This document shows positions 1 through 64,000 of a stretch of DNA of 64,000 nt, piece by piece. Under the pieces are notes generated by a model. It did no database searches and was not told the DNA's origin. It saw only the letters and a list, made by a program, of their open reading frames with translations. The translations under genes were made by a program, and so were the position numbers. Each line of letters starts with the position of its first letter. Positions within the stretch are counted from its first letter, which is position 1. This DNA is from Escherichia phage vB_EcoM_JS09: the sequence record NC_024124.2; one strand, 5' to 3'.

Positions 1-330
1 TGCAACGGTACAATTACCCTTGATGAGGCTGAAAAGCTATTTAATGAAGACGTTGATAAAGCCGTCCGCGGAATCTTGGGTAATGCTAAACTTAAACCGG
101 TATATGATTCTTTAGATGCAGTTCGTCGATGTGCATTGGTCAATATGGTCTTCCAAATGGGTGTAGCAGGTGTAGCTGGTTTTACTAATTCTCTTCGTAT
201 GCTTCAACAAAAACGTTGGGATGAAGCGGCAGTAAATCTAGCCCAATCTAAATGGTATCGTCAGACACCTAATCGCGCGAAACGCGTAATCTCAACATTT
301 AAAACAGGAACTTGGAAAGCGTATATATGA
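1..330 (+). CDS. e: Lysozyme (endolysin), C-terminal part; 5' end outside window
   Basis: Frame-1 translation from nt 1 (...[27 protein letters not shown]...[14 protein letters not shown]) matches recalled T4 lysozyme C-terminus; stop 328-330. Confidence 0.9.
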
Positions 331-608
331 AAACATATAGTGAATTTTTATCAGAATCTATTCTTAACGAAGCTACTGACACATTTGCGACTAAGCTAGG
401 TGCAGCTTTGGTTGAAGCTGAAAGTCTATTAGCACGTATTTCTGAACTTGCTAGTAAGATAGATACTCGCAAATTTGAGCGCACCAGTGATATCGTTAAG
501 CTTGAAGCATTGTTGCGTATGTGCGATAAGCCAGAAGAAATCGCTAAGAACGGCTCGCTGATGAAACAACGTCTTGAAAAATATATTTCAGGCGCTTCAG
601 AAAAATAG
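327..608 (+). CDS. Internal-protein-like (capsid-targeting-type leader MKTYSEF...)
   Basis: N-terminus [10 protein letters not shown] resembles the conserved leader of T4 internal proteins; ATG overlaps e stop (ATATGA); position between e and denV. Confidence 0.55.
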
Positions 609-666
609 TGTTTACTTCCTCCAATGGTTTTGATACTATACATTCATCAACTACTTGGAGGAAATT

Positions 667-1080
667 ATGACTCGTATCAATTTAACACTTGTTTCTGAAC
701 TGGCCGACCAACATCTTATGGCTGAGTATCGTGAATTACCACGCGTATTTGGTGCAGTCCGTAAACATGTTCAAAACGGTAAACGTGTAAAGGATTTTAA
801 AATCTCTCCAACATTTATCTTAGGCACAGGTCACGTAACATTCTTTTACGACAAACTCGAATTTTTACGTTTACGCCAAATCGAGCTAATCGCTGAATGC
901 TTGAAACGTGGTTTCAAAATCAAGGACACGACTGTCCAGGATATTTCCGACATCCCTGCCGAATTTTGTAATAATTATGTCCCGTCCGAAGCGTCCATTG
1001 CGATAAGTCAAGCACGCTTAGATGAAAAAATTGCTCAACGTCCGACTTGGTACAAATACTATGGTAAATCAATTTACTAA
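667..1080 (+). CDS. denV: Endonuclease V (pyrimidine-dimer DNA glycosylase)
   Basis: 138-aa product [34 protein letters not shown]... matches recalled T4 DenV; SD ggagg upstream. Confidence 0.9.
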
Positions 1081-1086
1081 GGAAAA

Positions 1087-1203
1087 ATGAAAATGTATCA
1101 AGAATTTATCATTGAAGCAGAGGCCAAAGGTCCTAAAGTAGATGTTGACGATATTGGATATGATTTTAACAACTTCGGAATTATTTCTGGCGGTAAAGCT
1201 TAA
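1087..1203 (+). CDS. Small internal-protein-like peptide (38 aa) with MKMYQEFIIEA leader
   Basis: Short ORF not in six-frame track; leader resembles IP family; SD aagga upstream. Confidence 0.35.
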   Translation: MKMYQEFIIEAEAKGPKVDVDDIGYDFNNFGIISGGKA

Positions 1204-1266
1204 ACGGTTTACGCTTAAGTATTAATATGGTATAATTGCTCTATCAAAACAAACAAGGAAACAAAA

Positions 1267-1581
1267 ATGAAAACGTATAAAGAATTTATTGCAGAATCCG
1301 CCAACCAACGCGTTGAAGGTGGTTATATTTGGATTGAACAAGTTGAGCCACCGAGCCGCACTTCTACAGGTAAATGGAAAATTACTGTTGATGGTCCTGG
1401 TGGTAAACGTAGGACTCTTAAAGAAATTAACGGGTACTATGAAGAAGCTCTTTCGGATGCAGGAACTTACATGATGCAAATCATGATTAAAAACCCTGAA
1501 AACCGTTTTGCAGCTAAAGTCTTCCGCCGTATTGGTAATAAACTTTATGATGCATATTCTAAAAACTTCCCTAAAGAATAA
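1267..1581 (+). CDS. Internal-protein-like (leader MKTYKEFIAES)
   Basis: Conserved IP-type leader; SD aaggaa; T4 ipII/ipIII occupy this neighbourhood. Confidence 0.6.
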   Translation: MKTYKEFIAESANQRVEGGYIWIEQVEPPSRTSTGKWKITVDGPGGKRRTLKEINGYYEEALSDAGTYMMQIMIKNPENRFAAKVFRRIGNKLYDAYSKNFPKE

Positions 1582-1607
1582 CATAAATTAAAACAATAGG
1601 AAAAAAA

Positions 1608-1910
1608 ATGAAAACATATCAAGAATTTATTACTGAAGCGCGAGTGAGTGCAGGTAAATTAGAAGCCGCTATAAATAAAAAGGCCCATTCATTTCATGAT
1701 TTGTCCGATAAAGACCGTAAGAAACTTGTAAGCCTTTATATTGACAAAGAGCGTATTCTCGCTCTTCCTGGCGCTAATGAAGGTAAACAGGCCAAGCCTT
1801 TGAATGCTGTCGAAAAGAAAATTGATAACTTTGCTTCTAAATTCGGTATGTCTATGGATGACCTTCAGCAAGCGGCTATCGAAGCAGCTAAAGTAATTAA
1901 AGGTAAATAA
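1608..1910 (+). CDS. Internal-protein-like (leader MKTYQEFITEA)
   Basis: Conserved IP-type leader; SD aggaaa; basic lysine-rich product. Confidence 0.6.
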   Translation: MKTYQEFITEARVSAGKLEAAINKKAHSFHDLSDKDRKKLVSLYIDKERILALPGANEGKQAKPLNAVEKKIDNFASKFGMSMDDLQQAAIEAAKVIKGK

Positions 1911-1967
1911 CAGTTTACTTTCTCCTAGAATTGTGATAGTATATTCATAATTACTTGGATGGGTAAA

Positions 1968-2096
1968 ATGACTTATATTAATTTGACTTTAGTATCTAAA
2001 TTTGCTGATCAACATTTAATCGCCGAATACTGTGAATTGCCACGTGTTTTTGGTATAATTCGTAAACACGTGGCAAAAATATTTACATTCAAATAA
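1968..2096 (+). pseudogene. Truncated second copy of denV 5' end (42 codons)
   Basis: [34 protein letters not shown] then diverges and stops; paralogous to 667-780 with its own promoter-like cassette. Confidence 0.6.
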
Positions 2097-2239
2097 AATG
2101 GGAACAACCTGGACCTCATGATTCTATGAGGGATTCCCGCCAACCTGTAATAAGGTCGAGCCCAAGTGCGGTAATGGGTAAATACAGAAATGGACAATTC
2201 ATGCGCCATGGAATGGCCCCCAACCTTAAGAGAAATAAT

Positions 2240-2779
2240 ATGAGAACATTTTTAACTGGACCTTATCTATCCCTGATGAATGCTTTTACACACCATTCTG
2301 ATGCTAGAGTAGAAGAAATTTGTAAGAACGGTTATGCCCCACCATTTGAAGACGTACTCAAGCAGTACTGTACACTTCGTTTAGACGGCGGCAGACAATC
2401 AGGTAAATCGACCGCAGTAACTAATTTTGCTGTTAATTGGCTGTATGACGGTGGAACAGTTATTGTTCTTTCTAATACTTCAGCTTATTCTAAAATTTCT
2501 GCTGGCAACATTGAAAAAGAATTTTCTCGTTATTCTAGCGACGATATTCGATTCCGTTTATTTACTGATTCTGTCCGTAGTTTTATTGGCAATGAAGGTT
2601 CTAAATTCCGTGGATTAACGCTTTCTCGTATTCTGTATATAATTGACGAGCCTATTAAAGCTCCTGATATGGATAAGATTTACAACATACATATTAAAAC
2701 AGTCCAACACTGTTGCAAAAGCAAATATTGCATCGGCGGTATTGCTCGTCCTCAATTTTTTGTGATTGGAATGCAATGA
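2240..2779 (+). CDS. P-loop NTPase-like protein (start uncertain)
   Basis: Walker A GGRQSGKST and Walker B-like ILYIIDEP in ORF 2126-2779; ATG 2240 chosen as first start with weak SD. Confidence 0.4.
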   Translation: MRTFLTGPYLSLMNAFTHHSDARVEEICKNGYAPPFEDVLKQYCTLRLDGGRQSGKSTAVTNFAVNWLYDGGTVIVLSNTSAYSKISAGNIEKEFSRYSSDDIRFRLFTDSVRSFIGNEGSKFRGLTLSRILYIIDEPIKAPDMDKIYNIHIKTVQHCCKSKYCIGGIARPQFFVIGMQ

Positions 2780-3084
2780 TGACCACTATTGAAGTTTTTG
2801 AGTATTGTTATAACAGCCCAGTATGCAATAAAAGGGCTCTTGTAGAAAATTACGAGATCTACCATTTTAAACCTAAACGATATTGTTTGACTAAAGGTCC
2901 GTTCGCAGGTCAGCAGGTTCTTTGTACTGCTCCTAATGCACGGTTGATGACTAGTATTCCGCATTTCAAAATGGAATTTATTGATGGGCCGTTTAAGGGA
3001 TTAATCACTCAAAGTTTAATGGCGTTTAATTCCGTCCCATTTTTGATTAAAGAAAAAACTTGGATAAATTTATTTTCTAATTGA
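2776..3084 (+). CDS. Hypothetical protein
   Basis: ORF in frame with ATGATGA overlap to upstream stop; Cys-containing 102 aa. Confidence 0.35.
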   Translation: MMTTIEVFEYCYNSPVCNKRALVENYEIYHFKPKRYCLTKGPFAGQQVLCTAPNARLMTSIPHFKMEFIDGPFKGLITQSLMAFNSVPFLIKEKTWINLFSN

Positions 3085-3090
3085 GGTTAT

Positions 3091-3453
3091 ATGAAAGCAT
3101 ATCAAATTCTTGAAGGTGCGCATAAAGGCACTATTTATTTTGAAGACGGTACTCAGGCCCGGATTATTGTCTCTAAGACTTTTAAAGAAGACGCTATTGT
3201 AGACCCGGAAATTTTCTACGGTTTGAATGCCCGTGAAATTGAAATTGAACATCAACCTAAAGTTAAAATTGAAGGTGGTCAACACCTGAACGTTAACGTT
3301 CTGCGTCGTGAAACTCTGGAAGATGCAGTTAAGCATCCGGAAAAATATCCTCAGCTGACCATCCGTGTATCCGGTTATGCAGTTCGCTTTAACTCTCTGA
3401 CTCCAGAACAGCAGCGCGACGTTATCGCTCGTACCTTTACTGAGAGTCTATAA
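3091..3453 (+). CDS. Autonomous glycyl-radical cofactor (GrcA/YfiD-like)
   Basis: C-terminal [25 protein letters not shown] is the glycyl-radical signature of PFL/GrcA; T4 is known to encode a YfiD-like protein. Confidence 0.75.
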
Positions 3454-3677
3454 TGGCTAAATTGATTATAGAAGGGTCTGAAGATGTTTTAAAATGTTTT
3501 GCCGCCTGGTTTAGTTGCTCAGGCGAGCAATCATTCACTGAAGCATTTAGAATGGGTGATATTACCGGAAACTATCCGACAACTGATATCACTGTACGTG
3601 GATATGGTATTAATGAGCCTATCCAATTGGTCGAATATGACCTTGCCACCGATGAGGAAATTCCTTATGTCGATTGA
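3453..3677 (+). CDS. Hypothetical protein
   Basis: 74-aa ORF, TAATG-type coupling to upstream gene. Confidence 0.4.
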   Translation: MAKLIIEGSEDVLKCFAAWFSCSGEQSFTEAFRMGDITGNYPTTDITVRGYGINEPIQLVEYDLATDEEIPYVD

Positions 3678-3933
3678 AGATATTAAAGGTTACAAACCGC
3701 ACACCGATGACAAAATCGGCAAAGTGAACGCTATTAAAGATGCCGAAGTCCGTCTTGGATTGATGTTTGATGCTCTGATTGAAGAAGCATATATCTTGAA
3801 AGAAAATGAAACAGAGCAACAAACCAAAGAAGATATGGATGCAGTGCAGGCTCTTAAGTACGCTAAGCAACATCTAAAAGAAGCCAGCATGTGGGCGTGT
3901 CGTGCAGTATTTCGACCTGAGGAAAAATACTAA
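3667..3933 (+). CDS. Hypothetical protein
   Basis: In-frame ATG at 3667 inside ORF 3499-3933, overlapping upstream stop; 88 aa. Confidence 0.4.
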   Translation: MSIEDIKGYKPHTDDKIGKVNAIKDAEVRLGLMFDALIEEAYILKENETEQQTKEDMDAVQALKYAKQHLKEASMWACRAVFRPEEKY

Positions 3934-4148
3934 TGGCTTCTACTATTACTGGGTTATTGGACTTTCAAGAAAAGGTCAACAAAATTTGTAGTGAATACTT
4001 AAAGTATCTTGAAGAAGACCTTGAAGATTGTAAGGAAGAAGGCGAAGAAGACTATGCTGACCAGCGCCGACGCCAAATCGAAGAGATGAGGCATTTCGCC
4101 GATATGGTATCTAAAGAATCTTGGGCTTTAACTCCATTTTATCAATAA
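3933..4148 (+). CDS. Hypothetical acidic protein
   Basis: 71-aa ORF, ATG overlaps upstream stop. Confidence 0.4.
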   Translation: MASTITGLLDFQEKVNKICSEYLKYLEEDLEDCKEEGEEDYADQRRRQIEEMRHFADMVSKESWALTPFYQ

Positions 4149-4152
4149 AGTA

Positions 4153-4202
4153 GTTTACTTCTCCTCTAGTTGTGTTACTATAGACCTTGTCAACTAGAGG
4201 AG
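4153..4202 (+). promoter_or_regulatory. Early promoter with flanking inverted repeat (PeSL-like cassette) upstream of regB
   Basis: GTTTAC -35, TACTAT -10; arms CTCCTCTAGTTG / CAACTAGAGGAG, the second containing the SD. Confidence 0.55.
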
Positions 4203-4209
4203 AAACCAA

Positions 4210-4668
4210 ATGACTATCAATTCGGAAGTTTTTATCCGCCGTAATAAACTCCGTCGAATCTTTGAAACGGAGTTCCGCAAAATAAATGCCGGTATAAAAG
4301 ATGCTGCAAAGTCTCTTGGACTACCAGGCTTTCATATCAAGTATTCTCAACATCTCTTAGATCGTGCCATCCAGAGAGAAATAGATGAGAATTACGTTTT
4401 TGAATTATTTCATAAAGTAAAAAATCATGTTAAAGAAGTTGCAGAATTTTTATCAATGCCGGCACGTCCAGATGTTGATGAAGATTTTGTCGAAGGTGTC
4501 GAATATCGCCCAGGCCGTTTAGAAATAACTGATGGAAATCTTTGGTTAGGACTTACAGTTTGTCGCGAAAATCCAGCATTCAAAATGAAGACTCTTCAAT
4601 GTAGAATGGCTATTATTAACAGTAAACGACTACCAGGAAAAGCTTCTAAAGCAGTGATTAAAATCTAG
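4210..4668 (+). CDS. regB: Sequence-specific endoribonuclease RegB
   Basis: MTINSEVFIRRNKLRR...KYSQHLLDRAIQREID...RPGRLEITDGNLWLG matches recalled T4 RegB; SD gaggag. Confidence 0.85.
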   Translation: MTINSEVFIRRNKLRRIFETEFRKINAGIKDAAKSLGLPGFHIKYSQHLLDRAIQREIDENYVFELFHKVKNHVKEVAEFLSMPARPDVDEDFVEGVEYRPGRLEITDGNLWLGLTVCRENPAFKMKTLQCRMAIINSKRLPGKASKAVIKI

Positions 4669-4676
4669 AGGTAAAC

Positions 4677-5219
4677 ATGAGAAAAGCACTACTCGCTGGT
4701 CTATTTGCTCTTTCGTTATCAGCACATAGCTCCGAGCATACTTTTAGTAATGTCCAACTCGATAACTTGAATTATGCTTATCAGTTTGGGGAACAGTTTT
4801 CTAAGGACGGAAAATTTAAAACGCATGAAAATATGCATAAGAAAGGACTTGGATACATAATGGCCGCAATACTATGGCAGGAATCATCTGCTGGTATTAA
4901 TCTTAAAGATAAGAAAGGTCACCATGCGTATGGAATGTTCCAAAACTATCTACCAACAATGAGGGCAAGAATTAACCAGCTTGGTTATAATATGACTGAT
5001 GCCCAAATTAAGAAAATGCTATCTAAGCGGTCTAATTCAACCAGATGGGCTTATATCGAATTTTCTTATTGGTTAAATATACATAATGGGGATATAAGAA
5101 AAGCTATATCCTCATACAATGCGGGATGGAAGACAAGTGCTGGAAGTAAATATGCTTCTGAAGTCCTAGAAAAGGCTAATTACCTTAAATCAAATAAACT
5201 ACTGGAAATAAAAGAATGA
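4677..5219 (+). CDS. Secreted lytic-transglycosylase-like protein (SLT-type motifs)
   Basis: Signal peptide MRKALLAGLFALSLSAHS; motifs WQESSAG, GMFQ, SYNAGW resemble SLT domain. Confidence 0.55.
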   Translation: MRKALLAGLFALSLSAHSSEHTFSNVQLDNLNYAYQFGEQFSKDGKFKTHENMHKKGLGYIMAAILWQESSAGINLKDKKGHHAYGMFQNYLPTMRARINQLGYNMTDAQIKKMLSKRSNSTRWAYIEFSYWLNIHNGDIRKAISSYNAGWKTSAGSKYASEVLEKANYLKSNKLLEIKE

Positions 5220-5563
5220 CCAAAGTGTTGGCTTTAATAGTTGGCTTGGTTTCATTTAACGCTCTTGCTAATACTACATATACTGATGTAACGGAGTATA
5301 CAAACAGAACGGCGTCTGATTATTGTGGTAAAAGTCAAGAGTGTAAAGTAGATTTTTCACAAAAATTGTTATATGCGTATAAAGACGGAGAAAAAGATGG
5401 GGCGTCTAGTAGGTTCAAGGCGTCTACCTTAATTAAAAGATACTATAAAAAATGGCAAATATTAGAATGCTCGGTGGCGGAACCTAAAGATAAGGCAGCA
5501 TGCAATTCTATGGTGGACCGTCTAGTTGACTCTTATAATAGAGGACTTGCAGCAAGTGATTAA
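5216..5563 (+). CDS. Secreted/periplasmic hypothetical protein
   Basis: N-terminal signal-like MTKVLALIVGLVSFNALA; ATGA overlap with upstream gene. Confidence 0.45.
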   Translation: MTKVLALIVGLVSFNALANTTYTDVTEYTNRTASDYCGKSQECKVDFSQKLLYAYKDGEKDGASSRFKASTLIKRYYKKWQILECSVAEPKDKAACNSMVDRLVDSYNRGLAASD

Positions 5564-6023
5564 AAACTATATCAAGGGCGATATTGTCGCCCTGTTTTCT
5601 AAAGGTAATAATATTGCTCATGGGTGTAATTGTTTTCATACAATGGGCGCCGGTGTAGCAGGCCAATTAGCAAAGGCTTATCCAAAAATTTTAGAAGCCG
5701 ATAAACTTCAAACCGAATTCGGAGACAAGTCTAAACTCGGGACTTATTCGGTTTATGAAAAATATTTTAAGACCCATAAAGCTTATTGCTTTAATCTTTA
5801 TACGCAGTTTGAGCCGGGACCTAATTTTGAGTACTATGCTTTAATGAATTGTATAATAGAATTAAATGAATTCGGAAAGAATAAGATAACAAAGCCTGTA
5901 ATTTATATGCCAAGAATTGGTGCAGGTATCGGTGGCGGAAACTGGGATGTCATCGAAGAGATTTTAGACACATATTCCACTAAACTAGAAATTGTGATTG
6001 TTGATTGGGAACCATTATTATGA
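5556..6023 (+). CDS. Macrodomain protein (TARG1/DarG-like ADP-ribose hydrolase fold); start uncertain
   Basis: HGCNCFHTMGAGVAGQL and MPRIGAGIGGGNWDVI resemble TARG1-type macrodomain motifs; ORF opens at TTG 5526, GTG 5556 chosen after SD gagga. Confidence 0.55.
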   Translation: MIKNYIKGDIVALFSKGNNIAHGCNCFHTMGAGVAGQLAKAYPKILEADKLQTEFGDKSKLGTYSVYEKYFKTHKAYCFNLYTQFEPGPNFEYYALMNCIIELNEFGKNKITKPVIYMPRIGAGIGGGNWDVIEEILDTYSTKLEIVIVDWEPLL

Positions 6024-6232
6024 ATATACATTATCCACATCCATATGACCCAAAGAATAAGGCAGTAATTATTCGTCAATGGGAACGCATTTGTCGTACC
6101 AAATGTCCAATTAATAGTCCACACGATGTAGATAAAGACTACATCGGAACATTCGTTGAATATACCTTTATTGATAAGAAAGGCCGTAAACAACATGTAG
6201 AAGAATATTGCTTAAAGGTGACATGGTTATGA
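6020..6232 (+). CDS. Hypothetical protein
   Basis: 70-aa ORF, ATG overlaps upstream stop (TTATGA). Confidence 0.4.
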   Translation: MNIHYPHPYDPKNKAVIIRQWERICRTKCPINSPHDVDKDYIGTFVEYTFIDKKGRKQHVEEYCLKVTWL

Positions 6233-6435
6233 GTCAAACAAAAATTCTTACAGGTGCTAAATGCGAAAAATGCGAATGGCCTGTAGTTTTTGCTTTATGC
6301 AATGACGAAATGGCTTGTGATTTTGATTATTGGTGTTACTGTTCGAACAAAGGTTGTAGCAATCATAAAGGTGAAGGGTTTTACTCAGGATTTTACCCTT
6401 ACCCGGATTTTGTTAAAGAAGGTGAACCTAAATGA
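6229..6435 (+). CDS. Cys-rich small protein (putative metal-binding)
   Basis: CEKCEW...CNDEMAC...WCYCSNKGC pattern; ATGA overlap. Confidence 0.45.
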   Translation: MSQTKILTGAKCEKCEWPVVFALCNDEMACDFDYWCYCSNKGCSNHKGEGFYSGFYPYPDFVKEGEPK

Positions 6436-6614
6436 AATTAACTAAAGAAGAGAAAGCTAAACTGTTCGAACTTATCCATGACCTATTGGATGAGCAAGCA
6501 GCCACCAATGCGTACGATGAATATGCTCCTTTGACGGATGAAGAATATCAAACATTGTTGGAATCATTTGACAGGAAAGAACAAGAACTCATTGACTACG
6601 TGAATTCACTATAA
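6432..6614 (+). CDS. Hypothetical acidic protein
   Basis: 60-aa ORF with ATGA coupling. Confidence 0.4.
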   Translation: MKLTKEEKAKLFELIHDLLDEQAATNAYDEYAPLTDEEYQTLLESFDRKEQELIDYVNSL

Positions 6615-6623
6615 GGGACTCTT

Positions 6624-7205
6624 ATGGCTAGTTTAATTTTTACATATGCCGCTATGAACGCTGGTAAGTCTGCTTCATTACTTACTGCCGCACATAACTA
6701 TAAAGAACGTGGCATGGGTGTATTAGTTCTTAAACCGGCTATTGATACTCGCGATTCAAAAGGTGAAATAGTCTCTCGTATTGGTATTCGTCAGGACGCC
6801 AATATAATTACAAAAGACATGGATATCTTTGAATTCTATAAATGGGCTGCAGCACAAAAGGATATTCATTGTGTATTTGTTGACGAAGCTCAATTCTTAA
6901 CTACTGAAAAGGTGTATCAACTTAGTCGTATTGTTGACGTATACAATGTGCCGGTAATGGCATATGGACTACGAACAGATTTTAAAGGTAATCTATTTGA
7001 AGGTTCTCAAGCATTAATGGCTATTGCCGATAAGCTTGTTGAACTTAAAGGTGTCTGTCATTGTGGTAAAAAGGCCACAATGGTAGCTAGAGTCACGGAA
7101 GACGGACTTCCAATTACAGATGGCAGTCAAATTGAAATTGGTGATACCGATAGATATGTGTCATTATGCCGGAAGCATTGGAATGATTTGACAGGGTTGT
7201 TATAA
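6624..7205 (+). CDS. tk: Thymidine kinase
   Basis: MASLIFTYAAMNAGKSASLL... P-loop, C-terminal CHCGKKAT zinc motif; matches recalled T4 Tk. Confidence 0.9.
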   Translation: MASLIFTYAAMNAGKSASLLTAAHNYKERGMGVLVLKPAIDTRDSKGEIVSRIGIRQDANIITKDMDIFEFYKWAAAQKDIHCVFVDEAQFLTTEKVYQLSRIVDVYNVPVMAYGLRTDFKGNLFEGSQALMAIADKLVELKGVCHCGKKATMVARVTEDGLPITDGSQIEIGDTDRYVSLCRKHWNDLTGLL

Positions 7206-7208
7206 ATA
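7201..7208 (+). promoter_or_regulatory. Late-promoter-like TATAAATA
   Basis: Exact TATAAATA about 25 nt upstream of ATG 7233. Confidence 0.4.
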
Positions 7209-7232
7209 CTAATATCTAACCAAGAGGTATAT

Positions 7233-7445
7233 ATGCAGCAATTAAACGAAAGACAACTTCGTAATCTTACTGTAACCCAATTGGATGAAATCCGAAGAGA
7301 ATTAGGACATTCTATTTCTCATTTAAACGAGGATATCCGTCAAACTGGTTCTAAAGCTGATTATACACGCAAGCGCAAGCTGGAAAAATACCTCACAGAT
7401 GTTAAGGCCGTCCAAAGGCGAAAAATAAATACTGGCCAAAATTAA
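7233..7445 (+). CDS. Hypothetical protein
   Basis: 70-aa ORF; SD agagg; TATAAATA late-promoter-like motif upstream. Confidence 0.45.
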
Positions 7446-7457
7446 CAGGAGGCCTAT

Positions 7458-7760
7458 ATGGCCTTAAGAGCGATAGCTGTCATGGCGATGCTGGGGTTTT
7501 TTGCAGCAACAACTCCTATCGTTGGTACTGCATATATCGACCCATATTTTGATAACTTTATGGAATCAGGGATTAAAAACGTATATACTTTGTTTGAAAT
7601 TCAAAATGTCGAGAATTCTGAAAAATTCTATAAGTATATGGCAAAGCATTACAAAAATAGCCCCTGTGATGATGCATTTGAATGTCATGAACAAGGCATA
7701 AAAACTGCCAGACAATTTGCCGAGTTCATGAAAATAAAATTAGAGCCTACATCTATCTAA
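7458..7760 (+). CDS. rI: Lysis-inhibition regulator RI-like periplasmic protein
   Basis: MALRAIAVMAMLGFFAA... DPYFDNFMESGIKNVYTLFE... resembles recalled T4 RI; signal-anchor N-terminus; terminator follows. Confidence 0.8.
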   Translation: MALRAIAVMAMLGFFAATTPIVGTAYIDPYFDNFMESGIKNVYTLFEIQNVENSEKFYKYMAKHYKNSPCDDAFECHEQGIKTARQFAEFMKIKLEPTSI

Positions 7761-7766
7761 TTTACT

Positions 7767-7796
7767 AGCCCCTTCCTTACGGTTGGGGCTTTTTTG
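7767..7796 (+). terminator. Rho-independent terminator after rI
   Basis: AGCCCC...GGGGCT stem followed by TTTTTT. Confidence 0.6.
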
Positions 7797-7861
7797 CATT
7801 TAGCAGTTTACTTCTCCTCAGGTTGTGTTATAGTAGTCCTTACTTACTAGAGGAGAACGTT

Positions 7862-8041
7862 ATGTCACGTAAAGAAAAAATTTCTAAGTTAATGTTTTTG
7901 ATTGAAGAGTACGCTAATGCTGTATCTGATTGGGAAAATGCTCATGGTTGCGAAGATGGAGACATCGACATTAACAGAGCTATGAAAAAGATGACCGATG
8001 CCCACACCGAATTGCAAATGTATGTTAACGAGATTATGTGA
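7862..8041 (+). CDS. Hypothetical protein
   Basis: ATG 7862 with SD gaggag inside ORF 7823-8041. Confidence 0.4.
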   Translation: MSRKEKISKLMFLIEEYANAVSDWENAHGCEDGDIDINRAMKKMTDAHTELQMYVNEIM

Positions 8042-8048
8042 GGATATT

Positions 8049-8213
8049 ATGCTTTACGATTATACTGGAAAATCTGAAGACGGTGTACTTGAACTTTTAC
8101 CTGAAAGCGCTGAAGATGATATGGTAGTGATGTTTTGTGTTGGTTGTCAATCAATGCGTGATGAAATTTTTAAACGTGAACCAAGAAACTGTTGGCACAG
8201 GAGCATGAGATGA
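8049..8213 (+). CDS. Small protein, paralogue of 8305-8520
   Basis: MLYDYTGKSEDGVLELLPE vs MLYDPSGNFENGVIVLEPE N-termini; SD gagga. Confidence 0.4.
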   Translation: MLYDYTGKSEDGVLELLPESAEDDMVVMFCVGCQSMRDEIFKREPRNCWHRSMR

Positions 8214-8304
8214 TTTATTATCTTGAACCTTGGGCTTGGTTAACAATGGCTGTAGGACCTGTTTTAATTGGTTTATTCTTTTCATGGTTAGCGAGGAAAC
8301 TGTA

Positions 8305-8520
8305 ATGTTATATGACCCAAGCGGCAATTTTGAAAATGGTGTGATTGTTCTGGAGCCTGAGCATCCAGTTGGTGACGTATACCGCCCAGTTGAAGTATGC
8401 GAATGTAATTTTGTTAAAGGTAATACTGGCGGAATTTCCATTGAGCAAGACGATGATGTTATTTACCTGGATGCAAGCCAAGTAGAAGCTCTTTATAGCA
8501 TTTTAAAACACAATCGGTAG
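8305..8520 (+). CDS. Small protein, paralogue of 8049-8213
   Basis: Shared N-terminal motif; ATG 8305 inside ORF 8230-8520. Confidence 0.4.
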   Translation: MLYDPSGNFENGVIVLEPEHPVGDVYRPVEVCECNFVKGNTGGISIEQDDDVIYLDASQVEALYSILKHNR

Positions 8521-8558
8521 TTTACAACTTGGTAGGACTATGTTATAGTAGTCCTACC
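8520..8558 (+). promoter_or_regulatory. PeSL-like early promoter cassette
   Basis: GTTTAC then GGTAGGACT-atgttatagt-AGTCCTACC inverted repeat. Confidence 0.5.
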
Positions 8559-8684
8559 AAAACAAATGGAGAACAAAATGAAACTTTTGCTTATCGTTTA
8601 TGTTATAGTACAATACAATTATCCAATGTTTACTTATAACATGGTAAATGGCATAGTGAATCTTATTGAAACGAGTATGGTAAA

Positions 8685-8864
8685 ATGACACGTGAACAAG
8701 CTAATAAATTGATGGACCTTATCCATGACTTACGTGAAGCCGATTCAGATTTGAATAATGTAGCTTATCATGCGGTAAATGATAACGGAGACTTTTATGA
8801 AAATCAGGTTGACGCTTGCCAGAATGCTTTGGTGAATTTTGTTGAAACTTTAATTGGTGAATAA
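8685..8864 (+). CDS. Hypothetical acidic protein (59 aa)
   Basis: ORF below track size cut-off; ATGA overlap with preceding 36-codon ORF 8578-8688. Confidence 0.3.
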   Translation: MTREQANKLMDLIHDLREADSDLNNVAYHAVNDNGDFYENQVDACQNALVNFVETLIGE

Positions 8865-8865
8865 T

Positions 8866-9396
8866 ATGAAAACCGTAATTGAAACAACCGAGTTGTTTGG
8901 TGATTTATGTATCGAAAAACGTGGGTATGTGTATGTTCTGACACAAGAAGATGATGCTGCTACTATTCTTCCTATGGAACTGGACAAGATTTTGAAACTC
9001 AATCCACCAGGCCATGCATCTGTAATTAACATTGATGAAGACCTTCAAGTTCGTTTTTATCACGGACTTTATAGTGGGGTTAATATCGAAACTGAAGACG
9101 AATGTTTTTCTATTAATAATTGGAAAACATTCGTCACTAAAGTGAAAGAATTCATGGAATCTGAAACAGCCAAAAAGGCCAAACTTCAATGGGCTAAATG
9201 TCGTAATGCTTTTATTACAAATCAGGACCGCCCTGACTATACAACAGTCCTAGGCGTTAATCCTTCTTATGAAGATGGTGATGTCGTAGTTATTCGTCAA
9301 ATTGACGACCTTCGTCAACATATCGTTACATTAGACAAAGATGAAGCAGTTGCTCTTAAAGCTTATCTTGATTCTATTATCCCGACTTTGAAATAA
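8866..9396 (+). CDS. Hypothetical protein
   Basis: ATG 8866 inside ORF 8854-9396; 176 aa. Confidence 0.5.
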   Translation: MKTVIETTELFGDLCIEKRGYVYVLTQEDDAATILPMELDKILKLNPPGHASVINIDEDLQVRFYHGLYSGVNIETEDECFSINNWKTFVTKVKEFMESETAKKAKLQWAKCRNAFITNQDRPDYTTVLGVNPSYEDGDVVVIRQIDDLRQHIVTLDKDEAVALKAYLDSIIPTLK

Positions 9397-9405
9397 GGAA
9401 TTATT

Positions 9406-9879
9406 ATGATTATCAATGAAAACTCTTGGCACTTTAAAATTTATGCCATGTTCAATAGTACATGGAATCGTCCGAAAACGTTGTGTGCTTATTTTTGGAA
9501 AACGTTTATTCCGGTATTAGCTGTTTCAATTGTTGGATTTGCAACTTTAGCAGGTGCCGCAATCATTGGCCAAGAAATTTTAACTAAGTTCTTTGTCTTT
9601 AGTAGTTTATGGACATTAGTTCCTGCTTCAATTGGTATAGGCATTTTAACAATATCAGTAATGGTTCTTATTGCTGTCGGGTTGGTAATTGGTCCGTCTT
9701 GGTTGTTAGACAAATATAACGACAGAAAATATTATAAAGAAATTGAGCTCATTGCGCAAAACCAAGAACGAATTAAAAATGGACTTGAGCCTATTGAACG
9801 TAAGAAATCATTAATAGGCGAATACCTTAAAGCTCGTAAAGAAAAAGTCTGTCCTACTCTTGAATATAAGGCTAAATGA
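9406..9879 (+). CDS. Integral membrane protein
   Basis: Three hydrophobic helices (IPVLAVSIVGFATLAGAAII..., VFSSLWTLVPASIGIGILTISVMVLIAVGLVIG). Confidence 0.5.
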   Translation: MIINENSWHFKIYAMFNSTWNRPKTLCAYFWKTFIPVLAVSIVGFATLAGAAIIGQEILTKFFVFSSLWTLVPASIGIGILTISVMVLIAVGLVIGPSWLLDKYNDRKYYKEIELIAQNQERIKNGLEPIERKKSLIGEYLKARKEKVCPTLEYKAK

Positions 9880-10865
9880 TGAAAACGATTGTTAAGGCTT
9901 ACTTTGGTAGCCACCTTTATGGAACGTCTACTCCTGAATCTGACGTCGATTTTAAAGAAATTTATGTCCCTCATGCTCGTGATATCTTGACCGGTAACGT
10001 TAAAGAACATATGAGCAAGAACACGAATAACACATCTTCTAAGAACACAAAAGACGACGTGGACCATGAGTTGTATAGTCTCAAATATTTCTTTAAACTA
10101 GCTGCGGATGGTGAAACCGTCGCATTAGACATGCTTCACACTCCACAAAGTCTAGTAGTTAAATCTGATTTGCCTGATGTATGGAAGTATATTCAAGATA
10201 ACAGGTCTCGTTTCTATACCACTAACATGAAATCTTATTTAGGGTATGTCCGTAAGCAAGCTTCCAAATACGGTGTCAAGGGTTCTCGACTGGCTGTTCT
10301 TCGACAAGCCCTTAAACGTTCTAATGAATGGGGACAATACTTTGATAATGGTGCAGTAATTCGTTTATCACATATGAAGAATGTTCTGCCTGTAGGTGAA
10401 TTTGCTTCGTGGGTTGAAACCGAAAACGAGAAAACAGGTAAGCAAACATTCTATAATCTGTTAGACCGTAAATTCCAAGATACGTTAACCAATAAAGAGT
10501 TCAATGCCATCCTGGTTAAACTGGAAGAGAACTATGGTGAACGTGCTCGTAAGGCAGAAGCTAACGAAGGTATTGACTGGAAAGCATTGAGTCATGCATG
10601 CCGTGGTGGACTTCAATTATTGGAAATTTACAAAACCGGTGACTTGGTTTACCCACTTCAGGATGCTCCATTTATTCTCGATGTTAAGCTTGGTAAACAT
10701 ACGTTTAAAACTGTACAAGAATTCCTGGAAGACATTGTTGACCAGGTAGAACAAGCATCAGAACAAGCCGCTAAGAACGGTATGCAACAAAAAGTAGATA
10801 TGAGTTTCTGGGATGATTTCCTTGAGCAAGTCTATCTCGAAAATCATAATTCTTACTATAAATAA
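9876..10865 (+). CDS. Pol-beta-superfamily nucleotidyltransferase-like protein
   Basis: N-terminal GSHLYGTSTPESDVDF resembles GS...[DE]x[DE] NTase motif; ATGATGA coupling. Confidence 0.45.
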   Translation: MMKTIVKAYFGSHLYGTSTPESDVDFKEIYVPHARDILTGNVKEHMSKNTNNTSSKNTKDDVDHELYSLKYFFKLAADGETVALDMLHTPQSLVVKSDLPDVWKYIQDNRSRFYTTNMKSYLGYVRKQASKYGVKGSRLAVLRQALKRSNEWGQYFDNGAVIRLSHMKNVLPVGEFASWVETENEKTGKQTFYNLLDRKFQDTLTNKEFNAILVKLEENYGERARKAEANEGIDWKALSHACRGGLQLLEIYKTGDLVYPLQDAPFILDVKLGKHTFKTVQEFLEDIVDQVEQASEQAAKNGMQQKVDMSFWDDFLEQVYLENHNSYYK

Positions 10866-10896
10866 GTAGATAAATAACTCTTAACTTGAGGTAAAT

Positions 10897-11163
10897 ATGA
10901 AAAAATTAGTAATTGGTTTATTCGCAGTAATGATGGCATTCTCTGTTGGTGCTACCACAGGTACAGGAGCCGGTGGTAACCAGTCTTCTGGGCCTTCCAA
11001 CGGTTCGGTAAATGCATCACATTCTCAGGGTATTGAGAATATCAAATCAAGCTATATTAATAGCACGGCCGGACAAGCAACTGAAGCATGGTCAAAGGGA
11101 CGAGTAGTTACTCGCTCCGTATTCTGTGATATGCCTAATTATGTTGCTAAGTGCGATAAGTAA
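10897..11163 (+). CDS. Secreted Gly/Ser-rich small protein
   Basis: Signal peptide MKKLVIGLFAVMMAFSVGA; hairpin downstream. Confidence 0.5.
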   Translation: MKKLVIGLFAVMMAFSVGATTGTGAGGNQSSGPSNGSVNASHSQGIENIKSSYINSTAGQATEAWSKGRVVTRSVFCDMPNYVAKCDK

Positions 11164-11168
11164 ATGCG

Positions 11169-11184
11169 GGGACCTTCGGGTCCC
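11169..11184 (+). terminator. CUUCGG-tetraloop hairpin (terminator-like)
   Basis: GGGACC-TTCG-GGTCCC; weak T tract. Confidence 0.4.
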
Positions 11185-11282
11185 TTTAGGGGGTTAAAAT
11201 ATTTTTAAAAAAGTAGTGTACATGCTTTTAGGATATGTTATTATAGACCTATCGAAACGAAATGAGTAAATTGGAGAATAAA

Positions 11283-12263
11283 ATGTTCAACGTTCAAATC
11301 AAAAAAGGTATCTATCGTAATAACGAAATCTCTGGTTCTTATGTTGCCACAAAGACCTGGTTCCCGGCAAAGCTTAATCCTGAATGTTCCCACTTAGGTG
11401 ATGGTAAAATTTTCGTTATGATTGATGGTTCTGAACGTGGAGTATGGGTCTTCAAATCAGACATCGTAATGGAAGGAGTTGAGACGTCACCAGTTGCAGT
11501 TGTTGAAAGCACTGAAGATATGAAAACTCGTATCAACAAACGCTTTAAAGTAATGAACATGATGACGAATGGCATTATCGATGGCAAAATTCGTTCACTC
11601 ATTATTTCAGGTGCAGCTGGTATTGGTAAGACGTATTCTCTGGATAAAGCACTTAATAATGCTAATGATAATGGTTTCATCAAATACAAAAGCATTAATG
11701 GTAAAATCTCCGGTATTGGCCTTTACGAACAACTTTGGCTCAACCGTGATGCAGACAGCGTTCTCTTAATCGACGACGTTGACGTATTCTCAGATATGGA
11801 CATCTTGAACCTTCTTAAAGCAGCATTAGATACTGGAGATAAACGCAAAGTTTGCTGGAGCACTGCGTCATCTTATCTCGATGATAAGGGTATTGATAAA
11901 GAATTTGAGTTTGAAGGTACTATCGTTTTCATTACAAACGTTGATATCGATAAAGAGTTAGAACGCGGTTCGAAACTTGCCCCACACCTTCAAGCTTTAG
12001 TATCTCGTTCAGTGTATCTCGACCTCGGAGTACACTCTAATGAAGAGATTATGGTTCGAGTTGAAGATGTAATATTATCTACTGACATGATGCAGAAACG
12101 TGGTCTGACTGATGCAGAAACGTATAAAGCATTGTCCTGGATGAAGGCTAACGTATCTCGTCTTCGCAATGTATCATTACGTACGGCTCTTTATGTAGCA
12201 GATTTTATTTCAACTGATAAAGATGGTTGGGAGGAAATCTCTGAAGTAACTTTACTGAAATAA
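11283..12263 (+). CDS. AAA+ ATPase-like protein
   Basis: Walker A GAAGIGKTY, Walker B LLIDDVDVF; ATG 11283 with SD ggag. Confidence 0.65.
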   Translation: MFNVQIKKGIYRNNEISGSYVATKTWFPAKLNPECSHLGDGKIFVMIDGSERGVWVFKSDIVMEGVETSPVAVVESTEDMKTRINKRFKVMNMMTNGIIDGKIRSLIISGAAGIGKTYSLDKALNNANDNGFIKYKSINGKISGIGLYEQLWLNRDADSVLLIDDVDVFSDMDILNLLKAALDTGDKRKVCWSTASSYLDDKGIDKEFEFEGTIVFITNVDIDKELERGSKLAPHLQALVSRSVYLDLGVHSNEEIMVRVEDVILSTDMMQKRGLTDAETYKALSWMKANVSRLRNVSLRTALYVADFISTDKDGWEEISEVTLLK

Positions 12264-12401
12264 TCTTATAGGAAGTTCTGAGGTAACAAAAGCCATAAAG
12301 ATGAATAATCATATGGCTTACCTCAAAGAAGGACACCAGGAACCTACTGAGGGCATAGAAATATTTAAAAATAATGATGTACAAATCAAAGAGGATATGT
12401 T

Positions 12402-12689
12402 ATGGATTTTATGCAAAAAATTAAAGCCGCAGTCGAACTCTATGCTCATCGTATGGTTAGTTCTACAATGCAATATAGCGAGGAGGTTCGCCAGGACTCT
12501 TCCTTGAAAGGAAAAACTAAAGCCTTAATTACCTTAGATTGTTTGCAAAAGAATGCCATAGAGATGCTCCAGTACGACAAGGGTGTATATAAGAAAGAAC
12601 AGGAAGAGAAACTTAAATCTGAAAAATTACAAAAAATCCCGAAGTCTGTTTGGTTCAGTGGAAAAAATACCGAAAAAAGTTTCTTTTAG
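12402..12689 (+). CDS. Hypothetical protein
   Basis: SD agagga before ATG; lysine-rich 95 aa. Confidence 0.4.
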   Translation: MDFMQKIKAAVELYAHRMVSSTMQYSEEVRQDSSLKGKTKALITLDCLQKNAIEMLQYDKGVYKKEQEEKLKSEKLQKIPKSVWFSGKNTEKSFF

Positions 12690-12691
12690 TT

Positions 12692-12740
12692 GTTTACAAG
12701 GTCTATGATTATGTTATTATAGACCTATCAACTACTGGAG
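12692..12740 (+). promoter_or_regulatory. PeSL-like early promoter cassette
   Basis: GTTTAC, AGGTCTAT...ATAGACCT inverted repeat, shares TGTTATTATAGACCTATCAACTACTGGAG with the 45802 copy. Confidence 0.5.
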
Positions 12741-12747
12741 GTAAAAC

Positions 12748-13275
12748 ATGAACGCTAAAGATATTTTCAACCTGGTAAATTATAACGACGGTAAATTTAA
12801 ATCTGAAGCACAAAGCAAGTTCTTTAATGACGTTGCTTATGGTAACGAGATTACCGTAGACGGAGGTCAGATTTTCAAATCTCGCTGGAATTGGATTGCT
12901 ATCATCGATTCAGTTGGAATTGTGGAAGTCTACAAAAACACTAACAAAAAACGTACATTATTCTGGTCTCGTGAAACTAACGAGCAGTACAAAAAGGATA
13001 AAGCATCTCGTTTATCCAAAGTAACCCAGGAAGATATCGAGTTTATCAAGAAAGATATCGAGATGTACGAAAATTTAATCGCTGAAGACCAGGCAGTACT
13101 CGATAAGTTTGATGAAATTAAAGCTTCTCGTGAAATCCCTGACTTCATGAAAGAAACAGTAAACGAACGATACGCTCTCACTTCAGAACGTATTGCAAAC
13201 TATACAAAACAGAAAGCAGAACGTATTAGTACTCTTCGGAAATTTGAAGAACGTTTAAAGACGGTTCACGCATAA
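12748..13275 (+). CDS. Hypothetical protein
   Basis: SD ggagg; promoter cassette upstream. Confidence 0.5.
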   Translation: MNAKDIFNLVNYNDGKFKSEAQSKFFNDVAYGNEITVDGGQIFKSRWNWIAIIDSVGIVEVYKNTNKKRTLFWSRETNEQYKKDKASRLSKVTQEDIEFIKKDIEMYENLIAEDQAVLDKFDEIKASREIPDFMKETVNERYALTSERIANYTKQKAERISTLRKFEERLKTVHA

Positions 13276-13277
13276 AC

Positions 13278-13302
13278 GCTTTACCCAAGGACGGGTTATA
13301 AT
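13278..13302 (+). promoter_or_regulatory. Promoter cassette (GCTTTAC ... TATAAT)
   Basis: GCTTTACCCAAGGACGGGTTATAAT, related to the CCAAGGATGG family. Confidence 0.4.
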
Positions 13303-13337
13303 GGTTTTGAGTTCCAATTCAATCTGAGGAAATAGTT

Positions 13338-14333
13338 ATGAGCATTACATCTGATGCGGTAAAACATGAAATTAACGGTTTATGTGCTTCACAGATTAAA
13401 GTGTGGTTTAAAGACCATAATGATCGCAGAGCACTTAATTATGAGCAAATTGCTATCCAAGTTCATCAATTATTGACTAGTAAATTTGATTTTCATATGC
13501 CGTCTGAAATCTATACTAATCTACCGCGAGCGCTTATTAAAGCGTGTAAAGGTTACGGAAAATCAATGGCCGATGGAATCTTCAGCGCGCTGAATAAACT
13601 TAACGTTCTGTCGATGATTAACTCTAATAACATCCTGCGTAATCTAGGACGTACTGATTTGTTCGGTCGTGAACAGTGTAAAATGCCTTTGAAATGGATT
13701 GTTGCTCATCTTAACGAGAACCAAACACGTTTTATGGCCGTATCAGCACGCTTACAAATGGGCCTAGATCGTCAGATGAACTTTAAAACTCATCCACGTT
13801 ATTCAGGTTCAACAGACTTTTATAAATGTGAGCTTCAAAAGGTTGCAGGTAAAACTGTCTTAGTAGTTCGTGTAACGTTTGAAGGACGACGTCAAGGATA
13901 TTTTGACCTAATCGGCTCTGGTCTTAAACATTGTGGATTTATTGACGAAGTTGTTATAAAGCGAGACGGCATTGGATATCGTATTGGATATGTTTGTACT
14001 CTTAAAGAAGAGATTTCAGGTCCAGCACCAGGACTAAAAGACGTTAGATATAAAGACGAGCTCGTTGAAGAAATAAAAGAAGTTGAATATGATATCAACC
14101 AAGAAGATGCTCTTAAAGACCTTATTGATGAACTAAACCAAGACGTTATTCCGGTTCAAAAATTTGAATCAAAACATGCTGAGCAAATCAAATACTTTGA
14201 AGCTTTGATTAACGAACTTAATGTAACTATTCAACAGACTGATGATGAAATCTCACGATTAGCAGGCTTAAACGGTAAAAATAAAACAGAACGAGCTAAT
14301 CTTATTCAAGTAGTAAAACTTCTTAAGGAATGA
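13338..14333 (+). CDS. Hypothetical protein with C-terminal coiled-coil
   Basis: 331 aa; SD gagga; cassette GCTTTAC..TATAAT upstream. Confidence 0.5.
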   Translation: MSITSDAVKHEINGLCASQIKVWFKDHNDRRALNYEQIAIQVHQLLTSKFDFHMPSEIYTNLPRALIKACKGYGKSMADGIFSALNKLNVLSMINSNNILRNLGRTDLFGREQCKMPLKWIVAHLNENQTRFMAVSARLQMGLDRQMNFKTHPRYSGSTDFYKCELQKVAGKTVLVVRVTFEGRRQGYFDLIGSGLKHCGFIDEVVIKRDGIGYRIGYVCTLKEEISGPAPGLKDVRYKDELVEEIKEVEYDINQEDALKDLIDELNQDVIPVQKFESKHAEQIKYFEALINELNVTIQQTDDEISRLAGLNGKNKTERANLIQVVKLLKE

Positions 14334-14362
14334 TGTACAACCAAGGATGGTTGGAGTATAAT
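14334..14362 (+). promoter_or_regulatory. Repeated promoter cassette, CCAAGGATGGTTGGAGTATAAT family
   Basis: TGTACAACCAAGGATGGTTGGAGTATAAT; near-identical copies at 15329, 57193, 57752. Confidence 0.55.
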
Positions 14363-14388
14363 AAATTTTTCAACATGAGGAATATAAA

Positions 14389-15324
14389 ATGGCTTCTATT
14401 ACACGTAGAGAACTTATCAAAGAATTTACCTCGAACGCATATACCCCAGGTCCTAATCCTATCCGTATGCCTGTAAAGACTCCTGAAGAGATTGAGGAAA
14501 TCTGTTCATATTATGGGATTACTTCTCGTAAGTTTACTCAATTTGAATGCGTTACTAACACACCCGTTAAAGAGTTCATTAAAAATGGTGAGTTCAGCCG
14601 TTTATTAGCCAAACAGAAACTTCGTAATTTTTGTATTGGCGGTGAAGGACAATATTTCGCTAAGCAGTTCAGGAATAACCTTAACAATCTGATGGCCATT
14701 GCTTCTCGTATTCGTCCTCAAGCAATTAACATGAAACATTTGAAATATACTTACGATAAGTTAGAAATCATGGTTATCAGTGAGAACGAGTTCACTCTTA
14801 CGTATAAACCTAAGAATGATAACGTTGCTCGTGTATTCCACCAAGCGTTGGAAGTGTTAGGTGATAATATCCACCAGATTAAAGCAATTTATTCTCGTGA
14901 GCTTAATATTATCAACCCTATCAAGAATAAGGGCCATATCGCTATCCAGGCTCGTGTATCTATTGGTAAAAAGGTTCCTGCGCCATGGTGGCACAAAGAC
15001 TCTGAATACTATCAAAATCTTAAAAAGGAAAATGCCACGTTCGAAGCGTCAATTACTACAACCCCAATTGGCAATGCTGAAGTTCAAGGTGCATATTTTA
15101 CTGCTCCATCTATATACACTTCACCGTCGACTAAACTGGAAATCTCTAACGGTCTTCTTCCTGCCGAAGATTACCATTACAATCAAATCAAGGCCACTAT
15201 GGACAAACTGTCTGTTGAACTTGACAAAGCACAAGCTAAGCTTCGTGATGCTCAAAGTGTTGTAACGAATCTCCAGTTGCAGTATTCTAAACTTTTTAAC
15301 GCAATGAATGCATTAAAATCATAA
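14389..15324 (+). CDS. Hypothetical protein with C-terminal coiled-coil
   Basis: 311 aa; preceded by CCAAGGATGGTTGGAGTATAAT cassette. Confidence 0.5.
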   Translation: MASITRRELIKEFTSNAYTPGPNPIRMPVKTPEEIEEICSYYGITSRKFTQFECVTNTPVKEFIKNGEFSRLLAKQKLRNFCIGGEGQYFAKQFRNNLNNLMAIASRIRPQAINMKHLKYTYDKLEIMVISENEFTLTYKPKNDNVARVFHQALEVLGDNIHQIKAIYSRELNIINPIKNKGHIAIQARVSIGKKVPAPWWHKDSEYYQNLKKENATFEASITTTPIGNAEVQGAYFTAPSIYTSPSTKLEISNGLLPAEDYHYNQIKATMDKLSVELDKAQAKLRDAQSVVTNLQLQYSKLFNAMNALKS

Positions 15325-15328
15325 AATA

Positions 15329-15358
15329 GTTTACAACCAAGGATGGTTGGAGTATAAT
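15329..15358 (+). promoter_or_regulatory. Repeated promoter cassette, CCAAGGATGGTTGGAGTATAAT family
   Basis: GTTTACAACCAAGGATGGTTGGAGTATAAT. Confidence 0.55.
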
Positions 15359-15386
15359 GAATCTATCTTAACGAGAGGAAAATATT

Positions 15387-16337
15387 ATGACACGTTCACA
15401 TTACATTGATTATTTTGCAGGTCTTATCGCTAACGTTCATGCTCAGCGCGCTACTGGTGCACTAGGATTTGATGTTCCACACCGAGATGTAGTAAGTGGT
15501 ATTCTTCGAGATTTTGGCACATACACAGGTCAAGAAAATCATATCTGTAAAGATACTCAGAATGCGTATTCTCATTCATTAGGGACACTGCTTCATTGGT
15601 TCAAACGTTCTCGTTTATTATCTTCTACTGTGGCTCGTGATAACATTAAAAACTTTATGAAGCCGAGCTTTATTAAATCTGTGACATCTAAAACTGATTT
15701 GGTTGAATTTACTATTATTAACGATGTTAAAAAGACTCATTTGGCTGATTGGTTATCTACCATTCCTGAAACTAAATTTGCTGATAAATTTGCTTGTGAA
15801 TTCAATAACCAAGTGAATATGCTTTTTAAACATTCACGTAAATTATTCACAGGCGGTGATGGTCGTACAAATAAAGTTCATGTTAAAGATTGGGTTACTG
15901 CAGTATTCAAACCAACTGGTAATGGTAACGCATCATTGTCAATTGATATCCAGGTTCCTTATTACTACTCACGTAATCTCGGTACCATGAAAGCCGAAGA
16001 AATTAATAAGCGCAACAAAACCGTTCGTTCGCTGTCTTATAAACTTCGTATGATGTTACAGACTATGGATGTTGTTGAAATGTTCAGCGAAACTGAAGAT
16101 AATGGTTCAATGTTATTCAGTTCTCGTATTCAAATTAAGCTGAAGAACCCTAATACGTATAAACCTAAGCCTATTAAAGAGCCTAAAGCAGAAAAAGTTG
16201 ATAACTTAAGAGAAGAACGCGAATATCTCAAATCTCGTCTGAAAGAAGTCGAAGCCCAGATTGCAGAACAAACTAAATCGTTAAAAGCTCTGAATGCGAA
16301 AGCGGATGGCTTACGAAATGCCATTGAGGTGTTATAA
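15387..16337 (+). CDS. Hypothetical protein with C-terminal coiled-coil
   Basis: 316 aa; preceded by GTTTAC..CCAAGGATGGTTGGAGTATAAT cassette. Confidence 0.5.
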   Translation: MTRSHYIDYFAGLIANVHAQRATGALGFDVPHRDVVSGILRDFGTYTGQENHICKDTQNAYSHSLGTLLHWFKRSRLLSSTVARDNIKNFMKPSFIKSVTSKTDLVEFTIINDVKKTHLADWLSTIPETKFADKFACEFNNQVNMLFKHSRKLFTGGDGRTNKVHVKDWVTAVFKPTGNGNASLSIDIQVPYYYSRNLGTMKAEEINKRNKTVRSLSYKLRMMLQTMDVVEMFSETEDNGSMLFSSRIQIKLKNPNTYKPKPIKEPKAEKVDNLREEREYLKSRLKEVEAQIAEQTKSLKALNAKADGLRNAIEVL

Positions 16338-16642
16338 TGAAACTACGTCTTTTAGAGGATATTGATATGAGCACTAATCATGGCTTGGTTAAGTTTATTG
16401 ACGATAGTTCAAAGATTGAATTTGTTCAGCGAGATAAAATCCACGGTGAAGAAGAGTTCGTTCCTCCGGCATGGAACGAAATAATGAAAATGGTTGAACG
16501 ACGTGAAAATGCTGCCAAATCGGCAGCAAAACATCCATGTCCGGAATGTGGAACTATCCAAGTCCAACTGGTTAACTGGACCACTGATAACTTGAAATTG
16601 AAATGCCGTAAATGCTTCCACAAATTTGAGAGAACATTATAA
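16337..16642 (+). CDS. Zinc-ribbon small protein
   Basis: CPECG...CRKC pairs; TAATG coupling. Confidence 0.5.
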   Translation: MKLRLLEDIDMSTNHGLVKFIDDSSKIEFVQRDKIHGEEEFVPPAWNEIMKMVERRENAAKSAAKHPCPECGTIQVQLVNWTTDNLKLKCRKCFHKFERTL

Positions 16643-17055
16643 TGAGATATAGCCTTCGTTGTTTTATCGCAGCTTTAGTTTTTGCTATTATTCCATTCAT
16701 TTGGAACAGCCAGAATACTTACATGGAAACTAAAGTAATTCCTGTGGAGGTAGTGGAATTAATCTCAGGCCAATCTACAGGAAAATATTCTAAATTAGAA
16801 TTTATTGCAGTCTATAAAGATGAGCAAGGACGAGTTTTTGACAGGCGTGTATCGCCATCGTTTTATACGCTTCTGAATAAAGGTGATACGATAGCTATAG
16901 AAATTCGTGAGATGGATATCAAACAAACTACTAAAGATAACTTGATTTGGTTCTTTGGTACAGTGTTGTTGGTTTCTATCTGTATCACAGGTTTTATTAC
17001 ATGTATTGTATTTGGCATTGCATATTTAATCGATGAAAGGAAAAATAATGTTTAA
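16642..17055 (+). CDS. Membrane protein
   Basis: Hydrophobic N- and C-terminal helices; TAATG coupling. Confidence 0.5.
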   Translation: MRYSLRCFIAALVFAIIPFIWNSQNTYMETKVIPVEVVELISGQSTGKYSKLEFIAVYKDEQGRVFDRRVSPSFYTLLNKGDTIAIEIREMDIKQTTKDNLIWFFGTVLLVSICITGFITCIVFGIAYLIDERKNNV

Positions 17056-17311
17056 AGTGTACGGGTACGACTCTACTATTCATAAATGCATTTATTGCGA
17101 TAATGCGAAACGATTGCTGACTGTTAAGAAACAGCCATTCGAATTCATTAATGTTATGCCAGAAAAAGGTGTTTTTGATGATGAGAAAATTGCTGAGCTT
17201 CTGGTTAAGCTTGGACGTGAATCACAAGTCGGATTGACTATGCCTCAAGTGTTTGCTCCTGATGGAACTTCGATCGGTGGCTTTGACCAACTACGAGAAT
17301 ATTTTAAATGA
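17048..17311 (+). CDS. nrdC: Glutaredoxin/thioredoxin NrdC
   Basis: MFKVYGYDSTIHKCIYCDNAKRLL... matches recalled T4 NrdC; in-frame ATG 17048 of ORF 17033-17311. Confidence 0.85.
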   Translation: MFKVYGYDSTIHKCIYCDNAKRLLTVKKQPFEFINVMPEKGVFDDEKIAELLVKLGRESQVGLTMPQVFAPDGTSIGGFDQLREYFK

Positions 17312-17664
17312 CATATTCATTAAATCTTAAAGATTTCCAAGATGTATACGAAGTTTGTGCCAATGAACTTGGTCCTGATGCTCCAACTATTATTGAAGTT
17401 TTAAATGTGCTCCCTTCATCATTAGCTTACGAAGCCAAATCATGGGGTTGGAGCGACACTGTCGTTCGTGATGACCTTTACGTCCTGATGAACGATATGA
17501 TGGTTAAAAAGGCAGAACCGGTTGCACCAATGGTTACCATTACCGTTGAAGAATATAATCGCCTGCAAGCCATTGAAGAGCTTCTGTGGAACATTGAATG
17601 TGACCTGCCGTCAGGGCTAGAATCCTGGATTGATTATGAAGAGCTCAATAAACTCCGGGGTTAA
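17308..17664 (+). CDS. Hypothetical protein
   Basis: 118-aa ORF with ATGA coupling. Confidence 0.5.
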   Translation: MTYSLNLKDFQDVYEVCANELGPDAPTIIEVLNVLPSSLAYEAKSWGWSDTVVRDDLYVLMNDMMVKKAEPVAPMVTITVEEYNRLQAIEELLWNIECDLPSGLESWIDYEELNKLRG

Positions 17665-17792
17665 ACCGTGGTATTCGGCTCGATGGGAGACAGTCGAGCC
17701 AGACGTCGAAACAGTTTACAATGACGAAGAAACGTGTTATGATGAACCTTCAATAAATGAATTAATTGATATGGAAATGGGAAGAGATTATT

Positions 17793-17963
17793 ATGCAAGT
17801 TAAATTATTATACCGTTTATTAAAAAATGGCAAGCATGATTGGTATTTGCTTATTAAAACCGATCCGAATTTTTTCTCTGGACAACCATTTACAGTTCGT
17901 CCTACTAAACGTCAGCTTCGCAAAGCTAAACGTTCTCATCGTAACTTTTATAGAGAATATTGA
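17793..17963 (+). CDS. Small basic protein, RPTKRQ-motif family
   Basis: C-terminal FTVRPTKRQLRKAKRSHRNFY; SD gggaagag. Confidence 0.45.
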   Translation: MQVKLLYRLLKNGKHDWYLLIKTDPNFFSGQPFTVRPTKRQLRKAKRSHRNFYREY

Positions 17964-17964
17964 T

Positions 17965-18378
17965 ATGAATATTTCTGAAACTCGCGGTAAATGGTTCAAG
18001 ATTGTTAAAGAAGACGAAGAACTCCAAGATAAGTTTCCTGAATTAAAGAAAGATACGATCATCAAGGTAATTGGTACTACTACCGAAGATGGTTATGGCG
18101 ACCATGGCATTATCGAAGTGATGTTGAACACAGGTGAGAAACTTTGCATCTATGACCGTGATACTTCTCTTTGGTGCTTCTGGGAATCCCATTCAATAGA
18201 TGAACTCGAAGAAATTGACCAAGTAGTTTGTGATGGTGGACTTGGCGAATTCGAAGGTGAACGTATTTCTTATGCTTTAGCTAAATTAGCCGCCCAAGAA
18301 AATAATGACGGTTATGAAGGTAATCTGATGCAAGCCGCAGCGGAATACATTGAATATTTAGAAAGACGTTTAAGTTAA
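17965..18378 (+). CDS. Hypothetical acidic protein
   Basis: ATG 17965 inside ORF 17827-18378. Confidence 0.45.
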   Translation: MNISETRGKWFKIVKEDEELQDKFPELKKDTIIKVIGTTTEDGYGDHGIIEVMLNTGEKLCIYDRDTSLWCFWESHSIDELEEIDQVVCDGGLGEFEGERISYALAKLAAQENNDGYEGNLMQAAAEYIEYLERRLS

Positions 18379-18387
18379 GGGCTTATT

Positions 18388-18567
18388 ATGAAAACTGCAT
18401 TATTTTTTGGCGAAAGAACAAACGGTCAAAAATCTTGGAAATTTGTTATAATTGGTGCTCCAAACAATCCGAACATGAGGACTTCAATCATTTCGGTAAC
18501 ACGTCCTACTAAAAGAATGATTCGCCAATACAAACGTTTCCATCGTGACTTTTATAACATTTATTAA
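18388..18567 (+). CDS. Small basic protein, RPTKRQ-motif family
   Basis: 59-aa ORF (not in track) ending SVTRPTKRMIRQYKRFHRDFY; SD aaggg. Confidence 0.45.
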   Translation: MKTALFFGERTNGQKSWKFVIIGAPNNPNMRTSIISVTRPTKRMIRQYKRFHRDFYNIY

Positions 18568-18569
18568 AT

Positions 18570-18577
18570 TATAAATA
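18570..18577 (+). promoter_or_regulatory. Late promoter TATAAATA upstream of gene 49
   Basis: Exact TATAAATA; followed by inverted repeat ACCCTTA...TAAGGGT; T4 gene 49 is known to have late expression. Confidence 0.55.
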
Positions 18578-18605
18578 CCCTTATCTAATATGGTAAGGGT
18601 TTATT

Positions 18606-19079
18606 ATGTTATTATCTGGCAAATTATACAAAGAAGAAAAACAAAAATTTTATGATGCACAGAATGGTAAGTGTCCTATTTGCCACCGTGAATTAGACCC
18701 TGATGTTCAAGGTAACCATCTTGACCACGACCATGAATTAAACGGGCCAAAAGCCGGTAGAGTTCGTGGATTACTCTGTAATCTGTGCAACGCAGCAGAA
18801 GGCCAAATGAAGCATAAGTTCAACCGTTCCGGTCTTAAAGGACGTGATGTCGACTACCTCGAATGGCTTGAAGCTCTTCTTGCTTATTTGAAACAAGATT
18901 ATTCTGATAATAATATCCATCCTAATTTTGTTCCAGACAAAACTAAAGAGTTCTCAAGACTAGGTAAAGAGGAAATGATGGCTGAGATGCTTCAAAGAGG
19001 ATTTGAATATAATGAATCTGATACCAAAACACAATTAATAGCTTCATTCAAAAAGCAGCTTAGAAAGAGTTTAAAATGA
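18606..19079 (+). CDS. 49: Endonuclease VII (Holliday-junction resolvase)
   Basis: MLLSGKLYKEEKQKFYDAQNGKCPICHREL...HLDHDHELNGPKAG matches recalled T4 gp49; TATAAATA upstream. Confidence 0.9.
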   Translation: MLLSGKLYKEEKQKFYDAQNGKCPICHRELDPDVQGNHLDHDHELNGPKAGRVRGLLCNLCNAAEGQMKHKFNRSGLKGRDVDYLEWLEALLAYLKQDYSDNNIHPNFVPDKTKEFSRLGKEEMMAEMLQRGFEYNESDTKTQLIASFKKQLRKSLK

Positions 19080-20893
19080 AAATTGAAAAAGAAATTGAAG
19101 GATTAATTCATAAAACTAATAAAGATCTTTTGAACGAGAATGCTAATAAAGATTCTCGTGTTTTTCCAACTCAACGGGACCTTATGGCTGGTATTGTGTC
19201 TAAGCACATTGCCAAAAATATGGTCCCGTCTTTTATTATGAAAGCACATGAAAGCGGAATTATCCATTTCCATGATATTGATTATTCCCCTGCTCTTCCA
19301 TTTACTAATTGCTGTTTAGTAGATTTAAAAGGAATGCTTGAAAACGGGTTTAAGCTAGGTAATGCTCAAATTGAAACGCCTAAATCGATTGGTGTTGCTA
19401 CTGCAATTATGGCACAAATTACCGCACAGGTTGCTTCACATCAGTACGGCGGAACGACTTTTGCTAATGTAGATAAAGTACTTTCTCCTTATGTTAAACG
19501 CACCTATGCAAAACATATTGAGGATGCAGAAAAATGGCAAATCGCTGATGCGTTGAATTATGCCCAATCTAAAACAGAAAAAGACGTATACGATGCATTT
19601 CAAGCTTATGAGTATGAAGTAAATACTCTTTTTAGCTCAAACGGTCAAACGCCTTTTGTAACAATTACATTTGGTACTGGAACTGACTGGACTGAACGAA
19701 TTATTCAGAAAGCAATTCTTAAAAACCGCATTAAAGGCCTTGGTCGTGATGGAATAACTCCTATTTTCCCTAAACTTGTTATGTTCATTGAAGAGGGTGT
19801 CAATCTTTATAAAGACGACCCGAACTATGATATTAAGCAGCTTGCTCTAGAGTGTGCAAGCAAAAGAATGTATCCTGATATTATTTCAGTTAAGAACAAT
19901 AAAGCTATCACTGGTTCATCTATTCCTGTTTCTCCAATGGGTTGTCGTAGTTTCTTGAGTGTATGGAAAGATTCGACTGGAAATGAAATTCTTGATGGAC
20001 GTAATAATCTTGGTGTTGTAACACTGAATCTTCCTCGTATTGCGTTAGATTCTTATATTGGAACACAATTCAATGAACAGAAATTTGTTGAGCTATTTAA
20101 TGAACGAATGGATCTGTGTTTTGAAGCCTTGATGTGTAGAATTAGTTCTTTAAAGGGTGTTAAAGCAACTGTTGCTCCTATTCTTTACCAAGAAGGTGCA
20201 TTCGGGGTTCGTCTTAAACCTGATGACGATATAATTGAGTTATTTAAAAACGGTAGAAGTTCAGTGTCCTTAGGATACATTGGTATTCACGAATTGAATA
20301 TTCTTGTCGGTCGTGATATTGGACAAGAAATTTTAACTAAAATGAATGCTCATCTTAAGCAGTGGACTGAAAGAACCGGTTTTGCTTTTAGCTTGTATTC
20401 TACTCCTGCTGAAAACCTGTGCTATCGCTTCTGTAAACTTGATACCGAGAAATATGGAAGTGTAAAAGATGTTACTGATAAAGGCTGGTACACTAATAGT
20501 TTCCATGTTTCAGTAGAAGAAAATATCACTCCGTTTGAAAAGATTTCTCGCGAAGCCCCATATCATTTCATTGCGACTGGCGGACATATTTCTTATGTTG
20601 AACTTCCTGATATGAAAAATAACCTAAAAGGTCTTGAGGCTGTATGGGATTATGCTGCACAACATTTAGATTATTTTGGTGTTAATATGCCAGTAGATAA
20701 ATGTTTTACATGTGGAAGTACTCATGAAATGACTCCTACTGAAACCGGATTTGTTTGTTCTATTTGTGGAGAAACTGACCCTAAAAAGATGAACACCATA
20801 AGAAGAACATGCGGTTATCTTGGAAATCCTAACGAACGCGGATTTAATCTCGGCAAAAATAAAGAAATCATGCATAGGGTTAAACACCAATGA
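19076..20893 (+). CDS. nrdD: Anaerobic ribonucleoside-triphosphate reductase
   Basis: 605 aa uninterrupted; C-terminal glycyl-radical and Cys-rich region; matches recalled T4 NrdD. Confidence 0.95.
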   Translation: MKIEKEIEGLIHKTNKDLLNENANKDSRVFPTQRDLMAGIVSKHIAKNMVPSFIMKAHESGIIHFHDIDYSPALPFTNCCLVDLKGMLENGFKLGNAQIETPKSIGVATAIMAQITAQVASHQYGGTTFANVDKVLSPYVKRTYAKHIEDAEKWQIADALNYAQSKTEKDVYDAFQAYEYEVNTLFSSNGQTPFVTITFGTGTDWTERIIQKAILKNRIKGLGRDGITPIFPKLVMFIEEGVNLYKDDPNYDIKQLALECASKRMYPDIISVKNNKAITGSSIPVSPMGCRSFLSVWKDSTGNEILDGRNNLGVVTLNLPRIALDSYIGTQFNEQKFVELFNERMDLCFEALMCRISSLKGVKATVAPILYQEGAFGVRLKPDDDIIELFKNGRSSVSLGYIGIHELNILVGRDIGQEILTKMNAHLKQWTERTGFAFSLYSTPAENLCYRFCKLDTEKYGSVKDVTDKGWYTNSFHVSVEENITPFEKISREAPYHFIATGGHISYVELPDMKNNLKGLEAVWDYAAQHLDYFGVNMPVDKCFTCGSTHEMTPTETGFVCSICGETDPKKMNTIRRTCGYLGNPNERGFNLGKNKEIMHRVKHQ

Positions 20894-21360
20894 ATTATGA
20901 TAGATTTTATCCTTGCGATTTTGTGAATGGCCCTGGTTGCAGGGTCGTTCTTTTCGTTACAGGTTGTTTGCATAAATGCGAAGGGTGTTATAATAAATCA
21001 ACATGGAACGCTAGAAATGGTATTCCATTCACGGGTGAAACACTAGAGCAATTAATTGAATGTTTGAATAATGATTATATAGAAGGATTAACTATAACTG
21101 GAGGAGACCCTCTCTATCCCGATAACAGAGATGTTGTTCATTGCATTGCTCAAACAGTAAAAAATCTTTATCCCAATAAAAGCATTTGGTTGTGGACAGG
21201 ATATAAGTTTGAAGATATTAAACAACTAGAAATGCTTAAATATGTTGATGTTATTATTGATGGGAAGTATGAGAAAAATCTTCCGACTAAAAAGATGTGG
21301 CGAGGATCAGATAATCAGCGACTTTGGTCAAATACCGATGGGGTGTGGAAACATGATTAA
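20890..21360 (+). CDS. nrdG: Anaerobic RNR activating protein (radical SAM)
   Basis: CDFVNGPGCRVVLFVTGCLHKCEGCYN radical-SAM cluster motif; ATGA coupling to nrdD. Confidence 0.9.
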   Translation: MNYDRFYPCDFVNGPGCRVVLFVTGCLHKCEGCYNKSTWNARNGIPFTGETLEQLIECLNNDYIEGLTITGGDPLYPDNRDVVHCIAQTVKNLYPNKSIWLWTGYKFEDIKQLEMLKYVDVIIDGKYEKNLPTKKMWRGSDNQRLWSNTDGVWKHD

Positions 21361-21470
21361 ATTGAATTACATTATGGATACTATAAATGATATGATTTTT
21401 CGTTTTGGTCCAGAATTTTATTCGCAGTATAGTTTGGTGTTTATCAATGCTTAGTTAATTAAGGGTAAAT

Positions 21471-21686
21471 ATGTATAAATTTCGTAAAGGTTTAGCTGAT
21501 TTTCTTACAACTGTAACGTTCTTTTTGTTTATGGCAGTTGGAGCTATTTTTCTTATTCCTTTTACTGTTGTATTTTTCTTGATTAGTTTAATTTCTCCGG
21601 AAAAGGGTTTATCCTCCAGCGAATTCAATGAACGTTTGGACAAAATTACTAATAAACTGAATTCTGTTCTTGATAAAAAGGCTTAA
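21471..21686 (+). CDS. Small membrane protein
   Basis: Hydrophobic core TVTFFLFMAVGAIFLIPFTVVFFLISLI. Confidence 0.4.
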   Translation: MYKFRKGLADFLTTVTFFLFMAVGAIFLIPFTVVFFLISLISPEKGLSSSEFNERLDKITNKLNSVLDKKA

Positions 21687-21688
21687 TT

Positions 21689-22006
21689 ATGATTAGTTTT
21701 GAGCGGTATGTGGTAGAGAGTTGGAAAGGTTTTGATATGTTCGGTAATGACTATTATTTTTACGAATGTAATCTAAATCCTAGTTTTTGGGCTGGACGTG
21801 AACGAGATCTCGAAGAAATTAATGCTCGTGCCGAATTGTTAGGTGAACTGCCTACGGTTTATTTTACCTTTGATGAATCTGGATTTGTTATCCAGGTTTA
21901 TTTTCCTGAAGAAAACTCTGGTGAGGATTCTGTTAATCCTCCTTATTGGGCTTACCAAGGAATTATTTCTCGTGGAACAAAACTCGAACTTAAAGAACAA
22001 GATTGA
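21689..22006 (+). CDS. Hypothetical protein
   Basis: 105-aa ORF. Confidence 0.45.
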   Translation: MISFERYVVESWKGFDMFGNDYYFYECNLNPSFWAGRERDLEEINARAELLGELPTVYFTFDESGFVIQVYFPEENSGEDSVNPPYWAYQGIISRGTKLELKEQD

Positions 22007-22295
22007 AATTTATGGCATCCCTGAAGAAGTAGGACGTTGTCCAGGATGTTATACTGTTACAAAACTTTTAAAGGAGCTCAATGCTCCTTATACATTTTAT
22101 AAAGTCCTCACTAATAATGGTAAGATTGAATACGACCGTCCTTTAATCGTATCTCTTGCTAAACGTGCAGGATTCACTTCACTTAATATTCGTTATCCTG
22201 TCATATTTTTAAATGATAAGAAACAAAAGAATATTGCAGAGTTTAAAAAGTCCTTGATTTCATTAGGATACGACTCTGATATCATAGAAGATTGA
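21972..22295 (+). CDS. Glutaredoxin-like protein (NrdH-like), non-ATG start inferred
   Basis: KIEIYGIPEEVGRCPGCYTVTKLL has a redox CPGC motif; no ATG near domain start, GTG 21972 is nearest candidate; overlaps upstream ORF. Confidence 0.45.
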   Translation: MEQNSNLKNKIEIYGIPEEVGRCPGCYTVTKLLKELNAPYTFYKVLTNNGKIEYDRPLIVSLAKRAGFTSLNIRYPVIFLNDKKQKNIAEFKKSLISLGYDSDIIED

Positions 22296-22320
22296 CCAGG
22301 TGCCGCCTGGTCTTCTTTAT
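22294..22320 (+). terminator. Terminator-like hairpin after nrdH-like gene
   Basis: GACCAGG-tgccg-CCTGGTC then T-rich tract. Confidence 0.45.
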
Positions 22321-22460
22321 CTCATTTCTAATATAATCCATTGGAATCTTCACTTCACTATCTCCTTGTGCCCCTCTCAAATCGAAAATATTTTCATAAA
22401 ACAGTTTACATCCTCAATAGATGTGTTAAGATTAAACCATCTACTATAGAGGAAAATAAA

Positions 22461-22643
22461 ATGACAATTGAAGATAAAGAAATTAAGGTCGACCAGTACT
22501 ATTCTGTCAACGGTAATGCAGTACAGATAACCAGAGTTTCAAGCCTGGATGTTTGGTACCGTTCAATCAAATATCCAGAAATTGGTGAAATGCTTTGTGA
22601 CCGTGGTATCTTCTGTTCAATTGCGAAGGAAATTAAGCCATGA
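22461..22643 (+). CDS. Hypothetical protein
   Basis: ATG 22461 with SD agagga inside ORF 22341-22643. Confidence 0.4.
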   Translation: MTIEDKEIKVDQYYSVNGNAVQITRVSSLDVWYRSIKYPEIGEMLCDRGIFCSIAKEIKP

Positions 22644-22888
22644 TTAGTTTAGATTCAAAGAAAGTTGTTCTAACCCTTAAAGTTAATGATGAGCGTCCAG
22701 TATTCGTTACCATTTCCGATTTGCATGTTGAAATTGCTAATGGCGTCCATACTTATCAAACGTCTAAAACACATTGGGACTATATCCCAATGTTGACGCT
22801 TACTCAGCGTTTAGAATCAATCGGTCTTAAAGACCTTTCAGTAAGTGAAGTGAATTTTATCAAACGCATTGTATCAATCAACCTCTGA
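22640..22888 (+). CDS. Hypothetical protein
   Basis: ATGA coupling; 82 aa. Confidence 0.45.
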   Translation: MISLDSKKVVLTLKVNDERPVFVTISDLHVEIANGVHTYQTSKTHWDYIPMLTLTQRLESIGLKDLSVSEVNFIKRIVSINL

Positions 22889-22895
22889 GGTACTT

Positions 22896-23189
22896 ATGGG
22901 TAAAACGTATCGTCGTAAAGATTTGAAAGTTCGTGATTACGACTATTTTGGTAAACGTAAAGCTCCTGACGGTGTTAGCCACAAAGACATGGTTGAAAAC
23001 ATTTTCCGCTCAGATAAATGGAAACGTATGAAAGGCGTTGATTCCGAAGTCAAGAACGAAATGAATCGACAACTTCGCAAAGAAGTTCGTAAGTTGAAAA
23101 AAGATGTTTACAGTAAAGAAGATTATGATTATAATACTTCTCATACTGAAGCCAAACGTAAAGCTAACGAATGTTATCGTTACAGTTGA
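22896..23189 (+). CDS. Hypothetical basic protein
   Basis: ATG 22896 (MGKTYRRKDLK...) inside ORF 22869-23189. Confidence 0.45.
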   Translation: MGKTYRRKDLKVRDYDYFGKRKAPDGVSHKDMVENIFRSDKWKRMKGVDSEVKNEMNRQLRKEVRKLKKDVYSKEDYDYNTSHTEAKRKANECYRYS

Positions 23190-23196
23190 GGAAATT

Positions 23197-23331
23197 ATGA
23201 ATATCAAACGAATGCTTTTTAAGCAGGGATTATATACTTTAAATGTTAATCCAAAGGGTGATACAACTAAATGGTCTGTAAATGACTGGATTAAGTTCAT
23301 CGATGAAAATGGGACGTGGAACACAAAATGA
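23197..23331 (+). CDS. Small hypothetical protein
   Basis: ATG 23197 after SD gagga; 44 aa. Confidence 0.3.
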   Translation: MNIKRMLFKQGLYTLNVNPKGDTTKWSVNDWIKFIDENGTWNTK

Positions 23332-23528
23332 ATCCTGAAAATATTGTGTCATGGCAACTTCGTGAAGAACGTGCCGAATTCTTTGCCAATATGAAACTCA
23401 ACGGCGTTGAGGACGAAGACTTTTTACGTTGGTTCTGGATTTACAAATACAAAGAATGCCAGCACGCTGTACTACTGACTTGTGCAGCTATGTATGAAGG
23501 CTGGAAAGGCGCTAAAAAGTTCGGTTAA
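23328..23528 (+). CDS. Hypothetical protein
   Basis: ATGA coupling. Confidence 0.4.
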   Translation: MNPENIVSWQLREERAEFFANMKLNGVEDEDFLRWFWIYKYKECQHAVLLTCAAMYEGWKGAKKFG

Positions 23529-23530
23529 TA

Positions 23531-23570
23531 ATGTACAACGATAGGAAGACGTGTTATTATCTTCCTATCG
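23531..23570 (+). promoter_or_regulatory. PeSL-like cassette (TGTACA variant)
   Basis: TGTACA then ACGATAGGAAGA-cgtgttattat-TCTTCCTATCGT inverted repeat. Confidence 0.45.
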
Positions 23571-23591
23571 TCTTAAAATGAGGAAAATATC

Positions 23592-23831
23592 ATGGAACAA
23601 GAATTAGACGTTATTACATCGAAAAAACGTCTTGAAGTCGTAGTGAATGGCTCAACTATTAAGTTTGTATATGACACTTTAACTGATGCTATTACCGTTA
23701 GTTGTGGCGGAAAGGCTTTTAGTCTAGATTCTACTGAAAACAAATACCCGTTCTATAAAGGTATCTTTGATATGGGTGTTGATATCAGTGTTCGTCAAGC
23801 AAACTATTTACATTATCTTATCACGAAATAA
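23592..23831 (+). CDS. Hypothetical protein
   Basis: SD gagga; promoter/stem-loop cassette upstream. Confidence 0.45.
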   Translation: MEQELDVITSKKRLEVVVNGSTIKFVYDTLTDAITVSCGGKAFSLDSTENKYPFYKGIFDMGVDISVRQANYLHYLITK

Positions 23832-23897
23832 TGCATAAACTCTTGGGAGCAGAGTATAATGCTCTCATTGGATAATAAAATAACCGAGGAAAATAAT

Positions 23898-24230
23898 ATG
23901 TCTACTAAAATCAAAAACGTAGTTAATTCTTTCGCTTTCGATAAAGTTGTTGCTCTTCTGGAATCTGGCAATATTGTTACTCCTCAAGTTCTTGACGCGT
24001 GGGAATTCCGTCTTTATGAAATCATGCAAAAACACGATCAGAAAATTGGACGTAATTCTATTCGTGAAATTCTAGTACAATATATTCTTTCTGAATTTGA
24101 CGTTGCTGCATTTGGTGTTGAATCTAAAGCTTATCAGAAACATGAAATCTCTGAAAAGACTATCCGTCGTATGAAAAATCAACGTAAGAAAAAATTCGTT
24201 GACCTGAAAATTGTTAAGGCGGTAAAATGA
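23898..24230 (+). CDS. Hypothetical protein
   Basis: ATG 23898 after SD gagga. Confidence 0.45.
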   Translation: MSTKIKNVVNSFAFDKVVALLESGNIVTPQVLDAWEFRLYEIMQKHDQKIGRNSIREILVQYILSEFDVAAFGVESKAYQKHEISEKTIRRMKNQRKKKFVDLKIVKAVK

Positions 24231-24454
24231 GCGTATTAACAGAAACTTTGATTAATGACCTGCGTTTAGCTGGTTACGAAGTTGGTACAAATAGCCTAGG
24301 TCTTTCTCAGATTGAAGGGCTTGGATTTATCCTAGAATATGAATTCAAACAATGGTGGCTATATGCTACGGCTGACGATGCGTTGAATATTGATTTCGTT
24401 GACCAATTTGATTCGCTGGATGCTGCTCTTGAAGCAGCAAAGGAACTAGAATGA
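24227..24454 (+). CDS. Hypothetical acidic protein
   Basis: ATGA coupling. Confidence 0.45.
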   Translation: MSVLTETLINDLRLAGYEVGTNSLGLSQIEGLGFILEYEFKQWWLYATADDALNIDFVDQFDSLDAALEAAKELE

Positions 24455-24720
24455 AATTAACTCGAATCAGTATAACTGAAGAAAAGCTGGGCGAATTTTA
24501 TGTTGACGAATACATGAAAGTCACGTATTTTCCATTCGTTAAAGGTGTTGGTTTTTGGGAAACTCATGTGTCTCAATTAAACGAAGGCGACTATAACGAA
24601 ACACATGAGAACTTTTTAGATTTTCTTTATAATGCCGGTCTTACTGAGCTTTATATCGATATCCATGAGTTCAAACGTTTAATGGAAAAAGTGTTTCAGG
24701 CTTATTGTTTGCTCCGATAG
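24451..24720 (+). CDS. Hypothetical protein
   Basis: ATGA coupling. Confidence 0.45.
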   Translation: MKLTRISITEEKLGEFYVDEYMKVTYFPFVKGVGFWETHVSQLNEGDYNETHENFLDFLYNAGLTELYIDIHEFKRLMEKVFQAYCLLR

Positions 24721-24792
24721 TATCTCGTGCTTTAAGATAGGTCTCTAAATATTATGATATAATAGACCTATGAATTGAGCTAAGAGGTACTT

Positions 24793-25350
24793 ATGACTGA
24801 ACAAAAACCTAAAAATAACTATGTGAATAATAAAGAGCTTCTCGCCGCTATAATCGAGTGGAAAAAGGAGCTCTTAAATAATAAAGACCCAAACAAAATT
24901 ATTCGTCAGAATGATACCATCGGTTTAGCAATTATGCTTATCGCCGAAGGCCTGTCCAAACGTTTCAACTTTTCAGGATATACCCAGTCTTGGAAGCAGG
25001 AGATGATTGCAGATGGGATTGAAGCCTCTATTAAGGGACTTCATAATTTCGACGAAACTAAGTACAATAACCCACATGCATACATAACTCGAGCTTGTTT
25101 TAATGCTTTTGTCCAACGTATCAAAAAAGAACGTAAGGAAGTTGCAAAGAAATATAGTTACTTCGTTCATAATGTCTACGACAGTCATGACGATGATATG
25201 GTAGCGTTGGTAGATGAAACGTTTATTCAAGACATCTACGATAAAATGACGCATTATGAAGAATCCGCTTATAAAGCTCCTGGGGCTGAAAAGAAGGAAG
25301 TTGTTAGCGATTCGCCTAGTTTGGATTTTTTATATGAGGATGACAATTGA
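24793..25350 (+). CDS. 55: Late-transcription sigma factor gp55
   Basis: 185 aa, [26 protein letters not shown]... matches recalled T4 gp55. Confidence 0.9.
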
Positions 25351-25549
25351 CATCTCTAACTACTTAGAAGAACCTTTTGACGAAGCAATCCCTTATTTGG
25401 TAAAACTGTTGGGTCGTGAATTTAAAATTAATTTTGACATCGACCCTTTGAACCCACATGACGTGTCATTTTCGATAAATGGGACTCCGGTTGAGTATGA
25501 GTTCTGTATTGAAGAGGATGGACGTTTTTATTTTAATTTAATGAGATAA
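25334..25549 (+). CDS. Hypothetical protein
   Basis: In-frame ATG near end of gene 55. Confidence 0.35.
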
Positions 25550-25550
25550 T

Positions 25551-25874
25551 ATGACTACCGAGATTATTGAAAATAAAGAAGCAGAAGATGCAGTAGCTAA
25601 AATGCTACAAGAAATCCAAAAGAAAAATGAAGCTGAAGCACGTAAAAAATCCGAAAAGATTCTTAAAAAGAATCGTTTTGAACTAAACCGTCTTTATGCT
25701 CATGCTCAAGAAGCAGCAATTCAAAACAACTTCGAAGCTTACGAATATGCTATTAAGAAATCTCGGGATATTCTACGACAACCATACAATGACAAGTTAA
25801 TTAAAATCCAGTGGGTTACTACTCGTCAGGCTATTGAGGACATCATTAATGGCGCTAGTTCAAACAAAGTTTAA
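25551..25874 (+). CDS. Hypothetical protein
   Basis: 107-aa lysine/glutamate-rich ORF. Confidence 0.45.
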   Translation: MTTEIIENKEAEDAVAKMLQEIQKKNEAEARKKSEKILKKNRFELNRLYAHAQEAAIQNNFEAYEYAIKKSRDILRQPYNDKLIKIQWVTTRQAIEDIINGASSNKV

Positions 25875-26055
25875 ACGTCTGAAGCTGAACGCAGGGTTCA
25901 CCCTTAAATTGGGAGGTCCTCTTTGTGTTAAAATTTCTGAAAAGGAATATCACGACGGTTCTATTACAGAAATTTGTCCGCCTATTGTAAAGGCAGACCC
26001 AAAACAACTCGTGTGGGTTGATTCATTTCAAGTTAAGAAATGGTGGAAACGATGA
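25849..26055 (+). CDS. Hypothetical protein
   Basis: ATG 25849 after SD gagga. Confidence 0.35.
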   Translation: MALVQTKFKRLKLNAGFTLKLGGPLCVKISEKEYHDGSITEICPPIVKADPKQLVWVDSFQVKKWWKR

Positions 26056-26094
26056 GAGAAATCGATTTAGGTATTTTCTGAGAGGTGATTATGC

Positions 26095-26268
26095 ATGACG
26101 AACGACCCGACCTCTGAAAATTTCGATAAAATCCGTAAAGGCAAAGCAGAAAGAATGAGACGTTTTAAAGAGTCTTATGATAAAGCTAAAGCCGAAGGAA
26201 CTATTACATACAAGCCCATTCGATTTAAAAGTTCAAATGAGCCTCTGTACGGTGTACTATGTGGATAG
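26095..26268 (+). CDS. Small basic protein (57 aa)
   Basis: SD gaggtg; not in track; terminator hairpin starts at its stop. Confidence 0.35.
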   Translation: MTNDPTSENFDKIRKGKAERMRRFKESYDKAKAEGTITYKPIRFKSSNEPLYGVLCG

Positions 26269-26291
26269 GAACTCTTCGGAGTTCCTTTTTT
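26268..26291 (+). terminator. Rho-independent terminator (CUUCGG hairpin + T6)
   Basis: GGAACTC-TTCG-GAGTTCC followed by TTTTTT. Confidence 0.65.
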
Positions 26292-26314
26292 GCTTTATAA
26301 ACGGATGATAGAAT
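26291..26314 (+). promoter_or_regulatory. Middle-promoter-like element (MotA box TGCTTTA + TAGAAT) upstream of gene 47
   Basis: TGCTTTA, 11-nt spacer, TAGAAT; directly after terminator hairpin. Confidence 0.5.
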
Positions 26315-26337
26315 GAATTAACTAATGAGGAAATAAT

Positions 26338-27357
26338 ATGAAAATTTTAAATTTAGGTGATTGGCATTTAGGTGTTAAAGCCGATGATGAGTGGGTTCAA
26401 TCCATTCAGTTGGATGGAATTAAACAAGCAATAGAATATTCTAAGAAAAACGGAATTACTACATGGATTCAATATGGCGATATTTTTGATGTGCGAAAAG
26501 CAATCACACATAAAACTATGGAATTCGCCCGTGAAATAGTTCAAATGCTTGATGATGCTGGTATTACACTACATACCGTTGTAGGAAACCATGATATGCA
26601 CTTTAAAAATACTTTAACTCCAAATGCTTCTACTGAGCTTTTGGCTAAATATCCTAATGTTAAAGTATATGATAAGCCTACTACAGTAGATTTTGACGGA
26701 TGTTTGATTGATTTAATTCCTTGGATGTGCGAAGAAAATACAGGTGAAATCTTAGAGCACATCAAGACTTCTTCTGCCGCTTATTGTGTTGGGCACTGGG
26801 AACTGAATGGCTTTTATTTCTATAAAGGAATGAAGTCTCATGGGCTTGAACCTGATTTCTTAAAGACCTATAAACAAGTCTGGTCCGGCCACTTCCACAC
26901 AATCTCTGAAGCTGCTAACGTCAAATATATTGGGACACCATGGACCCTTACTGCAGGCGATGAGAACGACCCGCGCGGATTCTGGGTATTTGACACTGAT
27001 GTTGAACGTATGGAATTTATTCCTAATGAAACAACATGGCATCGACGAATCACTTATCCATTTAAAGGCAAAATCAATTATTCTGATTATACTAATTTAG
27101 CCGTACGTGTTATAGTATCAGAAATTGATTCAGAGTTGACTAAGTTTGAATCTGAACTTGAAAAAGTAGTTCACTCTCTTCGTATGGTTTCTAAAGTTGA
27201 TAACAGTGTTGAATCTGATGACGACCAGGAAATCGAGATTAAATCACTTCAAGATATCATTAAAGAATATATTGACGCGATTCCAGATATCTCAGACGAA
27301 GACAGAGAAGCGCTGGTTAAATATTCCAACGAACTTTATATTGAGGCAACACAATGA
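26338..27357 (+). CDS. 47: Recombination endonuclease subunit gp47 (Mre11-like)
   Basis: Phosphoesterase motifs GDWHLG, GDIFD, GNHD; 339 aa as in T4. Confidence 0.9.
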   Translation: MKILNLGDWHLGVKADDEWVQSIQLDGIKQAIEYSKKNGITTWIQYGDIFDVRKAITHKTMEFAREIVQMLDDAGITLHTVVGNHDMHFKNTLTPNASTELLAKYPNVKVYDKPTTVDFDGCLIDLIPWMCEENTGEILEHIKTSSAAYCVGHWELNGFYFYKGMKSHGLEPDFLKTYKQVWSGHFHTISEAANVKYIGTPWTLTAGDENDPRGFWVFDTDVERMEFIPNETTWHRRITYPFKGKINYSDYTNLAVRVIVSEIDSELTKFESELEKVVHSLRMVSKVDNSVESDDDQEIEIKSLQDIIKEYIDAIPDISDEDREALVKYSNELYIEATQ

Positions 27358-27611
27358 CTTTAGATGAATTTAACAATGCTGGGCTCGGGCTTGAAGTTGA
27401 AATGGACGTTAAAGATGATGATGGATTCGAGAACACTATCAAGTATTGGATTGAACCATTACGTGTTGAAGGCAATGAAGTTAAAGCTGTTCATGTTTGT
27501 ACCGACTGGGCTATTGAATTTAGCTTTAATATAATGGACAACGATACTCCTGGCTCTATTCTTAAAATGGCTGAAGCGTGTATTGAGGATGCGTATAATG
27601 ACGAAGACTGA
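27354..27611 (+). CDS. Hypothetical acidic protein
   Basis: ATGA coupling. Confidence 0.45.
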   Translation: MTLDEFNNAGLGLEVEMDVKDDDGFENTIKYWIEPLRVEGNEVKAVHVCTDWAIEFSFNIMDNDTPGSILKMAEACIEDAYNDED

Positions 27612-27837
27612 TTATGAAATCCATCGTCATGAATTTAGTATTGGTGACGGTTATATTGGTATCGTTGAATGGACTGAGAATTGCGAGGAATCAACTCCTC
27701 GTTTCTTTGGAACAATGTATGTTACCTGTGAGTACGCACCAGGTGTTGTTATGTATGCAGAACTAGATGAATATTTTGCTGATAGAGATGACATGTTAAA
27801 ATATGTAGAGGACTTCATTCGAAGAGAATACATATGA
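27598..27837 (+). CDS. Hypothetical protein
   Basis: ATG 27598 after SD gagga. Confidence 0.4.
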   Translation: MTKTDYEIHRHEFSIGDGYIGIVEWTENCEESTPRFFGTMYVTCEYAPGVVMYAELDEYFADRDDMLKYVEDFIRREYI

Positions 27838-29522
27838 AATCATTTAAATTAAATCGTGTTCGTTATCAAAACATCATGTCGGTAGGTGGGAATCCTATTG
27901 ATATCCAATTAGATAAAGTCCAAAAGACATTAATCACTGGTAAAAATGGCGGCGGTAAATCTACGATGTTAGAAGCCATTACTTTCGGACTTTTCGGTAA
28001 ACCATTTCGTGATGTTAAGAAAGGGCAAATCATTAATAGCACGAACAAGAAAGAGCTCTTAGTTGAGCTTTGGATGGAATTCGATGGTAAAAAATACTTC
28101 ATTAAACGTGGCCAAAAGCCCAATATTTTCGAAATCTCCGTTGACGGTGTTCGTCTTGATGAATCTGCCAGCAGTCGTGACTTCCAAGAAGAATTTGAAC
28201 GTAGCATCGGAATGTCATACGCGTCTTTTAAACAAATCGTTGTGCTTGGGACGGCAGGGTATACCCCTTTCATGGCTCTTAGCACCCCTGCTCGTAGAAA
28301 ACTTGTCGAAGACCTTTTAGAAGTCGGCACGCTCGCTGAAATGGATAAAATCAATAAGTCTCAAGTTCGAGAACTTAATTCCCAGGGACAAGTTCTCGAT
28401 GCCAAGAAAGATGGTGTTATCCAACAAATTAAGATTTATAACGAGAATATCGAACGTCAAAAGAAATTATCCGGTGATAATGTAGCGCGTCTACAGAATA
28501 TGTATGACGACCTAGCCAAAGAAGCTCGTTCATTAAAAGCAGAAATCGAAGAAGCTAATGAGCGGCTACTTAATATCGTTCTTGATGAAGACCCTACTGA
28601 GGCATTCAACAAGATAGGACAAGAAGCATTCTTGATTAAATCTAAAATTGACTCATATAACAAAGTTATTAAGATGTATCATGATGGTGGTACATGTCCT
28701 ACTTGTGCATCACAGTTGCACCAGGGTGATCCTATTGTCTCTAAGATTACCGATAAGCTTCATGAATGTAATCACTCATTCGAGCAACTTACATGTCACA
28801 GAGATAATCTGAGTGTCCTAGTGGACGAATATAGAGCTAATGTTAAGACTAAACAGGACCTTGCATCTGATATTCGTACCAAGAAACAAGCAATGATTGC
28901 CACTATTGATAAAGCTAAGAAAGTTAAAGCTGCAATAGAACAAGCCTCGGCGGAATTTATCGACCACGCTGATGAGATAGCTTTGCTTCAAAAAGAACTT
29001 GATAAAATCATTAAAACAAAATCAGATATCGTTCTTGAAAAATACCATCGTGGTATTATCACAGATATGTTAAAAGATTCCGGTATTAAAGGTGCTATCA
29101 TTAAAAAATATGTGCCTCTGTTCAACAAGCAGATTAACTATTATCTTAAAATCATGGAAGCTGATTACGTGTTTTCTATTGATGAAGAATTCAATGAATC
29201 TATAAAATCACGTGGCCGTGAAGATTTTAGTTATGCTTCATTTAGTCAAGGTGAAAAAGCACGTATCGATATCGCATTGTTGTTTACATGGCGAGATATT
29301 GCTGAAAAGGTCTCTGGTGTTAAAATCAACACTCTGATTCTTGATGAGGTTTTTGATGGTGCTGTTGATTCTGAGGCTGTTAAGGCTATAGATACCATTC
29401 TTGGAAGTTTACAAAATACTAATGTGTTCATTATCTCTCATCGAGACCATGACCCTCAACGGTATGGACAACATCTTCAGATGAGCAAAGTTGGACGATT
29501 TACGGTAATGACTGTTTCATAA
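27834..29522 (+). CDS. 46: Recombination endonuclease subunit gp46 (Rad50-like)
   Basis: Walker A GKNGGGKST, central coiled-coil with CPTC zinc hook, C-terminal signature. Confidence 0.9.
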   Translation: MKSFKLNRVRYQNIMSVGGNPIDIQLDKVQKTLITGKNGGGKSTMLEAITFGLFGKPFRDVKKGQIINSTNKKELLVELWMEFDGKKYFIKRGQKPNIFEISVDGVRLDESASSRDFQEEFERSIGMSYASFKQIVVLGTAGYTPFMALSTPARRKLVEDLLEVGTLAEMDKINKSQVRELNSQGQVLDAKKDGVIQQIKIYNENIERQKKLSGDNVARLQNMYDDLAKEARSLKAEIEEANERLLNIVLDEDPTEAFNKIGQEAFLIKSKIDSYNKVIKMYHDGGTCPTCASQLHQGDPIVSKITDKLHECNHSFEQLTCHRDNLSVLVDEYRANVKTKQDLASDIRTKKQAMIATIDKAKKVKAAIEQASAEFIDHADEIALLQKELDKIIKTKSDIVLEKYHRGIITDMLKDSGIKGAIIKKYVPLFNKQINYYLKIMEADYVFSIDEEFNESIKSRGREDFSYASFSQGEKARIDIALLFTWRDIAEKVSGVKINTLILDEVFDGAVDSEAVKAIDTILGSLQNTNVFIISHRDHDPQRYGQHLQMSKVGRFTVMTVS

Positions 29523-29523
29523 A

Positions 29524-29558
29524 CGCTTTAACATGATGTGGTTATAATGACCACATCA
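29524..29558 (+). promoter_or_regulatory. Promoter with TATAAT inside an inverted repeat, upstream of 29577 gene
   Basis: CGCTTTA box, TGATGTGGT-TATAAT-GACCACATCA palindrome. Confidence 0.45.
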
Positions 29559-29576
29559 AATTAAATGGAGAACAAC

Positions 29577-29765
29577 ATGGAGTATTCAACTGGACAACAT
29601 CTTCTCGTTGTCCCTGAAATTAAAAAATATGTTTTGACCAATACGTTTTCAGGTGAAGAACATATTGTTACTGAACAAATGCTCAAATCTGCTTTTAAAG
29701 ATGAGTATAATAAAATAATGTCTAATCGCAATTCCGCATGGACAGTTACCGACTTCTACGAATAA
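29577..29765 (+). CDS. Hypothetical protein
   Basis: ATG 29577 after SD ggag. Confidence 0.45.
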   Translation: MEYSTGQHLLVVPEIKKYVLTNTFSGEEHIVTEQMLKSAFKDEYNKIMSNRNSAWTVTDFYE

Positions 29766-29777
29766 GAGAGAAATAAT

Positions 29778-30194
29778 ATGTTTACTACTGCTAAAGGTTT
29801 CACTGCTGCTGATCTGAAAGTTACTTCTATCCGTACTGACGCTAACCCACATAACCATAATCGTGTTCGTAAAGCATGGGTCCTGCATTGTGATGACGCA
29901 AGTGCTAAAAAACTCCAATCTTTGCCACAAGAAACTCGTTTTATGATTTACGGTTTTATTGATAACGATGTATCTGATATGTGGATTCATCTGATGCGTA
30001 AGCACTATAAAGATTCTATTGAAGCCGGCGGAAAAATCGTTCTTGATAAAGATGGTTCTGAGCGTCTGGAAGATCTCTACTGTGTTGATGCCGACGAACA
30101 ACTAATTGCAGCTGGCGAAATTGTTGCTTCTAAAATTCCAGAATATATTGAATCACTGCCTGAAGCTATTAAAAAGCAGATGGTTGCTGCATAA
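29778..30194 (+). CDS. rpbA: RNA-polymerase-binding protein RpbA-like (by position)
   Basis: Size and position immediately upstream of gene 45 as in T4; sequence identity not verified. Confidence 0.55.
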   Translation: MFTTAKGFTAADLKVTSIRTDANPHNHNRVRKAWVLHCDDASAKKLQSLPQETRFMIYGFIDNDVSDMWIHLMRKHYKDSIEAGGKIVLDKDGSERLEDLYCVDADEQLIAAGEIVASKIPEYIESLPEAIKKQMVAA

Positions 30195-30236
30195 TAAATT
30201 TGTTATAAACTTTGAATTGTCTTGAAAGGAAATAAA

Positions 30237-30923
30237 ATGAAACTGTCTAAAGATACTATCGCTATTCTGAAAAACTTTGCCTCTATTAACTCCGGCATTC
30301 TGCTGAGTCAAGGTAAATTTATTATGACTCGTGCAGTTAATGGCACCACTTATGCGGAAGCAAATATCTCTGATGAAATTGATTTTGACGTAGCACTTTA
30401 TGATTTGAATAGCTTCTTAAGCATTTTGAGTCTAGTGTCTGATGATGCTGAAATTTCAATGCACACTGATGGTAATATTAAAATTGCAGATACACGTTCC
30501 ACAGTTTATTGGCCTGCCGCTGACAAGAGCACCATTGTTTTTCCTAATAAACCAATTCAATTTCCAGTGGCTTCTGTGATTACTGAAATTAAAGCTGAAG
30601 ACCTTCAACAATTGCTTCGAGTTTCACGTGGTCTTCAGATTGATACAATTGCTATTACAAATAAAGATGGTAAAATTGTTATCAACGGCTATAATAAAGT
30701 TGAAGATTCTGGACTAACTCGTCCTAAGTATTCTTTGACTCTTACCGATTATGATGGTTCTAACAACTTTAACTTCGTAATCAATATGGCTAATATGAAA
30801 ATCCAGCCAGGTAACTATAAAGTAATGTTGTGGGGAGCTGGTGATAAAGTTGCAGCTAAGTTTGAAAGCTCTCAAGTAAGTTATGTTATTGCGATGGAAG
30901 CCGATTCTACTCACGACTTCTAA
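30237..30923 (+). CDS. 45: Sliding clamp gp45
   Basis: 228 aa, MKLSKDTIAILKNFASINSGILL... matches recalled T4 gp45. Confidence 0.9.
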   Translation: MKLSKDTIAILKNFASINSGILLSQGKFIMTRAVNGTTYAEANISDEIDFDVALYDLNSFLSILSLVSDDAEISMHTDGNIKIADTRSTVYWPAADKSTIVFPNKPIQFPVASVITEIKAEDLQQLLRVSRGLQIDTIAITNKDGKIVINGYNKVEDSGLTRPKYSLTLTDYDGSNNFNFVINMANMKIQPGNYKVMLWGAGDKVAAKFESSQVSYVIAMEADSTHDF

Positions 30924-30928
30924 GTCAA

Positions 30929-30953
30929 AGCTTTACGTTTATTGTGATACGAT
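30929..30953 (+). promoter_or_regulatory. Middle-promoter-like element upstream of gene 44
   Basis: AGCTTTA, 12-nt spacer, TACGAT; GGAGG...CCTCC hairpin in leader. Confidence 0.4.
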
Positions 30954-30998
30954 TATGGAGGAGAAATCCTCCAGTTTAATGATAATGAGGAAAATTAC

Positions 30999-31961
30999 AT
31001 GATTACTATCAATTCCAAAGAACACATTCTAGAACAGAAATATCGTCCTTCTTCCATTGACGAATGTATTCTGCCTGCGTATGACCATGAAACATTCAAG
31101 TCTTTAGTATCTAAAGGAAAACTTCCTCATATTATTTTACACTCTCCATCTCCTGGTACCGGTAAAACAACCGTAGCAAAAGCATTATGTAATGATATCA
31201 ATGCCGAAATGATGTTCGTCAACGGTTCTGATTGTAAGATTGATTTTGTGCGTGGTCCGTTAACTGCATTCGCTCGTTCAGTCTCAATGGAAGGCAAGCC
31301 TAAAGTTATTGTTATTGATGAATTTGACCGTAGTGGCCTCGCCGAATCACAACGTCACCTTCGTACATTCATGGAAGAATTCTCTAGTAACTGTTCTATT
31401 ATTATTACGGCTAACAACATCGATGGAATTATTGAACCATTACGTAGTCGTTGTCGAGTTATCGAATTCGGACGTCCAACCGAAGAAGATAAAATCTCGA
31501 TGATGAAGAAAATGATTCATCGTATGGTTGAAATCTGTAAGAATGAAAATATCGAAATCGCTGATATGAAAGTTGTTGCAGCTCTGGTTAAAAAGAACTT
31601 CCCGGACTTTCGTCGTACAATTGGACAATTAGACCAGTACTCGTCTAAAGGTGTTCTTGATGCAGGTATTTTGTCTATCGTAACTAATGACCGTGGCACA
31701 GTCTCTGATGTTATCGAAGCAATGAAGAACAAAGATATCAAACAGCTTCGTGCATTAGCTCCAAAATATGCCGCAGATTATTCATGGTTCATCGATAAAT
31801 TAGTTTCAGAATGTTATGACCAAGTTGCACCTGGTAAAAGTATTATTTCGCTTTATGAAATTGCAGGCGAAAACAATAAGTTTCATGGATTAGCAAGTAA
31901 TATTGAATTACATGTTATGTATATGCTTCTTCAACTGACCTGCGAACTGACTTGGAAATAA
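30999..31961 (+). CDS. 44: Clamp-loader large subunit gp44
   Basis: Walker [11 protein letters not shown], Walker B VIVIDEFD, sensor SRC motif. Confidence 0.9.
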
Positions 31962-31962
31962 T

Positions 31963-32526
31963 ATGAACTTATTCGATGATGACGTCCGGCTTAACGAGCA
32001 CCAAATTGCATGGAAGTCTAATGACGCTGATGCGATTCAAAAATGTGCTGATATGTTTAAAGAAAAACCTGAGAATGAATTCTTTAAAATCATTAATGCT
32101 ATTAATGAAAAGAAATCTATGTCAATTGCTCAGGTCGACTACTCAAAATTTATGGTTGAGAACTCATTATCCCAGTTCCCAGAATGTATGCCAGCTGTTT
32201 ACATGATGAACTTAGTCGGTTCTGAATTAAGTGATGAAGCGCACTTCAACTATATGATGGCGGCAATTCCGCGTGGTCGTCGATTCTCTAAATGGGCTAA
32301 ACTGGTTGAAGACACTTCAGAGTTACTAGTTATCAAACTGTTGATGAAACATTACACAATCAACATGAATGATGCTACTGAGTATAAGCGGCTCCTTGAA
32401 AAAAATAACAAGTTGCCAATAGTCCTTAAAGAACTGAAGGCCATGGTCACTGATGAGTTTCTCAAAGAAGTTACAAAAAATGTGAAAGAACAAAAACAAT
32501 TTAAAAAATTAGCATTGGAATGGTAA
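31963..32526 (+). CDS. 62: Clamp-loader small subunit gp62
   Basis: 187 aa, positioned between 44 and regA as in T4. Confidence 0.85.
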
Positions 32527-32528
32527 AA

Positions 32529-32897
32529 ATGATTGAAATTAAATTGAAGAACCCTGAAGATTTTCTGAAAGTCAAAGAGACTTTGACCCGTATGGGCATC
32601 GCTAATAACAAGGATAAAGTCCTTTACCAGTCTTGTCATATCCTCCAAAAGCAAGGTAAATATTACATCGTCCACTTTAAAGAAATGCTGCGTATGGACG
32701 GACGTCAGGTTGATATTGATGGTGAAGACTATCAGCGACGTGATTCGATTGCTCAGTTGCTTGAAGACTGGGGATTGATTGTTATTGAAGACTCTGCTCG
32801 TGAAGATCTATTTAGCCTGACTAATAACTTCCGTGTTATCTCTTTTAAACAGAAAGATGACTGGACTTTGAAAGCAAAATATACAATTGGTAATTAA
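32529..32897 (+). CDS. regA: Translational repressor RegA
   Basis: MIEIKLKNPEDFLKVKETLTRMGIANNKDKVLYQSCHILQKQGKYYIVHFKEML matches recalled T4 RegA. Confidence 0.9.
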   Translation: MIEIKLKNPEDFLKVKETLTRMGIANNKDKVLYQSCHILQKQGKYYIVHFKEMLRMDGRQVDIDGEDYQRRDSIAQLLEDWGLIVIEDSAREDLFSLTNNFRVISFKQKDDWTLKAKYTIGN

Positions 32898-32902
32898 AGC
32901 AA

Positions 32903-32920
32903 TGGGACTTCGGTCCCATT
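32903..32920 (+). terminator. CUUCGG hairpin downstream of regA / upstream of gene 43
   Basis: TGGGAC-TTCG-GTCCCA then TTTGG and TATAAT. Confidence 0.45.
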
Positions 32921-32978
32921 TGGAGTATAATAAGTTCATCAACAAACAAAAGACAATAACTCGTCTAAAGGAAATTAA

Positions 32979-35690
32979 ATGAAAGAATTTTACTTAACGG
33001 TTGAACAGATTGGTGATTCAATTTTTGAACGTTACATCGATTCTAACGGCCGTGAACGTACTCGTGAAGTAGAATATAAACCATCACTGTTTGCTCATTG
33101 TCCGGAAAGTCAGGCTACGAAATATTTCGATATCTACGGTAAGCCGTGTACTCGTAAGTTGTTCGCTAATATGCGTGATGCCTCACAATGGATTAAACGC
33201 ATGGAAGATATCGGACTTGAAGCACTTGGCATGGACGATTTCAAATTGGCGTATTTGTCTGACACTTATAACTATGAAATCAAATACGACCATACAAAAA
33301 TTCGTGTGGCTAACTTCGACATCGAAGTAACATCTCCGGATGGGTTCCCTGAGCCGTCACAAGCAAAACATCCTATTGATGCTATCACTCATTATGACTC
33401 AATTGACGACAGGTTCTACGTATTTGATCTATTGAATTCTCCATATGGTAATGTGGAAGAATGGTCTATCGAAATTGCAGCTAAGCTTCAAGAACAAGGT
33501 GGTGATGAAGTTCCATCCGAAATTATCGATAAAATCATTTATATGCCGTTCGATAACGAAAAAGAATTGTTGATGGAATATCTCAACTTCTGGCAACAGA
33601 AAACTCCTGTCATTTTGACTGGATGGAACGTTGAGTCATTTGATATTCCATATGTGTATAACCGAATCAAGAATATTTTTGGCGAATCTACTGCGAAACG
33701 TTTATCACCACATCGTAAAACTCGTGTTAAAGTTATCGAAAACATGTATGGTTCTCGTGAAATCATTACACTGTTCGGTATCTCTGTTCTTGATTACATT
33801 GACCTTTACAAAAAATTCTCTTTTACCAATCAACCGTCGTATTCTCTGGATTACATTTCAGAATTTGAATTGAACGTTGGTAAACTGAAATATGACGGCC
33901 CTATTTCTAAGCTTCGTGAAAGCAATCACCAACGATATATTTCTTATAACATTATCGACGTGTATCGTGTATTGCAAATTGATGCTAAGCGTCAGTTCAT
34001 CAACTTGAGTTTGGACATGGGTTATTATGCTAAGATACAGATTCAATCCGTGTTTAGCCCAATTAAAACATGGGATGCTATTATTTTTAATAGCCTTAAA
34101 GAACAAAACAAGGTGATTCCACAAGGTCGTTCTCACCCGGTTCAACCTTATCCTGGCGCTTTTGTTAAGGAACCTATTCCAAATCGATACAAATATGTAA
34201 TGAGTTTCGACCTTACATCTCTGTATCCAAGTATTATTCGCCAAGTGAATATTAGCCCAGAAACAATAGCAGGAACGTTTAAAGTAGCTCCACTGCATGA
34301 TTATATTAACGCAATCGCTGAACGTCCTTCAGATGTGTACAGTTGCTCTCCTAACGGCATGATGTATTATAAAGACCGTGATGGTGTAGTTCCAACTGAA
34401 ATCACTAAGGTCTTTAATCAACGTAAAGAACATAAAGGTTACATGCTTGCAGCTCAACGTAATGGTGAAATAATTAAAGAGGCATTGCATAATCCTAATC
34501 TTTCTGTTGACGAACCATTAGATGTTGATTATCGTTTCGACTTCAGTGATGAGATTAAAGAAAAGATTAAAAAGTTGTCTGCTAAATCTCTTAATGAAAT
34601 GTTGTTTAGAGCTCAACGTACTGAAGTTGCAGGTATGACTGCACAGATTAACCGTAAATTGCTCATCAACTCACTTTATGGTGCACTTGGAAACGTTTGG
34701 TTCCGTTATTATGATTTGCGTAATGCTACTGCAATCACAACATTTGGTCAAATGGCTTTACAGTGGATTGAACGTAAAGTTAATGAATATCTGAATGAAG
34801 TTTGTGGTACAGAAGGCGAAGCTTTCGTTCTTTATGGTGATACAGACTCTATTTACGTATCTGCTGATAAAATTATCGATAAGGTTGGTGAATCTAAATT
34901 CCGTGATACCAACCATTGGGTAGACTTCTTAGATAAGTTCGCTCGTGAACGTATGGAACCTGCTATTGATAGAGGTTTCCGTGAAATGTGCGAATACATG
35001 AACAATAAGCAACATTTGATGTTCATGGACCGAGAAGCTATCGCTGGGCCTCCGCTTGGTTCTAAAGGTATTGGCGGATTTTGGACTGGTAAGAAACGTT
35101 ATGCATTAAACGTGTGGGATATGGAAGGTACTCGTTACGCTGAGCCTAAACTCAAAATCATGGGTCTAGAGACTCAGAAATCTTCGACTCCTAAAGCAGT
35201 ACAGAAAGCTCTTAAAGAATGTATTCGTCGTATGCTTCAGGAAGGTGAAGAATCATTACAAGAATATTTTAAAGAGTTTGAAAAAGAATTCCGTCAATTG
35301 AATTATATTAGCATCGCGTCGGTATCTTCTGCGAATAACATTGCTAAATACGACGTCGGTGGATTCCCTGGTCCCAAATGCCCGTTCCATATTCGTGGAA
35401 TTCTGACGTATAACCGGGCTATCAAAGGTAATATCGATGCACCGCAAGTTGTAGAAGGTGAAAAAGTATATGTTCTGCCTTTACGTGAAGGAAACCCATT
35501 CGGTGATAAATGTATCGCATGGCCTTCTGGCACTGAAATCACAGATTTAATTAAAGACGACGTACTTCATTGGATGGACTACACTGTTCTCCTTGAGAAG
35601 ACATTTATTAAACCACTTGAAGGATTCACATCAGCAGCGAAACTCGATTACGAGAAGAAAGCATCTCTATTCGATATGTTCGATTTTTGA
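32979..35690 (+). CDS. 43: DNA polymerase gp43 (family B)
   Basis: 903 aa; exonuclease motif FDIEV, polymerase motifs DLTSLYPSII, KLLINSLYGALG, YGDTDS. Confidence 0.95.
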   Translation: MKEFYLTVEQIGDSIFERYIDSNGRERTREVEYKPSLFAHCPESQATKYFDIYGKPCTRKLFANMRDASQWIKRMEDIGLEALGMDDFKLAYLSDTYNYEIKYDHTKIRVANFDIEVTSPDGFPEPSQAKHPIDAITHYDSIDDRFYVFDLLNSPYGNVEEWSIEIAAKLQEQGGDEVPSEIIDKIIYMPFDNEKELLMEYLNFWQQKTPVILTGWNVESFDIPYVYNRIKNIFGESTAKRLSPHRKTRVKVIENMYGSREIITLFGISVLDYIDLYKKFSFTNQPSYSLDYISEFELNVGKLKYDGPISKLRESNHQRYISYNIIDVYRVLQIDAKRQFINLSLDMGYYAKIQIQSVFSPIKTWDAIIFNSLKEQNKVIPQGRSHPVQPYPGAFVKEPIPNRYKYVMSFDLTSLYPSIIRQVNISPETIAGTFKVAPLHDYINAIAERPSDVYSCSPNGMMYYKDRDGVVPTEITKVFNQRKEHKGYMLAAQRNGEIIKEALHNPNLSVDEPLDVDYRFDFSDEIKEKIKKLSAKSLNEMLFRAQRTEVAGMTAQINRKLLINSLYGALGNVWFRYYDLRNATAITTFGQMALQWIERKVNEYLNEVCGTEGEAFVLYGDTDSIYVSADKIIDKVGESKFRDTNHWVDFLDKFARERMEPAIDRGFREMCEYMNNKQHLMFMDREAIAGPPLGSKGIGGFWTGKKRYALNVWDMEGTRYAEPKLKIMGLETQKSSTPKAVQKALKECIRRMLQEGEESLQEYFKEFEKEFRQLNYISIASVSSANNIAKYDVGGFPGPKCPFHIRGILTYNRAIKGNIDAPQVVEGEKVYVLPLREGNPFGDKCIAWPSGTEITDLIKDDVLHWMDYTVLLEKTFIKPLEGFTSAAKLDYEKKASLFDMFDF

Positions 35691-35730
35691 TATAATGACA
35701 TGGACGGTAAACTAATTAAATGAGAGAAAT

Positions 35731-36366
35731 ATGAAAACTACTCCTATTACTATCGCTATTGACGCAATCATAAAACAAGCTTCTTCTTTGGCCGCTATGG
35801 CCAAAGTAATTAGTCAAAACCCTGCTCGTTATAATGCTATTCTAGAAACTCTTCGACGCCCTGGACTTAGTAATTATGAAAGTCGTGTAATTATTACAGG
35901 TGTTGGTAAGAACGCTAATATCGCAACTAAAGCTTCTGAGACATTTGCTTCACTCGGTATCCCGAGTATGTACTTGAACACCGGGCATTATTCTCACGGT
36001 GATGCAGGATTCATTGCGCCTAATGATGTGTTGATTCATATTAGTCGTTCTGGTAAAACTGAAGAAATGATAGGCGTGGCTAAGCATCTTAAAACGATTC
36101 GTCCGAACGTCAAACAGATTCTGTTGCATTGTAACCCAGACATTCCACAAGAAAATGAAGCCCTTTTTGATTACTCTTTCTGTACAGGCATCGCAGTAGA
36201 GGTTGATGAGAATTCTCTGGCTCCGACCATGTCCACTACATTGTTGTTAGCGCTTATCGATACTTTTGCTATCAACCTTTCGTCTGAGCGTGGATTTACC
36301 TCTAATGACTTCCTTAAGTTCCACCCTGGCGGTGCACTAGGTGCCATGTTACGAGGCGAACAATGA
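35731..36366 (+). CDS. SIS-domain sugar-phosphate isomerase (arabinose-5-phosphate-isomerase-like, KdsD/GutQ-type)
   Basis: ITGVGKNANIATKASETFASLGIPS...HGDAGFIAPNDVLIHISRSGKTEE...LAPTMSTT...HPGGALGAM mirrors the KdsD/GutQ SIS domain; no CBS domains. Confidence 0.75.
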   Translation: MKTTPITIAIDAIIKQASSLAAMAKVISQNPARYNAILETLRRPGLSNYESRVIITGVGKNANIATKASETFASLGIPSMYLNTGHYSHGDAGFIAPNDVLIHISRSGKTEEMIGVAKHLKTIRPNVKQILLHCNPDIPQENEALFDYSFCTGIAVEVDENSLAPTMSTTLLLALIDTFAINLSSERGFTSNDFLKFHPGGALGAMLRGEQ

Positions 36367-36506
36367 AAGCAATAACAATAGGACTTTTACTATTGATGCT
36401 TGTCATGACTATCTACTGGAGCTTAACGGCTCCAGTAATGATTCCAACACTTGTAATCGGATGGATTATGATTGGACTACAAGCAAAGTATGAATGCTTT
36501 AACTAG
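36363..36506 (+). CDS. Small hydrophobic membrane peptide (47 aa)
   Basis: MKAITIGLLLLMLVMTIYWSL...TLVIGWIMIGL; ATGA overlap with SIS gene; T4 imm lies at this locus. Confidence 0.35.
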   Translation: MKAITIGLLLLMLVMTIYWSLTAPVMIPTLVIGWIMIGLQAKYECFN

Positions 36507-36547
36507 AATAGTGTACAATACTCCTACTTACTAATGAGGACCACAAC

Positions 36548-38233
36548 ATGAAAAAAGCTGTTATTCTTGGTGCTGGACTGGCAACTCGTTTGTATCCAAT
36601 AACGCATCATATTCCTAAGGTGCTTGTTAACTATAAACAAGACACTATTCTGAGCAATTTGTATACAATTTATTCTGACCTTGGTGCAGATGAAATTATT
36701 GTAGTAGTTCATTCAAAATTTGCTGAAACTGTTCGAGCTTATTGTGAGCAAGAAGGGTTCAATGTGACTATTCGTACAGTTGATGAAGCATATGGTTCTG
36801 CTTATGCTCTTGCTAAATTACACAAAGATTTAGACGGCCATAATGTAATTGTTAACTGGTGTGATATTATTCCTGATTTTGGTTCATGGTCTTGGAATGT
36901 TAACGCAATCTATGTTAAGGGTGACGAATGTCGATATAATTTCGACGGTGAAAATATCACTAACGTAGGTTCAACAGGTGGTAATGTTGTAGGAATTTAT
37001 CAGTTCAAAGACTGGGAATTCTATATGGGTTCTACTGATGAGGAAATTCATGAATACTGCAAAGGACGTGATTTCGTAGAATTCCTTTACGGCAGCGCAT
37101 TCAATAAATCAGAGCTTATGAATCTAATTGATTTAGGTGATATGCCTAAACTTGAAAAAGCTCATGAAGTTCGTGAACTTAATCGTAGTTTTAATGCAGT
37201 TGAAATTGGTGAAGAAACTGTAACTAAATTCGCATTAACCGAACAGGGCCGAGCTCTTCAGAAAGATGAGATTTCATGGTATCTTAAAGTGAAATCAGAT
37301 TCAGTTCCTCAGTTAGTTTCTGTTAATGAAAATAACTTTGAAATGGAACGCATTAAAGGTAAGCCGGCATTTGAATATATTAAATCCAAATCGAGTCTTG
37401 CTCGTCCACAAATTGTTGATGCAATTTTAGACGCACTGAAATTCAGCACAGACACTTATTTTGTAAGTCCTGAAACTGTTCGTCGTGATTTCACTAAAGA
37501 ATTCTATACGAAAGTTATTGATCGTTGTGAAAGCATTCAACCATTGATTGATTCATTTGGTAAAATCACACATGTGAACTACACTAAGATTGGACGTCTG
37601 AAGCCAATGTTGAAACAAGCTTTAGAACACCTTATTCGTTATCATAACCGTTCTCAGGGACAGTACTCTGTTATTCATGGCGACCCGAACTTCAGTAATA
37701 CTATGATTACTGATAATGGTGAAGTCAAGTTTATCGACCCTCGCGGATATTTTGGCGAAACCAAGATTTATGGGCCAAAATTGTATGATGAAGCTAAAGT
37801 GCTTTATGCTGTTTCAGGTTATGATGAATTCAACGCTAATCCGACCTGGGGACAGTTTACTATTGATGAAACAACTTGTAATGTGACTATTAACATCAAT
37901 CCATTAGTTTACAAATATGGAAAGATGAGTTCGTTTAACGAGTATCATCATTTGGCTGTAGCAATTATCTGGATTGCATTAGGTGGTTATTTCAAGAATA
38001 ATCCACTTAAAGCGGTAGCCGCATATTATAAAGGTATGGAACTTCTGACTAAGCAATTACGTAACATGGGCCGTGTACTTCAGGACGGCTCTATTAGTTA
38101 TGACGTAGCAGAACCTGTAACGGCTACTCTGATTACAAAAAATCCTGGTAAATGGGTACTAACTGATAAAGAAACTGGTGTTTCCTATCGTCCAATCGGT
38201 GGCGATATCACTCATCAATGGGAACGAATCTAA
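36548..38233 (+). CDS. Bifunctional sugar-1-phosphate nucleotidyltransferase / kinase-like protein
   Basis: N-terminus MKKAVILGAGLATRLYPITHHIPKVLV is NTP-transferase-like; C-terminus VIHGDPNFSNTMITDNGEVKFIDPRGYFG resembles the APH/choline-kinase catalytic loop. Confidence 0.65.
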   Translation: MKKAVILGAGLATRLYPITHHIPKVLVNYKQDTILSNLYTIYSDLGADEIIVVVHSKFAETVRAYCEQEGFNVTIRTVDEAYGSAYALAKLHKDLDGHNVIVNWCDIIPDFGSWSWNVNAIYVKGDECRYNFDGENITNVGSTGGNVVGIYQFKDWEFYMGSTDEEIHEYCKGRDFVEFLYGSAFNKSELMNLIDLGDMPKLEKAHEVRELNRSFNAVEIGEETVTKFALTEQGRALQKDEISWYLKVKSDSVPQLVSVNENNFEMERIKGKPAFEYIKSKSSLARPQIVDAILDALKFSTDTYFVSPETVRRDFTKEFYTKVIDRCESIQPLIDSFGKITHVNYTKIGRLKPMLKQALEHLIRYHNRSQGQYSVIHGDPNFSNTMITDNGEVKFIDPRGYFGETKIYGPKLYDEAKVLYAVSGYDEFNANPTWGQFTIDETTCNVTININPLVYKYGKMSSFNEYHHLAVAIIWIALGGYFKNNPLKAVAAYYKGMELLTKQLRNMGRVLQDGSISYDVAEPVTATLITKNPGKWVLTDKETGVSYRPIGGDITHQWERI

Positions 38234-38619
38234 TGCACCGTGTAGAAAACATGCTTAATCTTTGTTTTGATGTCGATGATTGTATAACAGAGTGGAATAA
38301 CAATCGTGATTACGTGAACTTCAAACCAGACGTCGAAATGGTGACTGCCATTAATGCCCTGTATGATGCAGGGCATACAATAACGCTTTACACTGCTCGC
38401 GGTATGAAGTCAGTCGGTCCTGGTCGTATAGCAATTGACATTCTCCCAAGTCTGATTCAGAACTTGGCAAACATTGGATTGAAGTACCATAATTTGCTAA
38501 CACATAAACCAGTATATGATTGGATTATCGACGACAAAGCTATGCGTCCTGACGAATTCAAAGCTCTTATGAATAAAGGCGAATTCGAAACATTTAAATC
38601 ATATAAACCGAATCTATAA
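38233..38619 (+). CDS. HAD-superfamily phosphatase
   Basis: Motif I LCFDVDDCIT, motif II TLYTARG, motif III K...IIDDKA; TAATG coupling to upstream gene. Confidence 0.6.
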   Translation: MHRVENMLNLCFDVDDCITEWNNNRDYVNFKPDVEMVTAINALYDAGHTITLYTARGMKSVGPGRIAIDILPSLIQNLANIGLKYHNLLTHKPVYDWIIDDKAMRPDEFKALMNKGEFETFKSYKPNL

Positions 38620-38673
38620 TAATTTAAGTAAGACCTGCAAAAACCATCGCAACAATTAACGCGAGATGCAAAA

Positions 38674-39834
38674 ATGAATACCTTTAAAATCGGAACGAAT
38701 TTTGATTTAGCTCTTCTTGATAAAATCGTAGAGCTCAATAAAACTTATCCTAATAGCTTGATAAACGAAGTATACGGCTCTACAAGAGAAATGGCTTTTG
38801 TAGCAGCCAGACCTGATTTTAGGCTTCCTGACGTTGACAAAAAGATGTTAGAAGATTACGTTAAACGTTGTAACGAATTAGGTATTTGCTTTAACTATAC
38901 ACTCAACACGATAAATCCTGGTTCAAAAAGAGAACTAGTTGAGTGGAAGAAGAAAGCTATTCAGGATTATGTTCAGTATCTTTGGTCAATAGGCGTATGG
39001 CGTATTACTATCGCTAACCCTGTTGTTATGGAAATTGTTCGTGAAGTCAATAAAGACATTGAGATTGAAGTTTCAACAATTCTACATGTCGATGCTGTAA
39101 CTCAAATCAAATACTTGCATGACCAGTATAATATCAAAAAGGTCTGCTGTGGAATTCATAAGAACCGTTCAGTTTCTTTCCTGAAGCGTGCAGCAGAGTT
39201 TTGCAATAAGAACAATATAATATTTGAAGTTCTTGTAAATGAGTTCTGTTCTAATGCTGGTAAAGGGTATACAACACATTGTAGCTATCGTGACTCTTGC
39301 TATATTTTCCATAGTACTGATGTTACAGCTGATGATGCTAAATCCTTAAACGGATATCCTATGCAGCACTGTATTAAAGCTCGTGATACAGACCCATTTA
39401 ACTGGTTGAGAACTCGTTTTGTTCGCCCCCAAGATTTGAAACTTTATAATGATATTGGTATCACTCAATTTAAAGTTTCGGGACGTACAGGTAGCACCGA
39501 CTACATTTTGAAAGTTCTTGAAGCTTATGCTTCTGAAAAGTTTGAAGGTAATTTGTTGGAATTGTGGAAGCCTTTAGAGACCATTTTCACTCTTGAAAAT
39601 GAGACAGAGTTTTCACATACAGTAAATATTGAAACCTCTTTGTTAGATGGCTTTTTAGAAAAAAGGTGGTTCAGACATCCAGATTTCGATTGTGCTAATG
39701 AAATCTGCGGGACGACGTGTACATATTGTGAAAGATATTATAAACGTCAATTATCTAAAAACGGGTTAGCAGAAAACTCTATATCTATTATTGATATAAC
39801 TAACTCTGATGACGCTTTGAGGTACCCGGAATGA
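38674..39834 (+). CDS. Peptidase-U32-family protein (UbiU/RlhA/TrhP-like putative Fe-S enzyme)
   Basis: N-terminus IGTNFDLALLDKIV...EVYGSTREMAFVAARPDF, NPVVMEIVREVNKDIEIEVST and Cys cluster EVLVNEFCSNAGKGYTTHCSYRDSCY parallel U32 hallmarks. Confidence 0.6.
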   Translation: MNTFKIGTNFDLALLDKIVELNKTYPNSLINEVYGSTREMAFVAARPDFRLPDVDKKMLEDYVKRCNELGICFNYTLNTINPGSKRELVEWKKKAIQDYVQYLWSIGVWRITIANPVVMEIVREVNKDIEIEVSTILHVDAVTQIKYLHDQYNIKKVCCGIHKNRSVSFLKRAAEFCNKNNIIFEVLVNEFCSNAGKGYTTHCSYRDSCYIFHSTDVTADDAKSLNGYPMQHCIKARDTDPFNWLRTRFVRPQDLKLYNDIGITQFKVSGRTGSTDYILKVLEAYASEKFEGNLLELWKPLETIFTLENETEFSHTVNIETSLLDGFLEKRWFRHPDFDCANEICGTTCTYCERYYKRQLSKNGLAENSISIIDITNSDDALRYPE

Positions 39835-39992
39835 TTTCTAGAAAAACTTTTAACCACCAACTTAACGAAGAGATTTTGACTATGAAACTGAACACTAATG
39901 AACAAATTCTTAAAAAGGCCCTGATGGGCCTGTTTGAAACTAAAGCGGCTAAAGTGATTAAAGAAACCTGTTCAATTGGAATACTACGCTGA
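39831..39992 (+). CDS. Small hypothetical protein (53 aa)
   Basis: ATGA overlap with U32 gene; not in track. Confidence 0.3.
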   Translation: MISRKTFNHQLNEEILTMKLNTNEQILKKALMGLFETKAAKVIKETCSIGILR

Positions 39993-40070
39993 TGCATTTC
40001 TTCATAGTGTTCTTGGAAGTATCGATGCTGAAGCTTTACGTTATATCAACATTGTCAAGAAATTCAAATA

Positions 40071-40094
40071 AGCTTTACGAATTGAGTATATAAT
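40071..40094 (+). promoter_or_regulatory. Middle-promoter-like element upstream of gene 42
   Basis: AGCTTTA, 11-nt spacer, TATAAT. Confidence 0.4.
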
Positions 40095-40113
40095 AAATTG
40101 TATTGAGGTAAAC

Positions 40114-40830
40114 ATGGGAAAACATAACACAATGAAATATATCAAAGCCGCAGATTTTCAAACCGCATTTAAAGCAGTCAATCGTGAAATTTTAGAAAAC
40201 CCGGAATTCGTAACTGATTCTCGTATTGGACGTTGTAATGAAATTGGGTCTATGACAGTAGTTGTTGACACTCCATCATCATTCAAAATGACCGACCCAC
40301 GTATTAACCGCATCTCTTATGAATATGCCGAAGACTTCTGGAAGTTTATGATTTCTGGTGGTACCAACGCAGAAGAAGCGTTTAAGGCATATCCTAATGT
40401 CGCTAAATTTATTTCTAAACCAAAATCAGATGTTTTGCCGGCGAACTTCAACACTTTCTATGGTCCTCGCATTGCGGCCCAATTACCAGCTCTTCTAAAA
40501 GAACTTAAAGAGAAGCCTAACTCCCGAAGAGTTGTGTTCCAAATTCTAGAAAGTTCTGATCAGGCTTTGCTTGATTCAGACGAAACGCTTGAATATCCAT
40601 GTACTGACTCAGTGACTTATTATATTCGTGATGGTAAGCTTTATACCCACTGTCATATGCGTTCTCAGAACTGTGCTGTTGTTATGCAGTTGGATTTTTA
40701 TCTCCAAGGAAAATTACTTCATTATATCGCTAACGAATGTGGTGTAGAAGTTGGTGATTATACTCATACCATGGTAAGTGCCCATGTGTTTGAACGTGAT
40801 TTTGATTATGTTAAAGGATTCCTTGACTAA
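40114..40830 (+). CDS. 42: Thymidylate-synthase-fold pyrimidine hydroxymethylase (dCMP hydroxymethylase-like, divergent)
   Basis: Active-site-like EYPCTD, SRRVVFQI and MRSQNCAVVMQLDF segments; occupies gene 42 position between 43 and uvsX. Confidence 0.65.
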   Translation: MGKHNTMKYIKAADFQTAFKAVNREILENPEFVTDSRIGRCNEIGSMTVVVDTPSSFKMTDPRINRISYEYAEDFWKFMISGGTNAEEAFKAYPNVAKFISKPKSDVLPANFNTFYGPRIAAQLPALLKELKEKPNSRRVVFQILESSDQALLDSDETLEYPCTDSVTYYIRDGKLYTHCHMRSQNCAVVMQLDFYLQGKLLHYIANECGVEVGDYTHTMVSAHVFERDFDYVKGFLD

Positions 40831-41729
40831 TGGCTATTTTCCGCGTACCTATTTTGAGTATGCGGTCTTATGAAACTGGACAGTATGCTATCCTTAAGGA
40901 TGGCAACTTCCAACTTCATTTGCACCGTGCTAATCCAGGTGATGTGATTACATATCCACGTAATGCATCTGATATTAAAGAATGCGAACGTCTTTTTCCG
41001 GAATTTAAGTTTGTTCCATTATGGTATAAAGATAACGCGTATAACACTCGTAAATATTTCTGGTCTGAAAATGAATTTGTGGTTGATTCATTAATTGCTT
41101 ATTATGATTGTGATTTTCTAATCACAGATATCACTGGATATGATGGCGCTTTTGACGTAGAATTCAATTTCAATATCACTGCAGACCCTAATAAACCACG
41201 TTTTTATATTGATGAATTCTTAAAAACCGACATGTTGTCTGTTAATCGTTCACTTCAAACTACTGTGTTGAATGAACGTCAAAAAGAAGTGCTGGTTAAC
41301 GCAGGTGCAGATGGTAATAAGATTATCGTAACACAGAAAGTTATACGTCCTTCCGTCATGCAGCGTCTTGTAGGTGATTTGGCTCCTATTCATCTAGATG
41401 GTATTTTTCATCCATTTCGAATTAGTGACCCATGCTATCGTTTTGAACAAGTGGTTGAATGCGCAATTCAATTAGGTCAACCGCTTTATATAACTGATCC
41501 AAATAATAGTTTCGACAGAAATAAGTATCCTGAAGAAGCGCTGATTCGAATTTTTAATCCAACTAAAACTGAGTACTATCAAATTCTTAAAGGACGTCCG
41601 AAGATTCAATATTTCGAAAATCCTGAAGAAGTATTCCATCCAGGTCTTGGTGAGTTCATCTACTTTAATGCTTTAATTTCTTCGCCGTATAATATACCTA
41701 AATACGAAGATGTCGTAATCGAGGAATAA
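40830..41729 (+). CDS. Hypothetical protein at the T4 beta-glucosyltransferase locus
   Basis: 299 aa; TAATG coupling to gene 42; no resemblance to recalled T4 beta-gt. Confidence 0.5.
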   Translation: MAIFRVPILSMRSYETGQYAILKDGNFQLHLHRANPGDVITYPRNASDIKECERLFPEFKFVPLWYKDNAYNTRKYFWSENEFVVDSLIAYYDCDFLITDITGYDGAFDVEFNFNITADPNKPRFYIDEFLKTDMLSVNRSLQTTVLNERQKEVLVNAGADGNKIIVTQKVIRPSVMQRLVGDLAPIHLDGIFHPFRISDPCYRFEQVVECAIQLGQPLYITDPNNSFDRNKYPEEALIRIFNPTKTEYYQILKGRPKIQYFENPEEVFHPGLGEFIYFNALISSPYNIPKYEDVVIEE

Positions 41730-41730
41730 A

Positions 41731-42279
41731 ATGGCTAAAATTATTTTAGTAGATGGCCCGGATAATGCCGGTAAAACAACTTTCATTAATGACATAATGG
41801 AAATTAGTGAAAGATATGTAAAGATTGATTTCCCTAAACGAACAGTTGATGGACGTTTCGATGTTAAGTCTCGAAATGAAGTTGGCTGTTTCGAAACGAT
41901 GTTGAATTATTTAGACCCTACTAAGATTTATCTGTTAGACCGTGGATATATTAGTAACTGGGTTTATGGACGTATTCGACAAGATGTGGACTCGGTTCTT
42001 GACGTTTATGAACAGGATTATGTTCGTCTTTGCCAAAACCATGATGTGTTCACAATTATTTTAACACGTAACGAAATGACTGAAAGTTTTGAAGACGACC
42101 TTATTACTTTGTCTTCATTCGGTTTTAATACAGTCATTTCATATTTTGAAGAGTTTGCAATTCATAACAAAATCCAAACGTATCAATTACTTAATCATGA
42201 CGGTGCTAACAAAGTTATAGGATTTAATGCAAGCGAACGTAATTATTTGATTACAGAAATTATCAAATGGGCTCGTTAA
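41731..42279 (+). CDS. P-loop kinase-like protein
   Basis: Walker A VDGPDNAGKTT at N-terminus, 182 aa, NMP/sugar-kinase-like size; SD gagga. Confidence 0.5.
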   Translation: MAKIILVDGPDNAGKTTFINDIMEISERYVKIDFPKRTVDGRFDVKSRNEVGCFETMLNYLDPTKIYLLDRGYISNWVYGRIRQDVDSVLDVYEQDYVRLCQNHDVFTIILTRNEMTESFEDDLITLSSFGFNTVISYFEEFAIHNKIQTYQLLNHDGANKVIGFNASERNYLITEIIKWAR

Positions 42280-42301
42280 GAGCCTGTTTAAAGTTTTTAA
42301 A

Positions 42302-42326
42302 TGCTGTATAACCCTTAGTATATAAT
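42302..42326 (+). promoter_or_regulatory. Middle-promoter-like element upstream of uvsX
   Basis: TGCTGTA box variant, 12-nt spacer, TATAAT. Confidence 0.4.
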
Positions 42327-42379
42327 CGTCTTATCTTTTAAACATGAGTAAAATATAATGATGCCTATGGAAAAATACA

Positions 42380-43552
42380 ATGTCTGATTTAAAATCTCGT
42401 CTGATTAAAGCTTCTACTTCTAAAATGACTGCAGACTTGACTAAGTCTAAGCTGTTTAATAATCGTGATGAAGTCCCTACTCGTATTCCGATGTTGAATA
42501 TTGCATTAGGTGGTGCACTGAATGCAGGGTTGCAATCAGGCTTAACTATTTTTGCTGCTCCTTCTAAACACTTTAAAACGTTGTTTGGACTAACTATGGT
42601 TGCAGCATATATGAAGAAATATAAAGATGCAATCTGTTTGTTTTATGACTCAGAATTCGGTGCTTCAGAATCTTATTTTCGTTCAATGGGTGTTGATTTA
42701 GACCGTGTAGTTCATACGCCAATTCAGTCCGTCGAACAACTTAAAGTTGATATGACTAATCAGCTTGACGCGATTGAACGCGGTGATAAAGTTATTATCT
42801 TTATCGATTCAATCGGTAATACTGCATCTAAGAAAGAAACCGAAGATGCGTTGAACGAGAAAGTTGTAGGTGATATGTCTCGTGCTAAGGCACTTAAATC
42901 TCTTTTCCGTATTGTGACTCCTTATCTGACTATTAAAGATATTCCGTGTGTTGCAATTAACCATACCGCAATGGAAATTGGTGGATTGTATCCTAAAGAG
43001 ATTATGGGCGGTGGTACAGGTATTCTTTATTCTGCCAACACGGTATTTTTTATCTCTAAACGTCAGGTTAAAGAAGGTACAGAATTGACCGGTTATGACT
43101 TCACGTTGAAAGCAGAAAAATCTCGCACCGTTAAAGAAAAATCTACTTTCCCAATCACGGTTAATTTTGATGGTGGTATCGACCCATTCAGCGGCTTGCT
43201 AGAAATGGCAACCGAAATTGGTTTTGTAGTTAAGCCTAAAGCCGGTTGGTATGCTCGTGAATTCCTTGACGAAGAAACAGGTGAAATGATTCGTGAAGAG
43301 AAATCGTGGCGTGCTAAAGCTACTGATTGTGTAGAATTCTGGGGACCTTTGTTTAAACACAAACCTTTCCGAGATGCAATTGAAACTAAATATAAACTAG
43401 GTGCTATCTCTTCTATTAAAGAAGTTGATGATGCTGTTAACGACCTTATTAATTGCAAAGCAACAACTAAAGTTCCGGTTAAAACTTCTGATGCTCCGTC
43501 TGCAGCAGATATAGAAAACGACCTTGACGAAATGGAAGATTTCGATGAATAA
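42380..43552 (+). CDS. uvsX: Recombinase UvsX (RecA-like)
   Basis: MSDLKSRLIKASTSK... near-identical in pattern to recalled T4 UvsX; acidic C-terminus. Confidence 0.95.
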   Translation: MSDLKSRLIKASTSKMTADLTKSKLFNNRDEVPTRIPMLNIALGGALNAGLQSGLTIFAAPSKHFKTLFGLTMVAAYMKKYKDAICLFYDSEFGASESYFRSMGVDLDRVVHTPIQSVEQLKVDMTNQLDAIERGDKVIIFIDSIGNTASKKETEDALNEKVVGDMSRAKALKSLFRIVTPYLTIKDIPCVAINHTAMEIGGLYPKEIMGGGTGILYSANTVFFISKRQVKEGTELTGYDFTLKAEKSRTVKEKSTFPITVNFDGGIDPFSGLLEMATEIGFVVKPKAGWYAREFLDEETGEMIREEKSWRAKATDCVEFWGPLFKHKPFRDAIETKYKLGAISSIKEVDDAVNDLINCKATTKVPVKTSDAPSAADIENDLDEMEDFDE

Positions 43553-43886
43553 TCTCGATGATTTAAATCTAGAAATCGTTGATGAATCCCCTTCTTCGGA
43601 AGGGGAAGACATTCGCAAAGAACGAGTGTTTAATGAATCTCTTAAAATTATCCGTTCAGCAATGGAAAATGTCATTCAAGAGATTCTGATTACACTTGAA
43701 GATGGTTCTCATCATATAGTCTATATTACAAAACTAGACTGGGTTGATGGTAAAATCGTAATGGACTTTGCAGTTCTTGACCAGGACAGAAAAGCAGAAC
43801 TTGCACCGCATGTTGAAAAATGTGTTACAATGCAAGTACAACAAGCTTTTAATGAACGGACCAAGAAAAAATTTAAATTCTTTTAA
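43545..43886 (+). CDS. 40: Gene 40-like protein (by position)
   Basis: ATG 43545 overlapping uvsX end; lies between uvsX and 41 as T4 gene 40. Confidence 0.55.
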   Translation: MNNLDDLNLEIVDESPSSEGEDIRKERVFNESLKIIRSAMENVIQEILITLEDGSHHIVYITKLDWVDGKIVMDFAVLDQDRKAELAPHVEKCVTMQVQQAFNERTKKKFKFF

Positions 43887-43895
43887 GGAGTTATC

Positions 43896-45338
43896 GTGGT
43901 AGAAATTATTTTGTCTCATCTAGTATATGACCAGGCTTATTTTTCTAAGGTCTGGCCTTATATGGATTCTGAGTATTTTGAGCGTGGACCGGCAAAAAAT
44001 GTCTTTAAAATTATAAAGAGCCACGTTAACGAATATAATGCAATGCCGTCTATCAATGCGTTAAAGGTGGCTTTAGATAACAGTTCTTTAACTGAAGCCG
44101 AATATAAAGGAACTTCAGACCTAATTGAAAAATTGGCTGATACTCCTGAAGACCACGAATGGTTGGTTAAAGAAACTGAGAAATATGTCCAGCAAAAAGC
44201 GATGTATAATGCTACATCCAAAATCATTGAGATTCAGTCTAATGCTGAACTACCTCCAGAACAACGTAACAAGAAAATGCCTGATGTAGGAGCTATTCCT
44301 GATATTATGCGTCAAGCACTTTCAATTTCGTTTGATAGTTATGTTGGACATGACTGGATGGAAGACTATGAAGCCCGCTGGCTTTCTTATCTGAACAAAG
44401 CACGTAAGGTCCCGTTCAAATTAAACATTCTGAATAAAATCACTAAAGGTGGTGCTGAAACTGGTACACTGAATGTTTTAATGGCTGGTGTTAACGTTGG
44501 TAAATCTTTAGGCCTTTGTTCACTTGCTGCAGATTATCTTCAAACAGGTCATAATGTTCTTTATATTTCCATGGAAATGGCTGAAGAAGTTTGTGCTAAG
44601 CGTATAGATGCAAACATGCTTGACGTATCACTTGATGATATTGATGATGGTAACGTATCTTATGCCGAATATAAAGCCAAGATGGAAAAATGGCGTTCAA
44701 AAACAACATTAGGACGTTTAGTAGTTAAACAGTATCCTACTGGCGGAGCTAATGCTAATACATTCCGTGCGTTGCTTAATGAATTGAAACTCAAGAAGAA
44801 CTTTGTGCCATCTGTAATCATGGTTGATTACTTAGGTATTTGCGGGTCTTGTCGTATAAGAGTTTACACTGAAAATAGTTACACGTTAGTTAAAGCTATC
44901 GCAGAAGAACTTCGTGCATTAGCAGTAGAATCTGAAACAGTTCTATGGACTGCAGCTCAAGTAGGACGTGCAGCATGGGATGCTTCGGATATGAACATGA
45001 GCGATATTGCAGAATCAGCAGGTTTACCAGCAACAGCAGATTTCATGTTGGCCGTAATTGAAACCGAAGAACTTGCACAAGCTGAACAACAACTTATCAA
45101 ACAAATCAAATCACGATACGGCGATAAGAATAAGTGGAATAAATTCCTGATGGGCGTACGTAAAGGCAACCAGAAATGGATTGAGATTGAGCAAGAAGGC
45201 ATGAACACATCTAACACAGTAAATGAAAACGCAGGTGCTCAGATGCGCCAGGCAGAGGTGAATCGTACGGAACGCGTAGGTAAAGCCAAAGCAACACGTG
45301 CTGACCTAGATAGCTTAGCCAATGAGTTAAAATTTTAA
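43896..45338 (+). CDS. 41: Replicative helicase gp41 (DnaB-like)
   Basis: GTG start after SD aaggag; Walker A GVNVGKS; MVEIILSHLVYDQAYFSKVWPYMD N-terminus. Confidence 0.9.
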   Translation: MVEIILSHLVYDQAYFSKVWPYMDSEYFERGPAKNVFKIIKSHVNEYNAMPSINALKVALDNSSLTEAEYKGTSDLIEKLADTPEDHEWLVKETEKYVQQKAMYNATSKIIEIQSNAELPPEQRNKKMPDVGAIPDIMRQALSISFDSYVGHDWMEDYEARWLSYLNKARKVPFKLNILNKITKGGAETGTLNVLMAGVNVGKSLGLCSLAADYLQTGHNVLYISMEMAEEVCAKRIDANMLDVSLDDIDDGNVSYAEYKAKMEKWRSKTTLGRLVVKQYPTGGANANTFRALLNELKLKKNFVPSVIMVDYLGICGSCRIRVYTENSYTLVKAIAEELRALAVESETVLWTAAQVGRAAWDASDMNMSDIAESAGLPATADFMLAVIETEELAQAEQQLIKQIKSRYGDKNKWNKFLMGVRKGNQKWIEIEQEGMNTSNTVNENAGAQMRQAEVNRTERVGKAKATRADLDSLANELKF

Positions 45339-45344
45339 TAAAAA

Positions 45345-45363
45345 GGAGACTTCGGTCTCCTTT
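45345..45363 (+). terminator. CUUCGG hairpin terminator after gene 41
   Basis: GGAGAC-TTCG-GTCTCC then TTT. Confidence 0.5.
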
Positions 45364-45426
45364 CGGGGTTTACATCTTCCTCTAGGCATGATATGATGTA
45401 CTTACACCAACCAAGAGGAAAACATT

Positions 45427-45801
45427 ATGAATATGTCTCAGGCAATTTTTACTGCAATCACCGAAAACACAACTGTTGAAGTAGTTTCTCCGCTGGCAAC
45501 CTACGTTATTCTTGCTCCTAAAACTATTGTATCTCGTATGGAAAACATGGGCAAACGTATCGTACAAATTGTTGGAGCCGGAAATCAAAAACTTGATTAT
45601 CTGCGAACCATCAAAGCTTATGAACATTTCCAACTCGAAAAAGGTTCTCCTATCCAGGTAGAACTCGTAAATGGTGATATCGTTCGAGCAATGTTCCATC
45701 ATTTCTATGCATTGAATGACCCATCTAAAGCGGTTCGTTTAATTGCATACGACGCAAACCAAAACGAAATCAACGCAGATATATCTAAATTACGTTTTTA
45801 A
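45427..45801 (+). CDS. Hypothetical protein
   Basis: SD agagga; early promoter upstream. Confidence 0.5.
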   Translation: MNMSQAIFTAITENTTVEVVSPLATYVILAPKTIVSRMENMGKRIVQIVGAGNQKLDYLRTIKAYEHFQLEKGSPIQVELVNGDIVRAMFHHFYALNDPSKAVRLIAYDANQNEINADISKLRF

Positions 45802-45850
45802 GTTTACTTCTCCAGTAGTTGTGTTATTATAGACCTATCAACTACTGGAG
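45802..45850 (+). promoter_or_regulatory. PeSL-like early promoter cassette
   Basis: GTTTAC, TATTAT -10, arms TCTCCAGTAGTTG / CAACTACTGGAGA. Confidence 0.55.
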
Positions 45851-45856
45851 AACAAA

Positions 45857-46174
45857 ATGAAAACCATCGATTGTAAAGCAGAATTTAAGATTTTTTATCA
45901 CGGTTCAAGTAGTTCAGCTAACATCGAAAACATGCTTTGTCCTCCTGAAGAAACAGGAGTTCTGTCTGAAACAGGACGTAAGAAAAACTTGGATCGTGTA
46001 TTCTTTACCGAAGATATCGGTTTAGCAAAGATTTATGCAGGACGAGCAGCACGCTCTTATGGAGGTGAACCACGTCTCTATCGAGTAATTTCTCCGGTAG
46101 ATGTAGTTCAAATGAATAATACTAAAGGTGCTACAGTTTATCACGCTGAATGGGCATTTTGCGAGGAAATATGA
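45857..46174 (+). CDS. Small ART-fold-like protein (HGS motif, Tpt1/KptA-like)
   Basis: IFYHGSSSS...GRAARSYGGEPRLYRV resembles the catalytic half of Tpt1/KptA ADP-ribosyltransferase-fold proteins; weak. Confidence 0.35.
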   Translation: MKTIDCKAEFKIFYHGSSSSANIENMLCPPEETGVLSETGRKKNLDRVFFTEDIGLAKIYAGRAARSYGGEPRLYRVISPVDVVQMNNTKGATVYHAEWAFCEEI

Positions 46175-46362
46175 GCAAATTAACTAAAGTTACTTTTATT
46201 GGCTGGTTTAAAAATGATAATACGTTCACTAAAGATATCATGTTATCAGGTGACCGTGAAGAAATCGAGTGGGTTGCGGTACAACTTGCTGAAGTGAACA
46301 AAGCATTAGTTAAAGCATTTGTTAATGACGAGAAAGTTTTTGAAGCTGATTTCAGAGGATAA
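46171..46362 (+). CDS. Hypothetical protein
   Basis: ATG 46171 after SD gagga; ATGA overlap. Confidence 0.4.
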   Translation: MSKLTKVTFIGWFKNDNTFTKDIMLSGDREEIEWVAVQLAEVNKALVKAFVNDEKVFEADFRG

Positions 46363-46363
46363 T

Positions 46364-46576
46364 ATGTATTCAACTGTGTTTAAACCATCAACATACGAAT
46401 TTGCATCAACTACACAATGGAAAGCTCTTATTCTGGAAGGATGGGAACTAATGATGGACTGTGAAGCATCTGAAAAGTTTCCACACGGCAAAGTGGACTT
46501 CGTTAAATTTGCTGTACGTCCGACTAAACGACAGATTCGTCAAGAAAAACGCAAATTTCGCAAAAGTTTAAAATAG
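46364..46576 (+). CDS. Small basic protein, RPTKRQ-motif family
   Basis: C-terminal FAVRPTKRQIRQEKRKFRKSLK. Confidence 0.45.
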   Translation: MYSTVFKPSTYEFASTTQWKALILEGWELMMDCEASEKFPHGKVDFVKFAVRPTKRQIRQEKRKFRKSLK

Positions 46577-46636
46577 CTGTTTACAAGCACCACATACTGT
46601 GTTACTATCTTTCTATCAACTACAGAGGAAATTGAA

Positions 46637-47005
46637 ATGAAAAAATTAATCGCTTTAGCAATGGTATTTGGATTAACCGGATGTGGTGCCCATGGCTTTA
46701 TCCCTAATAACGTCGGCCAATTGATTTACAATCCGAATGTTAAACAGTACGACCAACCTAAAGTTGAAGTGGAAGACCCGGTTACTGTAGGTAATCGAAT
46801 GATTCAAGCTGATGCCCATGCTCAACGTTATCGTGACTCTGATACTGTAGCATTGTCAAAAGAACAACGCGTTAAAGAACATTGTCTACAGGCTACTGAA
46901 ATCGCATTCATTCGCTATGTTGAAACAACTGGTAAAGAGCCTACCCAGAAACAAATCGCGAATAACTACGTCCAGTGTATTGAACGTTTAAACAAATTTA
47001 ATTAA
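46637..47005 (+). CDS. Putative lipoprotein
   Basis: Signal peptide with lipobox MKKLIALAMVFGLTGC. Confidence 0.55.
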   Translation: MKKLIALAMVFGLTGCGAHGFIPNNVGQLIYNPNVKQYDQPKVEVEDPVTVGNRMIQADAHAQRYRDSDTVALSKEQRVKEHCLQATEIAFIRYVETTGKEPTQKQIANNYVQCIERLNKFN

Positions 47006-47066
47006 TTGGTTTACACCAAAGTTAAAACAAGATACTATAAACATAACAAATCAAGAGGAAATTAAC

Positions 47067-47315
47067 ATGGAATTATTCGTAGCTAGTTCAGTAGCAGTTT
47101 TAATCGCAGGTATTGGTTCAATCATCATTTACATGCTGCCTTGGGTAATCGCACTTATTCGTGGCACAAAAAGCACAACAGCAATCTTCTTTGTATCTTT
47201 ACTCTTTAACTGGACGATGGTTGGTTGGATTGGAACTTTAATTTGGTCTATCGTTGCCGAAAAGAAATCGGCTCAGCAGCCTCAACAAGTAATTATTATT
47301 CGCGAAAAAGAATAA
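47067..47315 (+). CDS. Small membrane protein (two helices)
   Basis: SVAVLIAGIGSIIIYMLPWVIALI and FFVSLLFNWTMVGWIGTLIWSIV. Confidence 0.5.
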   Translation: MELFVASSVAVLIAGIGSIIIYMLPWVIALIRGTKSTTAIFFVSLLFNWTMVGWIGTLIWSIVAEKKSAQQPQQVIIIREKE

Positions 47316-47378
47316 ACTTGTTTACATTATAGATGGACTATAGTATAGTAGTCCTATCAAATCAACTAAGGAGTTAAA

Positions 47379-47672
47379 ATGAAAAAGTTATCATTGGCAG
47401 CAATCTTACTTGCAGTATCATGTGCACCGGCTCCAGTTACGGCAGGTTATGATAAAGACCTCTGTGAGTGGTCAATGACTGCAAATCAAGAAGATGTTGA
47501 ACAACAAATCTTCTCTGATATCATGAACATCACTAAACGAGACCGTCCTAATATGGTTAATAAAGTTGTTGAACAACTTAAGTCTGGCGGTATCATGCAG
47601 TACAACTATGTTTTGTATTGTGACCCTAATTTCGATAACAAAGATATCGTAACCGAAATCACAGGTGAATAA
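47379..47672 (+). CDS. Putative lipoprotein / periplasmic protein
   Basis: Signal peptide MKKLSLAAILLAVSC; T4 spackle lies in this neighbourhood (identity not verified). Confidence 0.5.
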   Translation: MKKLSLAAILLAVSCAPAPVTAGYDKDLCEWSMTANQEDVEQQIFSDIMNITKRDRPNMVNKVVEQLKSGGIMQYNYVLYCDPNFDNKDIVTEITGE

Positions 47673-47673
47673 C

Positions 47674-48324
47674 ATGATTTATTACATGCACAAAAATGCG
47701 CCATTTAAATATGGTAAATTTCCTAATGCGCAATGTTATAATATAACGCCGAATGAAAATAATAACGGATATCATATTGGTGTAATTTTTGTAATTGTTA
47801 AAGATAACGAAATCGTTGCCTGGGCAGATTTTAAAGGTACAACATATGATGTTAATCCTGTGCCTTTCACATATTACAATATAATGGATTTGGCATATGA
47901 TTATAATTGGTTTAATCATGACGCGTTGGTTCATATTGAAGGTGTAGGATTTGACATCTCCTATTCTAGCTATTCATTATGTCCTATGAGCCGAGCTCAC
48001 GGTAAAGATGTATCATATCTTTCAATTCGGAAACGTGTAAACTTCAAACGTAGTACAGAGTATGTTGGTGGACTCTTTGTTAAAGATAATAAAATAACCC
48101 GTATTAGTTATCCTCTAAGTGTAGGTCAAAAAGATGTTGATGTTGATTTAGACTTAACTGAAAATAACATTAATCATATTGCTTCTGTATATTTTGATAT
48201 CGATGAAAAAATTGTAGTGTGTGGATACGAATTACCACCCGAAGAAAAGGCTGAAGCAATTGAAGTCGAATTAGAAATTTCTGTCGATGACCAAATATTT
48301 AATGCATTTATGAATCGAGGTTAA
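47674..48324 (+). CDS. Hypothetical protein
   Basis: ATG 47674 inside ORF 47665-48324. Confidence 0.5.
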   Translation: MIYYMHKNAPFKYGKFPNAQCYNITPNENNNGYHIGVIFVIVKDNEIVAWADFKGTTYDVNPVPFTYYNIMDLAYDYNWFNHDALVHIEGVGFDISYSSYSLCPMSRAHGKDVSYLSIRKRVNFKRSTEYVGGLFVKDNKITRISYPLSVGQKDVDVDLDLTENNINHIASVYFDIDEKIVVCGYELPPEEKAEAIEVELEISVDDQIFNAFMNRG

Positions 48325-48325
48325 A

Positions 48326-48523
48326 ATGACTACTGCAATTTGCACTGGTTCTAAAATTAGTGTTTTTACAAGTTTTGAAGATTATGAAGTTATTTCAAAA
48401 CACCAATGCCATATTAGCGTAAAAGCTAATGACGGTGTAATTTGGAATATTCCACAGTATGAAGGCACTACATATGAAGTCACAGATATAAATGGTGACA
48501 AAGCAATCTTTGTAATTGATTAA
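48326..48523 (+). CDS. Hypothetical protein
   Basis: 65-aa ORF, close coupling. Confidence 0.4.
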   Translation: MTTAICTGSKISVFTSFEDYEVISKHQCHISVKANDGVIWNIPQYEGTTYEVTDINGDKAIFVID

Positions 48524-48542
48524 ATATACTCAGGAGGTACCT

Positions 48543-49010
48543 ATGGGTATTATTAACACTGCAATAGATTCTGTTTACGCATATAAGTTTATTCGACTAA
48601 TGCAAAAACCTTTTACTGAATGGAAAGCATACGAAGCCAAAATCATCGATGAACGTGGAAGTGTTCTTAAACGTCCTTCCACTCCTGAAGAGAAAGCGGC
48701 TTATACACCTTTTCATGCTTCAGTTCGTTCAATGAAGCGAATGATGAGCACTGTTCCAGGTCTTAATGGAATGGCCTCAATGATGTCTGCCTGGAGTGCT
48801 GTAGCTTCACGCTATAACATTACGGAAGAACAGCAGAAAGAAATATTTAAAGAACTCCCTTTATTTGAGGATATGGTTGCTGGTGATTCAGGTGGCAGCC
48901 CTCAAGCTATTGCATCAGGAACAACTACAGGTGCAGTAGTAAATAAAGGTCCAGAACAAATTCCTTCCAAGAAAAGAAAGCGAATTAAAGTAAATATTAA
49001 TAAGTTGTGA
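48543..49010 (+). CDS. Hypothetical protein
   Basis: ATG 48543 after SD aggagg. Confidence 0.45.
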   Translation: MGIINTAIDSVYAYKFIRLMQKPFTEWKAYEAKIIDERGSVLKRPSTPEEKAAYTPFHASVRSMKRMMSTVPGLNGMASMMSAWSAVASRYNITEEQQKEIFKELPLFEDMVAGDSGGSPQAIASGTTTGAVVNKGPEQIPSKKRKRIKVNINKL

Positions 49011-49049
49011 TAAGATGGCCTTATTAATTTAAGGCCTCTGGAGAATACT

Positions 49050-50072
49050 ATGGCTGAATGGATAGATAATGAATTTGCTTATCGTGTGTTTTCTCACCTC
49101 CCTCGTTTTAGACAAATCAATAATTCAAGCACATTTAAATTAACGTTTCGTTGTCCAGTTTGTGGCGACTCCCAGACAGATGCAATGAAAGCTCGCGGTT
49201 GGTATTATGGCGGTACTCCTGGTAATGTACATTGCTATAACTGTCAATACCACAATACAATTTCCGGATACTTAAAAGAGTATGATGAAGAGCTTTATCG
49301 CGAATATCTAATGGAAGTTCGTAAAGAAAAAGCTAGAATGGAACCAAAGATTGAAAAGGTTCCTGAACATAAACCAGAACCGGAGAAAAAGACTATAAAT
49401 TCTTTGCCGTCTTGTTCTCGTCTGGACAAGTTGCCTGAAGAGCATCCTATTGTGAAATATGTTAAGTCTCGGTGTATTCCTAAAGAATCGTGGAACAGAT
49501 TATGGTTCACATTAGAATGGCCCAAATTGGTCAACAAGATTCAACCTGGTACGTATAAGAAAGAGATTCCTGAACCACGTTTAGTTATTCCTATTTTTAA
49601 TAAAGATGGGAAGGCCGAGTCATTCCAAGGACGTGCACTTCGTAAAGATGCTCCTCAGAAATATATCACTATTAAAGCGTTTGAGTCTGCAACAAAAATT
49701 TATGGTGTTGAACGTGTTAAGGAAGGGGACGTCTGGGTAATGGAAGGCCCTATTGATAGTTTATTCATACCCAATGCAATCGCTATTACAGGAGGCTCGA
49801 TAGATTTAGATGTGGTACCATTTAAAGAACGTCGGGTATGGGTAATGGATAATGAACCTAGGCATCCGGATACTATAGCTCGCATGAAGCGATTAGTTGA
49901 TGCAGGCGAACGTGTCATGTTCTGGGACCGAGCTCCATGGAGATCAAAGGATGTGAATGATATGGTAATGAAAGAAAATGCAACACCACAAGAAATTTTA
50001 GAATATATGAAACAGAATATTTCAAGTGGGTTGCATGCTAAAATGAGATTATCTCGTTATTCGAAGATTTAA
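49050..50072 (+). CDS. 61: DNA primase gp61
   Basis: Zinc ribbon CPVCGDSQTD...CYNCQYH and WIDNEFAYRVFSHLP N-terminus match recalled T4 gp61. Confidence 0.9.
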   Translation: MAEWIDNEFAYRVFSHLPRFRQINNSSTFKLTFRCPVCGDSQTDAMKARGWYYGGTPGNVHCYNCQYHNTISGYLKEYDEELYREYLMEVRKEKARMEPKIEKVPEHKPEPEKKTINSLPSCSRLDKLPEEHPIVKYVKSRCIPKESWNRLWFTLEWPKLVNKIQPGTYKKEIPEPRLVIPIFNKDGKAESFQGRALRKDAPQKYITIKAFESATKIYGVERVKEGDVWVMEGPIDSLFIPNAIAITGGSIDLDVVPFKERRVWVMDNEPRHPDTIARMKRLVDAGERVMFWDRAPWRSKDVNDMVMKENATPQEILEYMKQNISSGLHAKMRLSRYSKI

Positions 50073-50266
50073 ACAAGCCCTATAATAGCAAAGGCCAAAT
50101 CAACTACAGTATCCAATGGAACAGAAGGAACTATAATACCATTAGCAACTAATAATGGTGCGATACCGAAGTTCCATGAAATAATGCCACCTACAACTAT
50201 TGCGGCGATAGCAGTTTTCTTTTTATTGCCTTTAATAGCATTGATTAACGATGGAAGTTTAAACAT
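50069..50266 (-). CDS. Small hydrophobic membrane protein on opposite strand
   Basis: Strong SD TAAGGAG 7 nt before ATG on minus strand; AT-rich third positions; MFKLPSLINAIKG...AIAAIVVGGIISWNFGIAPLLVANGII. Confidence 0.5.
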   Translation of the reverse strand: MFKLPSLINAIKGNKKKTAIAAIVVGGIISWNFGIAPLLVANGIIVPSVPLDTVVDLAFAIIGLV

Positions 50267-50354
50267 AATATCTCCTTAGTTACCTATTATTTATTACGCT
50301 TTATAAAATTAATGTTAGAATTAACTCTCTTATACTGAATTGAAAGGAAAAATA

Positions 50355-50876
50355 ATGGCACACTTTAACGAATGTTCACAACTTATTTCTGGTGTTGATA
50401 AAGCAGAAGAAGCTTATTTTAATGCTCTGATTCACGAAGATAAAGACCCACTTCAGGTAATGCTTGATATGCAGAAATCTTTACAGGTTCGTTTGGCAAA
50501 TGACAAGCCTGAACATAACAAACATCCTGATGAATTGGCCACTGCAGGCGACGTTGTTGATTGGCTGCGTAATCAGAAAGATTATATTGATGATGAATTC
50601 CGTGAACTGCTGACTTCACTTGGTGGTATGAGCAATGGTGAAAAAGCCGCCAGCAGTGTATGGAAGCCGTGGAAAGCACAACATGCTGAATATCGTAATC
50701 GTCGTATCGATGAACTGTCTCCTGAAGACCAGCTTGAAATTAAATTTGAGATGATTGATATTCTGCACTTCGTTCTGAACATGTTCCAAGGTCTGGGTCT
50801 TTCTGCTGAAGAAATCTTTAAACTTTACTACTTGAAAAACCAACACAACTTTGAACGCCAGGATAATGGTTACTGA
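50355..50876 (+). CDS. 56: dCTP pyrophosphatase gp56
   Basis: MAHFNEC...DKDPLQVMLDMQ...SPEDQLEIKFE...AEEIFKLYYLKN matches recalled T4 gp56. Confidence 0.9.
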   Translation: MAHFNECSQLISGVDKAEEAYFNALIHEDKDPLQVMLDMQKSLQVRLANDKPEHNKHPDELATAGDVVDWLRNQKDYIDDEFRELLTSLGGMSNGEKAASSVWKPWKAQHAEYRNRRIDELSPEDQLEIKFEMIDILHFVLNMFQGLGLSAEEIFKLYYLKNQHNFERQDNGY

Positions 50877-50882
50877 TTAAGT

Positions 50883-50890
50883 TATAAATA
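50883..50890 (+). promoter_or_regulatory. Late promoter TATAAATA upstream of soc
   Basis: Exact TATAAATA about 30 nt before soc ATG; soc is a late capsid gene. Confidence 0.6.
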
Positions 50891-50921
50891 CACCTGTAAT
50901 TAAACAACAAAGGAGTTAATT

Positions 50922-51158
50922 ATGGGTGGTTACGTTAATATCAAAACCTTTACGCATCCTGCAGGTGAAGGCAAAGAAGTTAAAGGTATGGAAGTTTCTG
51001 TACCGTTTGAGATTTATTCAAACGAACATCGGATTGCAGATTCTCATTACCAAATCTTTCCATCAGAAAAGGCAGCTTATTCTGATGTCGTTTCTGATGC
51101 AGCAACTTGGAAAACTAAGAACGCAGCAATGTTTACCCCTACACCAGTAAGTGGTTAA
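50922..51158 (+). CDS. soc: Small outer capsid protein Soc
   Basis: GYVNIKTF...YQIFPSEKAAYS matches recalled T4 Soc; TATAAATA late promoter upstream. Confidence 0.85.
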   Translation: MGGYVNIKTFTHPAGEGKEVKGMEVSVPFEIYSNEHRIADSHYQIFPSEKAAYSDVVSDAATWKTKNAAMFTPTPVSG

Positions 51159-51166
51159 ATAATTTA

Positions 51167-51196
51167 AGGAATCCTTCGGGATTCCTTTTTTTTTTG
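51167..51196 (+). terminator. Rho-independent terminator after soc
   Basis: AGGAATCC-TTCG-GGATTCCT followed by 10 T residues. Confidence 0.75.
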
Positions 51197-51262
51197 TTTC
51201 TACAGTTTACAACCACTAAAAACTGTGTTAAGATATTATTACTTACTCAAGAGGAGAACAAT

Positions 51263-51490
51263 ATGTTAAATCGTTGGATTAAACCTAATAACACATTAGG
51301 TGCTTTGATTGCTCAAGAAGTTTCGTTGAAATATGGTCTTGGATATTATGACGACGTAGTCGTACACTCATTCATGATGGATGGTGAAGACGTCAAATTT
51401 AATGCCGAAATCCGTTGGGATGATGGTGGTGTTCGTTTTGTTCGAGGAACAATTAATGCTTACGATGCTGAAGAAGTTGTTTGCTGTTAA
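51263..51490 (+). CDS. Hypothetical protein
   Basis: ATG 51263 after SD gaggag; terminator + early promoter upstream. Confidence 0.4.
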   Translation: MLNRWIKPNNTLGALIAQEVSLKYGLGYYDDVVVHSFMMDGEDVKFNAEIRWDDGGVRFVRGTINAYDAEEVVCC

Positions 51491-51503
51491 ACCAGGCGAA
51501 GGT

Positions 51504-51692
51504 ATGATGCCTATTCCTGATACACGTGAAAAGGCTTGGGAATACATTGGTGACGGAATGATGGAAGAAGTTGTTCGTCCTAAGTCTGCTTCAAACTCTT
51601 CAAGTTATAATCATTCATACGTATCGTCTTGGCCCGGTGATTCTGGGTCAAGTTATTCTGATTGTGGTTCAAGCTCAGGGAGCTGCGAATGA
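51504..51692 (+). CDS. Ser-rich small protein
   Basis: In-frame ATG in ORF 51381-51692. Confidence 0.3.
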   Translation: MMPIPDTREKAWEYIGDGMMEEVVRPKSASNSSSYNHSYVSSWPGDSGSSYSDCGSSSGSCE

Positions 51693-51868
51693 ACAAGATA
51701 GTTAAATGGTTTAAAAGCTGGGACGATGGTGTCGGTCCAGAAGATTGGCTGGATGTTCTTGAAGAGAATATGGCTAAAGAATTCCAGAAACATGAAGAAA
51801 AGCTCGTCGAAGATGAAGGCGAACGTATTGTAAAACTTTATATGGGTGAACCATCGAGGAAATTATAA
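51689..51868 (+). CDS. Hypothetical protein
   Basis: ATGA coupling. Confidence 0.35.
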   Translation: MNKIVKWFKSWDDGVGPEDWLDVLEENMAKEFQKHEEKLVEDEGERIVKLYMGEPSRKL

Positions 51869-52332
51869 TGGATGCTATGCTATTTAAAATGTATTTGCTT
51901 GAAGCCAAGTCGTTTAAACATATACCAGTAGAAGATAAGACTCCACTAGAAATAGCTATTCTAATTAACAAAAGTCTAAATAATCCGCAATATATCGTAG
52001 AAGAATTCTGCAAATTGCAGATTCCTAAAGGTTACAAAATTCGTGTAGAGCGAGTTGGAGCTATTACTCGTTCTAAAAATTCTCCGTTTAGTCTTGAAGA
52101 AGGCATAAAGGACTTAGGTTATGAATCTACGGAAAATGCAGTTTATGTGAATCCTGAAAAGCGTTTAGACTTGTTTGAAAAGCGAGACCATAAGTATTTT
52201 GCCAAAAAATACTTTATTACATCATTAGCAGATTTAGTCCATTTGCAACGAGCTATTTGGAAATTTTTTAAGACAAAAGGTGTAGCGCTAGAAACATTCT
52301 CTGAACCTGCTAGTTTTTATCTAGGTGAATAA
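51868..52332 (+). CDS. Hypothetical protein
   Basis: TAATG coupling; 154 aa. Confidence 0.5.
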   Translation: MDAMLFKMYLLEAKSFKHIPVEDKTPLEIAILINKSLNNPQYIVEEFCKLQIPKGYKIRVERVGAITRSKNSPFSLEEGIKDLGYESTENAVYVNPEKRLDLFEKRDHKYFAKKYFITSLADLVHLQRAIWKFFKTKGVALETFSEPASFYLGE

Positions 52333-52333
52333 T

Positions 52334-52513
52334 ATGGACCTTATGAGTATGTTTGACGAGCCTGAAGTTGAGGCTCCTAAAGTGCATCGTAGTGAACTTA
52401 TTGATGAACTAGATAGTATTATACAACGACACGGCTTTAGTTTACCTGTTGAAGCCCTGAAAGACCTTGCATCTTATTATGACGACCCTCCACCATGGAG
52501 TCCTTGGAAATGA
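52334..52513 (+). CDS. Hypothetical acidic protein
   Basis: ATG 52334 inside ORF 52325-52513. Confidence 0.4.
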   Translation: MDLMSMFDEPEVEAPKVHRSELIDELDSIIQRHGFSLPVEALKDLASYYDDPPPWSPWK

Positions 52514-52729
52514 AAGAGAAATTGAAAGAGAAATTCTTACTAGAAATCAAGGAAAAAGACTTTGAGACATGGTATCGAATGGTGAAAGGGCTGACATTGC
52601 TTTTTAAAGCATCGTTATTCATGTTAGAACAACCTGGTCCTGATGGGCCTTTAGTAGGAAAGCTTAAAAAGTAGTTTACATTCCCTCCTCTCGTGTTATG
52701 ATAGGCTTATCTTTAAATGGAGGTCTATC

Positions 52730-53311
52730 ATGACATGTCAATCTGAACTTCAAGAACGCGAATACCTAACAAATCTGATTGATAGCAAATTCACCCGCCA
52801 AGAACAAAACATTCTCTGGGCCTGCACCGATTCTAAGGAAGACCCGGATTTCCACTATGAATTAGACCATCTTGTTCGTAAGCATATGACTTCTACAGTG
52901 CCAGTAGAACTCTACCGTGGTGTAACTCCAGAAGAAGTAGAACGTCTTTCCCTTCTTTCTGTGGGATGCCATTGGTCTCCTGGACGAGTAACATCGTTCA
53001 CAACTGATTTCAGTACAGCTCGTCAATTCTCCGGGAGATGGGAATATCAGACGTACACTATTCTTAGTCTCAGGAATGCTCCATTCATTTTTGATTACTA
53101 CCAAAACATGGTTAACATTGTACTTGCCGGAAAGAACCCTAAGCATGTTATGGAAGAAACGCGTGTTGACGTCCTAGATATGATTGAATCTGAACAAGAA
53201 TACATGGTCTCAGGTATCTCTAGATTTGAGATTGCGGAAATTGAAGAGTTAGAGTATGACCCTTTGTCTCGAGTATACAAAATCATTCACTTAAAGATGT
53301 TGAATTTTTAG
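52730..53311 (+). CDS. modB: ADP-ribosyltransferase, ModB-like (by position and R-S-E motifs)
   Basis: YRG, FTTDFSTA, EQEYMV motifs; tandem paralogue of next gene. Confidence 0.55.
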   Translation: MTCQSELQEREYLTNLIDSKFTRQEQNILWACTDSKEDPDFHYELDHLVRKHMTSTVPVELYRGVTPEEVERLSLLSVGCHWSPGRVTSFTTDFSTARQFSGRWEYQTYTILSLRNAPFIFDYYQNMVNIVLAGKNPKHVMEETRVDVLDMIESEQEYMVSGISRFEIAEIEELEYDPLSRVYKIIHLKMLNF

Positions 53312-53368
53312 TGTACAAACTCTACCTACGATGATACTATACTTTTATCAACCACAGGAGAAACCTAA

Positions 53369-53977
53369 ATGTTTATGCCGTATAACGAGTGTGAAATTGA
53401 AGAAATGGTTCGTCGTGCTCAAAACCCCGAATATCAAGATGTATTGCAGTACGAAATTGATAGTCAATTCAGCGACATTGAACAAAGTGTACTGTGGCAG
53501 TGTATGGAAAACAAGCCAGACTGTATTCAACAGGAGTTAAGTTCAATCGTTCGTAGAAATTGGACGTCTTCTGTTCCTGAGACAATGTATCGTGGAATCT
53601 CTAAGAAAACTATGGCCACACTCGATGATAAAGGTATTGGTAGTATTATTAAATTTGACAGAGTAATGAGCTTCAGCCCAGTGTTCGGTGTAGCACGTAA
53701 CTTTGCTTCGTATAATTTTTACGGAACATTTAATATGTTCTGCATCAAAGATGCACCATTTGCTTTCAACTTCCGTGAACATATGCTTAATATGATTCTG
53801 GCTGCACCATCTTGTGAGTTCAATGGAGCTTTCCCTGAAGCGACAAGACGGTCTAATGCTAGACTTATATCTGACGAATGTGAATTTATGCTCCCTATAG
53901 GGACTACACTGCATGTAGATTCTATTATTCAAGATGGACGTTATACAATCTGGAATCTGTCTATTGTCAGTTACTGA
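53369..53977 (+). CDS. modA: ADP-ribosyltransferase, ModA-like (by position and R-S-E motifs)
   Basis: YRG, SFSPVFG, ECEFML motifs; paralogous to 52730-53311. Confidence 0.55.
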   Translation: MFMPYNECEIEEMVRRAQNPEYQDVLQYEIDSQFSDIEQSVLWQCMENKPDCIQQELSSIVRRNWTSSVPETMYRGISKKTMATLDDKGIGSIIKFDRVMSFSPVFGVARNFASYNFYGTFNMFCIKDAPFAFNFREHMLNMILAAPSCEFNGAFPEATRRSNARLISDECEFMLPIGTTLHVDSIIQDGRYTIWNLSIVSY

Positions 53978-54129
53978 CTGAATTGGAATAACCGGATGGA
54001 ACTCAGAACCATTATAACACATAAAAAATTAAAGCATTTTATGAAAAAAGAGTGTACACTACCTGAGGGCATGATATTATAAGCTTATCAGCTAAATGAC
54101 CTAACGTCCGTAAGACAGAGGAAAATATT

Positions 54130-54876
54130 ATGTTGTCAAATAATAAAATTAACAAAATCAATCGTCGTCTTGACCACACCAGAGCTTCTGCGAAGAGACG
54201 CTCTAAGGATTTTAACTTAGACTTTAATTACCTTAAAAACATTCTTGATCAAAAGGTCTGCGCTTACTCAGGTGAATCTTTCAATAACTCTGTTGAAGGT
54301 GAGAAATTATCCTTAGAACGTTTTAATAACGATATCGGCTACATTAAAGGTAATGTTATCCCGGTTAAGAAAAAATATAACACGGCTCGTTCTGATTTAA
54401 CATTAGAAGAACTTATTGAGAAACGTGATGCCATTGCAAGACGTATCGCTAATCCTTCTGCCCGTAAAGTAGAGAAACTTAATCTCGACGAGAAGAAATG
54501 GGCCCAAATTAAAAAGGTTTATGGTACTATTTTAAAAATCCGAGCAAAACGTGAAAATCGTGTTAAGCATATGGCAAACATGATGAAAAATCAACCTTTA
54601 TCTAACGAATCTAAACTTAGAATTGTTGCTTTGAAAGCACGCATTAATGGCTCACATCAAGCAGAAGGCCATGAACTTACTAAACTCAACGTTCTTCTTA
54701 AAGGCTCTGACTGGAAAACTAAAACTAAATTAACTGACGCTGAATCGCTTTTCGATACATATGATAAAGTTATCCAAGGTCTGCAACGTTTTGAAAAGAT
54801 TGGTTTCATTGGTAAATTAAAATTGAAACGTGGCTTACCACTTAGCGCATCATTATTCCAACTGATTAAAGGTTAA
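54130..54876 (+). CDS. Basic hypothetical protein at T4 srd position
   Basis: 248 aa lysine/arginine-rich; lies between modA-like and dda; identity not verified. Confidence 0.4.
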   Translation: MLSNNKINKINRRLDHTRASAKRRSKDFNLDFNYLKNILDQKVCAYSGESFNNSVEGEKLSLERFNNDIGYIKGNVIPVKKKYNTARSDLTLEELIEKRDAIARRIANPSARKVEKLNLDEKKWAQIKKVYGTILKIRAKRENRVKHMANMMKNQPLSNESKLRIVALKARINGSHQAEGHELTKLNVLLKGSDWKTKTKLTDAESLFDTYDKVIQGLQRFEKIGFIGKLKLKRGLPLSASLFQLIKG

Positions 54877-54878
54877 TT

Positions 54879-55190
54879 ATGGTTTATGTATATGCAATAG
54901 TTTATCGAGATATGGAAGGATTTACTGTCCCGGTTCCACTTGATGAGCATCGTCCTGCAGTATTTTTTAGAAAGGATATTGCAGATAAAGTTTTCGATAC
55001 TTTGAAAACACAGTATAAAACAGATTTAAAAATGGGAGTTCTAAGAATGGTTGAAACTCCGCGTAAGTTCTGGTTTAATAAGCTTGAAATGAAACACGTT
55101 AAACTAGATGCGGAGACGCAAAGATTGTATCAACGAATCCTGGACACAGGCCGTATTGTTAGTATTCCAATTGCAGGGACTTTACGATGA
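54879..55190 (+). CDS. Hypothetical protein
   Basis: 103 aa; ATGA coupling to dda. Confidence 0.45.
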   Translation: MVYVYAIVYRDMEGFTVPVPLDEHRPAVFFRKDIADKVFDTLKTQYKTDLKMGVLRMVETPRKFWFNKLEMKHVKLDAETQRLYQRILDTGRIVSIPIAGTLR

Positions 55191-56500
55191 CATTTGATGA
55201 TTTGACTGAAGGCCAGAAAAACGCCTTCAACGTTGTTATGGAAGCTATTAAAGAAAAGAAACATCATGTAACTATTAATGGACCTGCTGGTACAGGTAAA
55301 ACAACCCTTACTAGATTCATCGTTGAAGCCCTTATTTCTTCTGGAGAATCAGGTATTATTTTAGCAGCCCCTACACATGCTGCTAAAAAGGTTCTAAGCA
55401 AACTTGCGGGTCAAGAAGCATCGACTATTCATAGCATTCTTAAAATCAACCCAACTACATACGAAGAAAACGTATTATTTGAACAGAAAAAGGTTCCAGA
55501 CTTAGCCTTGTGTCGTGTACTGTTATTTGATGAAGCGTCAATGTGCGACCGTTCTCTGTTTAAAATAATGTTAGCTAGTATCCCTAAATGGTGTACAGTA
55601 ATTGGAATCGGCGACCGATGCCAGATTCGTCCGGTAGACCCAGGCGAATCAACTGCGTATCTAAGTCCTTTCTTCACTCACAAAGACTTCGTGCAATGCA
55701 ACCTTACAGAAGTTAAACGTAGCAATGCACCAATTATTGATGTTGCGACTGATATTCGTAATGGCAAATGGATTTACGATAAAGTAGTTGATGGGCACGG
55801 TGTTCACGGATATACAGACCTTAAATCGTATATGATGAACTATTTTAACGTCGTTAAAACTCCTGAAGACCTTTTCGAAAATCGAATGATGGCATTCACA
55901 AATAAGTCAGTGGACAAGTTAAATTCAATTATTCGACGAAAACTTCTTGAAACAGAAAAACCATTTATTAAAGACGAAGTCATTGTTCTACAAGAGCCAT
56001 TTACTAAGACATATAAGCTAGATGGTAAAAATATGACCGAAATGCTTTTCAATAACGGCCAATTCGTTCGTATTCGAGATGCTGTAGAAACGTCTACATT
56101 CGTTAAAGCACGTGGCGTTTCAGGCGAATATATGATACGATACTGGAATCTTACAGTAGAAACATATGGGGATGATGAAGAATACATCCGCGAAGATATA
56201 AAGGTTATTTCTTCTGAAGAAGAGCTTTATAAATTCAATTTGTTTTTGGCTAAGACCGCAGAAACATACAAATTTTGGAATAAAGGTGGTAAAGCTCCAT
56301 GGAGCGAATTCTGGGATGCTAAACGTATGTTCACTAAGGTGAAGGCACTACCAGTATCAACCTTCCATAAGGCCCAGGGTATGTCTGTTGACACGGCCTT
56401 TGTTTATACACCGTGTATCCATTATGCCGATTCAGAATTAGCTAAACAGTTATTGTATGTCGGTACAACTCGTGGTCGTTTTGACGTCCATTTTATTTGA
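55187..56500 (+). CDS. dda: DNA helicase Dda (SF1)
   Basis: MTFDDLTEGQKNAFNVVMEAIKEKKHHVTINGPAGTGKTT matches recalled T4 Dda. Confidence 0.9.
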   Translation: MTFDDLTEGQKNAFNVVMEAIKEKKHHVTINGPAGTGKTTLTRFIVEALISSGESGIILAAPTHAAKKVLSKLAGQEASTIHSILKINPTTYEENVLFEQKKVPDLALCRVLLFDEASMCDRSLFKIMLASIPKWCTVIGIGDRCQIRPVDPGESTAYLSPFFTHKDFVQCNLTEVKRSNAPIIDVATDIRNGKWIYDKVVDGHGVHGYTDLKSYMMNYFNVVKTPEDLFENRMMAFTNKSVDKLNSIIRRKLLETEKPFIKDEVIVLQEPFTKTYKLDGKNMTEMLFNNGQFVRIRDAVETSTFVKARGVSGEYMIRYWNLTVETYGDDEEYIREDIKVISSEEELYKFNLFLAKTAETYKFWNKGGKAPWSEFWDAKRMFTKVKALPVSTFHKAQGMSVDTAFVYTPCIHYADSELAKQLLYVGTTRGRFDVHFI

Positions 56501-56509
56501 GAGAAAATT

Positions 56510-57187
56510 ATGAGCACTGATGTTATTATAGATTTTGAAACATTCGGCAATACATCAAAAGCGGCTGTTATTGACCTTGCGGTTATTGCATATAATTCCG
56601 ACCCTGAAGTTGTTGAATCATTTGAAGAACTTGTTCAACGAGGTAAGCGAATTAAATTTAATTTAGCTTCTCAGAAAGGGAAGCGAGTTTTCGCTAAATC
56701 CACTATGAAATGGTGGAAAGAACAATCAGCAGAAGCACGCAAAAACCTGGCTCCGTCTGAAGACGATGTCACTACGCTTGAAGGCATTAAAATCTTTTTA
56801 GATTATTGTCGAGCTAATAAAGTTGACCAATGGAAATCACAGATGTGGTGCCGTGGTATGAGCTTTGACTTCCCGATATTGGTCGATTTGATTCGTGACC
56901 TCTATCGTGATGAAGGTGTTCTTGAACCAGAGATTGATACTGATAAATTAGAACCGGTTAAATTCTGGGCTCAACGTGATATTCGTACGGCAATCGAAGC
57001 TTACTCGTTGACACGAGGATTAAGTATGTGTCCATTACCGATGGGTACGCTAAAAGGATTCGTTGCCCATGATAGTATTCATGATTGTGCTAAAGATATT
57101 TTGATGTTAAAATATGCTCAGCGTTATGCGCTTGGCCTTGAAGATGTCCCTGAGAATCCTGACCCGTTAAGTGTAAAACAGCGATAA
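56510..57187 (+). CDS. dexA: Exonuclease A (DEDD family)
   Basis: MSTDVIIDFETFG DEDD-type motif, 225 aa, next to dda. Confidence 0.85.
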   Translation: MSTDVIIDFETFGNTSKAAVIDLAVIAYNSDPEVVESFEELVQRGKRIKFNLASQKGKRVFAKSTMKWWKEQSAEARKNLAPSEDDVTTLEGIKIFLDYCRANKVDQWKSQMWCRGMSFDFPILVDLIRDLYRDEGVLEPEIDTDKLEPVKFWAQRDIRTAIEAYSLTRGLSMCPLPMGTLKGFVAHDSIHDCAKDILMLKYAQRYALGLEDVPENPDPLSVKQR

Positions 57188-57192
57188 AATCA

Positions 57193-57222
57193 GTTTACAA
57201 CCAAAGATGGTTGGAGTATAAT
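57193..57222 (+). promoter_or_regulatory. Repeated promoter cassette, CCAAGGATGGTTGGAGTATAAT family
   Basis: GTTTACAACCAAAGATGGTTGGAGTATAAT. Confidence 0.55.
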
Positions 57223-57253
57223 CTTTCCATCTTAACCAAACAGGAAAAACATT

Positions 57254-57748
57254 ATGAATATCGATACTACGGCTACTTACATCCTGAAAGACGAAAAACA
57301 AATCAACTGGTACGGTGCTTCAGTGCGAGCTTATGAAAAGTTTTGTGAAATTTTAGGTGCCACTCAAGGTAATAGTTTCACTATTGTTAACTTCATCAAA
57401 CAAGCTGAAGGCCCTTGGTTATTCTTAGAAATTAAAAATTCATATGGTACAATTTCTACTACTGCCATCCCAAGCACCGACTTTGAACTGTTGATTGAAG
57501 AAGCACCTGTTAAAGATGGTCTCCACTTTGATATGGATATCGTTTGTATGTACGGTACTCTGATTAAGCCTATTGAGCCTACTGATTTATTGTGTAAATA
57601 TGTTTCAATTCGACGCCCATTCGATGGTCCAGTAAATGGATGGGTAACTGACCAGTGGATTGAAGATGGGGTTGAACTTCTGAACGTTGTTCATGCCGGT
57701 GATTTTAGTGTAGTTCCACGTAGTGCTGTGGTTAATATTCTAAATTAA
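57254..57748 (+). CDS. Hypothetical protein, member of tandem paralogue triad
   Basis: C-terminal VTDQWIEDGVELLNVVHAGDFSVVP shared with next two genes. Confidence 0.5.
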   Translation: MNIDTTATYILKDEKQINWYGASVRAYEKFCEILGATQGNSFTIVNFIKQAEGPWLFLEIKNSYGTISTTAIPSTDFELLIEEAPVKDGLHFDMDIVCMYGTLIKPIEPTDLLCKYVSIRRPFDGPVNGWVTDQWIEDGVELLNVVHAGDFSVVPRSAVVNILN

Positions 57749-57751
57749 TGT

Positions 57752-57780
57752 TGTACATCCAAGGATGGATGGAGTATAAT
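57752..57780 (+). promoter_or_regulatory. Repeated promoter cassette, CCAAGGATGGTTGGAGTATAAT family
   Basis: TGTACATCCAAGGATGGATGGAGTATAAT. Confidence 0.55.
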
Positions 57781-57810
57781 GAATTCAACTTAAACAAAGA
57801 GAGAAAAATT

Positions 57811-58266
57811 ATGATTACTATTGGTGAAATTAAGCGTGTATCAATTGCATCCCGGTCTAAAGCCGCAGGTCGTCTGGTTGAAGTTATCGGACTTCGCACA
57901 AATGGCATGGGACGTATTAAAGAAGTTAAAGTTCGAATCATTCCTAGTTTTGGACGTCAGGATACTCAGTACGCTTACGTAAGTCCTAAATTCCTGGAAA
58001 CTCGTGTGAGCGCTCCATCTGCTTCTACTGAACCTAATGTACAGTTCAAATGGGCCTTGTGTAAAGGTGTTGAATTCCAGACTGATAAAGAATTTGACTT
58101 CATCGATGAATACGGTTATCCAAGCAAAACTGATACCATGTGTGGCTTCATTAGTGACCAATGGGTCGAAGATGGTGAAAAGTTATACAATATCGTATTC
58201 TTAGGTGACTTCCGAGTTGTTAAAGAATCTGAAATCACTCGCTATGTGTCTCCTCGTAAAGCTTAA
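57811..58266 (+). CDS. Hypothetical protein, member of tandem paralogue triad
   Basis: ISDQWVEDGEKLYNIVFLGDFRVV; ATG 57811 inside ORF 57748-58266. Confidence 0.5.
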   Translation: MITIGEIKRVSIASRSKAAGRLVEVIGLRTNGMGRIKEVKVRIIPSFGRQDTQYAYVSPKFLETRVSAPSASTEPNVQFKWALCKGVEFQTDKEFDFIDEYGYPSKTDTMCGFISDQWVEDGEKLYNIVFLGDFRVVKESEITRYVSPRKA

Positions 58267-58275
58267 GGAATTATT

Positions 58276-58695
58276 ATGAATATTGTAAATCTCTCTACAG
58301 GTGATTACGTATATGTATCTGTTGCTTCTCGCTCTAAAGTTGCCGGGAAGTTGGTAGAAGTTCTTTCTGTGAGTGATCCGGTTTTTGGTCGTAACCAAGT
58401 TAAAGTTCGTGATGCTAATGGTAATATTGGCTACGTCTCAAGCCAGTTCATTGAGCCGGAAGAACGTGCGTTCAAATGGAAACTGTGCAGGTCTGTTTTA
58501 GTTGTAAAAGACCATGAATTTACTATTGCTGCTGCAACTGACGGGTCTCCATGGACAACGAATCAAGTTGCTGGTTTTATTTCGGACCAATGGGTTGAAG
58601 ATGGTGTTAAGCTTTATAACATCGTTTTCGCTGGACAGTTCATGGTAGTTCCTGAGTTCCAAATCAAAAAATATTGTCCAGCATCTTTTGCATAA
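58276..58695 (+). CDS. Hypothetical protein, member of tandem paralogue triad
   Basis: ISDQWVEDGVKLYNIVFAGQFMVV; N-terminal VSVASRSKVAGKLVEV shared with 57811 gene. Confidence 0.5.
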   Translation: MNIVNLSTGDYVYVSVASRSKVAGKLVEVLSVSDPVFGRNQVKVRDANGNIGYVSSQFIEPEERAFKWKLCRSVLVVKDHEFTIAAATDGSPWTTNQVAGFISDQWVEDGVKLYNIVFAGQFMVVPEFQIKKYCPASFA

Positions 58696-58754
58696 AGTTG
58701 TTTACTTCTCCTCCGGTTTTGATATTATAACCATATCAACCAGAGGAGAATAAT

Positions 58755-59279
58755 ATGTTAGTTTACCGCGTAGAACGTAGTTTTTGTACTCAACGTGAAT
58801 CATTACCAGGAATTGCTATCAAAGACGGTAAAGCCGTCAGAATTTGGGAAACCTCTTGGAATAAAGAACCTCGTTCGCCATACGGTTGGTCGGGCACCGA
58901 CAACTCTGAAGAAACATGGGAGTTCCTTGATAAGCATGGAATACTCTCAGGTAACTTCTACCATCACGGCGACAACTATAATGTCCCTAATCGTCCTACA
59001 GTAAATGAAGACAAACTCCTTGAACAAAATATCTTAAGATACTATAGAATTGATTACACATTTGAATTGAGTGAAGATTGGGCTCAAGGGTTCTATTTTG
59101 GATTTGAAAGTGTTGACGCGGTTTATGCATGGTTTGATGACCAGGTGGATGTTGAACTCTTGAAAGCTAAAGGATACTACATCGCGGTCTATGAAGCACC
59201 TGATTTCATCCTCGGAAGTTGTCAATTAATGTTCAGACGTTCATTGGCAGAACAAGTTGATTTTATTTTGCTAAAATGA
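58755..59279 (+). CDS. Hypothetical protein
   Basis: SD agaggag; promoter cassette upstream. Confidence 0.5.
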   Translation: MLVYRVERSFCTQRESLPGIAIKDGKAVRIWETSWNKEPRSPYGWSGTDNSEETWEFLDKHGILSGNFYHHGDNYNVPNRPTVNEDKLLEQNILRYYRIDYTFELSEDWAQGFYFGFESVDAVYAWFDDQVDVELLKAKGYYIAVYEAPDFILGSCQLMFRRSLAEQVDFILLK

Positions 59280-59336
59280 TGTACAACAACTATGGTCTAT
59301 GATACTATAGACCTATCAAAACAAGAGGAGAATATT

Positions 59337-59564
59337 ATGAAACGTCAAATCATTAAAAACGTAACTACTGATTCAAACATCGATGAGTTTGAAGATGTTC
59401 TGTTTAATCCTGATTTAGTTGTTGTACAGAAAAACTGGACTGAATTTTTATGCTACACTGAAGTGGTTTACGTTTACGAAAAACTAGGCGATGAAATGCC
59501 TATCTATGGTATCTTCCGTGAAATCACTGAAAATGGTACAACTTATTGGAAGGAAACTTACTAA
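59337..59564 (+). CDS. Hypothetical protein
   Basis: ATG 59337 after SD agaggag. Confidence 0.45.
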
Positions 59565-59974
59565 TGGCTAATAAATTCCGCGTTAACTCATGGTACCAAT
59601 TTATAGATAAACGTGCCCAAGAAGAGTTTATTAAAGACCACACTGATAATGGGATTTATGCACGACGTCTTGGCATGGAACCATTTAAAGTATTAGATGT
59701 TGACCATCTTGGTCGTCCTACTAAAATTGTGACATCTACTGGCACGGTTGGATACGCAACAGGTGGTGATATCCTTGATGAAAACTTTATCTGGCTCTCC
59801 ACGAATGAAGCAGAGTTCTTTGACGAAGTTGAAAATCCATATCAAGCGTCCGAAGAGCAAGATTCTGGTGAACTTGAAGAATTGTCTGAATTTCCTGTGA
59901 TGACGATTACTATCGAAAATAATGACCAGGCATGGTCTTTGTATCAAATGTTGAAAGCACATTTTAAGGAATAA
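59564..59974 (+). CDS. Hypothetical protein
   Basis: TAATG coupling; 136 aa. Confidence 0.45.
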
Positions 59975-59976
59975 TA

Positions 59977-60156
59977 ATGCCGTTATACGACTATAAATGC
60001 CAATCTGAAGATTGTGGTCATGAATATGAAAAAATTAAAAGAATTTCTGAACGAGAAAACGATGTTTGCCCTGAATGTCATCGTCTGACTACTCGTCGGG
60101 TTTCTGCTCCTAAACATGTGAACGGTGGTTTTTACGACTTACTTAAGAAGGGTTAA
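59977..60156 (+). CDS. FmdB-type zinc-ribbon small protein (59 aa)
   Basis: MPLYDYKCQSEDCGHEYE...CPECH pattern; not in track. Confidence 0.4.
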   Translation: MPLYDYKCQSEDCGHEYEKIKRISERENDVCPECHRLTTRRVSAPKHVNGGFYDLLKKG

Positions 60157-60158
60157 TT

Positions 60159-60581
60159 ATGGCTTTTAAAGGTTTTGAAGTTGGTAAGAAATATCGTATT
60201 ATCAAAGGTCAAGAAGATAATTTCTTGAGAATTCTTAATACAACTGGTAAACGTCTTAACACTACTCTGCATACAGTTTTATTATCAAGAGATTTTATTG
60301 TAGAAGAGATGATTGGTTACGGTGTTTCAATGATTGCCGCTGAAACCGATGGACCTGGGCGTACAATCATTAGTATGCAAGGTGATATTCTGCTTTATGG
60401 TGCAGAATTTAAATTCTTTGAAGAAGTTCCGGAACCAGATACAGCTGTCGATTTCAAAAAAGGCTCTATAGAATTTGTTGATGGTTCGGTGATCGTATCA
60501 GGCGATGTGGTCATTACAGTTAAAAGTGAACAAGGGCGTTTGGCTGCAATTGATGCACTTCAGAAAATTAAATTTAAATAA
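60159..60581 (+). CDS. Hypothetical protein
   Basis: 140 aa; terminator hairpin downstream. Confidence 0.5.
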   Translation: MAFKGFEVGKKYRIIKGQEDNFLRILNTTGKRLNTTLHTVLLSRDFIVEEMIGYGVSMIAAETDGPGRTIISMQGDILLYGAEFKFFEEVPEPDTAVDFKKGSIEFVDGSVIVSGDVVITVKSEQGRLAAIDALQKIKFK

Positions 60582-60598
60582 GGGCTTCGGCCCTTTTT
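60581..60598 (+). terminator. Rho-independent terminator upstream of gene 39
   Basis: GGGC-TTCG-GCCC followed by TTTTT. Confidence 0.6.
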
Positions 60599-60622
60599 GC
60601 TTTAGATTTCGGATGATAGAAT
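60598..60622 (+). promoter_or_regulatory. Middle-promoter-like element upstream of gene 39
   Basis: TGCTTTA, 12-nt spacer, TAGAAT; near-identical to the gene 47 element. Confidence 0.5.
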
Positions 60623-60644
60623 ACCTTCATAACGAGGAGACAAC

Positions 60645-62462
60645 ATGATTAAAAATGAAATTAAGGTATTGTCAGATGTAGAACATATTAAGAAACGTAG
60701 TGGCATGTATATTGGTTCTTCGGCCAAAGAAGCCCACGAGCGTTTTTTGTTTGGTAAATATCAACAAGTTGAATATGTTCCTGGTCTGGTTAAATTAATC
60801 GATGAGATTATTGACAACTCGGTTGATGAAGCTATTCGTACATCATTTAAGTTTGCAAATAAAATCGATGTGCAAATTAAAAATAATCAAGTTTCGGTGG
60901 AAGATAACGGACGTGGTATTCCTCAAGGTTTAGTTACCGACCAAACAGGTGAACAAATTCCTGGGCCTGTAGCGGCCTGGACTATTCCAAAGGCTGGTGG
61001 TAACTTTGGTGATGACTCTGAACGCAAGACTGGCGGTATGAACGGCGTCGGGAGTAGTTTAACTAATATCTTCTCTACGTTGTTTACAGGCATAACGTCA
61101 GATGGCGAAAATGAAATCACTGTTAACTGTTCAAACGGAATGGAAAACAAATCGTGGTCTTCTAAGAAATCTAAAGGTAAAGGCACTAAAGTAATCTTCA
61201 CTCCTGATTTCTCTTCATTTGAAGAGCATAATTTATCTCAAATTTATTTAGATATTACTTTAGACCGACTTCAAACATTGGCAGTCGTTTATCCTGATAT
61301 CAAGTTCACATTTAATGGTAAAAAGGTTGATGGTAATTTTAAACGATTTGCTAAACAATTTGGCGAAGATAGCATCATTCAAGAAAATGATAAAGTCTCT
61401 ATAGCATTCACAACATCACCGGACGGCTTCCGTCATTTAACTTATGTGAATAACATCCATACTAAAAATGGTGGTCATCATGTTGAATGTGTAATGGATG
61501 ATATCTGCGAACATCTTTTGCCGGGTATTAAAAAGAAATATAAGGGTATTGAAGTCACTAAAGCTCGTGTTAAAGAATGTCTCACAATGTTGATGTTTAT
61601 TAGAGACATGAGCAACATGCGTTTTGATTCTCAGACTAAAGAACGTTTAACGTCAACGTATGGCGATATTCGTAATCATATCCAATTAGATGCTAAGAAA
61701 ATTGCTCAGGCACTTCTTAAAAACGAAGCCTTGATTATGCCTATTGTTGAAGCAGCATTAGCTCGTAAATTGGCAGCAGAAAAGGCTGCAGAAACTAAAG
61801 CAGCTAAAAAGGCAACTAAAGCTAAGGTTCATAAGCATATTAAAGCTAACCAATGTGGTAAAGATGCAGATACGACATTGTTTTTAACAGAAGGTGATTC
61901 GGCAATTGGTTATCTCATTGATGTTCGTGACCGTGAACTACACGGTGGATTCCCATTACGTGGTAAGGTGATGAATAGCTGGGGTATGTCATATGCCGAT
62001 ATGATGAAGAACAAAGAGCTCTTCGATATCTGTGCTATCACAGGTCTTATTCTTGGTGAAAAGGCAGAGAATACGAACTATCGTAATATTGCAATTATGA
62101 CCGATGCCGATCATGACGGTCTTGGAAGTATCTATCCGGCTTTGCTTGCTTTCTTTAGTAATTGGCCTGAATTGTTTGAACAAGGACGTATTCGCTTTGT
62201 TAAAACGCCTGTAATTATTGCACAAATTGGCAAAACTCAAAAATGGTTTTATACTGTAGCTGAGTATGAAGAAGTTAAAGATACACTGCCTAAGCATAGT
62301 ATTCGATACATCAAGGGATTAGGCTCCCTTGAAAAGTCAGAATATCGTGAAATGATTCAGAACCCTGTGTACGACGTAGTTAAACTTCCTGAAAATTGGA
62401 AAGAACTCTTTGAAATGTTGATGGGTGATGATTCAGAACTTCGTAAAGAATGGATGTCCTAA
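60645..62462 (+). CDS. 39: Type II DNA topoisomerase large (ATPase) subunit, unsplit 39/60 form
   Basis: GHKL ATPase motifs EVIDNSVDE, GRGIP, GGMNGVG; 605 aa without interruption. Confidence 0.9.
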   Translation: MIKNEIKVLSDVEHIKKRSGMYIGSSAKEAHERFLFGKYQQVEYVPGLVKLIDEIIDNSVDEAIRTSFKFANKIDVQIKNNQVSVEDNGRGIPQGLVTDQTGEQIPGPVAAWTIPKAGGNFGDDSERKTGGMNGVGSSLTNIFSTLFTGITSDGENEITVNCSNGMENKSWSSKKSKGKGTKVIFTPDFSSFEEHNLSQIYLDITLDRLQTLAVVYPDIKFTFNGKKVDGNFKRFAKQFGEDSIIQENDKVSIAFTTSPDGFRHLTYVNNIHTKNGGHHVECVMDDICEHLLPGIKKKYKGIEVTKARVKECLTMLMFIRDMSNMRFDSQTKERLTSTYGDIRNHIQLDAKKIAQALLKNEALIMPIVEAALARKLAAEKAAETKAAKKATKAKVHKHIKANQCGKDADTTLFLTEGDSAIGYLIDVRDRELHGGFPLRGKVMNSWGMSYADMMKNKELFDICAITGLILGEKAENTNYRNIAIMTDADHDGLGSIYPALLAFFSNWPELFEQGRIRFVKTPVIIAQIGKTQKWFYTVAEYEEVKDTLPKHSIRYIKGLGSLEKSEYREMIQNPVYDVVKLPENWKELFEMLMGDDSELRKEWMS

Positions 62463-62485
62463 GCTCCTTCGGGAGCTTCATTTTA
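62462..62485 (+). terminator. Terminator-like CUUCGG hairpin after gene 39
   Basis: AGCTCC-TTCG-GGAGCT then T-rich tract. Confidence 0.5.
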
Positions 62486-62504
62486 ATTTTAATAAGGCTT
62501 AATT

Positions 62505-63605
62505 ATGAAAGTTATGTTTATCCCATCTCGTGCAGTCCCATTTAATCCTGACCGTGTACAAGGTGGTCTTGAAGCAGTACATTTAAATGTGTTGAAATAT
62601 CTTGTGTCCATCGGTGCTGATATTGATTATATCGGTTTTGATAATGACACATTTGGTGATTGGAAGGTTAATCATCATCCTGTTGGTCATCTGACTAAAT
62701 TCAGTCTAGGTATGAGTTATACTATGGCTCGTAAGATTGTTGAACTAGCCGGCATCCATGAATACGATTTTGTTGTTACTATGGAACCGACTAAACTAAC
62801 CGTTCAGGCAATTAAAGACGCAGGTCTCTCTAAAGTTCATAAGAATTTTATGGCAACACCATTTGAACCGGTATCTCGTGGCATTGTTCAAATTTGGGAC
62901 CAGACTATTCAAATTCATAAGAATGGTGGTAAGAGTTATGCTCCTACTAAAGCCTTCCGTGAATTTGAACGCAAATATTGTTATATGACTTCAGGTTTGA
63001 CTGACAAAATTGATTACGATTATTGGCGAGCAAATCCGTTGTTTGAAGCCGAAGATTATCCGGTTATTTGTTTGAATGAGAAACCTGAAGTTCTTCCGGC
63101 GACGGATCTGATTATTAGTGCACAACGTTATGACACTAAAATGCGTCGTACTGATGTTGCTCTTGAAGCGATTAAAGCACTAGGCGAAAATGGTGCAGGA
63201 TACTGTCCAAGCAAATGGGCGCCACCAGCTAAATATCCTGTTATTATTGATGCTCCACACAGTGAAATCATGGAACGTCTTAAAACAGCTAAAGCACTTA
63301 TTAATACGTGTCCTGACACAGGTACGGTAGAGAATAGTTCTATTGAAGCCATCTCTAAAGGTGTCCCTGTAATCCAGTTAGTTTTTAAGGATTATCCTCA
63401 TGCGACATTTGAATACGACCCAGATACTGTGCGTGTAGAAATTGATTCCTCTACTCCTAAGAAAGAAGTAGTTGCGCTTTACACAAAAGCTGTATTAGAA
63501 TTCACTGACACATACGAAGCTCGAGTTAAACGTGCTGAAGCAGTATGGAAGAAGTATAATCGAGATGCAGTTGTTGCGATGTGGGATAAAATCTTCACAG
63601 CGTAA
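62505..63605 (+). CDS. GT-B-fold glycosyltransferase-like protein (candidate DNA sugar transferase)
   Basis: N-terminal MKVMFIPS...GGLEAV and C-terminal TVENSSIEAISKGVPVIQL resemble GT-B donor-binding motifs; lies where T4 carries gene 60/mobA. Confidence 0.55.
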   Translation: MKVMFIPSRAVPFNPDRVQGGLEAVHLNVLKYLVSIGADIDYIGFDNDTFGDWKVNHHPVGHLTKFSLGMSYTMARKIVELAGIHEYDFVVTMEPTKLTVQAIKDAGLSKVHKNFMATPFEPVSRGIVQIWDQTIQIHKNGGKSYAPTKAFREFERKYCYMTSGLTDKIDYDYWRANPLFEAEDYPVICLNEKPEVLPATDLIISAQRYDTKMRRTDVALEAIKALGENGAGYCPSKWAPPAKYPVIIDAPHSEIMERLKTAKALINTCPDTGTVENSSIEAISKGVPVIQLVFKDYPHATFEYDPDTVRVEIDSSTPKKEVVALYTKAVLEFTDTYEARVKRAEAVWKKYNRDAVVAMWDKIFTA

Positions 63606-63697
63606 ATCCTGAATAGCCTGAGGCACTATTACACATAAGATGATAGATTATATAGTCTTTAGTAATAGTGCCCTAGGAATCTACTGAAGAGAATATT

Positions 63698-63898
63698 ATG
63701 AGAACATATAACGTGGACTTGGAACTTTTTGATAAAGCTGTACTCCGGGAATTCCGGCTTATCCAAAGATTTTTTGATATCGAATCAGCAGAGTCCTTTA
63801 AAGAACGCTTTAAAGAAATTCGATATAAAATACAAACCGATACAGCTACTAAAGAAGAACTTCTTGAAGTAGCAGAAATTTTTAAACGTAACTTGTGA
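63698..63898 (+). CDS. Small hypothetical protein (rIIA.1 position)
   Basis: 66 aa, SD gaga; AT-rich third codon positions. Confidence 0.45.
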   Translation: MRTYNVDLELFDKAVLREFRLIQRFFDIESAESFKERFKEIRYKIQTDTATKEELLEVAEIFKRNL

Positions 63899-64000
63899 TG
63901 AGAGAAAAATCCAGTCAAGTCCTTTACGAGTACCAACAAAGTTTGAACGACGAGTATTACCGAATGCTCCTGCATCGCCATGTTCACCAAAACCGCCAGC

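Follow-up and report, generated by a model that had tools for sequence, protein, structure and literature searches.

The nrdC.8-to-nrdC.2 segment of a T4-like coliphage carries divergent alleles of T4 nrdC.6, nrdC.5 and nrdC.3, candidate immune-evasion genes

The stretch of Escherichia phage vB_EcoM_JS09 analysed here (64,000 nucleotides of NC_024124.2, referred to as the window) belongs to a T4-like coliphage (Tequatrovirus), and three neighbouring ORFs in it are divergent alleles of the T4 genes nrdC.6, nrdC.5 and nrdC.3 (ORF1, ORF2 and ORF3, respectively). The segment that holds them is the nrdC.8-to-nrdC.2 part of the hyperplastic nrdC region of a T-even phage. The explanation that best accounts for the evidence, and which we consider rather probable, is that these alleles belong to a paralog family, are expressed from a PnrdC.7-type promoter and from promoter-early stem-loop (PeSL) cassettes, are exchanged as modules and serve in immune evasion. 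Earlier work has already described the genes, the cassettes and the shuffling mechanism, and no new kind of system is involved. Coordinates are collected in Table 1.

Table 1. Features of the three-gene segment, numbered from the first letter of the window.
Feature	Position	Strand	Description or basis
ORF1 cassette	13277..13302	+	MotA-box-like CGCTTTA 13277-13283; 13-nt spacer with CCAAGGACGG; -10 TATAAT 13297-13302
ORF1 predicted transcription start	near 13309	+	
ORF1	13338..14333	+	331 aa; divergent T4 NrdC.6 allele; PHROG 2257; precomputed Pfam PF26899
ORF1 C-terminal helical segment	14151..14330	+	residues ~272-331; heptads interrupted
ORF2 PeSL-type cassette	14329..14371	+	sequence; repeat and sigma-70 scan
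ORF2 cassette parts	-35 TGTACA 14334-14339; stem-loop CAACCA-AGGA-TGGTTG 14338-14353; GGAG; -10 TATAAT 14357-14362	+	
ORF2 predicted transcription start	near 14369	+	
ORF2	14389..15324	+	311 aa; Pfam DUF7235/PF23882; PHROG 2351; divergent allele of T4 anti-Dsr1 gene
ORF2 C-terminal coiled-coil segment	15166..15315	+	residues 260-309; 14 consecutive a/d positions
ORF3 PeSL-type cassette	15325..15367	+	sequence; repeat and sigma-70 scan
ORF3 cassette parts	-35 TTTACA 15330-15335; stem-loop 15334-15349; GGAG; -10 TATAAT 15353-15358	+	
ORF3 predicted transcription start	near 15365	+	
ORF3	15387..16337	+	316 aa; NrdC.3 family; PHROG 1435; precomputed Pfam PF26897; NrdC.4 paralog
ORF3 C-terminal coiled-coil helix	16209..16334	+	residues 275-316; AlphaFold2 and heptad run

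A sequence-only reading of this DNA had described three ORFs of about 320 residues, which is borne out by their lengths, and all three have an ATG start and a GAGGA-type Shine-Dalgarno sequence. They are real coding genes under purifying selection, with dN/dS against close relatives of 0.04-0.05 for ORF1, 0.18-0.30 for ORF2 (where the changes are concentrated in residues 200-270) and 0.09-0.11 for ORF3. Similarity and synteny to T4 nrdC genes were found for each of them, the order after nrdC.8 and before nrdC.2 being common to the window and T4. ORF1, directly after nrdC.8 and PnrdC.7, has significant full-length similarity to the NrdC.6 family (blastp E = 4e-19 and 29% identity to T4 NrdC.6, E ~1e-32 to full-length relatives; PHROG match E = 8.5e-127). 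ORF3, directly before nrdC.2, resembles T4 NrdC.3 over its full length (blastp E = 2e-120, 57% identity; PHROG match E = 3.3e-104) and also matches NrdC.4 (E = 5e-5). ORF2 occupies the slot of T4 nrdC.5, after an nrdC.6-type gene and before nrdC.4 or nrdC.3. It is similar to T4 NrdC.5 in its length and in having a C-terminal coiled coil and is 24% identical to it (blastp E = 1e-9), and it aligns to DUF7235 in full, with residues 15-310 on profile positions 1-307 (E = 2.3e-114; 382.4 bits, cutoff 30); this model is also matched by T4 NrdC.5, at 3.7e-125, and by the JS10 homolog. The alleles of the window are of distinct types. Identity to ORF1 is bimodal, at least 95% in 150 records versus ~32% in 587, and the ORF2 type occurs in 131 phage records, RB69 among them, at identities of 84% and above.

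The promoter cassettes were said to be near-identical and to confer identical early control, a description that holds for ORF2 and ORF3 only. A 43-nt repeat, 86% identical and with a perfect core of ~27 nt, recurs 996 nt apart in the cassettes of these two genes, and a core 25-mer is present in four copies in the window, where chance predicts 0.00. A promoter scan gives TGTACA-17-TATAAT of ORF2 and TTTACA-17-TATAAT of ORF3 scores of 10 and 11 of 12. PeSLs are early promoter cassettes of T4-type phages (Arbiol 2010, PMC2839356; Comeau 2014, PMC4122927) with the promoter consensus TTTACW-N17-TAYWAT (PMC4122927). Judged by their sequence, the two cassettes are of this known kind, an early promoter with a covarying stem-loop: they agree with the consensus published for PST and T4, TTTACW-N17-TATAAT, the promoter is followed by a Shine-Dalgarno sequence and ATG, and they lie in the hyperplastic region at the edges of a replaced block. 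Compensatory stem variants (CAACCA/TGGTTG, CATCCA/TGGATG and CTTCCA/TGGAGG) are found across the window, JS10 and VR20. The support for the stem comes from these variants because the free energy of the hairpin, -6.9 kcal/mol, is no better than that of shuffles (z = -0.5 to -0.8). Promoter and terminator activity and mini-circle formation have been shown experimentally for the PeSLs of RB49 and phi1 only; those described here have a stem of just 6 bp with unremarkable stability and are known from their sequence.

The ORF1 cassette is in a different class. Alignment to the other two leaves only the CCAAGGAYGG...TATAAT core in common and makes it ~6 nt shorter, and it has no -35 box at 16-18 nt, TTTACC being just 11 nt from TATAAT; the sigma-70 scan finds no site in it. 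Middle promoters recognised through MotA, by MotA/AsiA sigma appropriation, have a box with the consensus (a/t)(a/t)(a/t)TGCTTtA located 12+/-1 bp from a good -10 box (Hinton 2010, PMC2988021), and ORF1 has aaaCGCTTTA 13 bp before TATAAT, with one box mismatch (first base C, not T). In T4, 7 nt separate the orthologous TATAAT from the PnrdC.7 start downstream, mapped to 53325. At the nucleotide level, the cassette is thus orthologous to PnrdC.7, a mapped middle promoter of T4 that depends on MotA. In the window it directly precedes an nrdC.6-type gene because nrdC.7 is not there; an nrdC.7-like gene is found displaced, at 16642. Going by the sequence and T4 mapping, ORF1 would be expressed from this middle promoter and by upstream read-through, while ORF2 and ORF3 would each use a strong early promoter of their own inside the PeSL cassette.

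The cassettes also mark where this segment has been rearranged. Nucleotide homology to T4 extends through nrdC.8 at 81% identity as far as 13306 and is regained at 15330. Both breakpoints fall within promoter cassettes, and between them a 2.0-kb block of ORF1 and ORF2 stands in place of the 3.4-kb nrdC.7-.6-.5-.4 block of T4. Direct repeats lie on both sides of ORF2, and nrdC.4 and nrdC.1 are absent from the window. Homology that breaks exactly at the cassettes is what PeSL-mediated module exchange predicts, and the sequence shows alleles being swapped as modules through recombination within the cassettes.

Pairwise BLASTP finds nothing among the three proteins (best E = 0.21, 2.6 and 0.35), as had been noted, PHROGs and Pfam place them in three separate families, and PeSL cassettes have been proposed as vehicles for moving ORFans (PMC2839356, PMC4122927). 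All of this would suit three unrelated ORFans captured independently behind copies of one mobile early-promoter cassette. This origin is largely refuted and we regard it as highly improbable: positional homologs of all three ORFs are present in T4, PST, JS10 and VR20, a three- or four-gene array is kept across Tequatrovirus, Dhakavirus and Gaprivervirus, the promoter of ORF1 is of another class, and the three proteins have their length, conservation profile and C-terminal helix in common. Comparison with related phages does not support independent acquisition. The array is confined to T-even phages, both in a profile search and in sets of 740 and 744 records, and a search of IMG/VR yielded only 7 loci.

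Family profiles provide a further argument for common ancestry, at least of ORF2 and ORF3, and speak against calling the three unrelated. The NrdC.3 and NrdC.4 families align at E = 5e-13 in hhalign, and a search of 1.84 billion proteins with an NrdC.3-family profile picks up one of NrdC.4 type at E = 5e-6. The NrdC.5 family, to which ORF2 belongs, aligns with NrdC.4 at E = 2.5e-6 and with NrdC.3 and NrdC.4 combined at E = 1.2e-5 (1.3e-4 without the coiled coil), against E = 0.16-0.67 for reversed-profile controls. Significance in hhalign arose only once alleles of the T4, Dhakavirus and Gaprivervirus types had joined the profiles; shallow family profiles gave no significant match, and a whole-library search with the NrdC.3-family profile found only 5 proteins and supplied no distant relatives with which to deepen the profiles. 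For NrdC.6, the family of ORF1, alignment to the combined NrdC.3/.4/.5 profile gives E = 0.008 to 4e-4 (controls 0.17-0.47), and among 409 local ORFs the top 7 non-self matches are NrdC.6 members. With the coil trimmed off, NrdC.6 sequences of four subtypes outscore 394-400 of 400 shuffles and those of a fifth subtype 378 of 400, corresponding to a shuffle p of ~0.003-0.05. ORF2 and ORF3 are probably distant paralogs, and it is partly shown by these profiles that NrdC.3, NrdC.4 and NrdC.5 form one T-even-restricted family. The link of ORF1 to the others is suggestive only and statistically insecure; NrdC.6 probably belongs to the same family, as the ~300-aa ORFs of the nrdC-to-49 interval in general probably do. 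What every family keeps is a pair of helices and the helix at the C terminus; the N terminus and the middle are highly variable. These ~300-aa proteins would share a frame made up of the conserved helix pair around residues 60-150, the junction Pro-x-Glu-x-x-His/Tyr and, at the C terminus, ~45 residues of helix or coiled coil, the variable parts being the N terminus and a strand-rich middle.

C-terminal heptads had been attributed to all three proteins. A stricter run-length test was adopted for them, as a first scan, passed by 40-50% of shuffles, did not discriminate. They are clear in ORF2, whose run was reached by 0 of 300 shuffles, and present in ORF3 (10 a/d positions in residues 281-316; 10 of 300 shuffles); the 7 a/d positions of ORF1 are no better than chance (210 of 300). 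In the NrdC.6 family the C-terminal helical segment is the most conserved part, and in ORF1 GLNGKNK breaks up this helix. AlphaFold2 models reached a mean pLDDT of 52 for ORF3 (alignment of 25 sequences) and 40 for ORF2 (19 sequences), with confidence limited to N-terminal helices and the C-terminal helix of ORF3 (275-315, pLDDT ~74-85); the terminal helix of ORF2 (259-310) is of low confidence. The two models agree only in the order of their secondary-structure elements, and models this poor establish no common fold and no mode of binding. Structure prediction and Foldseek, which had been suggested as a check, thus yielded low-pLDDT models, no fold and no usable matches. The ORF3 model found its own family and weak matches in other T4-like phages in BFVD, and nothing below E = 0.68 in the PDB; a match to Serratia phage PS2 was not trusted (E = 1.5e-4 but TM 0.16). 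PDB sequence and profile searches with the ORFs gave nothing meaningful, and NCBIfam and PADLOC searches no match. The earlier view of accessory, non-housekeeping genes stands, as no confident functional-family match was obtained in Pfam, NCBIfam, PADLOC or the PDB.

The locus had also been put forward as a candidate for host takeover or anti-defence, and the latter idea has direct experimental backing in the family of ORF2. T4 nrdC.5 neutralises Dsr1, a sirtuin defence of ECOR17, and allows cells that carry Dsr1 to be infected again (Srikant et al. 2022, PMC9391042). Among neighbouring T-even genes, nrdC.1 of T4 inhibits Septu and gp49.2 of T6 inhibits OLD. An anti-defence role of ORF2 is plausible, and we infer such a role for ORF1 and ORF3. 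Care must be taken with the target, since ORF2, of a separate allele type, shares just 24% identity with the T4 NrdC.5 that was tested, and the same target should not be assumed. Most likely, ORF2 would neutralise a Dsr1-type SIR2 NADase defence or a variant of it, possibly by stoichiometric binding as a coiled-coil oligomer whose variable regions set target specificity; ORF1 and ORF3 would act likewise on other host defence proteins. All three proteins would be dispensable immune-evasion factors, and dispensability is seen in nature: in phage Pinarejo just the last ~45 codons of nrdC.6 remain, and the window does without nrdC.4 and nrdC.1.

Other roles can be considered for the same genes. 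Host physiology is the target of many early genes that T4 carries in dispensable regions, MotB being one example. The domains of the three ORFs give no pointer to an immune target, and the functional test covers one allele of one of four families. The proteins could be accessory factors with no part in immunity, for host takeover or another purpose, directed for example at host transcription, translation, the nucleoid or the envelope, with the anti-Dsr1 effect of T4 NrdC.5 being indirect or allele-specific. This is unlikely in our view, since the restriction of the array to T-even phages, the strong differences between alleles, the loss of genes in nature and the proven Dsr1, Septu and OLD inhibitors close by fit arms-race genes better than factors against conserved host machinery. 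Exclusion functions are also found in T-even accessory regions, and the sequences are compatible with proteins aimed, for superinfection exclusion or inter-phage competition, at rival phages or mobile elements instead of host defences. However, the three ORFs have no membrane or nuclease features and the sole functional datum for the family is counter-defence, and we regard this reading, too, as highly improbable.

Evasion of host immunity, the preferred reading, has an analogy in the T-even internal-protein (ip) locus, which encodes subtype-specific inhibitors of GmrSD variants (PMC12373910). Both are polymorphic arrays of dispensable genes in a hyperplastic region, with ip alleles matched to defence variants. 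There is no sequence relation between them, and they also differ in delivery, internal proteins being packaged and then injected and nrdC genes being expressed once infection has taken place. The N termini of the ORFs (MTRxxYI, MKTR) were considered as an internal-protein capsid-targeting sequence and rejected: the likeness is too slight, and NrdC.5 expressed from a plasmid is active in the cell.

T-even phages are workhorses of phage-defence research, and their nrdC-to-49 interval is emerging as an anti-defence island, with T4 nrdC.5 against Dsr1, T4 nrdC.1 against Septu and T6 gp49.2 against OLD. Of the ~740 sequenced T-even genomes in which the module is present, ~130-150 have allele types only 24-29% identical to those of T4. 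Given these types and what is probably a single paralog family, it can be asked whether alleles differ in the Dsr1 variants or other systems that they block and whether the variable regions encode this specificity. More tentatively, and with real doubt, NrdC.3 to NrdC.6 may constitute one T-even-specific superfamily of coiled-coil-oligomerised immune antagonists, with a constant helical frame and hypervariable specificity regions, in which each paralog or allele is directed against a different defence protein or Dsr1 variant and is re-dealt via PeSL and PnrdC.7 cassettes. If so, this superfamily would be the phage counterpart of a polymorphic immune-evasion gene family.

The three ORFs represent divergent alleles of a T-even accessory array that is already known, set behind known regulatory cassettes. 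They are present as described in the sequence-only reading, and each has an ATG start and a GAGGA-type ribosome-binding site. A BLASTP comparison of the window ORFs with the annotated nrdC interval of T4 gave a collinear map (see table). The + strand of the window is the T4 early-transcription direction, and the presence of NrdC and endonuclease VII downstream assigns the interval to the nrdC region, which is among the hyperplastic parts of T-even genomes. ORF2 belongs to Pfam DUF7235 over its full length (E = 2.3e-114), and T4 NrdC.5 (3.7e-125) and the JS10 homolog match this model too. PHROGs assigns the genes to three separate function-unknown families, 2257 (ORF1), 2351 (ORF2) and 1435 (ORF3), and the precomputed Pfam labels are likewise distinct (PF26899, PF23882 and PF26897, respectively). 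The genes had been read as independently acquired, a view that was not upheld: besides the collinear T4 counterparts, an array of three or four ~300-aa genes also follows nrdC.8 in PST, JS10, CLB_P2 and VR20.

Features of the nrdC region, with BLASTP counterparts in the annotated T4 interval
Feature	Coordinates	Strand	Description	T4 counterpart (identity; E)
Window ORF 11262				NrdC.10 (77%)
Window ORF 12402				NrdC.9 (34%)
Window ORF 12748	12748-13275		175 aa	NrdC.8 (83%)
ORF1	13338-14333	+	331 aa; ATG start; GAGGA-type ribosome-binding site	NrdC.6 (29%; 4e-19)
ORF2	14389-15324	+	311 aa; ATG start; GAGGA-type ribosome-binding site	NrdC.5 (24%; 1e-9)
ORF3	15387-16337	+	316 aa; ATG start; GAGGA-type ribosome-binding site	NrdC.3 (57%; 2e-120); NrdC.4 (weak; 5e-5)
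Window ORF 16337				NrdC.2
NrdC.7-like membrane ORF	16642-17055		between nrdC.2 and nrdC	
Window ORF 17033	17033-17311		thioredoxin NrdC, downstream of the three ORFs	NrdC
Endonuclease VII	18606-19079		downstream of the three ORFs	

The module is narrow in distribution. Many Tequatrovirus genomes (e.g., vB_EcoM_TU01 and Shigella phage phi25-307) match the 3,060-nt interval at 96-98% identity, and of the 513 phage records with a match, 130 contain the whole block. NrdC.8 and the ORF1 family are found in ~740 phage records, nearly all of them T-even phages of Escherichia, Shigella, Yersinia and Salmonella, and an exhaustive search of 1.84 billion proteins with the NrdC.3-family profile returned only 5 matches. 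Homologs of nrdC.4 and nrdC.1 were found nowhere in the 64-kb window. The slot of T4 nrdC.1, a reported Septu inhibitor, is held here by the NrdC.7-like ORF, which is 41-44% identical to T4 NrdC.7.

A lack of mutual similarity among the three proteins had also been claimed, and this stands for pairwise BLASTP (E = 0.21, 2.6 and 0.35) but not for profiles. With shallow family profiles, hhalign gave no significant match. Once T4-, Dhakavirus- and Gaprivervirus-type alleles had been added, NrdC.3 matched NrdC.4 over the full length (E = 5e-13, probability 98%), and NrdC.5, which includes ORF2, matched NrdC.4 (E = 2.5e-6, probability 89%). Against the combined NrdC.3 and NrdC.4 profile, NrdC.5 gave E = 1.2e-5, or 1.3e-4 without the C-terminal coil; reversed-profile controls gave 0.16-0.67. 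The family of ORF1, NrdC.6, matched the combined NrdC.3/.4/.5 profile at E = 0.008 to 4e-4 (controls 0.17-0.47), and its members made up all of the top 7 non-self matches when 409 local ORFs were searched with an HMM. In four of five subtypes, coil-trimmed NrdC.6 sequences outscored 394-400 of 400 shuffles; in the remaining subtype the figure was 378 of 400. The profile alignments are collinear and line up corresponding elements, namely the N-terminal motif 'TRxxYI', two helices ('F/L-K-x-S/G-x-L-S...L-x-N-F' and 'F-x-x-N...A/S-S/A-R-L'), a Pro-x-Glu-x-x-His/Tyr junction and a terminal helix ending in 'L-L/I-K'. Conservation within the families peaks at the same three places and is low in the N-terminus and middle. 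By these comparisons ORF2 and ORF3 are almost certainly paralogs, and ORF1 is likely to belong with them. What is modestly new is the common ancestry that NrdC.3,.4 and.5 probably share, possibly with NrdC.6 as well.

Several smaller features of these proteins can be recorded. An exact 16-nt repeat, TACGTATAAACCTAAG, lies in ORF2 (14799-14814) and in ORF3 (16154-16169), encoding TYKPK in both, with ~0.002 chance matches estimated in 4.1 kb; the profile alignment does not pair the two copies, perhaps as a result of micro-conversion. The patch ENHICKDTQNAYSHSLG at ORF3 residues 50-66 (15534-15584) is invariant or nearly so through the NrdC.3 family, even in members with as little as 55% overall identity, and is missing from NrdC.4; the patch could mark a functional site or surface. 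The C-terminal half of NrdC.8 is also helical and heptad-like (cf. locus L009, 5236-5760), and the best non-family match of the NrdC.6 HMM is the JS10 NrdC.8 (E = 0.12), a resemblance that may be due to chance or to a truncated relative.

C-terminal coiled coils, reported for all three proteins, were assessed by the run length of hydrophobic positions spaced 3-4 apart, against 300 shuffles. They hold for ORF2 (14 positions, residues 260-309; reached in 0/300 shuffles) and ORF3 (10 positions, residues 281-316; 10/300), but not for ORF1, where the run of 7 positions was not significant. The ORF1 helix is interrupted by GLNGKNK, yet it is the most conserved segment of the NrdC.6 family. The AlphaFold2 model of ORF3 has a mean pLDDT of 52 and a poor middle, with mostly confident helices in residues 1-84 (block means 65-91) and a helix at 275-315 (~74-85); that of ORF2 averages 40. 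In both, N-terminal helices and two long helices are followed by strands, a helix, further strands and a long terminal helix; this shared order is weak evidence. Searches with Foldseek and against PDB, NCBIfam and PADLOC returned nothing informative.

The cassettes upstream of the ORFs had been described as near-identical, which is true of two of them. A 43-nt direct repeat precedes ORF2 and ORF3; its copies, at 14329-14371 and 15325-15367, lie 996 nt apart and are 86% identical with a perfect core of ~27 nt; the core 25-mer occurs 4 times in the window against 0.00 expected. Each copy has TGTACA or TTTACA, a 17-nt spacer and TATAAT, with a CAACCA-AGGA-TGGTTG hairpin between the boxes. This hairpin is only weakly stable (-6.9 kcal/mol, z ~ -0.5 to -0.8); other copies, both in the window and in JS10 and VR20, have compensatory stems (CATCCA/TGGATG, CTTCCA/TGGAGG). 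In sequence these cassettes match the published promoter-early stem-loops (PeSLs) of T4-type phages, whose consensus for the PST/T4 pair is TTTACW-N17-TAYWAT and for which a role in modular shuffling and in forming mini-circles has been proposed (PMC2839356, PMC4122927). Downstream of dexA lie three small paralogous ORFs (57254-57748, ~57808-58266 and 58276-58695; common motif FISDQWVEDG..LYNIVF.G.F.VV), two of them preceded by the same cassette type, at 57198-57222 and 57756-57780; they make up a second paralog array behind cassettes of this kind. Mechanical ORFs at 14330-14476 (MMYNQGWLEYNKF...) and 57748-57810 (MLYIQGWMEYNEF...) are merely translations of the cassette and were rejected as genes. 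Directly 3' of the stem (14353-14366, 15349-15362) stands GGAGUAUAAUAAA or GGAGUAUAAUGAA, which would be present in read-through transcripts only; in the ORF2 cassette, 9/11 positions agree with the RegB/S1 target consensus GGAGRAYARAA (PMC1702504). The Shine-Dalgarno sequences of all three ORFs are GGAA-type, and such sequences are reported to be poorly cut (PMC1702504).

The ORF1 cassette is of another kind, and the 'identical early control' proposed for the three genes does not extend to it. It is ~6 nt shorter, with TTTACC only 11 nt from TATAAT, and has CGCTTTA at 13 bp on the upstream side of TATAAT; MotA boxes read (a/t)(a/t)(a/t)TGCTTtA and lie at 12+/-1 bp from the -10 box (PMC2988021). 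The orthologous T4 sequence upstream of nrdC.7, CCGCTTTA-N12-TATAAT, puts +1 at T4 coordinate 53325, which coincides exactly with the start listed for PnrdC.7, a mapped middle promoter. Given this spacing and orthology, ORF1 is most likely expressed in middle mode (MotA/AsiA), with read-through in addition.

On sequence grounds all three are real genes; dN/dS against relatives a few percent diverged is 0.04-0.05 for ORF1, 0.09-0.11 for ORF3 and 0.18-0.30 for ORF2. ORF2 differs from two relatives at 27 or 24 amino acids, and 22-23 of these changes lie in residues 200-270, the linker preceding the C-terminal helix. ORF1-type proteins fall into two classes with hardly any intermediates, at least 95% identical in 150 records and ~32% in 587 (the T4 NrdC.6 type), and 131 records, RB69 among them, carry ORF2-type proteins with at least 84% identity. 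Nucleotide similarity to T4 spans nrdC.8, ends at 13306, just past the ORF1-cassette -10 box, and restarts in the ORF3 cassette, at its -35 box (15330), so that a 2.0-kb ORF1-ORF2 block replaces the 3.4-kb nrdC.7-.6-.5-.4 of T4, with both breakpoints inside promoter cassettes. Escherichia phage Pinarejo has a natural nrdC.6 deletion, only the last ~45 codons being left, unannotated, between nrdC.7 and nrdC.5 (L012, 4935-5150), and genes of the array are thus dispensable in nature. When the T4 reference (L001, NC_000866) was compared with loci L005-L008 and L013, its 275-aa NrdC.6 appeared truncated by a frameshift (10020-10140): the relatives have 295 aa ending in ...DDEIFRLSGLSSKAKSEREKLIKIVDLLKS, a tail legible in T4 in another frame directly beyond the annotated stop.

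With T4 nrdC.5, an early gene that the study terms uncharacterized, a T4 deletion mutant can again infect E. coli carrying Dsr1 (PMC9391042). Septu is inhibited by the nearby T4 nrdC.1 (bioRxiv 10.1101/2025.11.20.689424), and OLD by T6 gp49.2 (PMC13096335). Together these mark the interval as an anti-defence island. ORF2 is in the family of T4 NrdC.5 but only distantly similar to that assayed protein, and ORF1 and ORF3 have no assayed relatives. The original observation is partly confirmed, and its interpretation as a candidate host-takeover or anti-defence locus partly supported. The narrow host-clade range, allele dimorphism, natural loss, conserved frame with variable regions and a terminal helix that appears to be of the oligomerisation type suggest that these proteins would act as stoichiometric inhibitors of host immune proteins, with specificity residing in their variable parts.

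Follow-up and report, generated by a model that had tools for sequence, protein, structure and literature searches.

The window that we analysed, a 64-kb stretch of DNA taken as a whole, belongs to an RB69-like T4-type phage (Mosigvirus). Over positions 17000-19100 it is 99.5% identical to the Escherichia phages PNJ-6, PNJ-9 and SQ17, and 861 T4-type phage records match this interval; SA79RD, a close annotated relative, is classified as Mosigvirus (RB69 group). Our analysis concerns three short genes. Two of them, here called A and B, lie in the order nrdC, a 118-aa ORF, an acidic gp49.1-like ORF, A, pin, B, gene 49 (endonuclease VII) and nrdD, while the third, C, lies 28 kb away, next to dmd. 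The features that matter for what follows are these:

17630-17803, + strand: gp49.1-like ORF, acidic, 57 aa, pI 4.1, with an 11-nt overlap with the start of A.
17715-17743, + strand: early-promoter-like site of T4 type (TTTACA, 17 nt, TATGAT, TG-extended), a consensus match at 10/12 positions.
17793-17963, + strand: paralogue A, a 56-aa DUF7279/TifA-family protein read from ATG, directly upstream of pin; RPTKR motif at 17898-17912.
17965-18378, + strand: pin, inhibitor of the host Lon protease, between A and B (Pfam Inhibitor_I24, E 3.4e-47).
18388-18567, + strand: paralogue B (RB69ORF087c type), a 59-aa DUF7279/TifA-family protein in the interval between pin and gene 49; RPTKR motif at 18502-18516.
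18570-18600, + strand: late-promoter box TATAAATA (18570-18577) with a 9-bp, terminator-like hairpin (18577-18600), in the B/gene 49 interval, assigned from sequence.
46150-46362, + strand: dmd, antitoxin of RnlA/LsoA, co-operonic with tifA (Pfam Dmd, E 3.2e-21; phrog_2102).
46364-46576, + strand: C, that is tifA (gene 61.4) in its RB69 allele, 70 aa from ATG, ToxN inhibitory factor A; RPTKR motif at 46517-46531 (R52-R56).

The initial annotation had pointed to three ORFs of 56-70 aa sharing a basic C-terminal motif, RPTKRQ(I/L)R, and the ORF translations contain all three, at the positions given above and with the tails that it quoted. A scan for the pattern [RK]P[TS][KRS][RK] in all six frames of the 64-kb window gives exactly three matches, one each in A, B and C. 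A family HMM run against 1265 stop-to-stop segments of at least 25 aa also picks out A, B and C only (E 2e-28, 5e-17 and 5e-17, values that are circular for these three since the model was partly built from them); neither the motif scan nor the HMM finds a fourth copy in the six frames of the window, where the next best segment scores E 0.05. All three proteins match Pfam DUF7279 (PF23945), whose curated gathering score is 24.5 bits, A with 54.5 bits (E 1.1e-14), B with 53.8 bits (E 1.8e-14) and C with 72.1 bits (E 3.5e-20), and the homologues recovered by database search carry PF23945 as well. Among the PHROG families, A (E 5.8e-27) and B (E 1.8e-30) fall in phrog_3272 and C in phrog_2375, two families that cross-hit. 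The PT cap and basic cluster are found in each of the three, as RPTKRQLRKAKRSHR in A, RPTKRMIRQYKRFHR in B and RPTKRQIRQEKRKFRK in C, and a set of residues is invariant across A, B, C and four B-type homologues, namely Met1, the Trp of strand 2, the Pro at the hairpin tip and the residues of R-P-T-K...R..KR..R.

The BLAST similarity of A and B to C spans only about 18 residues. A and B themselves align over their full length with 36% identity (E 1e-11), so that their N-terminal halves, described earlier as different, are divergent indeed and yet not unrelated. From the DUF7279 matches, the PHROG cross-hits, the end-to-end alignment of A with B and the invariant residues we conclude that the three proteins are related by homology and do not merely share basic tails; A, B and C are almost certainly paralogous members of the TifA (DUF7279) family and real genes. 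The family appears to be a narrow one. A word-indexed homologue search gave 5, later 20 matches, all of them proteins of T-even-type phages, and an exhaustive profile search among 1.84 billion representatives gave 29 clusters at 50% identity and no functional clue. NCBIfam holds no match for A, B, C or their neighbours, and a PDB sequence-profile search returned nothing. For A and B no DNA-binding fold was recognised, nor was the alpha-beta-beta-beta-alpha fold with recognisable likeness to solved dsRBDs that would mark a dsRBD.

Copy C is TifA. It is 100% identical to RB69 gp61.4 and begins one base past the stop codon of dmd. It matches the published TifA_RB69, and we put the slightly different sequence printed in Table S2 (PMC10853763) down to PDF text extraction, since C and the RB69 GenBank entry agree throughout. 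Gene 61.4 owes its present name, tifA, to Srikant et al. 2022 in eLife (PMC9391042), who described the dmd-tifA operon and reported that T4 escaped the type III toxin-antitoxin system toxIN through amplification of dmd-tifA, that plasmid-borne toxIN is overcome by T4 simply via a higher dosage of TifA, and that TifA neutralises ToxN and co-precipitates with it, the RB69 allele being the stronger inhibitor. Near tifA in T4 lie two anti-toxin genes, dmd and adfA (61.2), and the TifA authors proposed an anti-TA island there. The function of the family, which had been called unknown, is thus known for C, as TifA neutralises the ToxN endoribonuclease of toxIN (PMC9391042).

For C, the earlier suggestion that the basic tail binds nucleic acid or ribosomes has a direct counterpart in experiment. 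Guegler et al. 2023 in NAR (PMC10853763) found that TifA binds RNA via a PT-capped basic helix and co-purifies with 16S rRNA and ToxN, and that the substitutions P53A/T54A and K55A/R56A/R59A each abolish both RNA co-purification and rescue from ToxN. When we count along C, the residues R52, P53, T54, K55, R56 and R59 fall exactly on the RPTKRQIR picked out in the initial annotation. The published AlphaFold model of TifA comprises a sheet of three strands, a loop of about 20 residues that protrudes and, at the C-terminus, a basic helix with P53-T54 as its cap (PMC10853763). According to the same study, heterogeneous RNA co-purifies with TifA alone, which binds short RNAs with little apparent sequence requirement; the KD of TifA_RB69 goes from 2.3 uM down to 0.36 uM for RNAs of 15 to 45 nt; and in vitro TifA binds short ssDNA and dsDNA with an affinity similar to that for RNA, although the nucleic acid that co-purifies with it is sensitive to RNase and not to DNase. 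The authors concluded that non-specific coating of RNA is not TifA's mode of action (PMC10853763). Published work further shows that a hairpin around residue 41 tunes the inhibition of ToxN, with the hairpin region implicated in target specificity, and that six other TifA homologues neutralise none of the ToxN or TenpN toxins tested. These six homologues imply that DUF7279 members with targets still unassigned are already documented. Ten proteins were tested by Guegler et al. 2023 (PMC10853763), none of them of the A or B type; the longer 'TifA' of vB_EcoM_005 was among those that they tested, and we find that this phage also encodes a B-type protein.

The motif noticed in the window is therefore the RNA-binding element, defined by experiment, of a phage protein already known for counter-defence, and the family with its motif is already characterised via TifA; what is new is that A and B are further, uncharacterised members. 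Our literature search turned up no test of A or B and no paper that names them as relatives of TifA (one match to ORF087c was left aside), and the word 'paralog' is absent from both TifA papers (PMC9391042 and PMC10853763). The point added here is that an RB69-like phage can have up to three TifA-family members and that relatives of B occur also in T4-like and JS98-like phages.

The ATG starts of A and B are those annotated in relatives and are preceded by purine-rich, Shine-Dalgarno-like sequences, and the genes are tightly packed, the stop codon of A lying one base before the ATG of pin and B starting nine bases past the pin stop. The promoter-like site at 17715-17743 lies inside the gp49.1-like ORF, upstream of A-pin-B; it is a consensus match only and is annotated as an early promoter in SA79RD. 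The late promoter TATAAATA, again a consensus match and annotated in SA79RD, marks together with the hairpin the right border of the B cassette, a border that is kept in phages without B. Comparison with orthologues of 85-95% protein identity gives 9-14 synonymous and 3-8 non-synonymous differences for A (dN/dS 0.07-0.11) and 10-17 synonymous and 5-9.5 non-synonymous differences for B (dN/dS 0.08-0.12), in the same range as pin (0.06-0.17). A dN/dS of about 0.1 implies that A and B are maintained as protein-coding genes under purifying selection.

This bears on the simplest rival explanation, that the resemblance of the tails arose by chance or that A and B are non-coding or decaying ORFs. Such a view could appeal to the shortness of the proteins, to the limited BLAST similarity to C and to a frameshift in A in the RB69 reference record. 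However, the Pfam matches cover the full length of the domain (54 bits against a cut-off of 24.5), A and B can be aligned throughout, the 9-17 synonymous changes per pair accompany a dN/dS near 0.1, and intact ORFs are found in 144 (A) and roughly 300 (B type) records. Together the Pfam matches, the A/B alignment, the dN/dS values and the intact ORFs refute this explanation, and we regard its remaining probability as close to nil.

How similar are A and B to TifA? They share with it the Pfam family, the R-P-T-K-R...R...KR..R motif, a predicted fold of sheet plus basic helix, small size, basic charge and an early-gene setting. The AF2 model of A (pLDDT 88.1) has strands at 2-9, 15-24 and 27-33 and a helix at 39-55, that of B (pLDDT 87.8) has strands at 2-9, 15-22 and 31-36 and a helix at 42-58, and in both the helix directly follows PT. 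This layout, compared by description, is that published for TifA, a similarity that is partly built in, as the input was a shallow family alignment of 20-21 sequences that included TifA sequences. A has a pI of 10.8 and a net charge of +11, B a pI of 11.4 and a net charge of +10, while the pI of TifA is 9.9. In A and B the N-terminal part is shorter. The two proteins are 11-14 residues shorter than TifA, with 16 residues before the conserved Trp as against 26, and the interval from Trp to RPT is 18 residues in A and 21 in B as against 24 in TifA. Their hairpin is unrelated in sequence to that of TifA and shorter by 6 residues in A and 3 in B. A conserved Pro can be aligned at the hairpin (P40 in C, P25 in A, P28 in B), and a tentative, alignment-based equivalent of TifA residue 41, which is H41 in C, is Asn in both A (N26) and B (N29). 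The genes also differ in setting, tifA lying immediately downstream of dmd in an early operon and A and B flanking pin 28 kb away; adjacency to dmd is a feature of the orthologue and not of the wider family. Likewise, neutralisation of ToxN is published for the RB69 TifA allele, that is, for C, and does not define the wider family, in which six homologues fail.

The initial annotation had made the family depend on the motif recurring in related phages, and it is found in hundreds of them. Among 50,697 phage records searched with tblastn, A occurs at 80% identity or more in 144; five A-carrying records were examined individually and all five are Mosigvirus. B or B-type proteins (49-100% identity) account for roughly 300 of 357 records matching by tblastn, the remainder being cross-hits to A, and TifA-type proteins are present in 638 records. 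The B type spans Mosigvirus, Tequatrovirus (PP01) and Dhakavirus (JS98, IME540), and in all six of the loci examined from these genera it lies directly upstream of gene 49. A scan of viral contigs, in which matches were confirmed with B as query and which thus reports B-type loci only, showed no contexts beyond T-even-type genomes.

A, B and tifA each behave like a cassette that can be removed. AV113, NicPhage and mar005P1 lack exactly B, the difference being a 193-bp indel located between the pin stop and the late promoter of gene 49. In T4 (NC_000866, 46897-47382), compared with PP01 (locus 1055-1677), a 137-bp deletion took the end of pin and the first approximately 42 codons of a B-type paralogue and fused the remnants in frame. 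As a result the B type contributes its C-terminal 15 residues (MIQQYKRLHQMFYNT) to the end of T4 Pin, and this remnant explains the extra C-terminal tail of T4 Pin, which has 161 aa as against 148 aa in PP01. In the RB69 reference (NC_004928, 48375-48546) an insertion of one base near codon 11, beside an A-run, interrupts A, and the annotation there is limited to a 38-aa ORF089c; the frameshift reflects either true pseudogenisation or a sequencing error in a homopolymer. In ATK47 (locus 640-800) tifA is cleanly missing, so that dmd is followed by the next intergenic region, and A and B are retained. In an even sample of Mosigvirus records, about half have a tifA-sized gap of about 206 bp (82% coverage) while retaining A, in agreement with 67 RB69-type TifA matches among the 158 records that match the locus. 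B is moreover the most divergent segment of the nrdC-49 locus among near-identical Mosigviruses: nucleotide identity is 86-92% in B and 96-99% in A, pin and gene 49, and the dS of B, 0.34-0.75, compares with 0.05-0.08 for pin. Since dN/dS for B is still about 0.1, this divergence looks like allele exchange by recombination rather than positive selection.

According to a 2026 study (PMC13096335), OLD defence leads to segmental amplification of the pin-nrdC.2 locus in T6, and the OLD inhibitor is gp49.2 and not gp49.1, gp49.3, NrdC or NrdC.1. A and B occupy the stretch of the window that corresponds to this T-even pin-nrdC.2 locus, and the window contains no homologue of T4 49.2 or 49.3. A and B sit in a locus now known for another anti-defence gene, and the model phage T4 has lost both of them.

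What might A and B do? In the published view of TifA, RNA is bound through the C-terminal helix and ToxN contacted through the face formed by sheet and hairpin, and the authors propose that ToxN is thereby trapped on abundant RNA such as 16S rRNA (PMC10853763), which would spare the phage transcripts. Homology, predicted fold and motif suggest that A and B would bind RNA in the same manner, through their PT-capped helix, and we consider this likely. Their turnover and genomic context suggest in addition that they may be accessory counter-defence or host-takeover factors which tether or block an RNA-associated host protein. For a counter-defence role as such we see the chances as evenly balanced. 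Three things count against it: the surroundings of A and B (pin, endonuclease VII, nrdC, nrdD) do not form a purely anti-defence locus, variation in presence and absence is typical also of dispensable genes unconnected with defence, and a dN/dS near 0.1 lacks the mark of diversifying selection that might be expected at an interface engaged in an arms race. The divergent hairpin and the failure of the six homologues point to a partner distinct from the ToxN that TifA neutralises, a proposal that we make tentatively and hold to be possible rather than probable. From family membership through to the counter-defence role, the reading of A and B as RNA-tethered counter-defence proteins of the TifA family is one that we moderately favour.

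The most direct alternative is that A and B are additional inhibitors of ToxN itself, acting on the same target as TifA to raise dosage or to cover ToxN variants of the K111R type that escape TifA, and so taking the place of gene amplification. The family, the predicted fold and the RNA-binding motif are common to TifA, extra copies would be selectable because the dosage of TifA alone lets T4 beat plasmid toxIN, and both genes persist in Mosigviruses without tifA, such as ATK47. Nevertheless the hairpin region, which tunes the action on ToxN, is 3-6 residues shorter in A and B and unrelated in sequence, and six full-length homologues that are closer to TifA in architecture fail on all ToxNs tested, and we therefore judge this alternative improbable. 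A second possibility is a general modulating role in which A and B bind RNA or ribosomes, for instance as an RNA chaperone, an mRNA stabiliser or a factor in translation or host shutoff, with no part in evading defence. They are strongly basic (pI 10.8 and 11.4), TifA alone binds heterogeneous RNA with little apparent sequence requirement, and they lie in an early-gene setting beside gene 49, whose translation in T4 is controlled by an RNA hairpin. Their frequent clean loss in close relatives, however, argues against a housekeeping role in infection, and TifA is, according to its authors, not a non-specific coater of RNA; we regard such a role as unlikely, though it deserves consideration.

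Binding to DNA, whether as small nucleoid or transcription modulators or as accessory factors of endonuclease VII, could be argued from the in vitro binding of TifA to short ssDNA and dsDNA as well as RNA, and from the position of B beside gene 49 in three phage genera. Yet the nucleic acid found with TifA is RNase-sensitive and DNase-insensitive, phages without B, T4 included, have a fully functional endonuclease VII, and a DNA-binding fold was not recognised in A or B, so that we consider this explanation very improbable.

Returning to RNA-tethered counter-defence, one may speculate further that the TifA scaffold is a modular inhibitor platform tethered to RNA, in which the invariant helix would provide the anchor on RNA and the variable sheet and hairpin would pick the target. 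One and the same Mosigvirus would in that case be equipped with three proteins of this design (TifA, A and B), directed against different RNA-associated defence nucleases, and A-pin-B would be the fossil of a segmental amplification. We think this extended picture rather unlikely as it stands. If it were true, A and B would neutralise defence systems yet to be identified, and the fossil amplification would resemble those observed in experiments at dmd-tifA and pin-nrdC.2. More generally, A and B bear on the question of whether the mechanism of TifA, the trapping of a toxin on RNA, reaches beyond ToxN.

It is useful to set these proteins beside known systems. Dmd (T4 gp61.5) is, like TifA, a small protein that the phage makes early and that neutralises an endoribonuclease toxin of the host, but it belongs to an unrelated family and fold and inhibits by direct protein-protein contact, with no requirement for RNA binding described in the cited papers. 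Guegler et al. 2023 (PMC10853763) drew an analogy between TifA and HIV-1 Vif-RNA-APOBEC3, where RNA also serves as the glue that holds a host antiviral enzyme inactive; there is no homology, and the analogy is one of mechanism only. The anti-OLD protein gp49.2 of T2, T4 and T6 shares with A and B the genomic neighbourhood, in a locus amplified under defence pressure, while the protein itself is unrelated to them (PMC13096335).

Some further observations concern the neighbouring genes and the wider family. We considered whether the 118-aa ORF upstream of A (17308-17664) might be a relative of T4 gp49.2 (anti-OLD) or gp49.3, and found no similarity to either. Residues 64-118 of this ORF match phrog_3402, annotated as 'antitoxin from a toxin-antitoxin system' (E 1e-32), and the ORF has a sub-threshold Pfam match to the T7 Gp5.9 RecBCD inhibitor (E 0.016). 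Many distant DUF7279 members carry a C-terminal extension ending in a conserved SWEGIHCD(I/V)xGL or IDxLG-like motif; T4 TifA has a related tail, FVTCDYAEILK, and A, B and RB69 TifA are without such an extension. TifA_RB69 (46562-46576) and endonuclease VII (19065-19079) both end in RKSLK, which we treat as probably due to chance, the shared DNA run being only 10 nt (AGTTTAAAAT). The gp49.1-like ORF (pI 4.1, net charge -9) and the strongly basic A form an overlapping pair of acidic and basic genes. Finally, the translation starts of B (18374-18390) and of gene 49 (18592-18608) are nearly alike, reading TAAGGG(C/T)TTATTATG, and the copy at gene 49 is located within the 3' arm of the hairpin downstream of the late promoter TATAAATA.

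Follow-up and report, generated by a model that had tools for sequence, protein, structure and literature searches.

An empty alpha-gt site between genes 55 and 47 of a Mosigvirus with an RB69-type arabinosyl-5-hydroxycytosine gene set

An arabinosyl-5-hydroxycytosine pathway has been described for phages RB69, HY126, Bas46/47 and DLP3 (Thomas 2018, PMC6024577; Lee 2026, PMC13326640; with further publications by Mahler 2025 and He 2026 cited therein). In RB69 DNA, 5-hydroxycytosine bears one or two arabinoses, and experiments have shown that RB69 gp48 produces 5hodCMP (Lee 2026, PMC13326640). RB69 is without homologues of the glucosyltransferase genes alpha-gt, beta-gt and beta-alpha-gt (Thomas 2018, PMC6024577), and phages with beta-gt and beta-alpha-gt homologues but without an alpha-gt homologue also exist (Thomas et al. 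2018, PMC6024577, Table 1). The lack of alpha-gt and the arabinose chemistry are thus already published for RB69-group phages. In T4-type phages, composite stem-loop-plus-promoter motifs termed PeSL and PmSL mark the places where genes are gained and lost (Arbiol 2010, PMC2839356; Comeau 2014, PMC4122927); the elements described were PmSLs in vibriophage nt-1 and, in the T4/PST pair, mostly PeSLs with early promoters (PMC2839356, PMC4122927). A text search of Comeau 2014 (PMC4122927) returned neither 'a-gt' nor 'RB69'. Here we describe the interval between genes 55 and 47, where alpha-gt lies in T4, in a stretch of 64,000 nucleotides from Escherichia phage vB_EcoM_JS09 (NC_024124.2), hereafter the window, which represents 64 kb of a genome of approximately 168 kb.

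The phage belongs to the T-even phages of the RB69 group (Mosigvirus), and its 55–47 region has 94.7% DNA identity to RB69 and 98–99% to JS09-type Mosigvirus genomes (for example, TU01 and EP02SG). The left boundary of the interval is gene 55 (24793–25350, + strand), encoding the late sigma factor (91% amino acid identity to T4 gp55; phrog_234, E = 4e-68), and the right boundary is gene 47 (26338–27357, + strand), encoding the SbcD/Mre11-like nuclease subunit (86% amino acid identity to T4 gp47; phrog_100, E = 1e-140). The original prediction had placed just four short ORFs at 25334–26268, together with a terminator and a MotA-type promoter, and no protein of GT-B size in this interval, and our analysis bears it out on each point: exactly these four ORFs were found, all on the + strand, the hairpin and the promoter were located at 26267–26286 and 26291–26314, respectively, and across all six frames no ORF exceeds 107 amino acids, with ORFs of only 31 and 50 amino acids on the minus strand. 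The gap between the last of the four ORFs and gene 47 is 69 bp, with no ORF of approximately 400 amino acids inside, and no T4 late promoter (TATAAATA) was found in or near the interval. The arrangement used as reference, a 1.2-kb alpha-gt gene between genes 55 and 47, was likewise confirmed in T4 and in the T2-type phage RB51.

Each of the four ORFs is an orthologue of a small T4 gene of this locus. The a-gt.5 orthologue (25334–25549, + strand; 71 amino acids, DUF5491), whose start overlaps the end of gene 55, was matched by T4 a-gt.5 in tblastn (E = 1e-14, 47% identity) and by PF17595 (49.4 bits, cut-off 27), with pN of 0.34 versus pS of 0.76 against T4. The a-gt.4 orthologue (25551–25874, + strand; 107 amino acids, DUF2654) gave E = 2.5e-32 and 58% identity with T4 a-gt.4 in tblastn, 96.6 bits with PF10849 (cut-off 25) and dN/dS of 0.18 versus T4, and it shares a 26-nt overlap with the a-gt.3 orthologue (25849–26055, + strand; 68 amino acids). 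The latter was matched by T4 a-gt.3 (tblastn E = 1.7e-29, 71% identity; dN/dS 0.12 versus T4) and by phrog_1648 (E = 1.6e-34), and by no Pfam family above gathering score. The a-gt.2 orthologue (26095–26268, + strand; 57 amino acids, DUF5486) matched T4 a-gt.2 (tblastn E = 3e-24, 76% identity; dN/dS 0.21 versus T4) and PF17588 (97.3 bits, cut-off 27). Because all four match PHROG families (E = 1e-24 to 1e-37), three of the four (DUF5491, DUF2654 and DUF5486) pass Pfam gathering scores and dN is far below dS (dN/dS 0.12–0.46 versus T4, RB51 and VR7, counting only unsaturated dS), the four small ORFs are real genes, and their tight packing behind gene 55 indicates that they are probably co-transcribed with it. 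NCBIfam contained no family for any of the four, no sequence relative in the PDB was found for the two queried there (the a-gt.4 and a-gt.2 orthologues), and a literature search found no published function for the a-gt.2 to a-gt.5 proteins. A match of the a-gt.2 orthologue to the 'head maturation protease' family phrog_17354, spanning 34 of 57 amino acids, was rejected as an annotation artefact; its better matches are to uncharacterised families.

The T4 locus is alike in its flanking genes 55 and 47, in a-gt.5 to a-gt.2 and in a hairpin-plus-MotA-box module 3′ of a-gt.2. The blastn alignment to T4, however, stops at position 26301 of the window and restarts at 26336, with 34 bp here versus 2252 bp in T4, and the T4 genes missing here are mobB, a-gt and 47.1 only. 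In T4, mobB is a homing-endonuclease gene and 47.1 a tiny ORF; T4 a-gt is NP_049673, a protein of GT-B fold (PDB 1XV5/1Y6F). T2-type phages carry a-gt, a second module and 47.1 between a-gt.2 and 47, and T4 adds mobB, whereas the window lacks all of these. The alpha-gt gene of T2 and T4 is bracketed by two hairpin-plus-MotA-promoter modules, in contrast to the one module found here, in RB69 and in VR7. The 34-bp stretch that stands in place of the T4 cassette (26302–26335, + strand) comprises the last part of the promoter spacer, the −10 hexamer, a predicted leader of the transcript and the gene 47 ribosome-binding site; in T2-type phages the equivalent stretch is homologous to the a-gt leader. 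The RB69 locus (NC_004928, RB69p067–p071, annotated as a-gt.5 to a-gt.2 and 47) has the same genes, order, spacing, hairpin and promoter and differs by point changes only, one of them at the junction (TAGAAT here, TAAAAT in RB69). From its annotation, the Gaprivervirus VR7 also has a-gt.2 followed directly by 47 without the cassette, and blastn alignments unbroken across the junction in phage Bp7 and an Enterobacter phage suggest the same arrangement there.

The junction is occupied by an intrinsic-terminator-like hairpin, GGAACUC-UUCG-GAGUUCC followed by six T (26267–26291, + strand), that was recovered by a terminator scan (−12 kcal/mol, z = −3.1). Its stem-loop has eight pairs and a UUCG loop and begins within the a-gt.2 stop codon, and the last T of the six-T run is the first base of the MotA box. 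Equivalent hairpins with other stem sequences but conserved pairing occur in T4/RB51, VR7 and Klebsiella phage ER8. The MotA-type middle promoter, TGCTTTA-N11-TAGAAT (26291–26314, + strand; box at 26291–26297, −10 hexamer at 26309–26314), is an exact match to the pattern and lies 23 nt upstream of the gene 47 ATG, with GAGG at 26327–26330. The pattern TGCTTNA-N11-13-TANNNT is about five-fold enriched in the window (18 seen versus 3.7 ± 1.9 expected), and GCTTTAT and the −10 hexamer are invariant in six aligned modules from five phages. On these motifs, the promoter is predicted to drive genes 47, 46.2, 46.1 and 46, and both promoter and terminator would be active. The module resembles a PmSL, in which a stable hairpin immediately precedes a middle promoter with a Mot box (TGCTT) at an intergenic position where relatives differ in gene content: we find the hairpin, the TGCTT box with a −10 hexamer at 11–13 nt, and a difference in gene content among relatives. 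A second copy of the stem-loop-plus-Mot-box promoter module is present in the window at 60581–60622.

The tBLASTn search with T4 alpha-gt that had been proposed as a check on the original prediction gave no significant match in the window (best E = 2.6) or in the genome of EP02SG (best E = 0.066), a relative of 168 kb and approximately 97% identity to the window that stood in for the whole genome. A three-sequence alpha-gt HMM, run on six-frame translations of the window and EP02SG, returned nothing better than E = 1.1. In tblastn searches with beta-gt, the best E was 1.6 in the window and EP02SG had no match at E ≤ 1; with T2-type beta-alpha-gt, the best E was 7.6 in the window and 0.9 in EP02SG. 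Nor did the window contain an orthologue of the dCMP hydroxymethylase gp42, its sole ThyA-like gene being 25% identical to T4 gp42 (E = 1e-10). For the rest of the genome outside the 64-kb window, the relatives point to the same gene content; no phage record attains 99% identity to positions 1–25000 of the window, the nearest being at approximately 98%. Across 50,697 phage records, alpha-gt was found, among the matches listed, in Tequatrovirus-type phages (at least 90% identity) or in Klebsiella/Raoultella phages (approximately 66%), with five cyanophage records counted among the organism names of the listed matches.

Elsewhere in the window we found the complete gene set of an RB69/HY126-type system, namely a ThyA-like synthase, UDP-arabinose genes with 98–99.7% identity to RB69 and two GT-B transferases. 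The first gene of the cluster (35731–36366, + strand) encodes an arabinose-5-phosphate isomerase homologous to RB69 gp55 (99.5% amino acid identity to ORF055c; Pfam SIS; role per PMC13326640, Table 1). It is followed by a single 561-amino-acid ORF (36548–38233, + strand) for a bifunctional sugar kinase/nucleotidyltransferase leading to UDP-arabinose (RB69 gp53:52, HY126 AfhE analogue), with 99.5–99.7% amino acid identity to ORF053c and ORF052c, a Pfam NTP_transferase match and weak kinase-family matches, and by a gene for a HAD-like sugar phosphatase (38218–38619, + strand; RB69 gp51, HY126 AfhF analogue; 98.4% amino acid identity to ORF051c, role per PMC13326640). A Peptidase-U32-like protein (38674–39834, + strand; RB69 gp50; 99.5% amino acid identity to ORF050c, Pfam Peptidase_U32) precedes the ThyA-like 5-hydroxy-dCMP synthase (40114–40830, + strand; 99.2% amino acid identity to RB69 gp48), which occupies the position of T4 gene 42 and has a full-length match to PDB 9iqc/9ir2 (E = 8e-161). 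The entries 9iqc, 9ir2 and 9iqu are labelled just 'Thymidylate synthase', and their codes neighbour the HY126 entries 9iqz/9ir0. Further genes encode a thymidylate-kinase-like nucleotide kinase (41731–42279, + strand; RB69 gp45; 97.8% amino acid identity to ORF045c) and the gene 56 dCTPase (50355–50876, + strand; 97% amino acid identity to RB69 gp56 and 72% to T4 gp56), which removes dCTP from the nucleotide pool.

The two glycosyltransferases are the proposed first, base-proximal arabinosyltransferase (40830–41729, + strand; RB69 gp46:47), at the position of T4 beta-gt, and a second GT-B glycosyltransferase (62505–63605, + strand; 99.7% amino acid identity to RB69 ORF003c) that is proposed to add the second arabinose. 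Neither was matched by a Pfam or NCBIfam family. For the first, a gp46:47-family profile found no PDB relative by sequence, and a GT-B fold is confidently predicted by comparison of its modelled fold. The second was assigned by its 99% identity (E = 8e-250) to the solved structure of the 'phage HY126 glycosyltransferase (with UDP)' (PDB 9iqz/9ir0), because its AlphaFold2 model, built from six sequences, was poor (pLDDT 60). The RB69 pathway genes queried (ORFs 003c, 045c–053c, 055c and gene 56) occur here in the same order with 97–99.7% amino acid identity, except for the ORF049c homologue within the cluster, which is split into two short ORFs (39831–40071). Conversely, RB69 ORFs 46/47 and 52/53 each correspond to one uninterrupted ORF here, as expected if the splits in RB69 stem from sequencing errors, which is the published view. 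The enzyme activities named above come from the literature on RB69 and HY126 proteins, which are 99% identical to those encoded here.

The original prediction took the locus as support for a modification chemistry different from the glucosyl-hmC of T4 and T2. This conclusion holds, but on other ground: the empty alpha-gt site alone is weak evidence for another chemistry, because the cassette-free junction is also present in VR7 and apparently in Bp7 and the Enterobacter phage, and because some phages with beta-gt and beta-alpha-gt homologues likewise have no alpha-gt homologue (PMC6024577). The decisive evidence lies elsewhere in the window, which has no gp42 orthologue and no beta-gt or beta-alpha-gt but does carry the RB69-type arabinosyl-5-hydroxycytosine gene set. 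Overall, we consider it about 90% probable that this is an RB69-type arabinosylating Mosigvirus whose alpha-gt site is empty, the cassette being unneeded and presumably lost. At the locus, the conserved T-even block from a-gt.5 to a-gt.2 would end in the terminator hairpin, and the MotA-dependent middle promoter would restart transcription into 47 and 46, which encode the recombination nuclease. The phage would make no hydroxymethylcytosine, so the alpha-gt cassette would not be needed; instead, the ThyA-like enzyme would hydroxylate dCMP to 5-hydroxy-dCMP, the genes at 35731–38619 would make UDP-arabinose, and the two GT-B transferases would add one or two arabinoses to the 5-hydroxyl group. 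By analogy with RB69 and HY126, we infer that the virion DNA carries arabinosyl-5-hydroxycytosine.

As approximately 105 kb of the genome lies outside the window, alpha-gt or a different hmC glucosyltransferase might have been relocated there; the whole genome of EP02SG, however, gave no alpha-gt, beta-gt or beta-alpha-gt match (tblastn, HMM), RB69 has none (Thomas et al., PMC6024577) and the window has no gene for gp42, the hydroxymethylase needed to supply the substrate, which renders relocation very improbable. That the four ORFs stand in place of alpha-gt was rejected, since T4 has the same four in the same order. A substitute modification function for them, suggested solely by their position and by the historical 'a-gt.N' names, is extremely improbable: T4 and RB51 carry all four alongside alpha-gt, VR7 also has them, and Klebsiella phage ER8 has more divergent versions (37–59% to T4, and for a-gt.2 just 29% identity to the window over 34 residues). 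Present in T4, RB51, VR7 and ER8, the four ORFs therefore occur whatever the modification type, and their products of 57–107 amino acids match no enzyme family in Pfam, NCBIfam or, for a-gt.4 and a-gt.2, the PDB. An assembly error or a laboratory deletion of the 2.25 kb in one isolate, for which we found no support, has a negligible chance of being correct, as the contiguous arrangement is shared by 142–145 independent phage records and the hairpin, promoter and ribosome-binding site are all intact at the junction, which is one base off that of RB69.

A further account opposes only the secondary-loss part of the main reading. In it, the site was empty from the start, and an alpha-gt cassette with its own hairpin-promoter module was inserted at a recombination hot spot in Tequatrovirus and the Klebsiella phages; we regard this as a serious possibility, although not the one we would choose. 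It accords with the cassette-free order in VR7 and, as suggested by blastn, in Bp7 and the Enterobacter phage, with the documented role of stem-loop/promoter modules as gene gain and loss sites in T4-type phages (PMC2839356, PMC4122927), and with the homing endonuclease genes that adjoin alpha-gt in T4 (mobB) and in Klebsiella phage ER8 (an HNH gene), which suggest mobility. Yet Tequatrovirus and the distant Klebsiella phages share the position of alpha-gt, and the gene has diverged between them (66% amino acid identity) to roughly the same degree as the flanking core gene 47 (71%), which fits vertical descent from a common ancestor. The window and T4 resemble each other (gp47 86%) more than they resemble the Klebsiella phage, and with vertical descent of alpha-gt this argues, by parsimony, for loss here. 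We infer that the cassette was lost from this site. Tentatively, and at slightly short of even odds, alpha-gt may be a discrete cassette between two modules and the module at 26267–26314 a deletion scar in the Mosigvirus lineage, formed after the exchange of dCMP hydroxymethylase for dCMP hydroxylase removed the alpha-gt substrate.

The cytosines of this phage are predicted to be glucose-free, carrying arabinosylated 5-hydroxycytosine and not glucosyl-hmC, and this predicted chemistry bears on restriction digestion, sequencing and CRISPR editing, and on sensitivity to type IV restriction and glycosylase defence. To the published picture of RB69, HY126 and Bas46/47 our analysis adds nothing except the module-level anatomy of the alpha-gt site, in which two modules in T2/T4 versus one here provide a concrete, testable case of cassette gain or loss. 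If the deletion-scar reading is true, repeated regulatory modules would be a means of shedding an obsolete modification enzyme after a change in base chemistry.

Sequence analysis of the interval between genes 55 (24793-25350; 91% amino acid identity to T4 gp55) and 47 (26338-27357; 86% amino acid identity to T4 gp47) agreed with the original prediction that only small ORFs, none long enough for a GT-B enzyme, occupy the site: no ORF exceeds 107 aa in any frame, those on the minus strand reaching just 31 and 50 aa. The four plus-strand ORFs matched T4 genes in tblastn, in the T4 order, as orthologues of a-gt.5 (25334-25549, 71 aa; 47% identity, E = 1e-14), a-gt.4 (25551-25874, 107 aa; 58%, E = 2.5e-32), a-gt.3 (25849-26055, 68 aa; 71%, E = 1.7e-29) and a-gt.2 (26095-26268, 57 aa; 76%, E = 3e-24). 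Each matched a PHROG family (E = 1e-24 to 1e-37), three of the four surpassed Pfam gathering scores (DUF5491, DUF2654 and DUF5486), and dN/dS against T4, RB51 and VR7 was 0.12-0.46 where dS was unsaturated, with non-synonymous far below synonymous change; together, these results point to four genuine genes. The a-gt.5 ORF start overlaps the gene 55 stop, the a-gt.4 ORF begins 1 base past the a-gt.5 ORF end and a-gt.3 overlaps a-gt.4 by 26 nt, suggesting a single transcription unit with gene 55. None of the four proteins matched an NCBIfam family, no sequence relatives of a-gt.4 or a-gt.2 were found in the PDB, and a literature search found no published account of the functions of a-gt.5 to a-gt.2. 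Because the same four occur in T4 and in RB51, a T2-type phage, the ORFs were ruled out as a stand-in for alpha-gt. Shortly before the ribosome-binding site of gene 55, an AGGTCT...AGACCT inverted repeat (24739-24769) encloses TATGATATAAT, with TGCTTTA nearby at 24728-24734; this could be a hairpin that regulates gene 55, or its promoter.

The T4 record reads 55, a-gt.5, a-gt.4, a-gt.3, a-gt.2, mobB, a-gt, 47.1, 47, and together with RB51 it confirms the placement of a-gt between 55 and 47 in T4/T2. In blastn against T4, the 55-47 segment was unbroken apart from 26301-26336, where 34 bp stand in place of 2252 bp (mobB, a-gt and 47.1) in T4, and tblastn with these three T4 genes gave no match in any part of the window (best E = 0.28). 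The arrangement in RB69 is the same as in the window, annotated a-gt.5 to a-gt.2 and then 47. Identity across the region is 98-99% to the JS09-type Mosigvirus isolates EP02SG and TU01, 94.7% to RB69 and 94.9% to HY126, which is among the close matches to the interval. The alpha-gt site is also empty in VR7 (Gaprivervirus), and unbroken blastn matches across the junction suggest the same for phage Bp7 and an Enterobacter phage.

The terminator and MotA-type promoter that had been predicted were both located, with every listed element present. A terminator-like hairpin, GGAACUC-UUCG-GAGUUCC plus a U-run (26267-26291; folding energy -12 kcal/mol, z = -3.1), starts within the a-gt.2 stop codon and directly abuts a middle-promoter arrangement consisting of the MotA box TGCTTTA (26291-26297), an 11-nt spacer and TAGAAT (26309-26314), followed by GAGG (26327-26330) ahead of the gene 47 ATG at 26338. 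With 18 matches in the window, mainly on the transcribed strand, the pattern TGCTTNA-N11-13-TANNNT exceeds the expected 3.7 ± 1.9; no late promoter TATAAATA was found near the interval. In RB51, a hairpin, MotA box, -10 hexamer and ribosome-binding site follow a-gt.2 and precede a-gt, and a second hairpin with MotA box and -10 hexamer lies between a-gt and 47.1-47; T4 has mobB additionally inserted past the first module, whereas there is just one module in the window, in RB69 and in VR7. In the Klebsiella phage vB_KpnM_SmallBear_ER8 (L014, 1489-3534), alpha-gt likewise lies at the 55-47 site, with a module upstream of it; between alpha-gt and 47 come a small ORF and then an HNH endonuclease gene abutting 47, so that a homing-endonuclease gene stands beside alpha-gt in both ER8 and T4 (mobB), on opposite sides. 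Across six aligned modules, GCTTTAT and the -10 region are invariant and all hairpins are stable, with stems that differ in sequence; the window hairpin side aligns with the first T4 module, and the window spacer CGGATGA resembles the second-module spacer CGGAGTTTGA. In layout, these modules are of the PeSL/PmSL type, elements that mark sites of gene gain or loss (Arbiol et al. 2010, PMC2839356; Comeau et al. 2014, PMC4122927). A further module occupies 60581-60622, where hairpin AAGGGCTTCGGCCCTT precedes TGCTTTA-N12-TAGAAT, 22 nt ahead of a gp39 topoisomerase homologue (60645-62462); the hairpin of this module is identical to that after a-gt in T4, and the 13-mer CGGATGATAGAAT is common to the module and the gene 47 promoter.

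The tblastn search that the original prediction had proposed found no alpha-gt homologue in the 64-kb window or in EP02SG, a relative with a complete genome of 168 kb that is about 97% identical across the window. Matches in the window were at chance level (T4 alpha-gt, E = 2.6; T4 beta-gt, 1.6; RB51 beta-alpha-gt, 7.6), as were those in EP02SG (alpha-gt, best E = 0.066; beta-alpha-gt, 0.9; beta-gt, none at E ≤ 1), and when the window and EP02SG were translated in six frames, an HMM built from T4, RB51 and Klebsiella-phage alpha-gt sequences reached at best E = 1.1. Thomas et al. likewise found alpha-gt, beta-gt and beta-alpha-gt absent from RB69 (PMC6024577). Alpha-gt is present in 657 of 50,697 phage records; the matches in a sampled listing were Tequatrovirus-type phages (at least 90% identity) and Klebsiella/Raoultella phages (about 66%), and the organism counts included five cyanophage records. 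Elsewhere 96-99% identical to EP02SG, the window has short stretches without a megablast match there (1638-2140, 45431-45847, 46352-46551, 50839-50882, 51583-51823 and 52773-53277), small variable segments that are either indels or replaced ORFs. Its last 90 bases (63911-64000) align at a distant site in EP02SG, at about 163.4 kb on the opposite strand, instead of carrying on beside the rIIA.1-side sequence, so the two phages differ in gene content past that point.

Secondary loss is tentatively favoured for the cassette (a-gt and its companions) in the Mosigvirus lineage, because T4 alpha-gt and that of the Klebsiella phage (66% identity) have diverged about as far as their flanking gene 47 (71%), and the window stands nearer to T4 (gp47, 86%) than the Klebsiella phage does to either of them. 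Gain of the cassette by independent insertion is only somewhat less likely.

The whole RB69 arabinosylation gene set is present in the window at 97-99.7% protein identity: arabinose-5-phosphate isomerase (35731-36366; RB69 gp55), a fused kinase/nucleotidyltransferase (36548-38233; gp53:52), HAD-type phosphatase (38218-38619; gp51), U32-like protein (38674-39834; gp50), ThyA-like enzyme (40114-40830; gp48), a GT-B protein (40830-41729; gp46:47), kinase (41731-42279; gp45), dCTPase (50355-50876; gp56) and a second glycosyltransferase (62505-63605; ORF003c). The ThyA-like enzyme shares just 25% identity with T4 gp42 and aligns along its whole length with PDB 9iqc/9ir2 (E = 8e-161). Two GT-B enzymes are thus encoded, neither of which is picked up with alpha-gt as sequence query: the gp46:47 homologue is predicted to be a distant structural relative of alpha-gt, and the ORF003c homologue is assigned by its 99% identity to the solved structures 9iqz/9ir0 ('phage HY126 glycosyltransferase (with UDP)'). 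RB69 ORFs 46/47 and 52/53 are annotated apart, whereas the window has uninterrupted ORFs of 299 and 561 aa, which supports the published statement that the RB69 splits are sequencing errors (PMC13326640). Within the arabinosylation cluster, the homologue of RB69 ORF049c (79 aa) is itself split into two overlapping pieces in different frames (39831-39992, 53 aa; 39976-40071, 31 aa): either the frameshift is genuine or the RB69 or window sequence contains an error.

Arabinose, not glucose, was reported on RB69 DNA, with ORF003c put forward as the transferase (Thomas et al. 2018, PMC6024577). Lee et al. 2026 (PMC13326640) showed the base to be mono- and di-arabinosylated 5-hydroxycytosine, with 5-hydroxy-dCMP made by gp48, and proposed gp46:47 and gp3 as first and second arabinosyltransferases. 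As cited there, He et al. 2026 (Nat Chem Biol) reconstituted the hydroxylation reaction and characterised the UDP-arabinose enzymes AfhE and AfhF of HY126, and Mahler et al. 2025 (Cell Host Microbe) covers Bas46/47 and other phages. Enzyme activities in the window are carried over from the 99%-identical RB69 and HY126 proteins.

The original prediction took the empty alpha-gt locus as support for a different modification chemistry. Its conclusion appears right, but its reasoning was incomplete because the site is empty in VR7 as well and some phages have beta-gt and beta-alpha-gt homologues yet lack one of alpha-gt (PMC6024577, Table 1). Strong evidence comes instead from a hydroxylase/arabinosyltransferase cluster in the same window that takes the place of gene 42 and beta-gt: the positions of these two genes in T4, between gene 43 and uvsX, are occupied by the ThyA-like gene and the first glycosyltransferase. 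The different chemistry is already established for this genus, with a published explanation, and the finding, although correct, is an ordinary one: a trait already known from a well-studied group of phages.
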